Source: a virus
Lineage: Duplodnaviria; Caudoviricetes
Virus record (IMG/VR): IMGVR_UViG_3300025572_000381
Location: 1 to 51,293 of that record
DNA length: 51,293 nucleotides
Strand: one strand, 5' to 3'
The notes beneath the pieces were generated by a model. The model did no database searches, was not told the origin of the DNA, and saw only the letters and a program-made list of their open reading frames with translations. A program made the position numbers and the translations under genes. Positions 1 to 51,293 of this stretch are shown in pieces (the stretch's first letter is position 1; each line of letters starts with the position of its first letter).

Positions 1-292
1 CAAGGCTGACTTCCGTCGAACCGATCTGCTCGTAGGCTCGATCGTTCGAGTAGAAGTCAGCCTTGGCGTCCGGAGTCGCGTTCACAGAGACCGCCCCTTC
101 CTGTTCGCGAACGGTCTGATCATGCTCACGGGCGCGCTCGCCGTCCTTGTGCGGCATCGTGCCGTCTTCTGCGCCGCCGGAGGGGTGAGAAGTCTTCCCG
201 CCGATCGTGTCCTCCTCATCCATGGCCCGCTTTTCGCTGGCCGCGATCGAGGCTTCGATCTCCGACAGGAACTGGTCCAGGCTAACAGGCAT
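1..292 (-). CDS. Partial acidic protein, possible head scaffold (runs off left edge)
   Basis: Not in the ORF track. Read by hand: AAGGAG then ATG at 292 gives MPVSLDQFLSEIEASIAASEKRAMDEEDTIGGKTSHPS..., open to the window edge. It lies directly downstream of the putative protease and has an EKRA motif. Scaffold role inferred from position only. Confidence 0.7.
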   Translation of the reverse strand, partial: MPVSLDQFLSEIEASIAASEKRAMDEEDTIGGKTSHPSGGAEDGTMPHKDGERAREHDQTVREQEGAVSVNATPDAKADFYSNDRAYEQIGSTEVSL

Positions 293-325
293 GTGCTAAA
301 AGCTCCTTCTTGGCAGCCGGCCAAG

Positions 326-2941
326 TCATTGAACGTAATTCTGAAGGATCGCGTTTTCGCAGGTCAACGCGAGATCCTCAGTAGAGCGGGCACGCTCTGC
401 CATCCGAGCCAGAGCAGCCAGCTTGTACAGGGCGTACTGCTCGGCCAGCTTCTCCTCAGCAGTACCCGCCTCAGGCAGATCCTTGACCTTGCGTTTGACA
501 GGGCGAGAGATCTGTCTCAAGGCGGCGCGCATCGCTCGCCGCTGCACAGCATGCGGATCGAGTGAGCACGCCTCCTCTGCATACTTTACGACGCACGGGA
601 CCGGCGTAGATACCCTACTCGCCGGAGCTAAAGCGAAATCGGCGATTTTCTCGGCGAGTTCTCCCGAGCGCCATAGCCGGTTATAGATGCCGGGCAAGTA
701 AGCCGCGGCGGTCTTGCCCAGGGCAGGCTGTCCGACCAGCGTGGCAAAGTCCTCGATATGGAGGATCATCTTGTTGTCGGCCAGCCAATTGAGCGAAGCC
801 GCCAACTTCAGAGAGCCGGGCGTCCCCAGCAGCGTCACCGGAAACTTCTCCCGGACTGCGCCGGTGAAGCCGGCATCCTTGGGGGTTGAGATTCGTTCCG
901 CCAGCGGCTCCAGCCGAGCCAGCGCGCAGGCGAGCTTGAGCTGATCCTGCAAGTCCGGCCGATCGTACCAGCCGGCCAGCTTCTCGATGACAGCCGGAGT
1001 CGGGCCGACGCCCCACACCTCGGCCAGCTCGGCACCGCTCAGCTCGCCGCTGGACGCTGCCTTCTCGAGGTAGCTGGCCCGGGAGCCGTAGGCGATGCGA
1101 TCGGCCGGCCGGAAGACGGTGGAGTAGTCGAACCAGGTCGGGTCCGGGTTATCGACCGCCATCACGAAGCCGTCGTCGCACACCTTGCCGAGGTGACGCT
1201 TGACGCCACCACGCTTGCACATCCGCTCGTCGCAGTACTCCTGGCGGTTGCGGGCCTTGTTGCCGCAAGCCATGCAGACATCGTGTGCCACCAGGCAGTT
1301 GTGCGAGATCAACCCAGCCGCACTGTAGGACTCGTCTTCCTCGACCTCGATGTTGTAAGTCTCGATATCCTCGGCGTGCCCCTCCTCAACCTTCTTGACC
1401 CGGTAGGCATAGGTACCGTCGGAGCACGCCTGCATGCAGGCTGGTTTGTCGCGCTCCTTGGGCTCCGAGTCGAAACGGCCGGCCGCCTTTTCGGAGTACG
1501 GCACCAGCCGCCAGGCGTCCAGGGCAGCCAGGTTCAGCGTGTACTCGACACCACTATTCGCGTGCCCACTGGTTGCGCAGCTCGAGTGGTCAATACGGTA
1601 AAGGCTGGAGGGGACCCCCATCGAGGCCAACAGGTCGCGTCCCTGCAGGAGGAGTTCTAGGCAAGCGCTGGACCAGTGGAAGCCCTTTGCGTCCGCCCAG
1701 CCGTTGCCGTCTCCCCAGGCGCCTAGGAACGACCATTTGACGTCGTCCTCCGCATTGAAGATCTCCGGCGGGATACTCTTACCCCGGCAACGACGCCCCA
1801 TGTACTGCTCAAGGAACCGCGCCAGGTGAGCGGAGTACACGTCGAGCGACAGGCCGATGGGTGAAGTGGGGTGCGGCTTGATCTGAACGGTTACATCGGG
1901 CCACAACTCGCCGATGAGGGCAGGTAGGCGACGCGGCAGAGAGTCGTCGACGTTGCAGGCGAACGAGACCGTCGTTGGAGCGACGCTGCCCGCTGCCGTG
2001 TAGTAGCCCATGATTGCCGCCAGCTTGGTGCAGGCGATCGCGCCGTAACCCTCGTAGCGGGTCACAGGGCGGTAGAACAGCCGCGACCCTCGTTGTAGAT
2101 GTTCCGCGCAGACCCATCCCGCCGGTTCCTGCTCGAAAGCTGCCGGGTTCGCGAAGAAGCGACGCGCCTTAGCTTTGACCGCCTCCGTCTGCTGCGATCC
2201 TCGAAACAGCTTGGCCCACATGGGGTGGTCGGCCGTGAGCCGAAGCGGTACGGGTAGGCCATTCAGGTGGACAGTCACTGTTCCACCCGTGTACCGACGG
2301 CGATTGATGCCTTTGACCTTCCGCCAGCGGCCGCGGTGCGTCCAGACATAGTCGAAGGTATTGACCTCGGCGATGGGCACGTAGCCGCGGTCGCGCGTCA
2401 GCACCGGATACAAGGGGTCCAAGAAGCAGGCCATGCTGCCGGGGATGTCCTCACCCTTGGCCAGCTTTTCCAGCTCCTTGTCCGCCACCAGGCCGCCGTG
2501 TTCCTCGGCGATCTTCTCGTTACCGTTGAGCAGCTCCAGCAGCTCGATCCGCTTCATGTCCTCGTTGTAAGCGGAGAGCTTGATGATGCCGTAAGACTTG
2601 CTGGGGTCTCGGTTTTGGTGATGGCGGTAATGCCGCGCGTACTTGGTGAACGTAGGATGGTTGGACCGGCACCACGACTCGGAGAAAAAATCCCCGTTGC
2701 GGTTGCAGCCGTAGTACTCGCCCGCCCCCATCGCGATCGAGTGGACGGGTACCTGACCTTCCTTGAGCTGCAGCTTGTCGATCGCCTCGGCGAACAGACC
2801 GCCCGCGCGCTCGATCAGGTCCTGGCGGTCCTTTCCGACCAGGCCGCGAGAGGAGATTTTCACCAGAGTCGACAGGGGCTCACCGTGGGACACCCGGTAG
2901 CCCCAGTCGTTGTCCATCTGGCTAACTTTGATCAGGGCCAT
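326..2941 (-). CDS. Putative prohead (capsid maturation) protease with Cys-rich region, intein-containing
   Basis: Motifs NRNGDFF, YRHHQN and GSMA|C..VAHDVCMACGNKA..YC resemble large-phage head maturation proteases. The C-terminal region has several KxA motifs (EKAAS, KLAA, KTAA, KYAE). Confidence 0.7.
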   Translation of the reverse strand: MALIKVSQMDNDWGYRVSHGEPLSTLVKISSRGLVGKDRQDLIERAGGLFAEAIDKLQLKEGQVPVHSIAMGAGEYYGCNRNGDFFSESWCRSNHPTFTKYARHYRHHQNRDPSKSYGIIKLSAYNEDMKRIELLELLNGNEKIAEEHGGLVADKELEKLAKGEDIPGSMACFLDPLYPVLTRDRGYVPIAEVNTFDYVWTHRGRWRKVKGINRRRYTGGTVTVHLNGLPVPLRLTADHPMWAKLFRGSQQTEAVKAKARRFFANPAAFEQEPAGWVCAEHLQRGSRLFYRPVTRYEGYGAIACTKLAAIMGYYTAAGSVAPTTVSFACNVDDSLPRRLPALIGELWPDVTVQIKPHPTSPIGLSLDVYSAHLARFLEQYMGRRCRGKSIPPEIFNAEDDVKWSFLGAWGDGNGWADAKGFHWSSACLELLLQGRDLLASMGVPSSLYRIDHSSCATSGHANSGVEYTLNLAALDAWRLVPYSEKAAGRFDSEPKERDKPACMQACSDGTYAYRVKKVEEGHAEDIETYNIEVEEDESYSAAGLISHNCLVAHDVCMACGNKARNRQEYCDERMCKRGGVKRHLGKVCDDGFVMAVDNPDPTWFDYSTVFRPADRIAYGSRASYLEKAASSGELSGAELAEVWGVGPTPAVIEKLAGWYDRPDLQDQLKLACALARLEPLAERISTPKDAGFTGAVREKFPVTLLGTPGSLKLAASLNWLADNKMILHIEDFATLVGQPALGKTAAAYLPGIYNRLWRSGELAEKIADFALAPASRVSTPVPCVVKYAEEACSLDPHAVQRRAMRAALRQISRPVKRKVKDLPEAGTAEEKLAEQYALYKLAALARMAERARSTEDLALTCENAILQNYVQ
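1298..2428 (-). mobile_element. Intein (377 aa) with degenerate LAGLIDADG endonuclease in the protease
   Basis: Starts CFLDP, block B LTADHP, ends TYNIEVEEDESYSAAGLISHN followed by +1 Cys. LAGLIDADG-like helices are IMGYYTAAGS and FLGAWGDGNG. Confidence 0.92.
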
Positions 2942-2986
2942 CCTTGGCCGTCGCTCCTTAGGCCGAAACGGACTCCATGCAGTCCA

Positions 2987-3808
2987 TTAGACGCGATGCC
3001 CCAGGCGATGCAGTAGATACGCTCCACCAATACCCAGGCCGCCGCCCAGAAGCAGCCCCAGAATCGCGTTGCGAATCCGCGTCGAACGATCGTTCTTCTC
3101 GTCCTCGTCGCCCATGGCGTAGCCGGCACCGGCACCGATACCCGCGCCCACCAGCGGAAGCAGGTAAGGCACGTAGGCCGCCCAGGACGACCCTGGCTGA
3201 CCGCTAGAGATGGCCAGGGCCTCTGGCGTAGGCCGCGCGTCGCGCTTGGCCAACAGCGCCGGCGAGGACTCCGTAAGCTTCACGTCGACCGATTCGGTCG
3301 GCTTGCGCGCGACAACCGGCTCCGGCTTGCGACGGGGCATCGCTGTAGGCGACGGCTTCAGACCTTTCCGCTCGTCGAGGGCCACGCGCTGGGCGTGCTC
3401 CCTCCCGAGCTCGTAGGCCAGACGCTGCTCGGTCGAGGGGGTCTCGGTCGGACTCCACGGCGGCGCGACCAGCTCGTCCAGCATGTCGTTGCGCCGGGCG
3501 TCGATAGTCTGCTTGGCAATGTCCTGCAAGTTCCTCAGGGGCTCCCTGAGCCTCGCTTCCTGCTTCCACTGCTCGCCCCAACGCTGCAGATCCTCACTGG
3601 TCACCCCAGGAGGCAGCTGGTTGATTGGCAGCGACGGAGCGGACGGACGCCCACGCTGTGGCTGCTTGGGCGGTTGGACCTGCAGAAGCGCGTTCCACGG
3701 GGACAGCCCGAGCTCCGGGAGCGGAGCGCCGTCTTGGGCTCGCTTGAGAGCACGTTCCGCCGCGATCTTGATTGCAGCGGCAGCGTACTTGAGGGAGGTA
3801 TCGCGCAT
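2987..3808 (-). CDS. Hypothetical protein (273 aa) with C-terminal glycine-zipper hairpin, probable virion protein
   Basis: Start moved to ATG 3808 (MRDTSLKYAAAAIKIAAERALKRAQ) to avoid overlap with the upstream gene. C-terminus is GAGIGAGAGY...RIRNAILGLLLGGGLGIGGAYL. Confidence 0.75.
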   Translation of the reverse strand: MRDTSLKYAAAAIKIAAERALKRAQDGAPLPELGLSPWNALLQVQPPKQPQRGRPSAPSLPINQLPPGVTSEDLQRWGEQWKQEARLREPLRNLQDIAKQTIDARRNDMLDELVAPPWSPTETPSTEQRLAYELGREHAQRVALDERKGLKPSPTAMPRRKPEPVVARKPTESVDVKLTESSPALLAKRDARPTPEALAISSGQPGSSWAAYVPYLLPLVGAGIGAGAGYAMGDEDEKNDRSTRIRNAILGLLLGGGLGIGGAYLLHRLGHRV

Positions 3809-3827
3809 GGAGGTCACCAGCGATGGA

Positions 3828-4394
3828 TTAGTACTGCCGATACAGGAATCCCAGGTCCGCGGCGCCCTTCTGCTGCAAGCGTTTGTAGAGATATGCGCCG
3901 CCGACTCCCAGACCGCTGCCCAGCAGCAAGCCGATGAGGCTGTTGCGCAGCCGCGTGCCGCCCTTGCCCTCCTTGTCTTCGTCCTTGCCCGACAGGTAGC
4001 CGGCACCGCTACCGAGGCTTCCGCCCACCAAGCCGCCCAGCAGCATGAGCGTCTTGGGGTCCAGATTACGCAGGTCAAAGCTCAGCGGGTTCGACCCGCT
4101 CGACCCGCTGCGTCCGAGTATGTAATCCACCAACGTCTGAGAGGCGGAGGTAAGGTCCTTGCCGGATGCCGGGGCATCGACCTTGGTCGTCTTCTTCAGG
4201 ATCGACCGCGGCTCGTGGCTCGGGGCCGGGGAGTCCTGCTGGGGTACGGCCGGAGCAGTCATATCCCGGGGGTCGATGTTCGGAGCAATCATATCCTGGG
4301 GGTCGATGCCGGCAGCGCGGTGATTCTCGAGGGCTTGCAGCGCCTCGGCCACACTATTAAACGGCTGCGTCACTTGCGGACGGGAGTTGGGCAT
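3828..4394 (-). CDS. Hypothetical protein (188 aa) with glycine-zipper hairpin paralogous to the neighbour's
   Basis: GAGG upstream of ATG. C-terminus is GSGAGYLSGKDEDK..TRLRNSLIGLLLGSGLGVGGAYLYKRL. Confidence 0.8.
   Translation of the reverse strand: MPNSRPQVTQPFNSVAEALQALENHRAAGIDPQDMIAPNIDPRDMTAPAVPQQDSPAPSHEPRSILKKTTKVDAPASGKDLTSASQTLVDYILGRSGSSGSNPLSFDLRNLDPKTLMLLGGLVGGSLGSGAGYLSGKDEDKEGKGGTRLRNSLIGLLLGSGLGVGGAYLYKRLQQKGAADLGFLYRQY
4251..4310. repeat. Two-copy 30-bp tandem repeat (in frame, IDPxDMxAP)
   Basis: cggagcagtcatatcccgggggtcgatgtt / cggagcaatcatatcctgggggtcgatgcc. Confidence 0.9.
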
Positions 4395-4429
4395 TCGGTT
4401 ACCTCAAACTACAAAAGGCCGGTGGAAGT

Positions 4430-6322
4430 TCATTTGAACGGGTTGCCGAAGAACTGTTCGTACAGCCACGGCGAAATGAGCGGCCAGGACGCCAGAGCGG
4501 CGCCAGTGCCGGCGCGTAGTTTCCCGAACCGAACCGTCGGATCGGCGCTATTGAAGGCCCGGTTCGACCGGTAGCCTTGCCCGAAATAGCGGTCGGCCAG
4601 TTCGTGAGCGGCATCGCTCCGCTTCCCAGCCCCCATGGCGCCGAAGAGGCTGAACGGAATGTCCACCGCTTTCGCCCAGGGGTGGTGCGCCGCGTAGCTG
4701 GCGGCTCCCAGCGCGGTGCGTACCGGGACGTCGACAAGCGTTGCCGCGGCTCCAGCACCGTACCTGTTGGGGATCTTCGCACGGAGCTTCCGCCAAATAT
4801 CACTGGCATAGTCCACACCCCGTGCAGTTTCGCCGCCAGCCTGGAACTTCTCGATCTTTTCCAGATGCCGCGCGAGCTCGTCGGCCGGGGTATTGACGGC
4901 CGGGCCGGTGAAGAACTCCCGCAACGGCTTGAGCTTGGCCGACAGCCAGTTAGGCGAGCCCTGGTTGCGGGGAGTGAAGAACTCCCGCAATCGCTGCTTC
5001 TCGGGCGTGTTCAGCTTGTCCAGCTCGATGTTATAGGCGTCCAGCACTTCGTTATAACGCCGACGCAGCTCTCCGAACGGGTCGTTCGGGGAGACGGCTT
5101 GCCGGTTCTCCACCGACCGCATGATGTCGTCGATGTCGATCTGCCCGCTAGTGCTCAGCCGCCGCTTAAGCTCCTCGGCCGCGCCGCCAAACGGAGACTT
5201 GGCGATCTCCTGCTCCGCCGCCGATAGCTGCCGTCGGAGATCGCTAACCAGATTCTTCAGCTGGTCAACGTTGCTGAGGGTGCCTGGGGGAGCCGACTTC
5301 TTCGTTCGGGAAGCCTGGGCGGTGTTCAACGCGTTGACAGCCTGCGACAGGCGACCCTCGAGATCGGCCAAATTTCGCACCTGCCGCGCGAACTGCTCAA
5401 AATCTCCGCGCAGCTTCGACTTGGCCTCTTGCAGCTTGCCAAGCGCGCCAGCCTCTTCGGCCTTCAGTGCATCGAACTGGCCGCGTAGCTCCTGCAGCTT
5501 GCTTCGCATCGCCCGCAGGTCTTCCGGGGACAACGTCCCGGAGCGCCTGAGGTGAGCCTCGCCGAACTCCAACACGGGCCAGGCGGCTAAGCCGGCACCG
5601 GCATACGGACCCCACGCGTCGAGTTTATCCGCGATCCAGGGGCCCACGCCGCTCGATTGCTCCTGCAGCTTGGCAGCAATCTGCTCGTGTGTCAGACCCT
5701 CCGCCTGCTCGCGGCTCAGCCAGAACCGTCCGGCTTTACCGGAGTTGGCGGCGTCCCGGATCTGCTGCGCCACTTCGACCGGAATCCGTTCCTCGATCCG
5801 CACCGGTTGTCGCTTACCGGTCTTGGGATCGGTGTACAGGAACCAGCCGCCGACCAGTTCGGCAGGAGCCGCCTGTCGGCCCTGTTCATCGACGCCATTT
5901 GATTGCAGACCGCCGCCGAAGAAGTGGCCGCCGGCTGCGCCCAGACCGGCGCCAGTCAGCGCACCCAGCAGCGCGCTGCGGAACGGCCGGCGTCGCTCCT
6001 TGGGCTGAGCAAAGCTGGTAGCCAGGCCCAGCGCGCCGCCACCCGCTGCACCGGCGAGCCCCCAGCGCACGCGAGGATCCTCGAAAAACCGCTTCACCGC
6101 TTCCCAGCGCTGGTCCCCCAGCTTACTAGCGGCGTACCGCTGGAGGTCACTGAGCCTTTCGGAAGCCCACTGCTTCAGGTCTGCCTGCTTCAGCTGAGCC
6201 GCAGGCAAAGCGCAGACCTGCAGCAGCGACGCCTCTTTGGCCAGGAGGCCGGCGACCTGCTCAGGGGATTGGGAAACGAACTGCGTCCAGAACTCGTCGG
6301 TCGGGTTAGCTGGAACTAGCAC
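4430..6322 (-). CDS. Coiled-coil protein with glycine-zipper/hydrophobic segments (about 630 aa), probable virion protein
   Basis: GGAGG then GTG at 6322 is preferred over the track start. Contains KEAS and KQAD motifs, a GLAGAAGGGALG..ALLGALTGAGLGAAGG hairpin and a long central heptad-rich region. Confidence 0.75.
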   Translation of the reverse strand: MLVPANPTDEFWTQFVSQSPEQVAGLLAKEASLLQVCALPAAQLKQADLKQWASERLSDLQRYAASKLGDQRWEAVKRFFEDPRVRWGLAGAAGGGALGLATSFAQPKERRRPFRSALLGALTGAGLGAAGGHFFGGGLQSNGVDEQGRQAAPAELVGGWFLYTDPKTGKRQPVRIEERIPVEVAQQIRDAANSGKAGRFWLSREQAEGLTHEQIAAKLQEQSSGVGPWIADKLDAWGPYAGAGLAAWPVLEFGEAHLRRSGTLSPEDLRAMRSKLQELRGQFDALKAEEAGALGKLQEAKSKLRGDFEQFARQVRNLADLEGRLSQAVNALNTAQASRTKKSAPPGTLSNVDQLKNLVSDLRRQLSAAEQEIAKSPFGGAAEELKRRLSTSGQIDIDDIMRSVENRQAVSPNDPFGELRRRYNEVLDAYNIELDKLNTPEKQRLREFFTPRNQGSPNWLSAKLKPLREFFTGPAVNTPADELARHLEKIEKFQAGGETARGVDYASDIWRKLRAKIPNRYGAGAAATLVDVPVRTALGAASYAAHHPWAKAVDIPFSLFGAMGAGKRSDAAHELADRYFGQGYRSNRAFNSADPTVRFGKLRAGTGAALASWPLISPWLYEQFFGNPFK

Positions 6323-7667
6323 GCGGGCCTCCACCAATCGTCTGTTGCGTACCCTGCAGCACGTTGGCGTGGAGTGCTCTCGCGCGCTGCTCGGCGTCCA
6401 GAAGCTCCTTGACTTCGAACGGTTCAAGAGCCCCCTGCAGCCTCCGGCGCAGGAACGGCCGGATAGCCCCGGGCTGCGAAGCGATCTCGGGGGCCAAGTC
6501 CGCCAGCTCGTTGTAGGCAGCCTCTAACTCCTCGGGCGACGCACCCTTGAGCACCTCGTCTGTGGTCAACAACTCCGCAAGCGCCGCCTGCATGCGAATC
6601 TTGCGCAGCTCGTTCTCGTGCTGCGGGCTGAACACCTCCGAGACGTCAGGCTTTCCCTCGGGCATCAGCCCTTCGGTCGTCGCCTTGACGTTGAATAAGT
6701 CCTTGAGACCGCTGCCGGCCAGTACGCCGGTGAGAAAGTTGGCCTGCTTGGAGCGGGACGGCAGCAATGTGTCGCAGTCCTTCCAGCGTGTCTCTATACC
6801 CAGCTTGGCCCGATTGGACGCGACAAACGCCTCGAACTCCGCCAGGGCGGCGTCGAAGGCCCGCTTGGCTCGAATCTTTTCCTCGGCCAGCTTCAGGCAC
6901 TCGCGCAGTAGCGTATACGGCGGCCGTGTGTGATCCACCGGCGGACGGCTGGTGTAGCGGTCCTCGGCCTGCTTGTCCCGGATACGAAATACCCGGTGGA
7001 CGTGGGTCAGCAGGGAGACGGCGGGCCGGCCGTAATAAGCCGCAGCCACTTTCTGCATTTCCGAAAATGCAATCCGCCGCGATGGGTCGCGCGAGAAGTA
7101 GTCGCCCAGTCGGTCAATGGCTGCGTGCATCCTCGTGGTCGCGATCCCTAGCTCATGGCGCGCGTGCGTAGCGCGGTCGCGCAGCGCCGCGAGCTTGCGG
7201 AACGCGCGCTCCGCTTCGGCGTCACGCAACCAGGCCTGCTGGGTCGCGCTGTACTGTCGCTCGCGCGGCTTTTCATTCAAGAGGCTGGGGATGTCCGCGG
7301 AGGCCAGCTTGCGGTGGATCAGTTCATCCACCCAGTCGGGAGGACGGTCGTACTCTGGCGAGATCTCCGCGGACTTCTGGTTGTCGTCGTGGTCGGGATA
7401 CAGCGCTCGCAGCGCCTCGCGGGCGTCGGCCAGGGGAAAGGAGGCCGTCTTAGCGAGAATGGTGTCGCTCAGCTTCCGCTGAGCCTCCTGCCGGCCGTTG
7501 TTGTAGGCGTGGCACATGAGCGTGACAAAGTGAGGAGGAAAGTTCTCCTCTGCTGCCACTTTCACCACGGCGTCGGTGGGGTGAAGTCCGTCGTTATCGA
7601 CACGGTCCACCACGCGGTCCAGCGCGCTGAGGATCCGTTGCTCAGACTGCGGGCTTAGAGTCTTCAA
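6306..7667 (-). CDS. Hypothetical helical protein (453 aa), KxA-rich, probable virion protein
   Basis: Long ORF in the operon with KVAA, KTAS, KSAE, KLAS, KQAE and KQAN motifs. Confidence 0.85.
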   Translation of the reverse strand: MKTLSPQSEQRILSALDRVVDRVDNDGLHPTDAVVKVAAEENFPPHFVTLMCHAYNNGRQEAQRKLSDTILAKTASFPLADAREALRALYPDHDDNQKSAEISPEYDRPPDWVDELIHRKLASADIPSLLNEKPRERQYSATQQAWLRDAEAERAFRKLAALRDRATHARHELGIATTRMHAAIDRLGDYFSRDPSRRIAFSEMQKVAAAYYGRPAVSLLTHVHRVFRIRDKQAEDRYTSRPPVDHTRPPYTLLRECLKLAEEKIRAKRAFDAALAEFEAFVASNRAKLGIETRWKDCDTLLPSRSKQANFLTGVLAGSGLKDLFNVKATTEGLMPEGKPDVSEVFSPQHENELRKIRMQAALAELLTTDEVLKGASPEELEAAYNELADLAPEIASQPGAIRPFLRRRLQGALEPFEVKELLDAEQRARALHANVLQGTQQTIGGGPRASSS

Positions 7668-7803
7668 GGCAGAAACCGTGGGGCGGGGCGAAAAAGACCT
7701 ACCTAGAATCTAAAGAAAAAAGGCGAGCGTCCCCTAGAGCAGCCACAGGACTGCTCCAGGGGGACCACTCGCCCGCTACTGGCCGCCTGGCAATGGCTGT
7801 CAA

Positions 7804-8739
7804 TCAAGTACGTCCAATCGTCCTGCGAGGGGCCAGCGTCAACCGCGGCACCGTAGACGGCAGCGGCGGAGGCTGCTGCCCGGACTCTACCAAGACCCAG
7901 TAGAAGTACTGAACTAGCGAGTCCGGAGACACGGGTTCGGGACGACGGTACCCTATCCCGTGCTCCACCTCGTCCCAGTTTCGGGCGACGGCTGCTCGCA
8001 ACCGGCACCAGTCCAGAGACGACTGCGGACGGAAGTACAGCTCTCCGTAGCGCACACTGGGCAAGGCCACGTGAGCCCAGGCTCCGAGAGGCTCAGCCGC
8101 CCACACCGGGTTGGGAGCCTCCCGCATTGTCAGCTGCATCACGATCGACTCGTCCGCCGAGAACACTCTCGGCGTACCGGTCGGAACCCCGTGCCAAACC
8201 TCCATAGCGAGGTTGTTTGCCCACACGATTGCCGGGGCGTGCGTCGCGTGGATCAAACCGTTGTTGTACAGCAGCTGGACGGGCCGACGGACGACAACGA
8301 CCCGCTGCGCGTACAGCAGGCATCCGCCTGCGTGCCGTATCAGCTTGGACAGCGCCGCCAGCACTTTGAGCGTGCGACGCTCCAGACGCGCACCTAGCCT
8401 GACGGCCAGCTGCAACCGGCAGATGGACTGCCAGGAAATGCGCTGCAGGTCATCCGGTATCGATGGCGCCGACACCAGCCGCAGCTCGTCAGTCTTGCTG
8501 CCCCGTCTGCCAGGCAAAGTGCCTGACTGGACCAGGCCGGGGAAGGAATCCAACCAAGTCACCTGGGGAAGCTGCCGCCCCAGCTGGGTGTAGAGTACCC
8601 TCACGGCAGCTTCGATCTTTCGTCGTCGGTGTCGTTCCTTGTCCTCGGTTCGTGGTTGGGATAGCGCTCGCTCCCAACGACTCCGGTGCCGCTGGACGAT
8701 CTCCGTCCAGTTGGCAGGGAGACTGAGCGTAACGTGCAC
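7804..8739 (-). CDS. DUF6745-like protein (divergent paralogue of 11119-12279)
   Basis: GGAGAGG then GTG. VRVLYTQLG..PQVTWLDS and RRPVQL..NGLIHATHAPAIVWANNLAMEVWHGV parallel the motifs of the 386-aa ORF. Confidence 0.6.
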   Translation of the reverse strand: MHVTLSLPANWTEIVQRHRSRWERALSQPRTEDKERHRRRKIEAAVRVLYTQLGRQLPQVTWLDSFPGLVQSGTLPGRRGSKTDELRLVSAPSIPDDLQRISWQSICRLQLAVRLGARLERRTLKVLAALSKLIRHAGGCLLYAQRVVVVRRPVQLLYNNGLIHATHAPAIVWANNLAMEVWHGVPTGTPRVFSADESIVMQLTMREAPNPVWAAEPLGAWAHVALPSVRYGELYFRPQSSLDWCRLRAAVARNWDEVEHGIGYRRPEPVSPDSLVQYFYWVLVESGQQPPPLPSTVPRLTLAPRRTIGRT

Positions 8740-8874
8740 AGCACCTCTCCCGTGGCTAACTGCTCAGGTCGTACCTGAGCGGTATCAGGTCTCCAAAGCT
8801 TCCGAGACACAACTTCAGCGTTCAAGCGGCGTCCGGCCGCAGGCCCCACCAGGCGTCCCAGTCGAACACCCACA

Positions 8875-9876
8875 TCAGTCTGACCCCTCTTCTTTGCTGC
8901 CCTCGAACGTGGCCGGGATGCTGGCCAGGCGCTCGAGGCACCCTTCGAGACCGTCCACAGAACCACCGCTCGCCAAACGCAGCATTTCGCCGGCCCGCGG
9001 CTCCACGCTCTCCGACAGTTGACGGAGTTGCCGGTGGTCCCTGTCCGGATCGCCCAAAACGTCTTGCACCACCTCCAGCGCCGCAGCCACGTTCTGACTG
9101 AGCGGATTGCGGCGTGCATCGGAATCGTCGTCTTCCCGCTGCGACTGGATGAGCGCCACGTGCGCCTGCAGCAGCGGGATGGCGTTGTAACGGTTGACCT
9201 GCATCAGCGAACTGGTCAGCATCGACTTCCGCTTGAGCGAGCGGATGAAGTTGATGTCCAGCCACTCGTCCAGGCCGCCCACGCGCTCCAGGTCAGCACG
9301 CGAGGCTCGGCTGTATTCCTCCAGCAGCGCGTCGAGTACCTCAGGACCGCCGAAGTACCCGATGCCTCGCAGTGCCGCCACACGGTTGGACCAATCAGCG
9401 TCTGAGGCGTTCTCCTGACCGGCCCAGATCACGCTTTTGAGAATGTAGTCTGGAGCGGACAGGCGATCGCGCACGTTCCACCAGATCGCCTCGTAGCAGC
9501 GCACGGCCTCAGCGGTCCAACCCATCTTGGCCGCGATCGTCTCGTCGTCCTGGCCCGCCAGGATTCGTGCTTCCAGCAGCGCCAGGTCCGTGGAGTTAGC
9601 CCGCTTGGAGAAATCCAGCGCGAGCCAGATCCCGGGAAACTCGTCGTACAGACGATGTCGGTGTTTCGGATTCCTGTACCGCAGAAAGAAGGTACGTGCC
9701 TTCCGCACCCACTCGTCATCGTGCTTCGTGCAGCGTCCAGGGTAGGGTTCCTTGCTGACCATTTCCTGCACGCGGATCAACCGCCAGTCGGGCGGCCGCA
9801 ATGGGTTAAAGCGCTGATGGATTAGCGTGGGGGCGGGGAGGGAGTCGAGAAACGACGCAGTCATGCCTCCCATCAT
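8875..9876 (-). CDS. Hypothetical protein (333 aa) with HTH-like segment
   Basis: AGGAGAGG upstream. LLEARILAGQDDETIAAKMGWTAEAVRCYE resembles a helix-turn-helix. Confidence 0.8.
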   Translation of the reverse strand: MMGGMTASFLDSLPAPTLIHQRFNPLRPPDWRLIRVQEMVSKEPYPGRCTKHDDEWVRKARTFFLRYRNPKHRHRLYDEFPGIWLALDFSKRANSTDLALLEARILAGQDDETIAAKMGWTAEAVRCYEAIWWNVRDRLSAPDYILKSVIWAGQENASDADWSNRVAALRGIGYFGGPEVLDALLEEYSRASRADLERVGGLDEWLDINFIRSLKRKSMLTSSLMQVNRYNAIPLLQAHVALIQSQREDDDSDARRNPLSQNVAAALEVVQDVLGDPDRDHRQLRQLSESVEPRAGEMLRLASGGSVDGLEGCLERLASIPATFEGSKEEGSD

Positions 9877-10003
9877 CCCCCACGCCTCTCCTATCAGACA
9901 AGCGCGCCTCAGGGGGCGGCGCGGTTAACGTCGGATCGGGACGCCGTCAGCCCGAAGGGCGATGTACCAGGACTCCCACTGGCCCCTGATACCTGGCGGA
10001 CCT

Positions 10004-10207
10004 TCAACAGATGCCCCTCAGCAAGTCGCGCCCCCAGTCAGGTCCGAGGGAAGACTCCTCGGCGCCAGGAGGACGCAGCTGAGCCAGCGCGTCGTGTAGC
10101 GAGGCCACTTCCTCGCACTCCGCTGCTGGCGGGGCGGGCAGTTCGCCGCCATCGTCTTCCCACAGGAACTCCGCCGTCTCCAGGCAACGCTGTTCGTGCT
10201 CCTGCAT
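10004..10207 (-). CDS. Small acidic hypothetical protein
   Basis: GAGGAGG RBS before ATG 10207. Confidence 0.55.
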   Translation of the reverse strand: MQEHEQRCLETAEFLWEDDGGELPAPPAAECEEVASLHDALAQLRPPGAEESSLGPDWGRDLLRGIC

Positions 10208-10225
10208 GGCAACTTCCTCCTCGCT

Positions 10226-10259
10226 AAAGAAAAGCCGGCCGCCCCGAAGGACGGCCGGC
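10226..10259 (-). terminator. Rho-independent terminator
   Basis: Minus strand GCCGGCCGTCC-TTCG-GGGCGGCCGGC-TTTTCTTT, downstream of 10310-10795. Confidence 0.85.
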
Positions 10260-10309
10260 CGTGTGGAAACGTACAGACGCGTGTGCGGCAGATCAGCAGG
10301 CGACGACGC

Positions 10310-10795
10310 CTAGTCGATAACCCGCTGGATCTCGTTGCGGTAAACCCGCTGGAAGATGGAGACGTACATGCCCGGGCCGAGCACGCGGTCGCCGTGCTCG
10401 GGGTGGGTCAGCGTGGTCTTGCGGTCCAGGGTGAAGGCCGGGCCGAAGTAGACCGGCTCCTGCACCTGGATGCCCGCCCTCTTGAGCAGGTTGATCACCT
10501 CGCGGGGCTGCTCGATGTCGTAGCTGACGACGCCCTCGGGGCTCGACAGAATGTGCCGCGAGCCCTGGGTGTCGCCGTCGGCCAGCTGGAGACGGACGCG
10601 TTCCAGCCGCTTGAAAACCTTCTCGTCGACGTTCGTGCCGTCTCCAATGAAGACGACGTACAGGTCCCCCTGACGGAGGCTGTCACCGACCGACATCAGG
10701 CCGACTTCGCGGACCTGAGCGACCTCCTGGGTCTTGGTGGCCGATTCGCGCACCAGCTCATAGGCCTCAACGGCGGTGATCACTTGGGTCGACAC
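10310..10795 (-). CDS. Small beta-rich His-motif protein, typical partner of DUF6745 genes
   Basis: Motifs RQGDL, LADGDTQGSRH, LTHPEH and GMYVSIFQR, with AGGAGG upstream. Confidence 0.8.
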   Translation of the reverse strand: MSTQVITAVEAYELVRESATKTQEVAQVREVGLMSVGDSLRQGDLYVVFIGDGTNVDEKVFKRLERVRLQLADGDTQGSRHILSSPEGVVSYDIEQPREVINLLKRAGIQVQEPVYFGPAFTLDRKTTLTHPEHGDRVLGPGMYVSIFQRVYRNEIQRVID

Positions 10796-11118
10796 TCCTT
10801 GTTCCTCCTACAAAACGCGCGGCGGGTAGTCGATGCGGGCCCGCCGCTTTCCCGCTTGTCCTCAGGGGTTTCACTCAGCGTGCGCGCCAGCACGATGGGT
10901 AGCGCCAAAATGGCGACCCATTGAGGCGGAAGCGGCCCAACATTGAGGGATTGAGTGGCCTGACGTGCACCCGTACAGTCGGCCAAATCATGACTCAGAT
11001 GGGCGACATCCGCGCTCATCTTTGACCTGTTAGGAATCTGCCTGATGCGCATCGCTGGTCTCCTCGTATCACAACCACCGGCCCCGGCGCAAGCACGCCG
11101 GGGCACGGGGAGTAGTGC

Positions 11119-12279
11119 TTAGCTAGCGTCGATCGTGCGAGCCGATAGCCCCGAGCTCAGCCAGAGCTGGGCGGCCTCGCAGGTGTTGATGCTATTGTCG
11201 ACTTCCATGCTGTAGACGCGTCCGGTGCTCGGGCAGACGCCCACCAGCACCGTGAAATCGTCCGTCTTCATGAGCACTTCCTGGGTCCGCTCGATCGGGT
11301 TTTCCCGTTGATCGACGACCTTCGCGTCGGTGTCCTTCAGGAACCGATCCCAGCCGTACCGCTCGATGCGGATACGCTGGACCTCGGCCTGACTTTCGCT
11401 GCGGATCTGCTCGATCGTCTGCGTCTCAGGATGCATGACGATCTGCTCGTCCACGACGACACCGTGGATCACGTACAGCTTCAAGCCGTCAACGTAGGCG
11501 ACGGCCGGGCCGTCGTCGCAGTGGAGTCGCCGATCGGCGACCTCCACCCCTTCCCAGTGCATCGCGATGGGACGCTCGGCACAGAAGCAGACGGTGGTGT
11601 AAGGCCACCACCAGCCGCCGAAGCACTGGTCGTACCACCACTCCAGTTGTTCCCGCTGCTCCGCGGTGAACTGGACCTGAGGCAGCGTAGCGCAGAAGCG
11701 ATAGAACCCGACCCAGTAGATTTCCTGGGCACCGCGGAACGCCGAGAAAGAGGCCGGCGATCGACGATCTTGGGGGATCAGCTTGCGGCAGAGCCCCCAG
11801 GCCGCCCGCGTGCGGTACTCGGCGTACTCCGGACGGTAGTCCTTCTTGCCCGGATCCTCTGGCAGGTCGATCAGCTTGTCGAGCTGCAGGGTAACGAGCT
11901 GCTTGTGCAGCTCTTCGATGCGCTTGCGGGTGGCCTTCGTGGTAGCCCCCTTCAACGGCTGGGAGTCCATCATCTCCCAGAGGTCCAGCAGCTTGTCAGC
12001 GGCCGCCCACCCTTCGTGTCTCTTGGGGTCGGTCTCGTCCGGACGCTCGGTGAACTCACGGAGCAGCAGCTGCAGCAGCGTCGCGTCGAGTGGACTGCTG
12101 GTCCACACAAATTCCGGGACTTCGTGGCCCAACTTCTTGTACATGTTGGTAATGCCACGCTCCACTCGTGGGCGATCGGCGGGTCCACAAGCGGCACCCT
12201 GTTGGAAGAGCTTCTCCCGCTCTTCCAGCATGGCTTTCTCCTGTTCCGGAGTCAGCTGGTCGTCTGCCATATGCGGCAA
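11119..12279 (-). CDS. DUF6745-domain protein
   Basis: GWWWPY..FCAERP, RLHCDDGPAVAYVDG..YVIHGV, IRSESQAEVQRIRIERYGWDRFL and VCPSTGRVY motifs. Confidence 0.75.
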   Translation of the reverse strand: MPHMADDQLTPEQEKAMLEEREKLFQQGAACGPADRPRVERGITNMYKKLGHEVPEFVWTSSPLDATLLQLLLREFTERPDETDPKRHEGWAAADKLLDLWEMMDSQPLKGATTKATRKRIEELHKQLVTLQLDKLIDLPEDPGKKDYRPEYAEYRTRAAWGLCRKLIPQDRRSPASFSAFRGAQEIYWVGFYRFCATLPQVQFTAEQREQLEWWYDQCFGGWWWPYTTVCFCAERPIAMHWEGVEVADRRLHCDDGPAVAYVDGLKLYVIHGVVVDEQIVMHPETQTIEQIRSESQAEVQRIRIERYGWDRFLKDTDAKVVDQRENPIERTQEVLMKTDDFTVLVGVCPSTGRVYSMEVDNSINTCEAAQLWLSSGLSARTIDAS

Positions 12280-12517
12280 CTCCTAGCTAAAGGGTTAGAC
12301 CAGTCCCCGAGCCTCGTCAAAGCGGGGACACTATCTCGTAGCGGCAAGCCCTCCGTTCCGGGTGGAACAGTGGACTTGCCAATGTCGGGCCCTCCGGCCT
12401 CACGTACGCGCCGGTGCTAATCCGGCACCAAGGATTATGCCCCAGTATCGACGCCAATTTAGCTGGGGCGCCTACAGGGGAGAGCAGTATAGAGATCGCG
12501 AGCGGTATGGGAAGTGC

Positions 12518-13666
12518 CTACTCGCGCTTCCCCAGGAGATATGCGGCCGCAGCAAGCGCGACCTTCTTTCGGAAGGACGCAGCCTTGAACTGGCCATTGG
12601 GGAGAACGATCCAGATAGGGCGCTGGAACTGAGGCCGCCGAAAGCCGAATGGCGGCCGCACCAGCGGCGCTTGGCCTCGTGGATCCCACGCCGGCGGTTC
12701 ATCAAACGGCTCCCAGTCAGGAGCCTCTTCCTCCGGCGCTTGCGGAACCCGCTGAGCTACCGCACCAGCCTGTGCTAGAGTCGCGGGGGACGCCGGCGAC
12801 GGCGTAGACGACGGGATGGTCGAAGGGGGCTGGACGTCGGTGTACGGCCAGTACTTGCCGCGCTCTGCGGCCGCAGCGACGGCGGCAGAGGCTCTCCCCA
12901 TGCGCCGGGCGATCTGCTGCACGCGCTGCTTGTCGTACGCCTTCTGCTGCGCGTCCAGCTGACGCGTCACCGGGCTGTCGATCACCTCGTGCATGACCGC
13001 CCGGTGAGGATTCGCCTGCACCCAGGACGCGGTGTCGTTCAGCACCTGCCGGGGCGTCGGCCGCTGCGCCGACGCCGCTGACATGGGGCCTGCCACGGGC
13101 CCCGTCGGGCCCAACGGGCGTTTCAAAGCACTGCGATGTGACCACTGACCAGGTCCTTGCTGCGGCACCTGCGCCGACGGGGTGGATTGAGCCACCGCCG
13201 TCGGAGCCGGCGCCTTAGGCAGCAGGTCAGGGCGTTGAGCCTTTACGGTCTCGTACACACCGGGCACGGCGCTGGGGCCGTGCGGGCGGTAGAGCTGCGG
13301 GTTGTTCGCCAGGTACTGGGCCCGCTGGGCGTTGAGAGCACCCATCGGGCTGGTCGGAGCCGGCGAGGCCTGCAGGTTCCCCAACTCACGCATCCGGCGC
13401 TGCGCGTTGTTGAGGTAGTTCTGGTACTTCTGCCGCTCCTGCGGCGTCCGTGCCTGAGCGAGCTGTTGCTGCAAGCGCGGGAGCTGCCCCTGGATGTAGT
13501 CGATCTGGTGCTGATAACGCCCAGGCTGACCGGGCGACCCGGGAGTCGGTTGTGCACCGACCCAGGGAGCCTTGACGGGAGACGCTGCAGACTTAATCGC
13601 TTGGGCGGCAGCCAACTTGATCGCCAGGGCAGCGATCTTCAACGTACCGGGTCGCATCCGTGCCAC
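12518..13666 (-). CDS. Pro/Gln/Ala-rich low-complexity protein with KxA-type N-terminal leader
   Basis: N-terminus LKIAALAIKLAAAQAIKSAA resembles the leader of 2987-3808. Confidence 0.75.
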   Translation of the reverse strand: MARMRPGTLKIAALAIKLAAAQAIKSAASPVKAPWVGAQPTPGSPGQPGRYQHQIDYIQGQLPRLQQQLAQARTPQERQKYQNYLNNAQRRMRELGNLQASPAPTSPMGALNAQRAQYLANNPQLYRPHGPSAVPGVYETVKAQRPDLLPKAPAPTAVAQSTPSAQVPQQGPGQWSHRSALKRPLGPTGPVAGPMSAASAQRPTPRQVLNDTASWVQANPHRAVMHEVIDSPVTRQLDAQQKAYDKQRVQQIARRMGRASAAVAAAAERGKYWPYTDVQPPSTIPSSTPSPASPATLAQAGAVAQRVPQAPEEEAPDWEPFDEPPAWDPRGQAPLVRPPFGFRRPQFQRPIWIVLPNGQFKAASFRKKVALAAAAYLLGKRE

Positions 13667-13671
13667 GAGCC

Positions 13672-13722
13672 AAAAAGAGAGAGGGGGAGTCGATACCCAT
13701 AGGATACGGGACCGACTCCCCC
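13672..13722 (-). terminator. Probable intrinsic terminator
   Basis: GGGGGAGTCG...CGACTCCCCC stem followed by TCTCTCTTTTT on the minus strand. Confidence 0.65.
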
Positions 13723-13752
13723 TACCGGAACAGAGAGGGCGGTTGCGGAGGG

Positions 13753-14547
13753 TTAGGGCCGCTGCGCGGGGCTGCAGCCCAGGGTCGTGAAGAAGTCCTC
13801 CGCGGGGACCAGCAACGGGTCAATGCCGGTCGCGTGGAGTAGAGCTTGTCGAAGCTGTGCCATCTCCGGACGCAGCTGCGACTCACCGCCCTCCTCTGGG
13901 GCCTGGAACATTCCGCCCTGCTCGCGCAGCAGGTAGAACGCCCGAGCGGACGCGCAGCACAACTCCACTGCCTGGTTGTGCAGGCTCAGGATCGCCGGGG
14001 CGGATGCCGCCGCTATCAGCCGCAACGCCGACAGCAGGGACTTGGGCGAAGCCGCTTCCTCCTCCTGACCAGTCGTTTCGTTCTCGGCAGGCCTCACCTC
14101 GGGCAACTTCAGGATCCATCCCTTGTTCTCCGGGTAACGAGCCTGCGGGATCTCGTTCGGGTCGATCGTCACCACCAGGTCGGGCGACAGGTTCGAGTTC
14201 ACCAGGTGCAGCTTGCCGTCAGCCGTGAAGGCGAAGACGGCGTGCGGAGCGCGCGGCTTGGGCTCGATCACCATGATCCCGACACCGTGCTCGACGATCT
14301 GGTCGTTGTAGGCCTCCTCGAACTCGAGGCCCGTCATCGCCAGCGTCTCGTTGAGCGCCTGCTGCGTGCGGCGCTCGGCCAGCTGGATCATCGCGTCGTA
14401 GTCCGGGGGAGCGATCCCCAGGTAGTGACAGGCGTTGATCGCCGCGATCACCAGGCAGTCGTTGTTGCTGCGCTGGGGTTCGAAGCGGACTCCGTCGTAC
14501 TGCACCGGCTGCAGCGACGGGCACACGGCTGTGGACATTTCCAACAC
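13753..14547 (-). CDS. Papain-fold (C39-like) cysteine peptidase domain protein
   Basis: Q..NDCLVIAAINA (catalytic Cys), PHAVFAF (His) and LVNSN (Asn/Asp position) occur in C39-like spacing. Confidence 0.55.
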   Translation of the reverse strand: MLEMSTAVCPSLQPVQYDGVRFEPQRSNNDCLVIAAINACHYLGIAPPDYDAMIQLAERRTQQALNETLAMTGLEFEEAYNDQIVEHGVGIMVIEPKPRAPHAVFAFTADGKLHLVNSNLSPDLVVTIDPNEIPQARYPENKGWILKLPEVRPAENETTGQEEEAASPKSLLSALRLIAAASAPAILSLHNQAVELCCASARAFYLLREQGGMFQAPEEGGESQLRPEMAQLRQALLHATGIDPLLVPAEDFFTTLGCSPAQRP

Positions 14548-14565
14548 AGGGTTCTCCTTCCGAAT

Positions 14566-14799
14566 CTAGCGTTCCCCTCGGTCACGTTCCCGAGAACGAA
14601 TCCGTTGGATGTCGTCCTCGAGGTTGCGGCCCGACGGATAGCACAGGAGGTACTCATCCTGACCGTCGGGGATAATCGCAAACGGTGCGTTGAGCTGCAT
14701 CAAACGAAATGCAGCAGCGAAAGCCTGAGACGTGCTGAACAACACTTCATAGGTGTCGAGCTCGCCCAGCTGCTCAGGCATCTTTTGTGACTTCGCCAT
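14566..14799 (-). CDS. Small hypothetical protein
   Basis: AGGGAG RBS; fills the gap between neighbours. Confidence 0.7.
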   Translation of the reverse strand: MAKSQKMPEQLGELDTYEVLFSTSQAFAAAFRLMQLNAPFAIIPDGQDEYLLCYPSGRNLEDDIQRIRSRERDRGER

Positions 14800-14829
14800 G
14801 GCATACTCCCTGCCGGCGTTGCGTTGTGG

Positions 14830-15840
14830 TTAACGCGGCTTGGGGCGTTTGCCGATGGCCCTCGGCCGCAGCTGTTTGATCGACTCGCCGCTGCGCCACT
14901 TGTTCCAGGCGTGGATGCAAGCGGCATACAAGTCCTCGGCAAGGATCGACTCCTTGGAGCCGTCGCTGCGCTTGCGCGAATCGCGGAGCATCGAGTTCTG
15001 GATCAGCGTTCGCAGGACGTATCGCGGATCCGTGCGGGACGGCAGCCCCACGCCATCCAGCACTGGCGTCCAGAACTCGGCCGCCTTGACCGGGGCCTTG
15101 TCAAACGTAGCGCACATCGCCGCCAGCAGCGGCTGATTGCGCGGGCGGTGCTCGCGAGGGAGCTCCGCGAGGTAATCGCCCACCTTCTTGAACGTGCCCA
15201 GGTGGTGCTTCAGCGCGAGAGCCGCCGTCTGCTCCGGCTGATAGTGGTCGCGCTCGTCCCGCCCTGGGATCTGCCAGAATCGGATCGCCAGGGCGATCTT
15301 CTCCACGAGCTCAGGCGGGATGTCCGCCAGCTCGGGAGTGTCGCAGAGCAGAACCCGCAAGCGATGTCCGACAGACCGCGTGCGGCCCACGTCGAACTTG
15401 CTGTACAGCAGCTTGAGCTGCTTCAGGTCGTCGACCCGGTAGACCACCTCGCGCACTTGGTACGAGGGATCTCCGGTGGACAGGAAGATCGCCCAGCAGG
15501 TGTGCTGGCCGTTGATCTTGTAGCGCGTGTCGTCCAGCCAGGCTGAGGCCAACAGCACACTCTGGGGAACGAAGCTGCCGCGGGCCATTTCGTCCCGCAA
15601 GCGCTGCACCCAGTCTTCGCTGGGTTTCCGCTCGCCATCGAACTCGGGCAGGCTGAGATACTCCTCGGCCTTGGCCTTGTCGAGCGTAACCAACTGGTCG
15701 GACACCACTTTGAAATCGGCACGTGCCGTTCCTGGCACTCGGCGGATCTTCCGGGAAATACGCAACTCCCGGCCACCTACGGTCCTCCGGATGGTCCCCT
15801 TGGGGGACGCTGACGGTGGGGTCAGCAAAGTAAGGGTCAC
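14830..15840 (-). CDS. ParB/DGQHR-like N-terminal domain protein
   Basis: AGGAGG then GTG 15840. WVQRLRDEMARGSF..INGQHTCWAI..FDVGRTRS resembles ParB-like (N/D)GQH(R/T) proteins. Confidence 0.6.
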   Translation of the reverse strand: MTLTLLTPPSASPKGTIRRTVGGRELRISRKIRRVPGTARADFKVVSDQLVTLDKAKAEEYLSLPEFDGERKPSEDWVQRLRDEMARGSFVPQSVLLASAWLDDTRYKINGQHTCWAIFLSTGDPSYQVREVVYRVDDLKQLKLLYSKFDVGRTRSVGHRLRVLLCDTPELADIPPELVEKIALAIRFWQIPGRDERDHYQPEQTAALALKHHLGTFKKVGDYLAELPREHRPRNQPLLAAMCATFDKAPVKAAEFWTPVLDGVGLPSRTDPRYVLRTLIQNSMLRDSRKRSDGSKESILAEDLYAACIHAWNKWRSGESIKQLRPRAIGKRPKPR

Positions 15841-15952
15841 GGTGGTACCCTCCTGGAAAGTGGCAGCCTGCAACAGGCCGCGTCGGAAGAGATGCGCCCG
15901 AAACGCGGATCGCGCCTCGTGGCGCGGAGACAACAAACAACGTCGGCTGTAT

Positions 15953-16438
15953 TCACAGCTCGGCGAGGAACTGCAGATCCGGATCGTTGATCACGGTCTT
16001 GTTCTTCGCCGCGGGTCGAGGAAAGCCATTTCGCTGGACGGACTCCAGGAATTTCCGAGCCGCTTCTTCGGCCTCGTCAGCCCCCCAGGAGCCAATCTCC
16101 ACAACCTGCGTAGTCTTGCGGCCCAGCGGGATTCCGCTTTTCGTGAGGTGCGCCTCATGAGTCGCATAGCTCACGTGGTACTGGACACTCCTCCCTTTTC
16201 CTACTGCGCTGATGCAGGTCCCTTCTTCGTCGAAGACCTGCTTGAAGTAGTCCACCCGGCCGCTTGGCAGGGTGGTCGGATACACGTCGGCCAGAGCCTC
16301 CAGCACAGCCTTTACAGTCGGCTGTACAGTCCGGCCGTAGCTGTCCGCGAGGCGCGGCAGCCGACTTCGTTTCTTGCCCACATGCGCGTGACCTCCGTAA
16401 GTCGATGACTCGATAAAACGGGCAGACCTTCTACCCAT
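15953..16438 (-). CDS. Hypothetical protein (161 aa)
   Basis: Protein-like composition and fits the minus-strand gene run. Confidence 0.65.
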   Translation of the reverse strand: MGRRSARFIESSTYGGHAHVGKKRSRLPRLADSYGRTVQPTVKAVLEALADVYPTTLPSGRVDYFKQVFDEEGTCISAVGKGRSVQYHVSYATHEAHLTKSGIPLGRKTTQVVEIGSWGADEAEEAARKFLESVQRNGFPRPAAKNKTVINDPDLQFLAEL

Positions 16439-16585
16439 CGCCTAAGGAAACGTCAAGCTACCGGCCAGGAGAAAGGCCTGTGCTAAAGCAAGATCCCGGC
16501 CCCTGCCCTGAGCAAGGCTCAGGAGCAGAGGCGGGATCGAACCCGGGTAGCCCAGCCGAAGCCAGGCTACCCGGACCGAGGGAGA

Positions 16586-16834
16586 TTACTTGGCCGGGGT
16601 GGGCTCAGTTTTCTGGGCCACCGGTTTGGTGGTCTCTTTCTTCTCCGGCTCGGCCTCCGGCTTGCAGCTCTTGGTGACCTCCACCGTGAGCTCGCCGTCG
16701 CTGTAGGTCACGGTGGCCCCGCAGGGGGCCCGCTCGACCAACTTGTCGAGAGCCCCAAGATGGCTGCTCTCACTGCAACCCACAAAGCCGACAACGACGA
16801 ACATAACGACGGCAACGATCGTGTGCTTCTTCAT
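16586..16834 (-). CDS. Small predicted lipoprotein (82 aa)
   Basis: GAGGGAG RBS. MKKHTIVAVVMFVVVGFVG-C is a basic N-terminus, hydrophobic core and lipobox-like Cys. Confidence 0.75.
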   Translation of the reverse strand: MKKHTIVAVVMFVVVGFVGCSESSHLGALDKLVERAPCGATVTYSDGELTVEVTKSCKPEAEPEKKETTKPVAQKTEPTPAK

Positions 16835-16856
16835 CTTTTTCTCCCTCGAGAGAACG

Positions 16857-16892
16857 AAAAAAGCCAGCAGACGCAACGCGCGCCTGCTGGCT
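16857..16892 (-). terminator. Rho-independent terminator or attenuator
   Basis: AGCCAGCAG...CTGCTGGCT followed by TTTTT on the minus strand. Confidence 0.75.
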
Positions 16893-16946
16893 AACTGGGG
16901 GTACACTTCCTATGTCACAAAAACGGCCAAAATTTAGCTGCCGGTT

Positions 16947-17276
16947 TTAGCCTCCCAGCACCAGGGGAGCGACGTCCAAGAGGGGCGACTCGTCCTCGTC
17001 GAACAGCCGCAGACCTTCCTGGTCCTCGCGCTTCCGCTTGCGCTTCCGCTCTTTGCTCAGACGCTCGTGAACCTGGGGAGCGGTCAGGCCCCCGGCCGCC
17101 AGACCGACCAGCGCACCGGGCAACCCGCCCACCAGGCCGCCCACTCCCGTCAGCCCGGCCGCGTACGCGCCGGAGCCGACCAGCGGCACCCAGTCGCGAC
17201 GCTCGTTCAGCTCCTGCTCGGCCCGCTCAGCGGCCAGCTTCAGCGCAGCCCAGGTTACCCGATCGCGAAACGTCAT
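16947..17276 (-). CDS. Small glycine-zipper membrane protein
   Basis: Leader AALKLAAERA; GLTGVGGLVGGLPGALVGLAAGG; basic then acidic tail. Confidence 0.75.
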   Translation of the reverse strand: MTFRDRVTWAALKLAAERAEQELNERRDWVPLVGSGAYAAGLTGVGGLVGGLPGALVGLAAGGLTAPQVHERLSKERKRKRKREDQEGLRLFDEDESPLLDVAPLVLGG

Positions 17277-17701
17277 TCTACGGCCGACGTGGAGCGCAGC
17301 GTCACGGCGAAGGTCTTATCACCCGTTCCCTCGGGAGCCAACCGCAGGTAGATCCGATAGATCGGGGTGGGGTGGTCCGTGGGATCGCGGTTGATGTACA
17401 GCACCGCCGGGTCGAACTGGTGGTACAGCTGGCCGGCCACACCCTGCAAGGTTTCGGTCACCTTGTATAGTTCCCAGGGAAGCCCATCCTCGGTGTCCGG
17501 GTCGCTGTCGGAATCGCTGCCGCCGCCCGGGCACAACCCGTCCCGGCTGAGCAGGTCGACGTCAAAACCCACCGGGGTGCCGTCCGTCTGGGTAACGATA
17601 ATCTGCTCGAGGTAGCACCGCGTGGGATAATTGATCGCAAAGCAGGCGACCGAACCGCCCTCGACGGTCAGCCCGGTCACGGTTTTCTCGTAAGGTCGCA
17701 T
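17273..17701 (-). CDS. Hypothetical beta-rich protein (142 aa), possibly structural
   Basis: 4-bp overlap with the downstream gene; beta-strand pattern. Confidence 0.8.
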   Translation of the reverse strand: MRPYEKTVTGLTVEGGSVACFAINYPTRCYLEQIIVTQTDGTPVGFDVDLLSRDGLCPGGGSDSDSDPDTEDGLPWELYKVTETLQGVAGQLYHQFDPAVLYINRDPTDHPTPIYRIYLRLAPEGTGDKTFAVTLRSTSAVE

Positions 17702-17704
17702 GGG

Positions 17705-20134
17705 TTACATCTCGGCGGCGGAGTCAAGCTGCGGGCCAAGCAACGGCGTCATGCCGCCTTCCAGATCCCGCTCCTTCATGTACAGCACGACCTTGCCGAG
17801 CACCTCGAAGGCGTTCCGCACCGAGTCCTCCAGCTCCGGCAGGTCTTCTTTCCCGTACCTGTCTTCGAAGTGTTCCTGGTAGCGGTAGATCAGGAACAGC
17901 GCCCGAGCCAGCTTGTCCAGGGCCTTCATCCAGGCGCCCATGAACCGCTCGATGTGGCGCGACGGCTCCATTGTCTGCGACAGCCGCGAGAGGCTAACCG
18001 TGTCGAACAGCTCCCGTTGGCCGGTAGCGGCCGCTTGCTGGATTGCGGCCCGGACCTGGTCCTGGGGAGCCGCACCATCGTAGACCGGCGGCTCTCCGAC
18101 CGGCAGCAGCGCGTCGATCGGCTGGTTGTACTCCAGGGGCATCTCGGTCGGCACCGGCAACTGCCCCATCGGGCCGCCCATCGCCTGCTCGATCGGCATC
18201 GGCGCCAGCGAAGCGTCAGACGTCAGGAACGGCTGGGCGTACTTGACCAGGTACCGCACGTGGCCACGGGTAGCCGCCTCCTTGAGCATCTGTCGAGCGG
18301 CGGACTCGCGGAAGCCGTGATCGGCTACCAGGCTGACCAGGGCTGCCTGCTTGCTCAGCCGCACCGGACGCCCTTCGTCGCGACGGATGTAGTATTCGTT
18401 GGATGCCGGCAGAGCGGTGATCTTCAGGCTGGCAGACTTGAGCACCAGCTCCCGGTGCAGCTCGCTCAGCGACATCGGCACCAGCGGCGGCTCCTGCGAG
18501 GAGGAGCCCTCCGGCGCGGGGCCGCAGCAGCAGTCGTCCTCCTCGTCTTTGCCTGGTTGCTGCAGCGTCAGCACCTTGCAGGTATCGGGCACGAACAGCT
18601 CGCCATCGAGCGCCCGCAGCTTGCTGCCCTTGCGTGGGTTGATCCGCAGCACCGCGTCCCACGGGCTGTAGGAGGTATCGCCGAAACCTGCGATGCCGCA
18701 GCCGCCGACCCGATCCCGCGGCGGGATGTTGCGGTGGGCGTACCGGCTGTCGGGATCCTCGAAAAACCGCACGCGGTAGCGCCCCTCGGCCAGCACCTCG
18801 CGCACCTGGAACGGTACCGAGCACTCGCCGCAGGGGCCGATAATCACGTAGGTGCCGTTCTTCCGCAGGCTGTCGACGCCGCTTTGGTTGTCCAGCCAGT
18901 CACGCAGTTCGCCTCCGGCCCGCGGCTTCACCAGCACGTCGGTCGCATGCAGGTTGATCCAGCCCCGGCCCTCGCTGCCTCCTTCCGGCCGGCAGACGAC
19001 GACCATGTCCTTCCGCCCCCCGTTGGAGTAGGGAGCGTACAGCACCAGCAGCCGCTTCATCTCGCCGGGCTGCACCAGCACGTCGTAGATGCCGGTTTCG
19101 TCCGGGTGCGTCAGGGTTTCGGGATTTTCGATGCGGTAGGCGCGGCTGACCTCGCTGTCGACGCGCTGGTCGTCGATGTAGCTGCCGTCCTGCTGGACCT
19201 TCGCTTTGCCCTCGTCATCCAGCAGCGCCGCATCTTTCCGCGTGTAGACCTTGACCTTGAACCGGGGATCCAGCTGATCCGGCAACAGGTGGTCGCCCTG
19301 GCGCCGCAGCTGCAGCGGGGTATCCAAGAGATGGCCGGCTTTCTGCTGCAACACCAGCTCGCGAACGCGGCGGCCGGTCCGGGCCAGGAAGTCCTTGCCG
19401 TAGAACTTGTCGAGCGCTTCCTTGAAGACCGGGTCGGTGTAGTACCAGTCCTTGGCCGCCTTCCAGAGTCGCGGACTGCGGGAGATCTCCCCCTCGAAGT
19501 CGACGCGGAAGCCCGCAAACTTGGCCATCAACTGGTTGGGGCGAGCGTGCAGCACCTCGTAGAGCCCGGCGCTGTACGGCTCGGCCACGCCAGCGGTGGA
19601 GATGTCGTAGGCGTACTTGCCCGAGAGCGGCAGAGCCTGCAGGAACTCGATGTTGGGTTGTCGCACCCCCATCTGCTGGAGCGATTCGACAGTCCCTTCT
19701 CCCAGGCGATCGCTCTGCTTGCTGACCAGGTGGTTCACCCAGTTCTCGTCCAAAGGCACGAAAACGTCCTGCTTGGGCAGGTACAGCATTTCGTGACCTT
19801 TGAGGCGGCCGCCCAGAAAGAACACGGGAACCTGCAGCCACAGGTCACCGATTTTGAAAGCGAAGACTCCGACCGCCTTGGAGTTATCGTCGTCACGATC
19901 GACGATCTGGAACCCCTTGATGTGGTCCACCAATTGGGGAGCGCGGTCCTTGATGTAACCGAAGGCGATGCTGGCGAACGCCTGCTCGAACGGTTTTTCG
20001 GGCTCACCACCCAAGGTGGCTCGCTTGACTCGAGGCAGACGTTCGACCAGCTGGGCCAGACTCTTACGAAGTGGCGAACGAGACGTCAGCGTGGGCATCA
20101 GTAGTCCCGGATGACAGATGGGGAGCTCTGCCAT
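17705..20134 (-). CDS. Large hypothetical protein (809 aa), KxA-rich, probable virion protein
   Basis: KRAT, KYAY, KFAG, KSAS, KQAA, KEAA and KYAQ motifs, several at apparent domain boundaries. Confidence 0.9.
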   Translation of the reverse strand: MAELPICHPGLLMPTLTSRSPLRKSLAQLVERLPRVKRATLGGEPEKPFEQAFASIAFGYIKDRAPQLVDHIKGFQIVDRDDDNSKAVGVFAFKIGDLWLQVPVFFLGGRLKGHEMLYLPKQDVFVPLDENWVNHLVSKQSDRLGEGTVESLQQMGVRQPNIEFLQALPLSGKYAYDISTAGVAEPYSAGLYEVLHARPNQLMAKFAGFRVDFEGEISRSPRLWKAAKDWYYTDPVFKEALDKFYGKDFLARTGRRVRELVLQQKAGHLLDTPLQLRRQGDHLLPDQLDPRFKVKVYTRKDAALLDDEGKAKVQQDGSYIDDQRVDSEVSRAYRIENPETLTHPDETGIYDVLVQPGEMKRLLVLYAPYSNGGRKDMVVVCRPEGGSEGRGWINLHATDVLVKPRAGGELRDWLDNQSGVDSLRKNGTYVIIGPCGECSVPFQVREVLAEGRYRVRFFEDPDSRYAHRNIPPRDRVGGCGIAGFGDTSYSPWDAVLRINPRKGSKLRALDGELFVPDTCKVLTLQQPGKDEEDDCCCGPAPEGSSSQEPPLVPMSLSELHRELVLKSASLKITALPASNEYYIRRDEGRPVRLSKQAALVSLVADHGFRESAARQMLKEAATRGHVRYLVKYAQPFLTSDASLAPMPIEQAMGGPMGQLPVPTEMPLEYNQPIDALLPVGEPPVYDGAAPQDQVRAAIQQAAATGQRELFDTVSLSRLSQTMEPSRHIERFMGAWMKALDKLARALFLIYRYQEHFEDRYGKEDLPELEDSVRNAFEVLGKVVLYMKERDLEGGMTPLLGPQLDSAAEM

Positions 20135-20162
20135 CCATTATGGAAACGCCCTCTGGCGCTAC

Positions 20163-20420
20163 CTAGAGCGAGTGGAGGCGACGCGCCAGCTCCACGCAAT
20201 TCCGCATCCTGTCGGTAATCTTCTGCCGAGCGTCCGGCGGTAGATCCGGGTAGACGCGAGAGAGCTCCCGGTGAACCATGCCCGCGAACCGGTCGGTCGT
20301 ATCCAGCCCCAGCTCCGCCCCGAGCAGCGCCAGCTCCACGCAGCCCGACCAGTACATGCTCAGGCGCTCTCCCGGGCTCATCGGCCCCGGGGAGACCACA
20401 ACCACGGAAACTACTTGCAC
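20163..20420 (-). CDS. Small hypothetical protein (85 aa)
   Basis: AAGGGAGG then GTG 20420. The track start would include the terminator. Confidence 0.55.
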   Translation of the reverse strand: MQVVSVVVVSPGPMSPGERLSMYWSGCVELALLGAELGLDTTDRFAGMVHRELSRVYPDLPPDARQKITDRMRNCVELARRLHSL

Positions 20421-20433
20421 AAAGCCCTCCCTT

Positions 20434-20470
20434 AAAAGAGCGGGGCCGCCGGGAAACCCGACGACCCCGC
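20434..20470 (-). terminator. Rho-independent terminator
   Basis: GCGGGGTCGTCGGG-TTTC-CCGGCGGCCCCGC-TCTTTT on the minus strand. Confidence 0.75.
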
Positions 20471-20496
20471 ATTTCCAGAAATGCAACGTCTGCGGA

Positions 20497-20760
20497 CTAC
20501 AGCCCGCTCCAACGTTTGAGAATCACTGGGACCGGCTCGCACCGCGGCGACAGCTGCAGCGGCCGCTTATGCATTGGCGGCGGCTGCTGCTGCAACTTCC
20601 GCAGACGCTGCTCCCGCAGCTCCTGCTTGGCCTGCTCGATCTCGAGCCTCGTAGGTACGTATGCCGGAGGGGATGGTCCCGAGTGGAACTCCGCCCTCCA
20701 GGCGATGATGTCCTCCAAAGTCATTCCGTCGAAGTCTTGGCTAAGTTGACGACTGTCCAA
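20497..20760 (-). CDS. Small hypothetical protein
   Basis: GGAG RBS; overlaps the end of the HD gene. Confidence 0.55.
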   Translation of the reverse strand: MDSRQLSQDFDGMTLEDIIAWRAEFHSGPSPPAYVPTRLEIEQAKQELREQRLRKLQQQPPPMHKRPLQLSPRCEPVPVILKRWSGL

Positions 20761-21313
20761 CGGTCAACTCCCGGTAGCGCTCGAGAAAAGCATCCCGAGC
20801 TTCGGTTTCCGACCACGAAACGATAGTTACGTCCGGTAGCTGCTCAGGAAGGTCCAGGCCCCACGGCCGAGGAGCTTCCTCCAAGAGCTGCTCCTTTTCC
20901 AGCGCGTACATGGTGAGGTCCGCGAGCTTCACTGCACGCGCGACCTCGGGGTCGTCCAGCTGGCAAGGACCTAACCCCAGGCCCCGCCAGATACCGCGCA
21001 TCACCCGACCCTCCAAATCGCGGATGCGCTTCGCCCCCAGCAATCGCTTGACCGGGGTGATAATGTCGCCGAGATACGCCTCGCTTGCGTCGTGCAAAAG
21101 CGCCGCCAAAGGGTACGGGCAGATCAGGCTGGCCAACACGCTGTGTTGAGCCACGCTGTAGACCTCCCGGGTATGTCCGTTGTAGCGGGGCTGCCGAGAC
21201 AGTGACACGGCGATGTCGACCAGATCGATCTGGTCAGGATGGGGGTCGGGCAGGTCTACTGCCCGTCCAGAAAACGTTTGGGTCCAGCTGACCCGCTCAA
21301 TCGTCGTAGGCAC
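20741..21313 (-). CDS. HD-domain phosphohydrolase (YfdR/5'-deoxynucleotidase-like)
   Basis: QTFSG..D..DIAVSLS..RYNGH..YSVAQHS..ALLHDASEAYLGDI..PVK..VKLAD. Start placed at GTG 21313. Confidence 0.9.
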   Translation of the reverse strand: MPTTIERVSWTQTFSGRAVDLPDPHPDQIDLVDIAVSLSRQPRYNGHTREVYSVAQHSVLASLICPYPLAALLHDASEAYLGDIITPVKRLLGAKRIRDLEGRVMRGIWRGLGLGPCQLDDPEVARAVKLADLTMYALEKEQLLEEAPRPWGLDLPEQLPDVTIVSWSETEARDAFLERYRELTVGQSST

Positions 21314-21340
21314 GAAATCCTTCCCCTGCCTGATGCGAAA

Positions 21341-22480
21341 ATGAAACGTACCGACCGGCGGCAGCCTGCGACTCCCCGGAGCAGGAAGAAGCATGCCGCA
21401 CGTCTGCTTGCCCACGCGCGTATCGTGTCCGAGGCGGGAATCGCGTGGGACTTCCCCGCCCGCTCACACTGGTTTTCCGGGTCGGCCTACACAGGCACTG
21501 TGACGCTCGGCAAGCAGAGCTACGCCCCGGCAGAATGGGGCGACCCGGCCAAACGCAACCAGCTCGACGACCTGGTCTACGACTGGATGCAGATGACCCG
21601 CGGGCGCGGCTGCATCGCCCACAAGTCCGCGCTGGACTACTGGGGACTGCTAGACGAGCCTCCCGCTCTCCCGTACTTCACTCTTCCTCCCATCGGAGAG
21701 CCGCGGAAAAACAAGTTCGCGGCGGTTCGCACCAAGTGCTGCTGGCTCACCAGCCGCGAACCGCTGAAGTACGCCACCAGGGTGAACCACCGCGGCGTTC
21801 TCGTCTACATCGAACACCCGCTGCGGGTCGTCTCCCGTATCGTCACCCGCAAGTACTTGCGCGTGAGCGCTCCCTGGGGCAAGCAGATCGAGAGCACCTG
21901 GGACCTACTGAGCGTCGTCCCTGATGCGATCCGCAAAGGATACTTTACCTGGGACGAACTCTATACCGTGCTCCGGATGAACCGCGTCGACATGTGCCTG
22001 CTCCGCAAGCTCTGCGCGTGGTTCAGAACGCAGAAGCCCCCTGAGCTTTTCGCCGTGCAGGGAACAGATCGGCATTGCACGCCGGCTCCCAGTAGTGGTG
22101 CTTCAGCGGGCATAGCCTACACGCGTGTCGACTCCGGACTTCCCGAACCTGTACGTCGTTCGCCCCGCGGTAATAGCTCGCGATGTCCTCGACATGCCGC
22201 CGTGAGACAAACCACTCCTTGTCGTGGCGCAGCACTTGGATCCGCTTACCGCGTACGGGAGCCGCTAACTCTGCCAAGTTGGGGGCTGGAATGGCTGAGT
22301 AAATCACCACGTTCTCAATCAGGTCGGGAAAAGCCCCCAGCACGTGCTGCACGGCCACCCCGCCGTCGGAAAAACCAGCCAGCGTCACCTCCGCCGGAGG
22401 TCGTCCCAATCGCCGGATTAGTGACCCCAGCGTGTCCACCCGCTCCTCCACCTCCGCCTCAGGCAGCCGGAACAGGTTGA
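21341..22480 (+). CDS. AbiEi-antitoxin-like protein (type IV TA antitoxin/transcription regulator-like), C-terminus uncertain
   Basis: GCIAHKSALDYWGLLDEPP..YFTLP and GVLVYIEHPLRVV resemble AbiEi motifs. It occupies an otherwise empty gap. The last about 150 codons are low-complexity and antisense to the hydrolase gene. Confidence 0.55.
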   Translation: MKRTDRRQPATPRSRKKHAARLLAHARIVSEAGIAWDFPARSHWFSGSAYTGTVTLGKQSYAPAEWGDPAKRNQLDDLVYDWMQMTRGRGCIAHKSALDYWGLLDEPPALPYFTLPPIGEPRKNKFAAVRTKCCWLTSREPLKYATRVNHRGVLVYIEHPLRVVSRIVTRKYLRVSAPWGKQIESTWDLLSVVPDAIRKGYFTWDELYTVLRMNRVDMCLLRKLCAWFRTQKPPELFAVQGTDRHCTPAPSSGASAGIAYTRVDSGLPEPVRRSPRGNSSRCPRHAAVRQTTPCRGAALGSAYRVREPLTLPSWGLEWLSKSPRSQSGREKPPARAARPPRRRKNQPASPPPEVVPIAGLVTPACPPAPPPPPQAAGTG

Positions 22481-22715
22481 ACGGGTTCAAACTGCGCGTC
22501 CAGGTCCGCTGGGGCGGTTCCACCAGCATGACCTGAAAGCCGGCTTCGCGTCCGTACGGTATCAGCTGCGACGTCCTGGGGAAGTGCAGGTAGTCCCAGC
22601 TGGAAGTCAGGCCCATCGCGAACCCGGTCAGCCCCACGATTAGCGGCTCCTGGCCGGTGCGAGGCATCATGTGCAGGTACCTTAGCCGGCCGTGCTGTCC
22701 TTGGACCAATTTCAC
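22023..22715 (-). CDS. Alpha/beta-hydrolase (esterase-like)
   Basis: GGAGG then GTG 22715. Nucleophile elbow LAGFSDGG, acidic HDKE segment and C-terminal His (HHYW). Confidence 0.8.
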   Translation of the reverse strand: MKLVQGQHGRLRYLHMMPRTGQEPLIVGLTGFAMGLTSSWDYLHFPRTSQLIPYGREAGFQVMLVEPPQRTWTRSLNPFNLFRLPEAEVEERVDTLGSLIRRLGRPPAEVTLAGFSDGGVAVQHVLGAFPDLIENVVIYSAIPAPNLAELAAPVRGKRIQVLRHDKEWFVSRRHVEDIASYYRGANDVQVREVRSRHACRLCPLKHHYWEPACNADLFPARRKAQGASAF

Positions 22716-22737
22716 GGCTCTCCTCCATGTTTCTCGA

Positions 22738-22941
22738 TCAGTCCGGCCGGGCCAGACGCAGCTCCCACGGCTCGCCCGGCGCAGGCCCAAGTAAGACATC
22801 AGTCAGTTCCGTGAACTCGTGCAGCCGCAGCTCGTCTGCGGCCTGCTGCAGCACGCCGGCTCGAAACTGGTTGTCGCAGGCGCGCAGGGAGTCCGTGAGA
22901 AGTCCTTGCAGCTCCTGGTGGAGCCCTCGATCACACAACAT
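22738..22941 (-). CDS. Small hypothetical protein
   Basis: AGGAGG RBS before ATG. Confidence 0.55.
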   Translation of the reverse strand: MLCDRGLHQELQGLLTDSLRACDNQFRAGVLQQAADELRLHEFTELTDVLLGPAPGEPWELRLARPD

Positions 22942-23067
22942 GCTCTCCTCCTGGGATCAGAAACCGGGGGTGGGTGGCAGGATTATCACACCTTGGTTCC
23001 CCCGATCCGGGTGGTAGTGATGGAAGTCTTCGTAGTTCACCGTTCTGTCAGACCTACTCGAACCTGC

Positions 23068-24261
23068 CTAAGCAGGCTCGAAGCTGACTTCCTGCTTCGT
23101 CGGGGCCGGTTTCACCGCGCTCGCAAGAGCGCGGCCAGAGCCTTCCCCTCCACAGGCCGACACGGCGGAACTCGCCGCGTATGTGGCAAGGTTTCTTGCC
23201 GCATTCAAATCCCGGTCGTGGCTTGCGCCACAGTCCGGGCAAATCCACTGCCGCACGGATAGCGGCATGTCCTGCTGGATCGAGCCGCAGGCCGAGCAGG
23301 TCTTGCTGCTCGGAAAGAAGCGGTCGGCGACCACCACTTGTCCGCCGCGCATCGCCGCCTTGTACTCCAGTTGCCGCCTGAACTCGAAGAAGCCCATGTC
23401 GGCAATAGAGCGCGCCAGATGGCGGCTCCTCATCATGCCGCGCACGTTCAGGTTCTCAATGCCGATGGTGTGGAATCGGCGCGTGAGGTCGGTCGTGAGC
23501 TTGTGCATGGCATCGGCCCGAATGTTGGCGATGCGAGCGTGAAGCCGCGCCAGCTTCGCCTTGGCCTTCTGGCGGTTGCGGGAGCCTCTCTGCTTGCGCG
23601 ACAGGCTTCGTGAGAGCCTGCGCAGGCGGTCCAGCAATGCCTTGTGTGGCTTGGGGCCGGTAATGATCTCTCCCGTAGAGAGCGTTGCCAATGCCGAAAC
23701 ACCCAGGTCCACGCCCACAATGCCTTGGTTTTCGGCCTTGCGTTTGGGTGGATCTTCGGTGTCCACGGTGATGCTGACAAACCAACGGTCGGCCACACGG
23801 GAGATGGTGGCCGACAAGATCTTGCCAGCGAAGCGCAACGACTCCCGCATACGCACCCAGCCCAGGTGGGGGATGCGGATGCGGGAACCTTCGACGCTAA
23901 ATTGGTCGTTGGTGAGGGTGAATCGGTCGTGAACGCCTTTCTTGCGGAACTTCGGGTACTTGGCGCGGCCAGCGAAGAAGTTCTTGAAGGCATCGCCCAA
24001 CTGGATGATGGCCATCTGCGGGGCGCACTTGGTGACTTCGAGCATCCAAGGGAACTGCTCGCGCTTGATGGCGTTCAACTGGCGACGCAGCGCGGCCTCG
24101 GTCGGCTTGGGCTGACTGGGGTCTGCCTTCCACGCCTCGTATTGCCGCCGCCACTCGGCCAGCGCCCAGTTGTAGGCGAAGCGGGCCACACCTGCGGCCT
24201 TGGCAAAGTAGGTGGCCTGCACGTTGTTGGGGTCGAGCGCGATCTTGTGGGCGACGATCAT
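23068..24261 (-). CDS. tnpB: RNA-guided endonuclease TnpB (IS607-type)
   Basis: HKIALDPN..ARFAYNWAL N-terminus; RuvC motifs GVDLGV, IENLNV and DRDLNAA; Zn finger CSAC/CPDC. Confidence 0.97.
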   Translation of the reverse strand: MIVAHKIALDPNNVQATYFAKAAGVARFAYNWALAEWRRQYEAWKADPSQPKPTEAALRRQLNAIKREQFPWMLEVTKCAPQMAIIQLGDAFKNFFAGRAKYPKFRKKGVHDRFTLTNDQFSVEGSRIRIPHLGWVRMRESLRFAGKILSATISRVADRWFVSITVDTEDPPKRKAENQGIVGVDLGVSALATLSTGEIITGPKPHKALLDRLRRLSRSLSRKQRGSRNRQKAKAKLARLHARIANIRADAMHKLTTDLTRRFHTIGIENLNVRGMMRSRHLARSIADMGFFEFRRQLEYKAAMRGGQVVVADRFFPSSKTCSACGSIQQDMPLSVRQWICPDCGASHDRDLNAARNLATYAASSAVSACGGEGSGRALASAVKPAPTKQEVSFEPA

Positions 24262-24305
24262 GCTTGCGCCTCTTCTACGGCCTTCTTCACGCCGTCTAAC
24301 AGCTT
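24258..24305 (-). pseudogene. tnpA: C-terminal remnant of IS607 serine transposase
   Basis: Reads KLLDGVKKAVEEAQA* with an ATGA overlap into tnpB, like the C-termini of IS607 TnpA. The rest of the gene is absent. Confidence 0.6.
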
Positions 24306-24387
24306 CGTTATGGGCAGGCTGCGAGCGAACTGCTCAAACCCCCTTGGGCAGCTCAGCCGGCGGGATATACCAGATGCCGCCTCCTTG

Positions 24388-25923
24388 TTACTTGGCTCCG
24401 GGGTGAGCCGGGTAGATGCCCAGCCGACGCATCATGGCCTCGCGCTGCGGAGCCGACTGCTCCCACTCGCGGGCGGCACGGCGGTTCCGCATGTATTGCT
24501 TGACCAGGTCCGTCAGGGCCGCCCCCGTCTCCAGGACGCCGGGTATGAGGCCCTCCATGGACGCGAGCCCCGCCTGGATATACCCGCCGACTCCGCCGCC
24601 GTAGCTCTGGGGCGTCGTAGCCGTGGTATACTCCCGGCGGAACTTGGGGTTGCTCAAGTACCGAGCCCCCTGCAGAGCTTCGTATCCCAAAACCGCATAC
24701 GGCGCAGACCGCGCTGCTAACCGCAGCGCTCCGGGGCCGAGCGGAGCTAGCCCCTTACCGGTAGCACCCACGACATTGGACACGGCACCGGTCGCTCTGG
24801 CGACCGGCTTGGGGGTGTGGCTAGCCACCCAGCGAGCGGTATCCTTGGCACGCTGGGTGGCCGTTCCGGCGACGTCCGCCAACGGACGCCCCACATGCTT
24901 GCGGGTCCACTGCGCGAGGCGTGTATTGCTCGCCCAGTCCGCAGCGCGCCCAGCACCGGTACGCAAGCCGCTTCCCGTGCGCCGCAGGATCTCCAGCGGT
25001 GCCGCGCCCGGGTTCGCGGGGTGCATCATCATCCGAGTCAGCGGCGAGGCGTTCGCAAGGCGACGAGCCTCTGCGTAGTAGGCGGCGTCGTCGGCCAGGT
25101 CCCAACCGCTAAACAGGGCGAACTCGTCAGGGGTCGCGTCGGGGCCAAGCAGGTTCCCTCCCTGAAGCAACTTGCGCGTGATATAGCCCCACCCCTGATG
25201 GGCGGCGCGCAAGGTGTCCACGGGGGTCGGCGACAGCGGAACGGCCTTCACATCAGTAATGCGTAGGTCGGAACCGCCGCCTCCCGCCCCCAGCCCAGAC
25301 GGACGCGGGGCCGGCGCCTGAGGCAGGTTCACATACGACGGCAGCGTCTGCCCGGCAGGGGTCGGCGTCTCGCGGTGCAGCACCGCCTTCTGCGGCGGAA
25401 CGACCTTCACATCAGCAATGCGCCGGGCGGAACCGCCGGCTCCCGCCCTCAGCCCAGACGGACGCGGGGCGGGCGGCTTGGGCACCGCCGCGGACAACTC
25501 CGGCGGCGGGGCCGGCGCCGGTGGGTAGTACCGACCCGTCGACGGCTGAGCCATTAGCTCAGGGGGAGGAGCCGGTGGTGGCGGCATGAGCCGGTCGGCC
25601 CCCGCCTTGGGCATCGGCGGAGCCGGCGGCTTCGGCGGTTCGGGAGGTGCTGGCGGCTTGGGCGGCTCCGGCGGCTTGGGTGCGGAGCCGAACGACGGCA
25701 TCCGGAACCCAAACGCCTGCTGCACCAGGTCCTGGTTCAGCGCGGAGAGCCCGATCATTGTGCCCCAGAAGGGCCGGCCTTGCAGCAGCGACCCCAAGGC
25801 GTGGCCCAGCACCGGGTTGGTGAAAAGCACCTTCCCGAAGTTGCTGAACCCGTAGTTAGGGTCGTTAGCCTGTCGTGCGGCGGGCACCGCGGTCCCGCCC
25901 AGCATCCCAGCGGCAAAATTCAC
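24388..25923 (-). CDS. Pro-rich low-complexity protein with internal repeats (511 aa)
   Basis: 4-bp overlap with the NUDIX gene. Contains PKPPEPPKPPAPP repeats and a duplicated APRPSGLxAGxGGS..I.DVK.VP unit. Confidence 0.75.
   Translation of the reverse strand: MNFAAGMLGGTAVPAARQANDPNYGFSNFGKVLFTNPVLGHALGSLLQGRPFWGTMIGLSALNQDLVQQAFGFRMPSFGSAPKPPEPPKPPAPPEPPKPPAPPMPKAGADRLMPPPPAPPPELMAQPSTGRYYPPAPAPPPELSAAVPKPPAPRPSGLRAGAGGSARRIADVKVVPPQKAVLHRETPTPAGQTLPSYVNLPQAPAPRPSGLGAGGGGSDLRITDVKAVPLSPTPVDTLRAAHQGWGYITRKLLQGGNLLGPDATPDEFALFSGWDLADDAAYYAEARRLANASPLTRMMMHPANPGAAPLEILRRTGSGLRTGAGRAADWASNTRLAQWTRKHVGRPLADVAGTATQRAKDTARWVASHTPKPVARATGAVSNVVGATGKGLAPLGPGALRLAARSAPYAVLGYEALQGARYLSNPKFRREYTTATTPQSYGGGVGGYIQAGLASMEGLIPGVLETGAALTDLVKQYMRNRRAAREWEQSAPQREAMMRRLGIYPAHPGAK
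25245..25470. repeat. Imperfect 67-bp direct repeat (25245-25311 and 25404-25470)
   Basis: ccttcacatcag(t/c)aatgcg...cagcccagacggacgcggggc occurs twice, offset 159 bp (in frame). Confidence 0.9.
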
Positions 25924-26552
25924 TTCGCACTCCGTGCCAGCGCATCCAGGCAGAACTGGCTCCAGGATTCAAACTTGTCGCGGCGTTCCAGCAGCCACGA
26001 CACTGGCTGGAACCCGCACTCGGTGTCGGGGTCTTCCTTGAGTGTCACCCGCGGCTCGCTGAGCCGATAGCGGTGCACGATACCCAGGTGGACCCGGCCA
26101 ACCTCCGTGGTGTCGTCGTTGAGCAGCCCCAGCAACGACGTGAACACGACGTCCGCGTCGATCTCGATCTCCTCGGCCAGCTCCCGCTTCAGTCCCTCGT
26201 GGTACGGGTTGGTGCCGGGCTTCAGTCCGTCGTCGCTGCAGATGTGCCCGCCGACCCCGATGCTCCACTTGCCGTGCAGGCGCTCCTCGCCCTGCCACTC
26301 CCGGCGAACGTAGTAGAACACCCGCATCTTTTCCCGCTCGCCATGCACCAGCACGACGTAGGGGATCAGCTGCTTCCAGCTGGGGTCATTCTCGGCCTCC
26401 GAGCGGGGCAGGTAGGCGAACTTGCCGCCCTGGATCAGGCCTTCCCAGTACGGCCGGTAGTTGTCCGTGAAACCCTGGAAGTATCCCAGCGCGTGCAGGC
26501 GGCTCGTGGGTACAACCAGCACCTTTTCCTCGGCGACTTCAACTAGTGCCAT
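25920..26552 (-). CDS. NUDIX-family phosphoesterase (COG4112/YmaB-like)
   Basis: AENDPSWKQLIPY, RLHGKWSIGVGGHI, GLKRELAEE, GRVHLG and ESWSQ motifs. Confidence 0.9.
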   Translation of the reverse strand: MALVEVAEEKVLVVPTSRLHALGYFQGFTDNYRPYWEGLIQGGKFAYLPRSEAENDPSWKQLIPYVVLVHGEREKMRVFYYVRREWQGEERLHGKWSIGVGGHICSDDGLKPGTNPYHEGLKRELAEEIEIDADVVFTSLLGLLNDDTTEVGRVHLGIVHRYRLSEPRVTLKEDPDTECGFQPVSWLLERRDKFESWSQFCLDALARSAK

Positions 26553-29500
26553 GGGTCGTCTCCTCCTCCTGAACAGGTTGACTCAACAAAACCTTGGGAA
26601 CCTCGTGTCGGGGCAGGTGGAACCGGAACCCCGTCGGGCGGTGTGTCAGCCCGTAGACGTAAGGGTGGTCATCGCTGTCGATGAAGAACTCGTCAGGGCG
26701 CGACGCGATCAGCGCCCGCGCAATCTGGGACTTGTCCCGGTAGCGCCCCTGGTCGCTCAGCTGCTTCAGCCGAATCAGCTGTTGTAGAGGGCTGAGGCCG
26801 GGAGCCACCAGGGAGTCCTCGGAATCTTCCAGCAAGCCGGCCTGCTTGTGTTGCAGCTTGCCGATGTGACCAAACTCCACACCGCGCGCGAGCGCGGGTA
26901 CGAAGCTGGTCCCCTCCTCGTCGCTGACCGCGCCACGGTGCGTCGCGTCGAGGAGAGATTTCTTGAGACCCGAACCGTACATGCGGGTGAGCGGGTCCGG
27001 ATCGTGCTGCAGGCTGTACATGGCCCGCACCGGCTCGGGCACGAACGGAGGAGGATCGCGGTGGGTCTCGACCTCGTTGATGCCGAACTCCTCCAGCGTC
27101 TTGATCACGCTGGGACGCAGCTTCGTCCCGATCGTGTAGTGCAGGTAGGGCCGTTCCAGGTACTGGCCCGCAGCCTGCCGCGGGCTGAGCTTCTGCGAGC
27201 CTTCACGCGGCTTCCAGCGGCGTTCCAGGGCGTTGTATCCGACGATGTCGTCGGGAAGGTAGTCCTCCCATTCGTCGGTCATCTTCACGTGGTCGATCAG
27301 ACCGCGAGCCACGAGCTCGACGTTACGCCGGTGCGCGGTGATTCCGGCGTCGCGCATCGCTCCGACCATCGCCTGCACGAAGTATCGCCGCCCCTCGCCA
27401 ATTCCTTTGTGACGGATGATCTCCGCCGGGTGCGGTACGCCGCTGGTCAGCACGTCTCCTGCTTCCACCACGTCTCCCGGCTTCACCTTGAGCGTGGCAG
27501 ACTCGGGAACGTAGTGCTTTTCACCGTCGATGTACAGGTAGTGACCGCCGGCAGGTGCGGGCTGGATCCCACCCACGGTGCCATCCTTCTGGGCGTGAAC
27601 GGCGGCTCCCTGGAACGAGGAGGGGAACTGCACCAAGGCGTCCAGGAGTTGGAAGCCGGAGACGGTCTTGGCCTCACCAGCGACGCCGCCGCTGTGTTTG
27701 GAGCTATTGGAGACGATCAGCCCGTTCTCCAAGACAAAGAGGTGGTCTGGGTGATCCACCTCGATGTCGTAGGTGGGCAGTTCGCCCAGGTACTCCTGTC
27801 CAGTGCGGCTGCAGCGGGCATACTGGACGTTCTTCGACGGTACACAGCCGAGAAGCCGGGCGTCATCTCGCCGGCCGCGGAGCGTTAACTCCACTGACTC
27901 CGGTAGGACTGCGCTAAACTCTGCGCACTTGGTGCCGACCGGCAAGATGCGCGGGACGGAGTTCCAGCGTTCGCCGGAGCACGTCCACTTCATCGTGATC
28001 GCCAGGATCTTGTGGTCGAGGGTACTGTCGAGATGCAGAGCCTTAGGATCCTGACCCTTGCAATACCGGAACCACGTGCGATAGCAGGGTTTGGGTCCGT
28101 TGTCGAATGCACGTAGAACCCGGACAGGGAACGCTCGGGCGGACGTGTCAGCGCCGAGCACGTAGTCCCCAGGCCGGATCTCCTCGATCGGCTTTACGGA
28201 GCCGTCGGCCATCCGGACCTTGGTGCCCTTTACCAGGCAGAGGCTCCCCTGGGAGATCGGTTCGGAGATCGCCTGGGCAGCCGTCATTCCCGTCAGCTCG
28301 CCCACGGAGGGCAGCCTACCGGTTTCCCGCACGCCCACGTCCCGCGCGAGCACACCGCCCTCGGCCGGCCCGCCCAAGACCGGGCTGCGGACCAGGATCC
28401 GCTTGTACCCACGCCGGGAGAGATCCCGCAGAATCTTGGGCGTGAGAATCGTGTTCCGCGGATAGCCGCCCACCGGCGCAGCCAGCAGAGCGCCCTCGTT
28501 GTCCTCGTCGTCGGTATCGACGGGCAATCCCTTGGTCGGAGGCATCACCTCCTCGTCGTCCTCGCCGACAACCACCAGGCGGTGAGCCAGCTGCGCCAGC
28601 TGTTTGCCAAAGAAGCCGGCCGAGGCCGTCGAGTTGGAGACGATCAGCCCGCTGGCCAAGCAGAACATGTGCGAGTCGCACTCGACCTCGAGATCGAACG
28701 TGGGCAGGTCGCCAAGAAACTCCTCGGACTGGAACGTAAGCGCGCACTCGCGGTTGGCAGAATCGCCGGACAGGTCGGAAGGGCCAGCAGCCCGCCACCC
28801 GTAGGCCACGTACTCCTGCTTGGCCGGGTTCTTTCGCTCCTTGGCCTCTCGCAGGGGAATCAGTTGCGGTCCGTACCGTGACCGAGCCTGCTTCTGAGCC
28901 TTGATTTGCGCGAGAACCTTGTGGTCCTCAGTAGCGGTCAGCTCCACAAAGGCGGAGGATTGTCCGGTTCGGAACTTCCAGCGGTAGCAGGGCCGCAGCC
29001 CGTTGTCGTAAACCCTGACGACGCGCGTGGGTGATAGTCGTCCCTGGAAGTCCGCCCCCATCACCATGTCCCCCGGCCGGATGTGCCGGATCTCCTTGAC
29101 TGACCAATCGGCCATCAAGACTTTCTCGCCCGCATAGATGCAGAGCTTCACGTCGATGACGCCCTTCCGCGCCCCGTAGGCTCCGGACCAGTACTCCAGC
29201 GGGCTGAGACCTTCGGAGTAGTTCTTGCGCACCGGCAGCGGGATCGGCCGGTCGCGGTGGTCGACGTAGAGCAGGTCGCTGCCCAGCAGCGACGAAAGGT
29301 TGGCGGGCTTACCGCGGGCCCCGCTGAACACCTGCATCGCCAGCGGGTTCTGCTCGGCCAGCGCTTCCTCGTAGACTTTCTGCTGCTGTTCCTTCTGGTA
29401 CTTCTGTGCCAACTCCAGCAGCTTCTTCTCGCGCTGTTCGTCCGTCAGAGAGTCGTCGTCAAGAATCCGCTCGACCTGGCGGTCGAGACTACGACGCAGA

Positions 29501-29751
29501 GCAATCGAGTAGGGGGTGCGGCGGAGGTGGCGGATTCCGAAGGAGTTACCGCCGGTCTCGTACGCCACCCGCCGAGCCACCTGCATCAGGTCGTGAGCGA
29601 TCTCCCGATAGCGATCAGGAAACCGCTCCGCGACCTCACGCAGCAGCTGCTTAATCCCCTTCGCGTCCAGAATTCGCTGGTAGTCCCGCAGCTCCTTGGG
29701 GAGAGCCCGGTTGATCAGGACTTGTCCGACCGTCGTCACACGCTTCGCCAT
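26539..29751 (-). CDS. rpoC: Phage multisubunit RNA polymerase beta' C-terminal part, two inteins
   Basis: TTVGQ, SGARG, NYSEGLSPLEY..GARKG (bridge helix), GMTAAQAISEP..KHSGG (trigger loop) and HRRNVELVAR are all collinear with the RpoC C-terminal half. Confidence 0.95.
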   Translation of the reverse strand: MAKRVTTVGQVLINRALPKELRDYQRILDAKGIKQLLREVAERFPDRYREIAHDLMQVARRVAYETGGNSFGIRHLRRTPYSIALRRSLDRQVERILDDDSLTDEQREKKLLELAQKYQKEQQQKVYEEALAEQNPLAMQVFSGARGKPANLSSLLGSDLLYVDHRDRPIPLPVRKNYSEGLSPLEYWSGAYGARKGVIDVKLCIYAGEKVLMADWSVKEIRHIRPGDMVMGADFQGRLSPTRVVRVYDNGLRPCYRWKFRTGQSSAFVELTATEDHKVLAQIKAQKQARSRYGPQLIPLREAKERKNPAKQEYVAYGWRAAGPSDLSGDSANRECALTFQSEEFLGDLPTFDLEVECDSHMFCLASGLIVSNSTASAGFFGKQLAQLAHRLVVVGEDDEEVMPPTKGLPVDTDDEDNEGALLAAPVGGYPRNTILTPKILRDLSRRGYKRILVRSPVLGGPAEGGVLARDVGVRETGRLPSVGELTGMTAAQAISEPISQGSLCLVKGTKVRMADGSVKPIEEIRPGDYVLGADTSARAFPVRVLRAFDNGPKPCYRTWFRYCKGQDPKALHLDSTLDHKILAITMKWTCSGERWNSVPRILPVGTKCAEFSAVLPESVELTLRGRRDDARLLGCVPSKNVQYARCSRTGQEYLGELPTYDIEVDHPDHLFVLENGLIVSNSSKHSGGVAGEAKTVSGFQLLDALVQFPSSFQGAAVHAQKDGTVGGIQPAPAGGHYLYIDGEKHYVPESATLKVKPGDVVEAGDVLTSGVPHPAEIIRHKGIGEGRRYFVQAMVGAMRDAGITAHRRNVELVARGLIDHVKMTDEWEDYLPDDIVGYNALERRWKPREGSQKLSPRQAAGQYLERPYLHYTIGTKLRPSVIKTLEEFGINEVETHRDPPPFVPEPVRAMYSLQHDPDPLTRMYGSGLKKSLLDATHRGAVSDEEGTSFVPALARGVEFGHIGKLQHKQAGLLEDSEDSLVAPGLSPLQQLIRLKQLSDQGRYRDKSQIARALIASRPDEFFIDSDDHPYVYGLTHRPTGFRFHLPRHEVPKVLLSQPVQEEETTHGTS
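27706..28239 (-). mobile_element. Mini-intein (178 aa) in the trigger loop
   Basis: QGSL|CLVKGTKV..STLDHKI..TYDIEV..LIVSN|SSKHSGG; no endonuclease motifs. Confidence 0.92.
28633..29142 (-). mobile_element. Mini-intein (170 aa) in the bridge helix
   Basis: DVKL|CIYAGEKV..ATEDHKV..TFDLEV..LIVSN|STASAG; no endonuclease motifs. Confidence 0.92.
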
Positions 29752-29807
29752 ACCAGCAGCTTAGCGCGTGCACGGTCGTCCAGGCTCCTGCAGTTCTAGG
29801 GGCGCCG

Positions 29808-30947
29808 CTAGACCTCTACCGGGTGCCCATTGCGGCTGGCCAGAGTAGCCGCCTGTCGTGGTAGGCTCTCAGGCAGCTCCAACGACTGAGCGGCCTCCTC
29901 CAGGGAAACCCCTGCTTCCCGCAGCTCGACCAGGCGCATCAGCTGGTCGTAATTGACCTTCCGCTCGCGCGCCAGCTGACACCACAGCGTGTCCCCAAGG
30001 TACGCCTGCAGCACCTCAGCGGGAGGATTCGGGAACTCGCGTACGTAGCGGAAGCGGCTGGGCCGGTACCGCAGCGCGGGATCCACCTTGCTGATGTCGT
30101 TGACCGTCAGCACGAACACCACTCCGCGGTAGTCGTTCATCACCCCGTCCAAGCAGTTGAGCAAGGTGTCGAACGTGAACCCCGCCGCCGGTGCAGACCC
30201 GCCATTGTGCGACCGCACCGTCACCGGCTCGCGACCGTTGAAGTAGTTGTCGAAGTCCTCCAGCAGAACAATGCACCGGGGAGGAAGTCGAGAACACAGC
30301 TGCAGCAGTCTGGGGTTGGTCAGGTCGGAGTTCACCGAGATGACGACCAGATCCGCGCGGTTCTCCATCGCCCACCGTTTGACCATGGTTGTCTTGCCAT
30401 TTCCCGGAGGACCATACAGCAGCACACCCACCCTGCCCGCGCCGCGGGTCAGCACTTCGCTCACCGCTTGGTCCATGTCCTGCCAGACCGATGGCGGTTG
30501 AATGGGGGGACGAAGCTCTTCGTGCAGATGCCCCAGCTTTGACAGACTCCAGCTGTCGGCCAGCCAGACGCAAATACCGTCCTGCCTCTCCAGCTCGGTC
30601 AACCGCTCCGTGAGCAGCTTTAGCAGCCGTCTCCGGAAGAGGCGAAGCGTATGCACGGTGGCCACCACGTCGGTGGCAGCCACGCCCGTGTGCAGGGTGC
30701 GCTCGTGACTCACCAGCTTCAAAGGGCAGAACCCCTTGGGCCAGGCCCACATCGCCAGCTCCCAGGGCGACTGCCGGAGGCGCGCCACAGAGATCGACTC
30801 GTGCGCGATCCAGTGGCGCTGAGTCCGTAGGTACTGCCAGAGCGACTCGTACAACGGCTCGTCCAGGCGGACCGTATGGACGCAAAAGGCACGCAAAGTG
30901 GCCCACAGGGCGAGCAAAGAGCCGCCCAGGGTCAGAAGATACGACAT
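29808..30947 (-). CDS. AAA+ ATPase, BCS1-like, with N-terminal hydrophobic anchor
   Basis: LLYGPPGNGKTT, LLEDFD, TLLNCLDG and DPALRYRPSRF motifs. Confidence 0.9.
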   Translation of the reverse strand: MSYLLTLGGSLLALWATLRAFCVHTVRLDEPLYESLWQYLRTQRHWIAHESISVARLRQSPWELAMWAWPKGFCPLKLVSHERTLHTGVAATDVVATVHTLRLFRRRLLKLLTERLTELERQDGICVWLADSWSLSKLGHLHEELRPPIQPPSVWQDMDQAVSEVLTRGAGRVGVLLYGPPGNGKTTMVKRWAMENRADLVVISVNSDLTNPRLLQLCSRLPPRCIVLLEDFDNYFNGREPVTVRSHNGGSAPAAGFTFDTLLNCLDGVMNDYRGVVFVLTVNDISKVDPALRYRPSRFRYVREFPNPPAEVLQAYLGDTLWCQLARERKVNYDQLMRLVELREAGVSLEEAAQSLELPESLPRQAATLASRNGHPVEV

Positions 30948-30965
30948 GTTGAAGCCTCCCCAGGA

Positions 30966-32234
30966 CTACCAGCGGCCAGCAGCCACCTGACCGTGGTCGG
31001 TCGAAACGAAGTCCCCCCGCTGCTCCATCAGCTCGAAGTACGCCTTGATCTCACGGGAGGCGTCCTCGCGGTTAGCCAATCCCAGGTGCGGGTCGGCGAT
31101 CTCACGCTGATAGGTGTCGGGATCAGGCTGGATGCCGATCGGCTCCAGGATCTCGCTCTCCTTATCCGGGGGCGAGACGTAGACGATCCACCCGACGGGC
31201 CGCTGGTTGGCGCCCAGCTTGACGCGGGTGTTGCGCTGCAGGCCGCCTGTGGTGTCGAAGTACAGACCCACGATCCGCTCCATGGAGAGCGAGAAGAAGT
31301 GCGTGTGGCCCGAGAGCACACGGCGATAGTGCTCGTGCGGCTGCATATTGCGTTGCTTGGTCAGCAGCTCGTCCTTGACCGCGTCGATGAACGCCGGCGA
31401 GTTGGGCGAGTTCTTGCTGTAGCCAAAGCCGTGACGTACCAGCACGTTGTAAGTGCCGCGGTACGCCAGGTTGATGGTCATCGAGTCCCAGTGCAGCTGG
31501 AATTTGAGCGACTCGATGTCCTCGTTGAGCGAACGCATCATGTAGAAGAGCGACTCGGTCAGAGACACCGAGCCGTGGTAATCGTGGTTGCCGCGCATGA
31601 TGTGCCAGGTGATCGGCACTTCCGGCAGGCGCTCGCGGATCTGCTGCAGCAGCCTCCGAGCTTTCATGGCTCCCACGATCAGCTGCTCGTGCACGTCGGA
31701 GGTGACCATGTCGAGGTCCTGCTCCTTGTACACGCCGCGACCGGCGATCCAGTCGTCGCCGGCCACGATCTGCACCTCCTGTGGCTTATAGATGTCGATC
31801 AGGTCCAAGACCTTGGCCTGCATCGCGTTGCCACAAGAGAGCAGATGGTTTGCGTCCGCGTAGTGGTGATCCGAGGCCCGCAGGGTGAACCGGCCCCCCA
31901 GGGCCGAGGCGGAGGAGCGCTGGGACCAGGCCAGTCGCATGCGGAGGCTGGCGACCTCTTCCTCCAGTTCGCGGATTCGGTCATGAGGCCTGGTGTCCAC
32001 CGGCGAGTGCATCGCTGCCGACTGGAGCACCCGCATCACTTGCCGCCGCTGCTTGTCCTTGGGGGCCTCCTCCTTGGCCTCCTTCTTGGACTGATGCCGC
32101 GTGTGGTGGTGCCAGTAATAGGACCGCGCGGCAATCCCCAGCTTCTGATCAACCTCCTTCCAGGTGAGCCCCTGCTTCCGTAGCTGCTCGATTTTACGCA
32201 CCGTCAGCGCAGGATTTTTGGCGCTCCGTGCCAT
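30966..32234 (-). CDS. Calcineurin-like metallophosphoesterase with N-terminal HTH/coiled coil
   Basis: SDHH, AGDDW, RGNHD, RHG and SGHTH motifs; N-terminal LRKQGLTWKEVDQKLGI. Confidence 0.8.
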   Translation of the reverse strand: MARSAKNPALTVRKIEQLRKQGLTWKEVDQKLGIAARSYYWHHHTRHQSKKEAKEEAPKDKQRRQVMRVLQSAAMHSPVDTRPHDRIRELEEEVASLRMRLAWSQRSSASALGGRFTLRASDHHYADANHLLSCGNAMQAKVLDLIDIYKPQEVQIVAGDDWIAGRGVYKEQDLDMVTSDVHEQLIVGAMKARRLLQQIRERLPEVPITWHIMRGNHDYHGSVSLTESLFYMMRSLNEDIESLKFQLHWDSMTINLAYRGTYNVLVRHGFGYSKNSPNSPAFIDAVKDELLTKQRNMQPHEHYRRVLSGHTHFFSLSMERIVGLYFDTTGGLQRNTRVKLGANQRPVGWIVYVSPPDKESEILEPIGIQPDPDTYQREIADPHLGLANREDASREIKAYFELMEQRGDFVSTDHGQVAAGRW

Positions 32235-32298
32235 GCGTCTCCTCCAAAAACTCGTGCCGGCTCGGCCGGCGCGGACGACTTAGTGCCCAGACGGGGGC

Positions 32299-32592
32299 TC
32301 AGTACTCGTCCTCTTCGTCGCCGATCTCGTCCTCGACGTCTTCTTCGAGGACAGTCTCGCCGAGAAGCGGATCGACTTTCGCAGACGGCTCGGCCGGGCT
32401 CCCCAGAACCTGGATGCCGCCGTACGAGGCTACGTCCTCGCCCTTGAACTCCTCGACAGGCTGCTCGTCTTCCGGCTGGTAGTGCACCAGTTTCTCGACG
32501 TCTTCCTGCGAGACGGGCTGGGTCAGAACTTCGGGCAGGACGTCACGTTTGTGCTCGCGGCGAACACGAAAGTCGATCGGTCGGTACATCAT
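32299..32592 (-). CDS. Small highly acidic protein
   Basis: 4-bp overlap with the upstream gene; D/E-rich tail. Confidence 0.7.
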   Translation of the reverse strand: MMYRPIDFRVRREHKRDVLPEVLTQPVSQEDVEKLVHYQPEDEQPVEEFKGEDVASYGGIQVLGSPAEPSAKVDPLLGETVLEEDVEDEIGDEEDEY

Positions 32593-32852
32593 CGAGGCTC
32601 ACTAATGATCCGAGCACCAGGCGGCAAGGGCGACGTCCGCACGGAGTCAACCACTACGGTGCGCCGTACCCCCAGCGTAGCTAGTGCCCGGTTAAACTCC
32701 TTGTCCTTGGCGTGCGCCGTATAGATGGCCTTATCCGGACCGTACAGCGCCGCCACTGCTAAGGGATTGCCCAGGTCGTCGTAGATCACGACTTGTGACG
32801 CGGGCACCCTGATCGCTGGCTGGCCGGCGTCCGTCTGAATCTCGACGAACAC
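32589..32852 (-). CDS. Small hypothetical protein
   Basis: GGAGG RBS; coupled to both neighbours. Confidence 0.8.
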   Translation of the reverse strand: MFVEIQTDAGQPAIRVPASQVVIYDDLGNPLAVAALYGPDKAIYTAHAKDKEFNRALATLGVRRTVVVDSVRTSPLPPGARIISEPR

Positions 32853-33457
32853 TAGCCAGCCTCCGATAGCCTATTCAGCCAGGTGTGCTCCCCTGCCAAC
32901 GTATCAAACGCCATCTTCGGGTCGGCCGCTGCAGCGGGGTCGCCGCCGGCCGGAGCGCCCGCCCCCATGGACATGCCGGCCTGCAGGGCAGACATCGGAT
33001 CGGCGCCCGGGTCGGTAGCCTGCATGTCCGCGGCGACCAGATCCTCCGCCTTGAACGGCACGTTCAGATAGTCCAGCAGCTTGGCGATGAGCATCGTCTG
33101 ACGCTGCATGGTCGCCCGCATCAGCGCCAGCTCGTCTTGTTTGTTCGCGCCCTTGCCGCGGCCGGCCATACCGCCGCCGCCGCCGACCATACCGGACTGC
33201 TGCAGCTGCGCAGCCACCGCCTGCGCGATTGCCTGCACCGGGTCACCGGCTCCAGCCATGGGGTCGGCAGGAGCACCCATGGCCCCGCCTCCGGCAGCGG
33301 CGGGATCTCCTGGAGGCATCATCGCTCCGCCTGCGGCCGGGTCGCCGGCCGGAGGACCCGCCCCGAATCCCTCGGGCGGGACGAACGCTTGTTTCTGCCG
33401 TTTGGCCTTGGCAGCTTCCAGTGCCAGATGCAACAGGGTGGGCGAGATCTTCGGCAT
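32852..33457 (-). CDS. Gly/Pro/Met-rich protein with KQAF and KMAF motifs, probable virion protein
   Basis: Leader ends in KRQKQAF; GDPAAG repeats. Confidence 0.8.
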   Translation of the reverse strand: MPKISPTLLHLALEAAKAKRQKQAFVPPEGFGAGPPAGDPAAGGAMMPPGDPAAAGGGAMGAPADPMAGAGDPVQAIAQAVAAQLQQSGMVGGGGGMAGRGKGANKQDELALMRATMQRQTMLIAKLLDYLNVPFKAEDLVAADMQATDPGADPMSALQAGMSMGAGAPAGGDPAAAADPKMAFDTLAGEHTWLNRLSEAG

Positions 33458-33467
33458 GGATGAACCG

Positions 33468-33511
33468 GCGAGGTGCGCTAGGGACTACTTCGGCAACCTA
33501 GCGCACCTCGC
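33468..33511. repeat. Perfect 15-bp inverted repeat
   Basis: GCGAGGTGCGCTAGG (33468-33482) / CCTAGCGCACCTCGC (33497-33511). Confidence 0.9.
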
Positions 33512-33528
33512 GCGACTTGACAATAGGT

Positions 33529-34521
33529 TTAGCGCGCGTGTTCAACAGTCGGCGCGAGAGGCCCCGGGCCGACATGCTCTCCTCCCTTCTCGTGATGCTC
33601 GTGATGTAGGAACCACTCCACATCGGAACGAACAATCTCGCCGAGCCCCCGGCTGGGAGCCCAGCCAAGGACGCGCTCGGTTTCATGCCTCCCACGATCC
33701 ACCAGCTCTCGCAGCTCGCCAGCGCGTGGAGGTTCCACGCTCGTACGCACCTGAATGCCGGTAGCTTTTTCGACCTCCGCGACCACCTGGGACACCGTCG
33801 TGCCGACGCCCGTGCCTACGTTGAGCGCCAGGAAGCCCGTGTGGTCCAGCTCCAGCGCCCGACGATTCGCCTCGGCTACGTCCGCCACGTGCACGAAGTC
33901 CCGCACGGGCTCGGTGTCGGTGCCAGGGCGACCAAAGACGGGCAGCGGTTCACCTGACACGCATTTCGAGACGGCCAGCGGAATCAGGTGCTGTGGCGGC
34001 CGCTTGCGATAGCCGTGCTGGAACTCGTCCGTCATGATCGCGCCGGCCACGTTGAAATACCGCAGGGCCACGACGCTCACGCCGTCAGCCGCCGCGCAGT
34101 CCGCCAGGATCCGCTCGCACATCAGCTTGCTCCGGCCATAAGGGCTGGGCGGCGGCATGAGCAGCGTCGAAGCAGGATGCGTGTTGGACAGGGTGTAGAC
34201 CGCCGCCGACGACGCGAAGACGAGCTTCGGCACCTTGTAAGTTCGCATCCAGGCCAGTAGATCAATCGTCTGCGCCACGTTGGCGTGGTAGTAGGCCAGC
34301 GGGTCCCGCAGCGACTCCGGCACCGACGTCTTCGCGGCCAGGTGAATTACTGCGTCTGGTCGCGGCGCGTCGCCCAGGCTGAAGCACATGCGGTTGATTG
34401 GCACCAGCTCAGCGTCAGGGCGCACCAGGTCGTGGATCCAAACCTCGTACCCGTGCTTGAGCAGCTCCCAGGCGGTCGCCGTGCCGATGTACCCTGAGCC
34501 GCCAGTAATCAGAACGCGCAT
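33529..34521 (-). CDS. galE: NAD-dependent epimerase, UDP-glucose 4-epimerase-like
   Basis: GGSGYIG, HLAA..V.ES..PLAYY, FASSAAVY, YGRSK, LRYFNVAG and RDFVHV motifs. Confidence 0.9.
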   Translation of the reverse strand: MRVLITGGSGYIGTATAWELLKHGYEVWIHDLVRPDAELVPINRMCFSLGDAPRPDAVIHLAAKTSVPESLRDPLAYYHANVAQTIDLLAWMRTYKVPKLVFASSAAVYTLSNTHPASTLLMPPPSPYGRSKLMCERILADCAAADGVSVVALRYFNVAGAIMTDEFQHGYRKRPPQHLIPLAVSKCVSGEPLPVFGRPGTDTEPVRDFVHVADVAEANRRALELDHTGFLALNVGTGVGTTVSQVVAEVEKATGIQVRTSVEPPRAGELRELVDRGRHETERVLGWAPSRGLGEIVRSDVEWFLHHEHHEKGGEHVGPGPLAPTVEHAR

Positions 34522-34584
34522 GGTTATCTACTCCGAGCAGGAACTAAAGTGCCCACAGATTATGCCGCTCGGAGAGAAAGTAAT

Positions 34585-37500
34585 TTAATCCGCCTGCAGG
34601 ATCTCCACGCGGTCGTCCGCGCTGATCTCACCGCGAGCGTAGGCCCGAGCGACGTCCTCCTCATTGCGGAAGACTTTGGGGGAGCTCTTTTTATTGACGA
34701 AGGCGGAGGCTGCATAGAGGCCGGCGATGTACTCCTGGGTAGGAGCGTGCATCGGCGTCTTCATATCGGCCGGGGAGATCAGGGACTTGCTGGGAAGCAT
34801 CCGCTCGTAGGCTTCCTGCACCGCCTCAGGATCGGCCGGAACGTGATACTGTACGGCGTCACCGTCGTTATCAGCGGAGTCGAAGACCGTCACCTTGTTG
34901 ACCAAGACGAAGGTGTACGTGCCCGGCACGCGCAGGTCGTACATGTCCATGACGCCGGCGGGCTCCAGCTTGGTGACCCGCTCCCACCGCTCGTCGCTCT
35001 CCCAACGGGCAAGCAGACCGGCAGGAATCTTGTCCTTGCCCAGCCGCGTGATAATCTTGGCCAGCGTTCCGCGACCTAGTCCGCCGCTCTGCCGACTCTT
35101 GCACAGTGCCGAGTACTCGGTGAACGCCTTGGGGTCCCTCCTGCGCCCCTTGGCAGTAGCGGCCGTTCCTCGGAAGTGCGTGAGCAGCTCCTCGGCTTCC
35201 TGGACCGAAATCGGCACCAGGTCCGGGACGAACCGGGAGTTGCGAGGAGCCTCCCGCAGCCGCTGCAACTCGGCCAGCTTGGACGGCATCCGCATCGGCA
35301 GATCCAGCTGACCAAACGCGACTACCGACGGATTGACCACCCAGGCTTGCCGGCCGTGGTTGTTGGTCCGCAGGTTGCAGGCTGAGTCGACGCCCAACTG
35401 CGCCAGCAACCACACCAACTGCTCGGCGAGCAGCCGACTTTTCGTCGTGATCGTGATGTTGCTGCGCCCGCGATAACCCTCACCACAATGCCCGTCCGTG
35501 TCCAACAGACCGGCCAAGAGCCCCAACTGAAACTCTTCTGGCGCGGACCAGATGAAGTCTGGCAAGTGCTTATGCCGCGATCCGCGACCCGTCAGCGGCT
35601 CCAACCAGCGCGCGAGCTCTGCACTGCTGATCGTCAGCCGACGGCAGGCGCCCCACCCCTCTGGATTATCCTCGTCGCGGTCGTGAGGTTTCCCTGGTCC
35701 CTTGCCAAATAGCGCGTGTGAGAGCTCGGACCAAGCCCGCAGCACGCTCGAATCCGCGGCCCCGGCAAGGCAAACTCCCTTCGCCTGTCCCTTGCAGAAG
35801 GAGGGCCAGCCGTCGCCGATGACCACCCCCAGCCACCACCCCAGGTCCGCCGTAAGTGGCAGAGGCTGGCCGTCGGGGCCCGTAATACTCCCTAGCTCCT
35901 GACTGCCGCACTCCGCGGCCACAACCCGAGGCGAAAGTTTGCCCAGAGCCTCCGCCGGCGTCATCCGCCGACACTTTCCCTGCTCCGGGTCGAAGCAGTA
36001 CAGGCTGTGCGATTCGCTCACCGTCACCTGGCGGTTGCGCCCGAAGGTCACCCGCACGCCTTGCAATTGCGGATGGATGTAATAGCGATCGGGATGCTGC
36101 CAGGAGAACCCACCACTGGAGCAGTGCGTCAGCACCTCCACGTCCTCAGGCACCTCGTACGCACCAGGCTCGTCGGGCACCGGTGCGCCGTGCGGAAAGT
36201 CCGCCAGGTCGACAATCCTGAACTGCCCGCCCTGCCGGATGGGAACGCGCCCCACGCACGAGAAGCCCTTGTAAACCAGCGGCGGCAGTTGCACGGCGCT
36301 ACCCTTCACCAGCTTGGGCCGGAACGCCAGCACGCCGAACTTGTGCAGCACGGGAGCCCGGTCCATGATGACCGGCCGGACCTGCATCTCCTCCTCCAGC
36401 GCCTTGCGCGCCCGCGGGGTCTTGGCTTCGACCTCACGCAGAGCGTCCATGCCGGCCATGCCGGCGCGCCGCAGCCGGCGAATGACGTAGGTCTTGTAAA
36501 CGTCCCAGGCTCGATCCTCTGGCAGACCGAGAGTGTCCATGTCGAAGTCGGGGTTCGGCAGGATCACACCACGGCCCACATGGTCCACCGCCGAGCCGAT
36601 CAATTTATACTGCACCACTCCGTGCTTGGGTGAGCTGCCAAAGACGCCGGCCAACAGCCCCTTGACCCGCTTCTCCTGCAGTTTGGGATTGAGCGGGTCG
36701 CCCAGGCCGGTGACCGCCTTGAAAGCGTTGTAGAGAGCCAGACGCTCGTCGCCCACCTCGTCGCCAACAACCTCCTTCATCGCCTTGAGGTTCTCGTTGG
36801 CGTCCCACAGCTCCTTGTAGAGGAGGTTGGCGTCGGCCACGATCGGAGCCTTGCGGGGGCCGGTCATCATGGAGATCGGCCGGAATACCGGCGGCAGCAC
36901 CGGCACGGAGTCCAGCACCCACTCGCGCGGGTGAATTTTGAGATCCTCGGCGGCCTTCAAATAGGACAAGCGACGACGGGCCGCATCCTTGGCCGTCTTG
37001 GTGCCGGAGCGGATCTGCTGGCGAGCCAGGGCGATCTCTTTAGGCAGGTCGATCGCGTCGAGCGCCTTGGCGATCGCCTCCATACCGGTCCGGCCATGGA
37101 GCTGCTCGCGGCCCGCGATGATGTTCTCAAGCTGCTTGCCGGTCAGCCCCAGCACGCGACGGGCCGGCTCCTCCATGACCGGGTTGAGCATCGGCTCGTG
37201 CAGCTTGATCCGAGCCCAGCGGGTTGAATTGTGAGAGCCGGTCAGCCGCGGATCAAACAGACCGCCCTTCACCGGAGTCAGGTCATCGTCCAGCATGACC
37301 GTCTCGGCGTTCTCGAGATACCGATCGCCGGCCAGCTCGTCGATGTCCTTGTTGGTGAGGGCCATGAACTGGGTACGCCGGCCCTCGCGGACCGGGTTGA
37401 TGCCCGAGGCCCGCAGCGTGGCCAGGAACTTTTCGTAAACCAGCGGCACCTTGGGCGGCGGCGGATTGTAGCCCGCCATGAACGCCAGCCAGTACGGCTC

Positions 37501-40500
37501 GTTGCGCTGGCCGCGGACCACGCCCGCATCGCGCAGCACATGGTAGGCGCCGTGCGAAAGCAGCGCGTTGACGTTGAGCAGGGCAACCCGCTTGCTGCCG
37601 TGCTCGCCGCCCTTGGTGGGCGTGCCTTCGGCGGTGTACCCGCCGGTACCGCGGCCTTGACCTTTCGATTCGGCAGTGTGGAAGAGCTTCATCATCCACC
37701 GCACGCCGGTCATGACACCTGGGATCTTGCGGCCCAGCACCGGGTCGTAGATGTCCTCCAGGTCCGACACGCCATGCTTGCGAGCCTCAGCCTCGGCGAA
37801 CTCGCGAAGGTCCTCGATGTCCTCGAAGTCGCGGATCTTGTACGGTTTGCCGGTCTTCTCCGCGACCTTGCCCAGCAAGGCCTCCACGTACTGCGCCGGG
37901 TTGACGCGGCTGATCATGCCGTGCGGGTTGAGCAGCAGGTCGAACGGCCGGCCGTCCTTATCCCGAGGCATGTCGCGGTCGGGCACGATCTTGGCGGTAA
38001 CCCCTTTGTCTCCATACCGGCCGGAGAGCTTGTCGGCCTCCCTCAGCGGCGAGTAAGCGCGGGTCAGAACGAAGGGACCCTTCTTCGTCTTGATCACGTC
38101 GACCACTTCGGCTTCGTCGTGGTGGTCCCAGGTGACCGAAGCGTCGTGGAAGGCCGGCGCGCCCTTCTTGTGGACCTTGCTGGCCGAGTCATGCCGCGGG
38201 CGGGCAGCCAGGATGATCGGGTCGCCCTCCTTCAGCCGCGTGCCGGGCTTGACCACGCCGTCCTCATCCAGCTTGGACAGCGTTTCCTTGTCGTAGCGGC
38301 TGGGGAACAAGCTGACGAACGCGTTCTTCCCGAGCTTGTACTCCTTGGGGTCCAGGTCCAGCGAGTGCTTGTAGTAGTGCTCGCTCGTCAGTTTCCGGGC
38401 GAACGACTCCGAGACGACGTTGGCGTCTTCGAAGTTGGTGCCCAGGTAGGGGACGTAGGCTACTCGGGCGTTGACTCCGAGGGCGACTCGCCCTTGGTCA
38501 TCCGTATAGTTCGAGCGAGCCAGTAGGGTCCCAGGCTGGACGGTGTCACCAACGGATACCAGGGGCGTGTTGTGGAAGCCGGTTTTTCGGGCGAGTCCGT
38601 AGTGGTGGTAGAGTTCGTAGGTTTGGGTGGTTCCATCGGCCTGCTTGACCTTGATCTCGTCGGGGGTAACAGCGATGACGCGGCCGGCAGCCTTCGCGCG
38701 AATCGCGCCCAGCCGCTCGCCGAGTTTTTCCTCGTAGCTGACATCGTCCTCGTCCGGGACGGCCACCTGAACCAGGGGCGCCTCGGGGTTCTTCAGCGGA
38801 AGCGCCTGGCTCAGCATGCGGCTAGCCATGGCCGCGCGCTGACCCTTCAGCGCGCTCTTAGCCGGCACCAGGTTGTTGAGCGTCGAGAACGCCTTCTCGA
38901 AATGCGGCAGGACGAAGTCCACCTCGTCGCGAGGTACGAAGCGGATCTTGCCGCCTTTGAGCGCGGGCACACGCTTGGTGCGCCACTTCAGCATTTCCGG
39001 AAATGCAACCGTGGCGTCGGCCAGGTCAGACGCGGACTTCCACACCGGCTGGCCCGTGCGGGCGTCGACCAGGCGGGTGTACACCTGGCGGTCCGGTCCC
39101 TTGCGGGTGTTGGACGCGAAGTAGACGTCGACACCGGCTCGTTCGCTGTTTCCGGACCAGTGACCAACCGTGTCCCCGCGCCGCACATAGAGCAGGCCGC
39201 CAGGGACCGTGGCGCAGTACACCATTCCGTCGTAGTCGACGGTGTAGTAGTGGTTGGTCCGGGAACGGTGCAGAACCTGGTGGGCGTTCTGCTTATGCAT
39301 GTGCACCACGTACAACCCGCCGGTGGTCGACTGCGGGCGGTCATCCTTCTCGAACACCACCCGACTCGCAACACCTAAGCCGAAAGCCAGCAGGTGTACC
39401 TGTTCGGCTAGCGTCGGACTGGTCGTGCAGAACTGCGTACGGTCTCCGCGACGATCCTTACGCCCCTCGCCAAGCATGAGCGACTGGAACAATCGACGTC
39501 GAGCCTCCAACGGGCCGCGGAGCATCTCGTCGGGAAGGGAGCGTTCCGGGCTGTAACCGACCTTCTCGAAGATCGTGGTCAGCTGCTTACGGCTGATATG
39601 GAAGGCGCGACCCGCGTAAGTGTGCGGAATCCCCAGCTCTCGCAGGGTTCGGCTAATTCGCTGGCAATTCTCTGAGTTCTTCTCCCAGGACTGGGAAATC
39701 CGAACCCGGTACTGATGTCCCCGCGTCCGATGGTGGACGGTTCCCTCGCCAACAACCCAGCCGACCAGCTCGTACCACGGAGCAGCGCTAACACGGTCAA
39801 TAACCCGAGTGGTAGGGCTATCCTTCGGAATAGCGGTCAGTTCTACGTACTCGACGGCGTCACCGTCGCAAGGCTGGAAACCGCCTGACATTACCTTGCG
39901 GTTCTTGCCGTGAACCTGCTCCGCCGTCTCGAAGCGGAACCGCGCGCCGTTATGCAGCGGGGCAACCCACAGCCGGTGGTTAGGGGTCACCAAGTAGGAG
40001 ACCCGCCCGGTATCCGCACCGTACATCGTTCCGCGATAGCGCTGCCGGATAATCCGTTCAGGGCGGTGGAACTCCAGCTTGCCGTCGACCAGGCAGGCGA
40101 ACTCGTCGTCCTCAGTGACATCCGGCCAGCGCTTCCAGCCGTCCCGCGTCATGACTTCCGTCTGCGAGTCGAAGCACTCGGGTGTCCGGGTTGGGTCAAT
40201 CAGCGCGAAGTGCGTGGGCTGCACCGAGCGGGCTTCGGAGGGGACGGCGGAAAGGGACCCGATACCGCCCTGCCCCAGCCGAGTGACGCGCGTCATCTTG
40301 TCCAGCACTTCCAGCGGATTGATGAACTCCGCCGGCTGAGCCAGGCCGCTGGAAGTGATCACCTCGTCCAATTGCTGCTGCAGCGGCAGCGAGGGCAACC
40401 CGCCAAGGTTCCCCCTGAGTGTGGCGTTCCAGAGGTACTTGCGACGCAGGCCACCGGCGTCCAGCCGGATGCGTTCTTCGAACAGGTCCTCCGGGCCCAG

Positions 40501-40752
40501 CACCATCTGGTTGGGCATCGCGTCGCGGTCGGTCAGCTCAACCGACTCGCCCCGGCTCAGTGCAGCCAGCGTCCGCGTGGTGTCCAGCAGCACGTCGAGG
40601 TTGAGCCCTGTGTAGGGTTTCCCCAACGCCCGCTGCATCACGCCCGGGTCGAAACGGAATTTCCCCAGCGCGTCCTGTAGACGCGTGCGGTATTCGGGGT
40701 CGACAACACCGTCGACCTCGCCCGTCGCCGTCCCTGGCGTTTCCTGCTTCAC
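34585..40752 (-). CDS. rpoBC: Phage RNA polymerase fusion: beta (central/C-terminal) plus beta' (N-terminal/catalytic), two inteins
   Basis: Beta motifs: NPL..RLGQGG, TPE, NFED, DKLSGRYGDKG, NPHG..SR, KLFH. The junction is near LRASGINPV/FMALT (about 37360-37410). Beta' motifs: GLFD..G, PVLPP..RP, DRAPVLH, ADNDGD, PTQE..GLY. Confidence 0.96.
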   Translation of the reverse strand: MKQETPGTATGEVDGVVDPEYRTRLQDALGKFRFDPGVMQRALGKPYTGLNLDVLLDTTRTLAALSRGESVELTDRDAMPNQMVLGPEDLFEERIRLDAGGLRRKYLWNATLRGNLGGLPSLPLQQQLDEVITSSGLAQPAEFINPLEVLDKMTRVTRLGQGGIGSLSAVPSEARSVQPTHFALIDPTRTPECFDSQTEVMTRDGWKRWPDVTEDDEFACLVDGKLEFHRPERIIRQRYRGTMYGADTGRVSYLVTPNHRLWVAPLHNGARFRFETAEQVHGKNRKVMSGGFQPCDGDAVEYVELTAIPKDSPTTRVIDRVSAAPWYELVGWVVGEGTVHHRTRGHQYRVRISQSWEKNSENCQRISRTLRELGIPHTYAGRAFHISRKQLTTIFEKVGYSPERSLPDEMLRGPLEARRRLFQSLMLGEGRKDRRGDRTQFCTTSPTLAEQVHLLAFGLGVASRVVFEKDDRPQSTTGGLYVVHMHKQNAHQVLHRSRTNHYYTVDYDGMVYCATVPGGLLYVRRGDTVGHWSGNSERAGVDVYFASNTRKGPDRQVYTRLVDARTGQPVWKSASDLADATVAFPEMLKWRTKRVPALKGGKIRFVPRDEVDFVLPHFEKAFSTLNNLVPAKSALKGQRAAMASRMLSQALPLKNPEAPLVQVAVPDEDDVSYEEKLGERLGAIRAKAAGRVIAVTPDEIKVKQADGTTQTYELYHHYGLARKTGFHNTPLVSVGDTVQPGTLLARSNYTDDQGRVALGVNARVAYVPYLGTNFEDANVVSESFARKLTSEHYYKHSLDLDPKEYKLGKNAFVSLFPSRYDKETLSKLDEDGVVKPGTRLKEGDPIILAARPRHDSASKVHKKGAPAFHDASVTWDHHDEAEVVDVIKTKKGPFVLTRAYSPLREADKLSGRYGDKGVTAKIVPDRDMPRDKDGRPFDLLLNPHGMISRVNPAQYVEALLGKVAEKTGKPYKIRDFEDIEDLREFAEAEARKHGVSDLEDIYDPVLGRKIPGVMTGVRWMMKLFHTAESKGQGRGTGGYTAEGTPTKGGEHGSKRVALLNVNALLSHGAYHVLRDAGVVRGQRNEPYWLAFMAGYNPPPPKVPLVYEKFLATLRASGINPVREGRRTQFMALTNKDIDELAGDRYLENAETVMLDDDLTPVKGGLFDPRLTGSHNSTRWARIKLHEPMLNPVMEEPARRVLGLTGKQLENIIAGREQLHGRTGMEAIAKALDAIDLPKEIALARQQIRSGTKTAKDAARRRLSYLKAAEDLKIHPREWVLDSVPVLPPVFRPISMMTGPRKAPIVADANLLYKELWDANENLKAMKEVVGDEVGDERLALYNAFKAVTGLGDPLNPKLQEKRVKGLLAGVFGSSPKHGVVQYKLIGSAVDHVGRGVILPNPDFDMDTLGLPEDRAWDVYKTYVIRRLRRAGMAGMDALREVEAKTPRARKALEEEMQVRPVIMDRAPVLHKFGVLAFRPKLVKGSAVQLPPLVYKGFSCVGRVPIRQGGQFRIVDLADFPHGAPVPDEPGAYEVPEDVEVLTHCSSGGFSWQHPDRYYIHPQLQGVRVTFGRNRQVTVSESHSLYCFDPEQGKCRRMTPAEALGKLSPRVVAAECGSQELGSITGPDGQPLPLTADLGWWLGVVIGDGWPSFCKGQAKGVCLAGAADSSVLRAWSELSHALFGKGPGKPHDRDEDNPEGWGACRRLTISSAELARWLEPLTGRGSRHKHLPDFIWSAPEEFQLGLLAGLLDTDGHCGEGYRGRSNITITTKSRLLAEQLVWLLAQLGVDSACNLRTNNHGRQAWVVNPSVVAFGQLDLPMRMPSKLAELQRLREAPRNSRFVPDLVPISVQEAEELLTHFRGTAATAKGRRRDPKAFTEYSALCKSRQSGGLGRGTLAKIITRLGKDKIPAGLLARWESDERWERVTKLEPAGVMDMYDLRVPGTYTFVLVNKVTVFDSADNDGDAVQYHVPADPEAVQEAYERMLPSKSLISPADMKTPMHAPTQEYIAGLYAASAFVNKKSSPKVFRNEEDVARAYARGEISADDRVEILQAD
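34879..36261 (-). mobile_element. Intein (about 461 aa) with LAGLIDADG endonuclease, atypical termini, abutting the catalytic DxDGD
   Basis: YKGF|SCVG..VTVSESH..WLGVVIGDG..LAGLLDTDG..MYDLRVPGTYTFVL..TVFD|SADNDGD. The start could be Ser (36261) or Cys (36258). Confidence 0.88.
39148..40176 (-). mobile_element. Intein (343 aa) with LAGLIDADG-like domain in the beta TPE motif
   Basis: TPE|CFDSQTEV..VTPNHR..VGWVVGEG..SLMLGEG..VYCATVP..WSGN|SERAG. Confidence 0.92.
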
Positions 40753-41453
40753 GTCCGGAGGAACCTCTGCAGTACCTTCTTCAAGTTAGCCGCGTTGTGG
40801 TGGGGGTAGTTCGCCTTCCAAAGCTCCTCCCCCCACGCCTCCTTCAATTGTTCGTCGGTGGCGCCCAGCGCGCGCAAGAGTGGCATCAGCGGAACCTTGG
40901 CCTGCCCCAGGCGGATGTAGAACACGCCGGACGCCGGGTCCAGGAAGTAACGGTGCGCGAAGCCTTCGCGCGGCATCGTGTTGACGTGCGCCTCGATCTC
41001 GCCGTTTTCCCGCACACGTGTGTAGATGCCCGGCTTGAGCCGCATCTGGTTGGCGATCGAGTATTCGGACCCGCGCTGGATCACGGTACCTCGTGGGGTC
41101 ATGTACGGGACGCGAGCCAGCAGCTGCTGGCGACTGTCGATCACCTTGCCTGACTGGTTGTCAATGAGCTCCCAGGTGCCGCGCAACCGTCGGCCAACGG
41201 TTTCGCCGGTCAGGTTGGCAATGCGCTGCCGCCGCAAGGGAACGTCCTCTGGGTCCACGTACTGCACGTTAGTCAGCCGCAGCGTGTACCGATCGTTGGA
41301 GATCGGCTGCACCGACTGAGCAGCCTTGAGCACCGCGTCAAAGATCGCCCGCCTGGTATCCGTCGGATCCGCAAAATCCCGGCCCGGAGGAGTGTCCGGA
41401 ACGTTCGCCAGCGGGCTGCCTGTCGGGTTGAGCAGGTCGCCTACAGGCATCAC
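40749..41453 (-). CDS. rpoB: RNA polymerase beta N-terminal fragment
   Basis: LARVPYMTPRGTVIQRGSEYSIANQMRLKPGIY aligns with RpoB [32 protein letters not shown]. Confidence 0.88.
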   Translation of the reverse strand: MMPVGDLLNPTGSPLANVPDTPPGRDFADPTDTRRAIFDAVLKAAQSVQPISNDRYTLRLTNVQYVDPEDVPLRRQRIANLTGETVGRRLRGTWELIDNQSGKVIDSRQQLLARVPYMTPRGTVIQRGSEYSIANQMRLKPGIYTRVRENGEIEAHVNTMPREGFAHRYFLDPASGVFYIRLGQAKVPLMPLLRALGATDEQLKEAWGEELWKANYPHHNAANLKKVLQRFLRT

Positions 41454-42247
41454 GGCTGCTGTTCCTTGTCGTCACGCGGTACATCCAGCGTCAGCCGTGG
41501 CGGCGACTCGTAGCGGCGGACGTCCGCGAGCCGACGCTCGGCTTCTTCCAGAATCCGCTCGCGATTTTGCCTGCGGGCAGCGCCGTAGGCCAAAGTTCCC
41601 GTGAGCAGACCAGAAGCCAAGGCGTACAGGGCGTAGGCGCCCTTCATCTTATTGACGAGTTCGCTCAGGTAGTTGGCCTTCTTCTGGTACAGGTCGAACA
41701 GACCATCCAGGGTGACGACTACCGGAGACACGTTATCGGACGCGGTCTTCGACCCATCGTCGTCGTGCTGTCCGGCGATCGCCTTCAGGAACGCCTGACG
41801 GGCCGCCTCCGTGTCCGCCTGCAGCTGAGACTTGCGCGCCCGGTTGACCAGCCAGTCGACCAGATTGTAGGCGGCTACCGCTCCACCGCCCAGAGCCAGT
41901 GGACCCATCACCCAGTGCGCCGGGTAGTTCCAGGGATCACCGACCGGTTCTACCTTCCTGACAGGGGCTTTCGGCGCTCCGTCTGAGGCCTGTTTACCGC
42001 GCAGTGCGGCGGGCAGAGGCACGCGGACCTCCTCCTCGGGGGTGGCCCGTCGGTCCTGCTGCAGGTTGCGACGCAGCAGGTTGACCAGGCCGATCGCGCT
42101 GCGGGCCCCGGCACCCGCCAAGGCGCCGGTCAGCAGCAAGCGCTTCCACGACTCGATCGCCGCCTGGCGGTCGAAAGGGCTGGTCGTCGCGATCTTCAGA
42201 AGGGGGCCAGCTTGGGCGTCCCGTCTTGCATGTAGAATTCGGTCCAT
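41450..42247 (-). CDS. Hypothetical protein with three hydrophobic helices separated by KxA motifs
   Basis: KIAT, KQAS, KTAS and KKAN motifs; 4-bp overlap with beta-N. Confidence 0.8.
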   Translation of the reverse strand: MDRILHARRDAQAGPLLKIATTSPFDRQAAIESWKRLLLTGALAGAGARSAIGLVNLLRRNLQQDRRATPEEEVRVPLPAALRGKQASDGAPKAPVRKVEPVGDPWNYPAHWVMGPLALGGGAVAAYNLVDWLVNRARKSQLQADTEAARQAFLKAIAGQHDDDGSKTASDNVSPVVVTLDGLFDLYQKKANYLSELVNKMKGAYALYALASGLLTGTLAYGAARRQNRERILEEAERRLADVRRYESPPRLTLDVPRDDKEQQP

Positions 42248-42597
42248 TCGACGTATTTAAGACGCTTGTCGGGGCTGAAGTTGCGGTCGATATAAACCAG
42301 GGCGTACCAGCCATTGATGATGCGCTCCATGACCGATACGTAGCGAGCGTTACCGTAAACCTGAACACGCTGCCCGTTGACTTCCGCGACGTAGTCCTCG
42401 GCGGAGGTAACGTCGAAGACCCCATTGCGGAAGTCGGCAACCCGGACTGCCTTCTCCTCGTATTCCGGTTCGCGGTATAGGGCCGGGTTATGCGAGGTCG
42501 AGCGGAACGGATAACCATCCTCCGTGATCCGACCCCAAAACAACCGTCCCTGCTCTGACTGTGTCTGGTCGCTGTACCGAGATAGTGGACTAGGCAC
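42196..42597 (-). CDS. Hypothetical protein (133 aa)
   Basis: GAGGA RBS; globular, aromatic-rich composition. Confidence 0.8.
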   Translation of the reverse strand: MPSPLSRYSDQTQSEQGRLFWGRITEDGYPFRSTSHNPALYREPEYEEKAVRVADFRNGVFDVTSAEDYVAEVNGQRVQVYGNARYVSVMERIINGWYALVYIDRNFSPDKRLKYVEWTEFYMQDGTPKLAPF

Positions 42598-42895
42598 TCG
42601 GCAATCCTCGAATCGTCCGGCCCGACCGCTTGAGGCGTTCGGTCATCCGGGCATACTCCCGCTGCAGCTCACGCTGCCGCAGCTCCTCCTCGTCGATATC
42701 GCTCATCTCGTTCGCGCCCCGACCAAGAGCCCAACCGATTCCGGCTCCGGCTAGCGGAGGCAGCCCCAGCAGCGCCAGCAGCGCCACGTCAGCTGCATCC
42801 GTCACGCCGGAACCGATGAAGGCCCGCTTGACGCGAGGGGAACGCAGGGCGCGCAGTAGAAATCCCGCGCGGAAGGCTTCACGGGGGGTCAACAT
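42590..42895 (-). CDS. Small membrane protein with KRAF leader and glycine zipper
   Basis: MLTPREAFRAGFL..VKRAF; LAGAGIGWALG. Confidence 0.8.
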   Translation of the reverse strand: MLTPREAFRAGFLLRALRSPRVKRAFIGSGVTDAADVALLALLGLPPLAGAGIGWALGRGANEMSDIDEEELRQRELQREYARMTERLKRSGRTIRGLPSA

Positions 42896-42897
42896 GA

Positions 42898-43287
42898 CTA
42901 CTCGGACGTGTTACGGAACCTGGTCAGTTTGGCAGTGGTTGCCGCGTCCGGCACCAGGATAGTGACCGGTCGCCGGCGAGCGTATTCGGCCGGGGCATCC
43001 GGGTTACTCGGCGTGCCCTGCTCGATCGCTTTGTTGATGACGGCCTCGAGCTCCTCCACGAAGCGCTCCTCCGGCCTCACCTGGTCGGCGTAATACTTAT
43101 TCTCAGCACATAGCTTGCGGCCGTAGCCAATCCGGTCCTTGATGGCTTGCAGGCGCTCCTTGGCTCGCTCCACCGAGTACACCTGATAATGCCCTGTGAG
43201 GCGGTTCTCGGCGTGGACCAAGCCGCGTTCGGCCCAGAAGATCCAGTGTGGCGACTTGGCGACGGTAGCAGACCCCGCGATGTACAT
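42898..43287 (-). CDS. Hypothetical protein (129 aa)
   Basis: GGAGAGG RBS; fits the operon. Confidence 0.8.
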   Translation of the reverse strand: MYIAGSATVAKSPHWIFWAERGLVHAENRLTGHYQVYSVERAKERLQAIKDRIGYGRKLCAENKYYADQVRPEERFVEELEAVINKAIEQGTPSNPDAPAEYARRRPVTILVPDAATTAKLTRFRNTSE

Positions 43288-43299
43288 GACCCTCTCCGA

Positions 43300-43758
43300 T
43301 CAATAAGGCTTCCAACCCGGCGGCGGAGTCGCCTGTCCCGGGACCTCTGGTGCCGGGTTGCCTGACGGCGGAGGTGGCAGTTCAGGGACCCCCGGCGAGG
43401 GCGGCCAGCCTGAAGTGTTGAAGAAGTCGACGATGCCGTCGATGAGCCCACCAACCACCACGGGCACCGCGCGCCCGATCAGTGGGTCCACGACGGTCCG
43501 CTCCAGCAGATTGGGAACGAACGGCAGGTCCAGCGGAGCTAGCACCTCGTCATAGAACCGCTGGGCGGCGCGCACGACGGCGTCCTTCTTTTGGGCGCCC
43601 GTGCCGCCGAGCGACTCCACCACCCGCACCAGGTGCCCCACCGCGTGGGTCAGGAGCTGTACACCTTCTGCGATAGTAATCGTTCCATCGCCGCGGGCCG
43701 CCCGAAAACGCGCGACCATGTCCTGCAGCGAAAACTTCACGCTGTCGTAGAGGTCCAA
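43300..43758 (-). CDS. Hypothetical amphipathic protein, possibly holin-like
   Basis: GGAGG then TTG. GAQKKDAV motif, hydrophobic helix and Pro-rich tail. The holin role is only a guess. Confidence 0.7.
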   Translation of the reverse strand: MDLYDSVKFSLQDMVARFRAARGDGTITIAEGVQLLTHAVGHLVRVVESLGGTGAQKKDAVVRAAQRFYDEVLAPLDLPFVPNLLERTVVDPLIGRAVPVVVGGLIDGIVDFFNTSGWPPSPGVPELPPPPSGNPAPEVPGQATPPPGWKPY

Positions 43759-43776
43759 GCGCTCCTCCGTGAGTGA

Positions 43777-44745
43777 TTAGTCGCCAAACAGTTTCGGGAT
43801 GACAGCCTGCACCAAGCCGGCGTACATCCCAGTCTGCTTGAGCGTCTCCTGGGTATCCTTGGGCATGCCTGTCAGCATACCCAGGACCTTACCCACGAGG
43901 CTACCGGAGGCGTAGCCCACGCCCATCCCGGCAGCCAGGTGGGCCATCTGCCGCGGCGTCACCCAGCCAGGGCCGATGCCGCCTGGCATACGGTGAGCGG
44001 CCCCGACCGCCGCCGACGCCGCCAGCTGAGTAGCCGGGTTGAGCCGGTTCGCCACGGTACGCTCCGCCCAGATCGCGCGGTTGAACTCGTCCACGTCCAC
44101 CGCAGGAGCCAGCGACGTCCCTGTCCCCAGGTCAAACGCCGACTTCATGTTCTGAATGGCGTCGGCTTCGGTGAGCGGCCAGGGGCTAAAAATCGACTTG
44201 CCGGCGAGTGCGTTGTTGATCGCCCAGGCCGCTCCAGGCGCCGCACCCAGCAGCGCCCCAAGCAAGGCGGTCGCCTGCCGGGTCCGCCCCCGATCCCAGC
44301 GCTCAGGAAGCATCCGCTCCAGCAGCCAGCCGGTGCCGTAGCCCAGCCCGCCGCCTAGCAGCCCGGTCGTCAGCATCGCCGCGACCGGGCTAGCCAGGTT
44401 GCGAGTGCCAAAGATGGTTTCTCCTGGGATGAAGTTCAGCCATTGCAGCGTACGGTTGAGAGCTGGGGAGACGGCCACTTTGACCCATCTCCCCAGCGGA
44501 ATCTCGTCGCTGGCACGATCCGTTTCGTAGCCCACCTTCTCCAACGCCCGGGCAACCTGCCGAAAGTCCTCTTCGGGAGCCCAGACTGCCGCCAGCTTCA
44601 TTCGCCCCGAGAACCGGTCGTAGTACACCGTCACCGGAGCCTGGGTAAGCAGCGGGCGGAAAGCCCGGCGGCAGTCCGCCGCCGGTTTTTCACATTGCTG
44701 GTAGTAGAGGTCTACCAGGCGAAGAGTGGACTCTGCTGGATTCAC
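43777..44745 (-). CDS. Glycine-zipper membrane-type protein with KxA motifs
   Basis: KLAA, KVAV and KSAF motifs; GLLGGGLGYGTG..LLGALLGAAPG. Confidence 0.85.
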   Translation of the reverse strand: MNPAESTLRLVDLYYQQCEKPAADCRRAFRPLLTQAPVTVYYDRFSGRMKLAAVWAPEEDFRQVARALEKVGYETDRASDEIPLGRWVKVAVSPALNRTLQWLNFIPGETIFGTRNLASPVAAMLTTGLLGGGLGYGTGWLLERMLPERWDRGRTRQATALLGALLGAAPGAAWAINNALAGKSIFSPWPLTEADAIQNMKSAFDLGTGTSLAPAVDVDEFNRAIWAERTVANRLNPATQLAASAAVGAAHRMPGGIGPGWVTPRQMAHLAAGMGVGYASGSLVGKVLGMLTGMPKDTQETLKQTGMYAGLVQAVIPKLFGD

Positions 44746-45161
44746 TCGTCTTCCACCATGAAGAAACCGGGCACGCGACCGCGCAGCCGGCGCCGAGCGG
44801 TCTGGACATGCTCGCAGTGAGGACGGTCACACGTGCGACAGACAGCCCGCAGGGCGGTCAGCACGATGTCGCCTTCTTTGCTCCGTTTGATGATGAACGT
44901 GGCTCGAGTCTGGCGATCCAGCTTGGCAATGTAGCGGTCATCCCTGGAATGGCGATGGCAGCGTTCCAGCCACGGGCTCAACTCCTCGTAAACCTCCTTG
45001 CCGGATTCAGCCCGTTCGAGCATCTCGAGAGCCCTCTCTCGGATCGGATTCTTGTCCTCGGGGGGATCCAGCGGCAACGACGGATCCCTCCGGCGCAGCA
45101 CGCGCTGATACAGCATGTCGAGACTATGCCGCGTCAGCACCCATTTGGTAGCGGTCGTCAT
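44742..45161 (-). CDS. Hypothetical protein with CxxCxxxxC-x-H motif
   Basis: LTRHSLDMLYQRV N-terminus and CRTCDRPHCEH. Confidence 0.75.
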   Translation of the reverse strand: MTTATKWVLTRHSLDMLYQRVLRRRDPSLPLDPPEDKNPIRERALEMLERAESGKEVYEELSPWLERCHRHSRDDRYIAKLDRQTRATFIIKRSKEGDIVLTALRAVCRTCDRPHCEHVQTARRRLRGRVPGFFMVEDE

Positions 45162-45167
45162 GGTGAC

Positions 45168-46559
45168 TCACTCCCGTTTGTCCTCCTCTTTGATTTTCGC
45201 TTTGACTTTGTCCAATGCGTCGTCGAGGTCGTCCGCAGGAACCGCCCGGTCGTCGACGTAAGCCGACGCCAGGATCTTGTCGCTGCAGTCCTCAGGTTGA
45301 TGGGGGTTCTCGTTGATGTAGTCGTAGGGGATATCGTGCTCCTCCAACCACCGCCTCACCGTCTCGGTCTGTCCGCGGCAGGTGTTGATGATGAGCAGGT
45401 ACCCCTCGGCAGCGAGGGCCCGCATGAACTCGCGGGCTCCTTTACGTGGACGGCCGATCTTGTTCGGGTCGAATGGACCCTCGTCCTCGGCCAAAGTGCC
45501 GTCCAGATCCACCGCCACAATCGGCGGATGATCCTTGGGCTCGTCGTCATCCTCCTCGGGAGGCTCCAGCAGCGCCTGCTCAGGCTCGTCCATCAGTTCC
45601 GGCCCCATCTGCACGGTGACGGAGAAGACAGGCTGTCCATCCCGCATGAGGGAAAAGCTCGTAGACTGGAATCGCAGCGTGCGATGCTCGGCAACCTTGG
45701 CCGGCACTGCCTGTAGGGCAACGTCCAGCGGGTGCGACACGATCGGCCCGCGGCGTCCGTGTAGGTAATCCAGAAACCTCTGAGAGGCGTAGGTAAGGTC
45801 CGCCTGGCTGCGAAAGTCTTCCGCCGTGCGGGCCTGCTGGATCAGCTGGTCTCCCCGCAGCTTGACCTGGTTCAGGTATCGCAGCAGGTTGGTCGTGACC
45901 GGCTGGGAGTTATCCCAGACCAGCGGGGTCTGTCGCAAGGCCCGCAGGTAGTAGCTGTCGCCGGCGGCCTTCTTGTGCTCGGGGTTGTACCCCAAGACGC
46001 CCCAGCGGCGGGCGGCGCAGGTGATGTGGAAGTCGTACTGGTTGTTGTTGGGGCGGCTGGTGAGGCCGTAGCTGCGGCGCAGCTTCATCAGGTCTTCGCT
46101 GTGAACCCGGATGAACCACACCCGGGAGTATTTCTTCCAATTCGGCCGGACGGAGACGAAGTTACCCAGCGTATAGCGGAACCGTTTGCCGCGCTCCGGG
46201 TTGAGCACGGCAGGGCCCCCGATCTTCTCGATCTCCTCGGGCGTCATCACGCTGATGTGCGCGCTGAAGTTCCCCTCATCGTCCCGCGGCAGTTCAACCC
46301 CCGGCTCGTCCAGCGCCATGAAGACGCCTCGGACCAGGGCGTTGGGGACCGACAGCAGAAGCCAGCCGGATTTCGAGAGGTAAAGGACTCCCGACAGGGA
46401 GTACGAGACTTCCGGCTTTTCGACCGTCTCGTCCTGAGCCTGCTTGACGAGACGGCTACCCAGCTCGATGAGCTGTTTCAGTCCTTCCTCGATCCGCAAG
46501 TTCGGGAACACGCTGGGGCTCCAGGGAAGTCGCCCGCCGAGCTCCCCGGGAACCTCCAC
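45168..46559 (-). CDS. Multidomain protein: 2H-phosphoesterase + linker + HAD-family phosphatase
   Basis: AHISV and FHITC (two HxS/T motifs). IVAVDLDGTL, INTCR, K and YVDDRA are HAD motifs I-IV. KQA, KKA and KVA lie at domain borders. Confidence 0.75.
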   Translation of the reverse strand: MEVPGELGGRLPWSPSVFPNLRIEEGLKQLIELGSRLVKQAQDETVEKPEVSYSLSGVLYLSKSGWLLLSVPNALVRGVFMALDEPGVELPRDDEGNFSAHISVMTPEEIEKIGGPAVLNPERGKRFRYTLGNFVSVRPNWKKYSRVWFIRVHSEDLMKLRRSYGLTSRPNNNQYDFHITCAARRWGVLGYNPEHKKAAGDSYYLRALRQTPLVWDNSQPVTTNLLRYLNQVKLRGDQLIQQARTAEDFRSQADLTYASQRFLDYLHGRRGPIVSHPLDVALQAVPAKVAEHRTLRFQSTSFSLMRDGQPVFSVTVQMGPELMDEPEQALLEPPEEDDDEPKDHPPIVAVDLDGTLAEDEGPFDPNKIGRPRKGAREFMRALAAEGYLLIINTCRGQTETVRRWLEEHDIPYDYINENPHQPEDCSDKILASAYVDDRAVPADDLDDALDKVKAKIKEEDKRE

Positions 46560-46733
46560 CCGGGGTCCTCAAGCGACGACGGCAACTCGGTGCATCCGTC
46601 GTCCCCTCCGACGCCTGGCTTCTCTCCATGGCGCTGTCCAAAGGGCGCGGAAATAATCGTCGCGCCCTCTCACCCTGCCGGCACCTGCGGCAAGCTCGGG
46701 GGCGACACCCTGAATTTTAGCGCGGTAGATAGG

Positions 46734-47009
46734 TTAGGCAGAGTCCGGCTGCGGGCGAGTCAGCACCGTCGTCACCTTCCCCAGATTGTTGACGCACTCC
46801 ACCAGCCGCGCGGCATCGGCGTGGTATACGAAGCACGGTACGAGTTTGGGGCCCACCCAAAACACGGACACCAGACAAGGATATTGCTTGGGCTCCTCGT
46901 TGCCTGCGATCTCAGCTTCGGTCCCCAGCTCTCGGGACCGATCTTTCAGCGTCTGTTCCCTCCACGTCTTCCAACCTGTCTGATCGGTGAGCAGCACGAA
47001 ACCTGCCAT
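46734..47009 (-). CDS. Small hypothetical protein
   Basis: AGGAG RBS; abuts the stop codon of the GT gene. Confidence 0.75.
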   Translation of the reverse strand: MAGFVLLTDQTGWKTWREQTLKDRSRELGTEAEIAGNEEPKQYPCLVSVFWVGPKLVPCFVYHADAARLVECVNNLGKVTTVLTRPQPDSA

Positions 47010-47813
47010 CTACGGACTCCTACGTAGCAGGGGAGATCCATTCCTCTGAATTCCGCCGAGCCGTTGCGACTCGCGGATGATCCACCGGTACCCGGTCTCC
47101 AGCGACCGCTGGTCGTGGTCCAGGTGGTAGACAAGGCAGTCAAAGTCTGCCCACAGCTTGCAACCGGCCCCCCGCATACGCCAAGCAAGCTCCTGATCCT
47201 CTCCTCCGTACACGTTGAACCGTTCCCAATAGCCACCCGTCTGCTCCAGACGCCGCGTGGGGAAGCTCTGCTGGAATCCCCACGCGGCCCGCCAATGCGG
47301 CAGCTCGAAGCGGCGTTGGCCTGTGCGCAACAGCCGGCACATGGCGCGGTAGACGCCAAAATCCATCTCGAATCTGCGATCATCCGCGACCACGAAAGGC
47401 TCCAAGTCCTCAATCTCGACAGAGAGGGACTCCACCTTTCGCTGATCGACATGCTTGCGGCGACCGCAGATCACCACGTCTTGTGACCCGTATGCGACGT
47501 GGCGCTCTACCAGATCCCTGGCTGGTACACAGTCACCGTCCACCACCAAGATCCTGTCGTCGCTTCGGCAGTGCCTGATCCCCAGGTTGCGGGCGGCCGC
47601 CAGGCGAAACTTGCTCGTCTGGGGTTCGAGATAGTGGTAGTAGATGTCCAGCTGGCCCTGGTACTTGTCGGCTACATCCGACAGCTCTCGTGCCCCGCCG
47701 TCGTTCACCACGTGCAGGTCGAACTTTTGCCATGTCTGCCTGGCAAATCCAGCCAGTACCAGGTCTAAGCTATGCGAGTCCTGGTAACAGGTTACGACGA
47801 CGGAAAGCAACAC
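47010..47813 (-). CDS. Family 2 glycosyltransferase with GT7C-like tail
   Basis: SVVVTCYQ, VVNDGG, AARNLG, VDGD, GGY.ERF..YGGED and YHLDH motifs. Confidence 0.92.
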   Translation of the reverse strand: MLLSVVVTCYQDSHSLDLVLAGFARQTWQKFDLHVVNDGGARELSDVADKYQGQLDIYYHYLEPQTSKFRLAAARNLGIRHCRSDDRILVVDGDCVPARDLVERHVAYGSQDVVICGRRKHVDQRKVESLSVEIEDLEPFVVADDRRFEMDFGVYRAMCRLLRTGQRRFELPHWRAAWGFQQSFPTRRLEQTGGYWERFNVYGGEDQELAWRMRGAGCKLWADFDCLVYHLDHDQRSLETGYRWIIRESQRLGGIQRNGSPLLRRSP

Positions 47814-49798
47814 TATACTCGCCCTGTCAACGCTTTAGTAGCGGATTCTCTGGAGTACCAAAGACTTACGGGCCCCCAAGCGGCGGGTACGATCTCCTGC
47901 CAGCGGCGTAGCCTCACCCCCTGGCGGCGCTCATGGAGGCGGGAGTGGGGTACCAGCACATCGTCCCACCGGCCTTCGTAGATCGCGTCAAGGCTGCGGT
48001 ACCGGCGAATCGCCCCATCCTCTTGGATGAAGTCATCATCCGGTTTGCTGCGGCGATCGGCAGCAGGTCGCGGCCCGCAGAGCAGCTCCAGCCGTCGATA
48101 CGCGTCCTCCTTGGCACGAAGGGGACAGTGGTGGATACACAGCCCCACTTCCGGCTCCAGCAGGCGACGATGGGACAGTGTCACCGGCGTATGGGACCCG
48201 CGGGTGAGGAAGATATCCGGCGTACCGTTATCGACGCGGAACAGCGGATGTTTCCAGTGGTGGAGCGGGCAGAACGCTCGGCGGCCGGTCGGCCCCATCC
48301 GCAAGGTCGCGTACGGTTGCGTGTCGATCGGGTGCAGCCCCCGGGCGTAATAGGGGCGCTGCGTGGGATAGTGATCCAGCGCGATGGCGCCGACAATTTG
48401 GAACCGTTCGTCGAGCGTCTGGAGGTATTCGCGGATCGTCATTCCGAAGGGCCCCTTCGGAAACTCGTCACCGTCGAGATACAGCCACCACAGGTGAGGC
48501 AGGTTCTCCCGGCGCGAGACCTCATCCATGAGCTCGTTCATCCGCCACAGGCGCTCTCCTTCCTCGTAGAAGTCGGTGGACCAGATGTCGACGACTTCCG
48601 CTCCGGCCGCCTCGGCGCGAGCCACGGTATCGTCCGGGCTGTCATTGTCGATTACGAAAACCCTGCTGCACCCTTGATGCTTGGCGTTGGCGATGGCCGC
48701 CTCGATGATGTCCCCTTCGTGCCAGACGCCGAAAATCGCATACAGCTCGATGGGCGACGTACCGCGGCGGGCAGGCTGGCTGGCCACACGCAGTACGGGC
48801 CGGCGCGCCGCCGGCGGGGCCCCGTTGCCGCGATTCAGAGGGTAAGCGGGGAAACTGCGAATGAGCGACCGTCGCGGACCGTCGGCGCGCCACAGCGGGG
48901 AAGCCTTCGCCTTCCTCACCCAGGAGGAATCCGACTCGTACCCGGCAAGGACCAGCGTTTTGCCGGCGACCTCGTCAAAGACCGCCGCCGCGTCGCGGAA
49001 CAGGTGGTTCTCCCAGTCGCCCGATACGCCGCGCCGGTAGAAATCGCTGGGATCTTCCTCACCGCGGGCCCGGCCCCCGGAATACCGGCGAAAGCTGCCG
49101 GCCTCCAGACAAACCCTCGCCACGTCGGGGGCATCATTGACATCCAACCACTGGAGTAGCGCTCGCAGCTCGCGCATCGGCCTAGACTCCAGCCGCTCGT
49201 ACCGCACGATCCGCACACGCTGGCTGTCGCGCTCCGCCAGCTCCAAGTACTCTGCGATGTCCTGTTTCTGCTCGTAGTCCTCCTGCTCCTCACGCACCCA
49301 ATCGGCCCGGACCGCCACGCGGCCTTCCTCCGTGAAATACGACAGTGCATTTCCGGAAATGTTGGCGTAGTGGAAAGCGGCCGAGACGCAGACATCGCGC
49401 AGGTCGCGGAGCATCACGATCGCGCGCGACTGGGGAAACAGCTCCAGCCAGCGCCTCAAGTCCATATCGGGACTCTTGTCGCAGACGTAGACGCTGCGCG
49501 CCCAGGCATCGCCCGTCGTCTCGAGCATCCAACCCAGCATCGCGAAGCGGTCCCGGCGGTCATGCCGAAGCTGGTAGAACTCCCGGGCCTTGGGCGACAT
49601 GGCCCGCGGCCGATTGACCATCCAGCGACGTTCCTCGAAACGGGAGCACAGCAGCAGCTCCTGCCGCCCGCCGGAAGGCACCGCGATCTGCGGGTGAGCC
49701 CGCAGAATGTTGGACATCCAGGTCGTGCCGCTCTTGGCACGGCCGGTGATCAGCAGCAGCCCGCGGCCCTCGCGCAGGTCTTCCCAGGTGACCGCCAC
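47813..49798 (-). CDS. Sulfotransferase / GT2-like glycosyltransferase fusion
   Basis: GGAGG then GTG 49798. GRAKSGTTW, RDLRDVCVS, RYE.L and YRRGVSGDW mark a PAPS-dependent sulfotransferase; IDNDSPDDT and YLDGDEF mark a GT-A fold. Confidence 0.85.
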   Translation of the reverse strand: MAVTWEDLREGRGLLLITGRAKSGTTWMSNILRAHPQIAVPSGGRQELLLCSRFEERRWMVNRPRAMSPKAREFYQLRHDRRDRFAMLGWMLETTGDAWARSVYVCDKSPDMDLRRWLELFPQSRAIVMLRDLRDVCVSAAFHYANISGNALSYFTEEGRVAVRADWVREEQEDYEQKQDIAEYLELAERDSQRVRIVRYERLESRPMRELRALLQWLDVNDAPDVARVCLEAGSFRRYSGGRARGEEDPSDFYRRGVSGDWENHLFRDAAAVFDEVAGKTLVLAGYESDSSWVRKAKASPLWRADGPRRSLIRSFPAYPLNRGNGAPPAARRPVLRVASQPARRGTSPIELYAIFGVWHEGDIIEAAIANAKHQGCSRVFVIDNDSPDDTVARAEAAGAEVVDIWSTDFYEEGERLWRMNELMDEVSRRENLPHLWWLYLDGDEFPKGPFGMTIREYLQTLDERFQIVGAIALDHYPTQRPYYARGLHPIDTQPYATLRMGPTGRRAFCPLHHWKHPLFRVDNGTPDIFLTRGSHTPVTLSHRRLLEPEVGLCIHHCPLRAKEDAYRRLELLCGPRPAADRRSKPDDDFIQEDGAIRRYRSLDAIYEGRWDDVLVPHSRLHERRQGVRLRRWQEIVPAAWGPVSLWYSRESATKALTGRV

Positions 49799-49800
49799 GC

Positions 49801-50739
49801 TTACCCTCCAGGGCTGATGCAGCGTTTGCAGATGAAGTTCGGGTCGGACGCCTTCTTGCCCGTGACGCGGGCGACCAGGTCGCTGTAGTACGGGCTCTGG
49901 AAGTATTCCACCAAGGTCATGTCCGCCAGGCTGGGCAGCTCGACCTCGCCGTGGTAGTCCATGCAGCACAGCCGGATGCGGCCGTCGTACATGATGTGGA
50001 TCCACTGGTCGAGCCGCGGGCAGTAGAACGGCTTGTGGCCGGGGCCGATCTCCCGCACCTTGCCGACGTTCAGCTTGTACGCGTTGCGGTCCTGGCGGTG
50101 CAGCGTGCCGGCGCGGTCATGGAACGTGAAGGCGTCGAGGCTGACATTGGTCGTGTTGATGCCCTCCTCGGCGAACCGCCGCGTCCAGTAATCGATGTAC
50201 TGCTGACGTGTGAAGTAGGTGTGCTTGCCGTCGCGGCTCTCGCCGGCCCCGCGGATCTTGATCCGCAGCTTGCCGTCGGACTTGCGGAGCAGATAGAGCA
50301 GGTTCTTGGTGGCCCGCTCGTAGTCGATCTGCATGATGTGGGTGAAGGTCTCTTTGTCGATGCCGTGGTGGGAGACCCAGATCTCGTGCCGGCGGCCGGG
50401 CTGCGTCCAGATGTCGTACAGCCGATCGACGGTCTTCTCGGTGAGGGCTGCGCCATTGGTGGAAATCTCCACCAGCGTTTGCGGGAAGTAGGCGTAGATG
50501 TCCTCGATCCGCTGGAAGATCTTCTTGTCGATCAGCGGTTCCTGCATAAGGTAGGGGCAAATTTTCTGAATCCCCTTGGCGAACGGCCGCAGGCACTCCA
50601 GCACGTGGTGCCACATCTCGTCGGTCATGACGCCCGGATGGGCGGCATGCTGCGATTCGACGTAGGGGCACATCAAACAATCTGCATTGCAGCGGGAATG
50701 GGTTTGGATCTGGACGTAGCGAATGTTGGGCAACTTCAA
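49801..50739 (-). CDS. Radical SAM protein with SPASM/twitch domain
   Basis: CNADCLMC, EPL and STNG motifs; C-terminal C..LCCMD..CKRC. Confidence 0.93.
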   Translation of the reverse strand: MKLPNIRYVQIQTHSRCNADCLMCPYVESQHAAHPGVMTDEMWHHVLECLRPFAKGIQKICPYLMQEPLIDKKIFQRIEDIYAYFPQTLVEISTNGAALTEKTVDRLYDIWTQPGRRHEIWVSHHGIDKETFTHIMQIDYERATKNLLYLLRKSDGKLRIKIRGAGESRDGKHTYFTRQQYIDYWTRRFAEEGINTTNVSLDAFTFHDRAGTLHRQDRNAYKLNVGKVREIGPGHKPFYCPRLDQWIHIMYDGRIRLCCMDYHGEVELPSLADMTLVEYFQSPYYSDLVARVTGKKASDPNFICKRCISPGG

Positions 50740-51293
50740 AACAGGTCTTCCTCCAGTTGAGCCAGCTCGTGCCGCGGGATCTTGGTCCGCAGCTCCTGCC
50801 AGTTACTGATCCGCTCCGGGATAGAGCCTAGCTGGCACTTGGCCGACACCTTGGGCAGCCGGATCACGGTTACCCCCAGGAACTCGCAGACCGCCTTCCA
50901 GGTGGCCGCGGGGGATTCGACCAGTTGGCGGTAGGTAACCTCCAGGCGTCGCGGGCACCAGGTTTCGACCCGGCTAGCCCCGACGGCGTCCGCGCGCAGC
51001 CGTTGTCGGGCGTCCTCGACCTCGACAGGGACGGGTGGAGAGCGACGGGAGCGCTTGCGCGGTGGCAGCCAAGGCACGTTAAACTTCCTGGCCTGACCCT
51101 CGGAGACCAGGGCGGCCAGCGGGTTCCGGACGACGTGCAGCACGCGGCAGCCGTCTTTGCAGATCGGCCACAACTCAAAGCGATCGAGCTGGCTGTAAGT
51201 TGCCCGGAATCCGGCGACCTCGCCGCTTTCCCACAACCGCGACAGGTAGTGCCGGGGGTTGTCGATGTAGTACCCCTCGGCAGTCGGTGAGGG
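50736..51293 (-). CDS. Partial sulfotransferase-like protein (runs off right edge)
   Basis: Frame is open to the edge. HVVRNPLAALVS and TYRQLV..VCEFLGV..RISNWQEL resemble Stf0-like sulfotransferases. Confidence 0.7.
   Translation of the reverse strand, partial: PSPTAEGYYIDNPRHYLSRLWESGEVAGFRATYSQLDRFELWPICKDGCRVLHVVRNPLAALVSEGQARKFNVPWLPPRKRSRRSPPVPVEVEDARQRLRADAVGASRVETWCPRRLEVTYRQLVESPAATWKAVCEFLGVTVIRLPKVSAKCQLGSIPERISNWQELRTKIPRHELAQLEEDLF

Follow-up and report, generated by a model that had tools for sequence, protein, structure and literature searches.

Among known systems, the RNA polymerases (RNAPs) closest to the one described here are those of Salmonella phage Arash (gp206 and gp216, with sigma gp10; OQ632216) and of Vibrio D69, D148 and D181, in which beta is fused to the N-terminal part of beta' (beta'-N) in a single open reading frame (ORF). 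As in our locus, their beta' is cut at 550, the C-terminal part (beta'-C) lies several genes away, and the zinc-binding domain is lost; they fall in the same clade (98, starred) and share homologous capsid, sigma and gp218-like genes with our lineage. However, identity is about 31% and their beta is uncut. Arash and D69 also retain the second zinc site and have no inteins, whereas the phage studied here has four. In the accessible part of the Arash report, gp206 and gp216 are named only beta and beta', and the fusion is not described (PMC10585845). We found no published description of a fused or re-cut RNAP layout in a literature search that mostly covered journals outside subscription.

Other described systems are more distant. 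The mReC RNAPs are also phage-encoded, alignable to cellular beta and beta' and branch outside bacteria, according to the available portion of Weinheimer and Aylward 2020 (PMC7481178), but the two confirmed mReC contigs carry separate whole beta and beta' genes with both zinc sites and 28–35 cysteines, and belong to another clade (99, starred). Joining mReC to the two-chain clade was rejected (p-AU 1e-9, with 2 of 97 mReC contigs, L144 and L151, as the rows tested). The mReC markers are NADxDGD and capsid PF07068, while our locus has SADNDGD, Arash gp226 gives only a weak PF05065 match, and the window holds no capsid gene. A low-scoring beta' match on mReC contig 3300000243 may represent the fused layout. 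The phiKZ/AR9 enzymes are likewise multi-piece beta/beta' cores without alpha or omega, and the accessible text places their beta' cut beyond the DPBB domain, broadly where ours lies (PMC7598289). They differ from our enzyme in lacking the fusion, in having two paralogous sets and four to five chains, in the absence of a recognisable sigma gene, and in much greater divergence (32% of the query is covered by AR9). The original prediction held that phiKZ-type enzymes are split differently; given the shared region of the beta' cut, this is clearly so only for the beta cuts and the fusion. YerA41 (Yersinia) and Carin-5 (Cobetia) have phage beta/beta' of bacterial type, and YerA41 resembles our locus in its three genes and divided beta', but both lack the fusion, have an uncut beta and both zinc sites, and sit on a separate long branch; the YerA41 beta' cut lies at 618–637, compared with 550–571 in our locus. 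Among cellular enzymes, Helicobacter/Wolbachia RpoBC has the same fusion point but is full length and works with alpha and omega, and cyanobacterial RpoC1/RpoC2, also with alpha and omega, is cut in the same neighbourhood of beta', about 14 residues downstream.

The window, that is, the whole 51,293-nt stretch analysed, is a 26%-complete record of an uncultured phage with a genome of about 200 kb. It carries the following features:

40749..41453, minus strand: gene A, N-terminal part of beta, ending in the gate loop; 234 aa with the GTG start, 233 aa with the following ATG
40749..40752, minus strand: A/B junction, GTGA, where the stop of A overlaps the GTG start of B by 4 nt
34585..40752, minus strand: gene B, remaining beta plus beta' 15–550 in frame, 2055 aa (1251 aa spliced)
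39148..40176, minus strand: intein 1, 343 aa, C...N, LAGLIDADG, after the TPE motif (beta 565), polymorphic
34879..36261, minus strand: intein 2, 461 aa, LAGLIDADG, directly before the catalytic motif, with inferred Ser start and Asp end
34858..34878, minus strand: catalytic motif SADNDGD of gene B, the NADFDGD equivalent, three Asp kept
29808..34521, minus strand: six ORFs between B and C (sugar epimerase, 201 aa, 87 aa, 97 aa, exonuclease-like 422 aa, AAA ATPase)
32589..32852, minus strand: the 87-aa gene, cysteine-free, between RNAP genes in 60/61 relatives
26539..29751, minus strand: gene C, C-terminal half of beta' from TTVG (beta' 572), 722 aa once spliced and 1070 aa before
28633..29142, minus strand: intein 3, 170-aa mini-intein in the bridge helix (beta' 788)
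27706..28239, minus strand: intein 4, 178-aa mini-intein in the trigger loop (beta' 932)
26542..26862, minus strand: tail of gene C that is not RNAP, ~107 aa following HKQAG
17705..20134, minus strand: conserved 809-aa gene homologous to Arash gp218, an Arash particle-proteome protein

Probably, the three genes encode the phage's own bacterial-type RNAP core, with products predicted to assemble into one working enzyme, and derive from an ancestral beta-beta' fusion that was cut twice. The first cut, common to Arash, would have fallen in beta' before TTVG, and the second, more recent one in the beta gate loop.

ORF calls and intein removal reproduce the three pieces of 234, 1251 and 722 aa that had been predicted. 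In BLAST comparisons with E. coli, gene A matches beta 52–228, spliced gene B matches beta 399–1336 and then beta' 174–550, and spliced gene C matches beta' 713–1298; the predicted in-frame fusion of the beta C-terminus to beta'-N is thus borne out, with the fusion point near 37390. TTVG, at residue 6 of gene C, lines up with TTxGR in solved beta' chains, as expected from a beta' cut just before it. The cut in beta, first placed in the lobe region, can be refined to about E. coli beta 372, within the gate loop (368–378 of E. coli beta in the accessible text of PMC7822876). Six ORFs do separate B and C, but they had been called unrelated, and the 87-aa one is conserved. A domain homologous to the gene C tail is present in other ORFs of 25 related loci.

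The catalytic residues are intact in both beta (E813, D814, K1065, K1073, R1106, H1237) and beta' (R425, D460/462/464, R731, Q929, H936), and the hallmarks of two-barrel multisubunit RNAPs (DxDGD triad, K1065/K1073, bridge helix, trigger-loop His) are all present. The RpoB/RpoC motifs had been recognised correctly, with the beta' motif now read as SADNDGD; its NADFDGD form occurs in only 58 of the 120 best homologues. The beta' zinc-binding domain is missing in 40/40 fused-lineage rows and kept in 8/8 mReC or mReC-like rows, in YerA41 and Carin-5, and in 12/12 bacteria. The RNAP of the window has no cysteine. Arash still has the second zinc site, with 5 cysteines among the aligned columns, and therefore differs from the sub-clade of the window phage.

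Compared with the Arash-like two-chain clade, the locus agrees in the fusion, the beta' cut before TTxG, tree nesting and loss of the zinc-binding domain, but beta in that clade is whole from its N-terminus; with its gate-loop cut, the window RNAP is a variant of the Arash-like type. The two-chain layout was already in GenBank (Arash gp206/gp216 and the Vibrio entries). The three-piece split is not the architecture of the lineage: A is joined to B in 117 of the 120 best homologues, and in 68/68 related viral loci whole beta is fused to beta'-N with beta'-C alone separate, making the beta cut a tip-level event. Across the lineage, one-, two-, three- and four-piece forms occur. A separate clade (100, starred) ends its beta-N at the same gate loop; there, G025/G026 carry the gate-loop cut as unlinked genes, and the four pieces of G026 lie out of order on both strands, so that no frameshift can join them. 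The tree requires two separate changes for the gate-loop cuts, and this distant sub-lineage likely cut the loop independently of the window phage. Of the 47 short beta-N proteins, most come from short contigs and end at scattered points along the gene; these were taken as fragments, and four (P0121, P0175, P0177, P0181) were kept. P0119 starts just past the gate loop on a 126-kb contig. L095 has an in-frame TAG some 15–20 residues downstream of the loop, a second break and one altered catalytic Asp, and its RNAP locus is possibly damaged. L099 is not an independent locus, being 100% identical to the window. Genome-bin loci (26) come from many phyla, including four loci from three planctomycete bins, giving no host assignment.

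The extra beta cut in the window phage is real. Modelled with AlphaFold, a relative whose beta is uncut has a variable coil at this site, flanked by two helices. The gene B product gains about 10 N-terminal residues at the junction, giving an A/B linker of 62 residues versus 44–57 in the 73 relatives measured; no source for this leader was found elsewhere in the window or in related loci. The A and B halves are predicted to assemble: the complex model of A with B(2-192) gave 0.75 (best control 0.00), with at least 83% of contacts common between runs and partner pLDDT of at least 72, passing a mark reached by 116/157 solved pairs and 2/215 mismatched pairs, a pass expected from likeness to solved beta. 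Together, A and B would re-form the lobe and protrusion domains.

Could a programmed -1 frameshift instead yield A and B as a single chain, in the usual two-chain enzyme? The genes are adjacent and in order, the B frame is open for 11 codons upstream of its GTG, and all 68 close loci have A and B joined. We regard this as improbable, as there is no X-XXY-YYZ slippery site in those 33 nt, the linker is longer than in relatives, and the cut is the same as that between unlinked genes in G025/G026. The GTGA overlap and the SD-like GAGGT upstream of gene B (-6.5 kcal/mol) suit re-initiation; four other gene pairs in the window, among 22 checked, also overlap by 4 nt. Translation of B would be coupled to termination of A by re-initiation. 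A mistake in assembly, or a mutation that inactivates a decaying gene, is scarcely credible as the cause of the break, even though no close relative shares the break and L095 indicates that damaged copies occur. The identical junction, without indels, is present in contigs of six runs from six other, independent studies, with strain-level SNPs around it, and the gene A product appears as a free-standing 233-aa protein on 13 contigs. Variation is mostly synonymous (27/32 extein variants among those listed, which are 40 of 180 rows drawn from contigs of the runs rather than raw reads), gene A has only one variant among those listed, and catalytic residues are intact. Contigs of other runs include intein-less alleles that fix the edges of inteins 1, 3 and 4, with net skips of 1029, 510 and 534 nt (343, 170 and 178 codons), and a shorter allele of intein 1 without 174 aa. 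Intein 2 has no intein-less allele among those listed, and its edges come from alignment alone. All four would splice out of the products of genes B and C.

A further alternative is that the split pieces are ancestral and the single- and two-chain forms are later fusions, as in the separate-modules origin proposed for phiKZ-type enzymes (available portion of PMC7824862). In both trees, phage RNAP groups do lie apart from the cellular groups (99, starred), and cuts after the beta' DPBB recur in phiKZ/AR9, YerA41 and cyanobacteria. The exact beta' cut points differ, however, as given above for YerA41 and cyanobacteria, and several starred clades of intact relatives enclose the window, one within another. 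The two-chain clade (98, starred) is nested among single-chain forms, which are paraphyletic around it (single-chain monophyly rejected, p-AU 3e-7), and the gate-loop cuts need two separate changes; we therefore consider an ancestral split highly unlikely. The relationships point to beta and beta' having likely fused first, followed by repeated fission. This order leans on one long-branch row, L166. The trees were built without phiKZ/AR9, Helicobacter, Wolbachia and cyanobacteria, and the AU tests used LG+G4 only, with 22 rows. A clade uniting the fused lineage with bacteria was rejected (p-AU 4e-5, LG+G4), although long-branch pull may contribute to this result. Neither bacterial nesting nor a cellular rpoBC context was found for this virus record, in keeping with the predicted phage-encoded, minimised, non-cellular RNAP lineage.

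The prediction had also noted that alpha, omega and sigma are missing. For alpha and omega this extends to the relatives: neither an alpha-NTD nor omega was found in four near-complete relatives or in Arash. The rpoA model matches in 2/3 relatives were rejected as an assembly subunit, being only the alpha C-terminal domain in ORFs of 105–123 aa. As an alpha/omega stand-in, the 87-aa protein gave a model of pLDDT 88 with a best Z of 3.3 (rmsd 4.2, 52 aligned) among 48,161 chains, and matched no Atlas family. The covalent beta-beta' link would take over much of the assembly role of alpha and omega. The missing sigma is probably an artefact of the 26%-complete contig, in which none was recognisable: gp10-like sigma and gp226-type capsid homologues are present in 4/4 near-complete relatives, and neither is in the record. 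Pfam PF04542 found no sigma in three relatives; only the Arash gp10 query recovered it. A gp10-like sigma elsewhere in the phage genome would select promoters.

In the accessible part of the Arash report, gp206 has the highest spectral count in gradient-purified particles, and gp216 and sigma gp10 are also there, among 116 proteins that include helicases and reductases; its authors caution that particle enzymes may be carry-over (PMC10585845). The 809-aa gene gave no usable match in an Atlas search. By analogy with Arash, it is reasonably likely that the virion carries the enzyme, for early transcription independent of the host.

The three-piece RNAP of the window is one tip of a series rather than a new enzyme class. 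What is new is the gate-loop cut in beta and the predicted A–B assembly; the two-chain layout had already been deposited. We tentatively suggest that the series belongs to a very large, undescribed phage lineage, a fusion-then-fission ladder of one to four chains, in which the gate loop may have been cut twice because an open loop suffices or because smaller chains pack or eject more easily. On this reading, its RNAP would lack alpha, omega and zinc ribbon, often have no cysteine, and be delivered in the virion with a private sigma; the places where nature has cut the enzyme would then mark out the modules of a minimal RNAP that assemble by themselves. How beta and beta' assemble without alpha is described as an open question for phage RNAPs in the accessible text of PMC7598289. 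Because the one-to-four-chain series is readily alignable and has a cultured member, it makes it possible to test assembly rules and the role of the gate loop, zinc sites and cysteines. The lineage offers a worked case in which separate phage RNAP genes would descend from a fused one instead of representing the primitive state, a point relevant to claims that split phage enzymes are older than cellular ones, and a compact, cysteine-free, alpha-independent RNAP could serve as a tool.

Three ORFs of the window, all on the minus strand, carry RNA polymerase (RNAP) homology; GC content is 64%, and the virus record is estimated to be 26% complete.

40749..41453, minus strand: gene A, the beta N-terminal piece
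34585..40752, minus strand: gene B, the rest of beta joined to beta'-N
26539..29751, minus strand: gene C, the C-terminal half of beta' from TTVG

Removal of four inteins and alignment to E. coli beta and beta' confirmed the original prediction of a three-gene, four-intein RNAP of 234, about 1251 and 722 aa, the spliced sizes being 234 (A), 1251 (B) and 722 aa (C). Spliced A matches beta 52–228, B matches beta 399–1336 and then beta' 174–550, and C matches beta' 713–1298, with the TTxGR motif aligned at its start. Every catalytic residue checked is present, the catalytic motif of gene B reads SADNDGD, and the 2207 extein residues contain no cysteine. Beta 228–346, 934–1037 and 1129–1182 and beta' 66–97 and 942–1127 have no counterpart. 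The inteins, by E. coli position, are:

after beta 565, gene B: intein 1, adjoining the TPE motif
after beta' 457, gene B: intein 2, adjoining the catalytic motif
after beta' 788, gene C: intein 3, adjoining the bridge helix
after beta' 932, gene C: intein 4, adjoining the trigger loop

Inteins 1, 3 and 4 are missing in other strains, the lengths removed being exactly those predicted. For intein 2 (34879–36261; apparent Ser start, Asp end), no empty allele occurred among those listed in four runs. One relative (L002) holds an intein at this same catalytic-motif site, and in some strains intein 1 lacks 174 aa of the endonuclease region (39307–39833).

The third cut, in beta, is real. The stop of A overlaps the start of B (GTGA), an overlap type found at 4 other of the 22 gene pairs checked in the window. 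At the level of assembled contigs rather than raw reads, six runs from six studies cross the junction gap-free, with strain differences nearby, and a stand-alone 233-aa A protein is present on 13 contigs. Among 40 variants displayed out of 180 rows for the three genes, 27 of 32 extein variants are synonymous and just one of the 40 lies in gene A. The junction, ~10 residues longer than the matching region of relatives, corresponds to E. coli beta 372, and in the structure that AlphaFold predicts for an uncut relative, with a fold agreeing with bacterial beta, the site is a coil between two helices. Residues 368–378 form the gate loop, which touches sigma 1.2 and non-template DNA (PMC7822876). 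This loop has been described as essential for growth, and shorter-lived open complexes are reported in vitro for the E. coli enzyme lacking it. A predicted complex of A with B residues 2–192 scored 0.75 vs 0.00 for the best control, its models having at least 83% of contacts in common and a partner pLDDT of at least 72; the score mark was attained by 116 of 157 solved pairs and 2 of 215 mismatched pairs. Resemblance to solved beta chains may explain this pass.

When the central extein of gene B served as query (7995 proteins scored), 582 proteins matched at E<=1e-20. Of 120 homologues listed, 117 carry A and B together as one chain of some 1475 aa; the part corresponding to gene C is in none of the 120. 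We compared 69 viral loci (3 from one search, 66 from among the 80 best of 359 matches): beta'-C has its own ORF in 61/61, and A is joined to B in all 68 where A is visible, so three pieces are not the family's rule. The cultured Salmonella phage Arash (gp206, 1525 aa; gp216, 606 aa) and Vibrio phages D69, D148 and D181 share the two-chain layout of the relatives and cut beta' at the same position as the window. Within the Arash-like clade the window RNAP is a variant member; judged from sequence, it would work in the manner of a bacterial core.

Beta and beta' are whole in one ORF at 22 of 80 viral loci in a scan seeded with mReC-like beta', and at two genome-bin loci. Single-chain phage RNAPs (L090, L092, L166–L220; 22 loci), kin to the window's clade, are about 2050–2400 aa, with one of 3591 aa. 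Two trees, one with 65 rows under LG+G4 and one with 34 rows under a C20 mixture, placed the window deep inside a two-chain clade with Arash (support 98). In the C20 tree this clade lies inside a larger fused lineage (99) whose earliest branch is single-chain; mReC rows form a distinct clade (99). With 22 rows, AU tests rejected monophyly of single-chain forms, two-chain forms plus mReC as one group, and the fused lineage plus bacteria as one group. This last rejection supports the non-cellular part of what had been proposed, an independently rearranged, minimised phage RNAP lineage, a proposal that holds in part. As a check independent of the tree, the beta' zinc-binding domain is missing in 40/40 fused-lineage rows, whereas mReC, Yersinia phage YerA41, Cobetia phage Carin-5 and bacteria retain it; the loss of a second zinc site is a later event, seen in two single-chain rows as well as in the window's sub-clade. 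On the simplest reading, beta and beta' would first have fused into a single chain, fission of beta' before TTVG would then have given two chains, and beta cuts at the tree tips would have produced three or four. Rooting leans largely on one long branch, branch support is SH-aLRT alone and compositions are unequal; that all phage rows group apart from cells may be long-branch attraction.

The same loop is cut again in distant relatives. A profile search aimed at short beta-N proteins found 47, and three distant ones (32–35% to A) stop at the same position as A. A free beta-N gene followed by unrelated genes occurs at 2 of 20 loci (L224, L225), while 5 of 20 (L231–L234, L238) are cut near beta 617–640 instead of in the gate loop. 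These five represent another three-piece form, with beta 1 to about 620 in one gene and the remainder several kb off. Contig G026 (L225, L245, L249, L251) encodes four RNAP chains in scrambled order on both strands: beta-N; a middle piece of 229 aa, 12 kb from beta-N and encoded on the other strand; a 1007-aa beta-C/beta'-N with DTDGD; and beta'-C. In this four-piece RNAP, and in that of G025 (L224), beta has two cuts, one in the gate loop and a second near beta 617–640. In a beta N-terminal tree, where 4 of the 5 distant rows occupy less than half of the columns, the five distant gate-loop-cut rows form a clade (100) separate from the window, whose own grouping is with intact relatives (95). 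Since these supported branches force two changes, the gate loop was, on the tree, apparently severed independently in the window and in the distant group.

The window RNAP did not match mReC in the features compared and is not of phiKZ type; phiKZ/AR9 and cyanobacteria are reported to have beta' severed after the DPBB domain (PMC7598289). In YerA41 the beta' cut is at 618–637. Engineered splitting of beta and tethering of beta to beta' are both tolerated in E. coli RNAP. No description of a fused or re-cut layout was found in the literature searched.

An 87-aa, beta-rich gene (32589–32852) lies between the RNAP genes in 60/61 relatives; Arash, D69 and the single-chain loci lack it, and fold comparison gave no match. 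Beta'-C often has a long C-terminal extension (relatives L009, L012, L014–16, L019, L024, L046, L052, L054), which measures 600–850 aa in several of the relatives. In the window the gene C tail (26542–26862) is 107 aa, after a KQAG motif; K-x-A motifs like it are present in neighbours lacking cysteine (41450–42247, 32852–33457, 12518–13666), and are perhaps maturation-protease sites. The RNAP genes of L008, L012, L016, L024, L003, L014 and L018 show breaks whose sites recur and whose flanking homology overlaps; group I introns are the likely cause. Other genes of the window are:

23068–24261: TnpB/Cas12f-like IS605 gene
33529–34521: sugar epimerase
47010–51236: glycosyltransferase, sulfotransferase and radical SAM cluster

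The cluster and epimerase could possibly modify the virion or DNA.

Searches of Arash and four near-complete relatives detected neither alpha-NTD nor omega, controls being positive in 14/14 genomes; two near-complete relatives (L109, L110) have small free-standing ORFs resembling alpha-CTD. Homologues of Arash sigma gp10 and capsid gp226 are present in 4/4 relatives, and none is in the 26%-complete window fragment. An 809-aa downstream gene is a homologue of the Arash particle protein gp218. In Arash particles gp206 is reported to be the most detected protein, and gp216 and gp10 are also there; the authors name gp206 and gp216 beta and beta' and allow carry-over as a possibility (PMC10585845). 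We infer that the RNAP may be carried in the virion and that the covalent beta-beta' link may help assembly without alpha. The weight of the finding lies in the gate-loop cut, its apparently independent repeat and the series from one to four chains, not in the three-piece form by itself.
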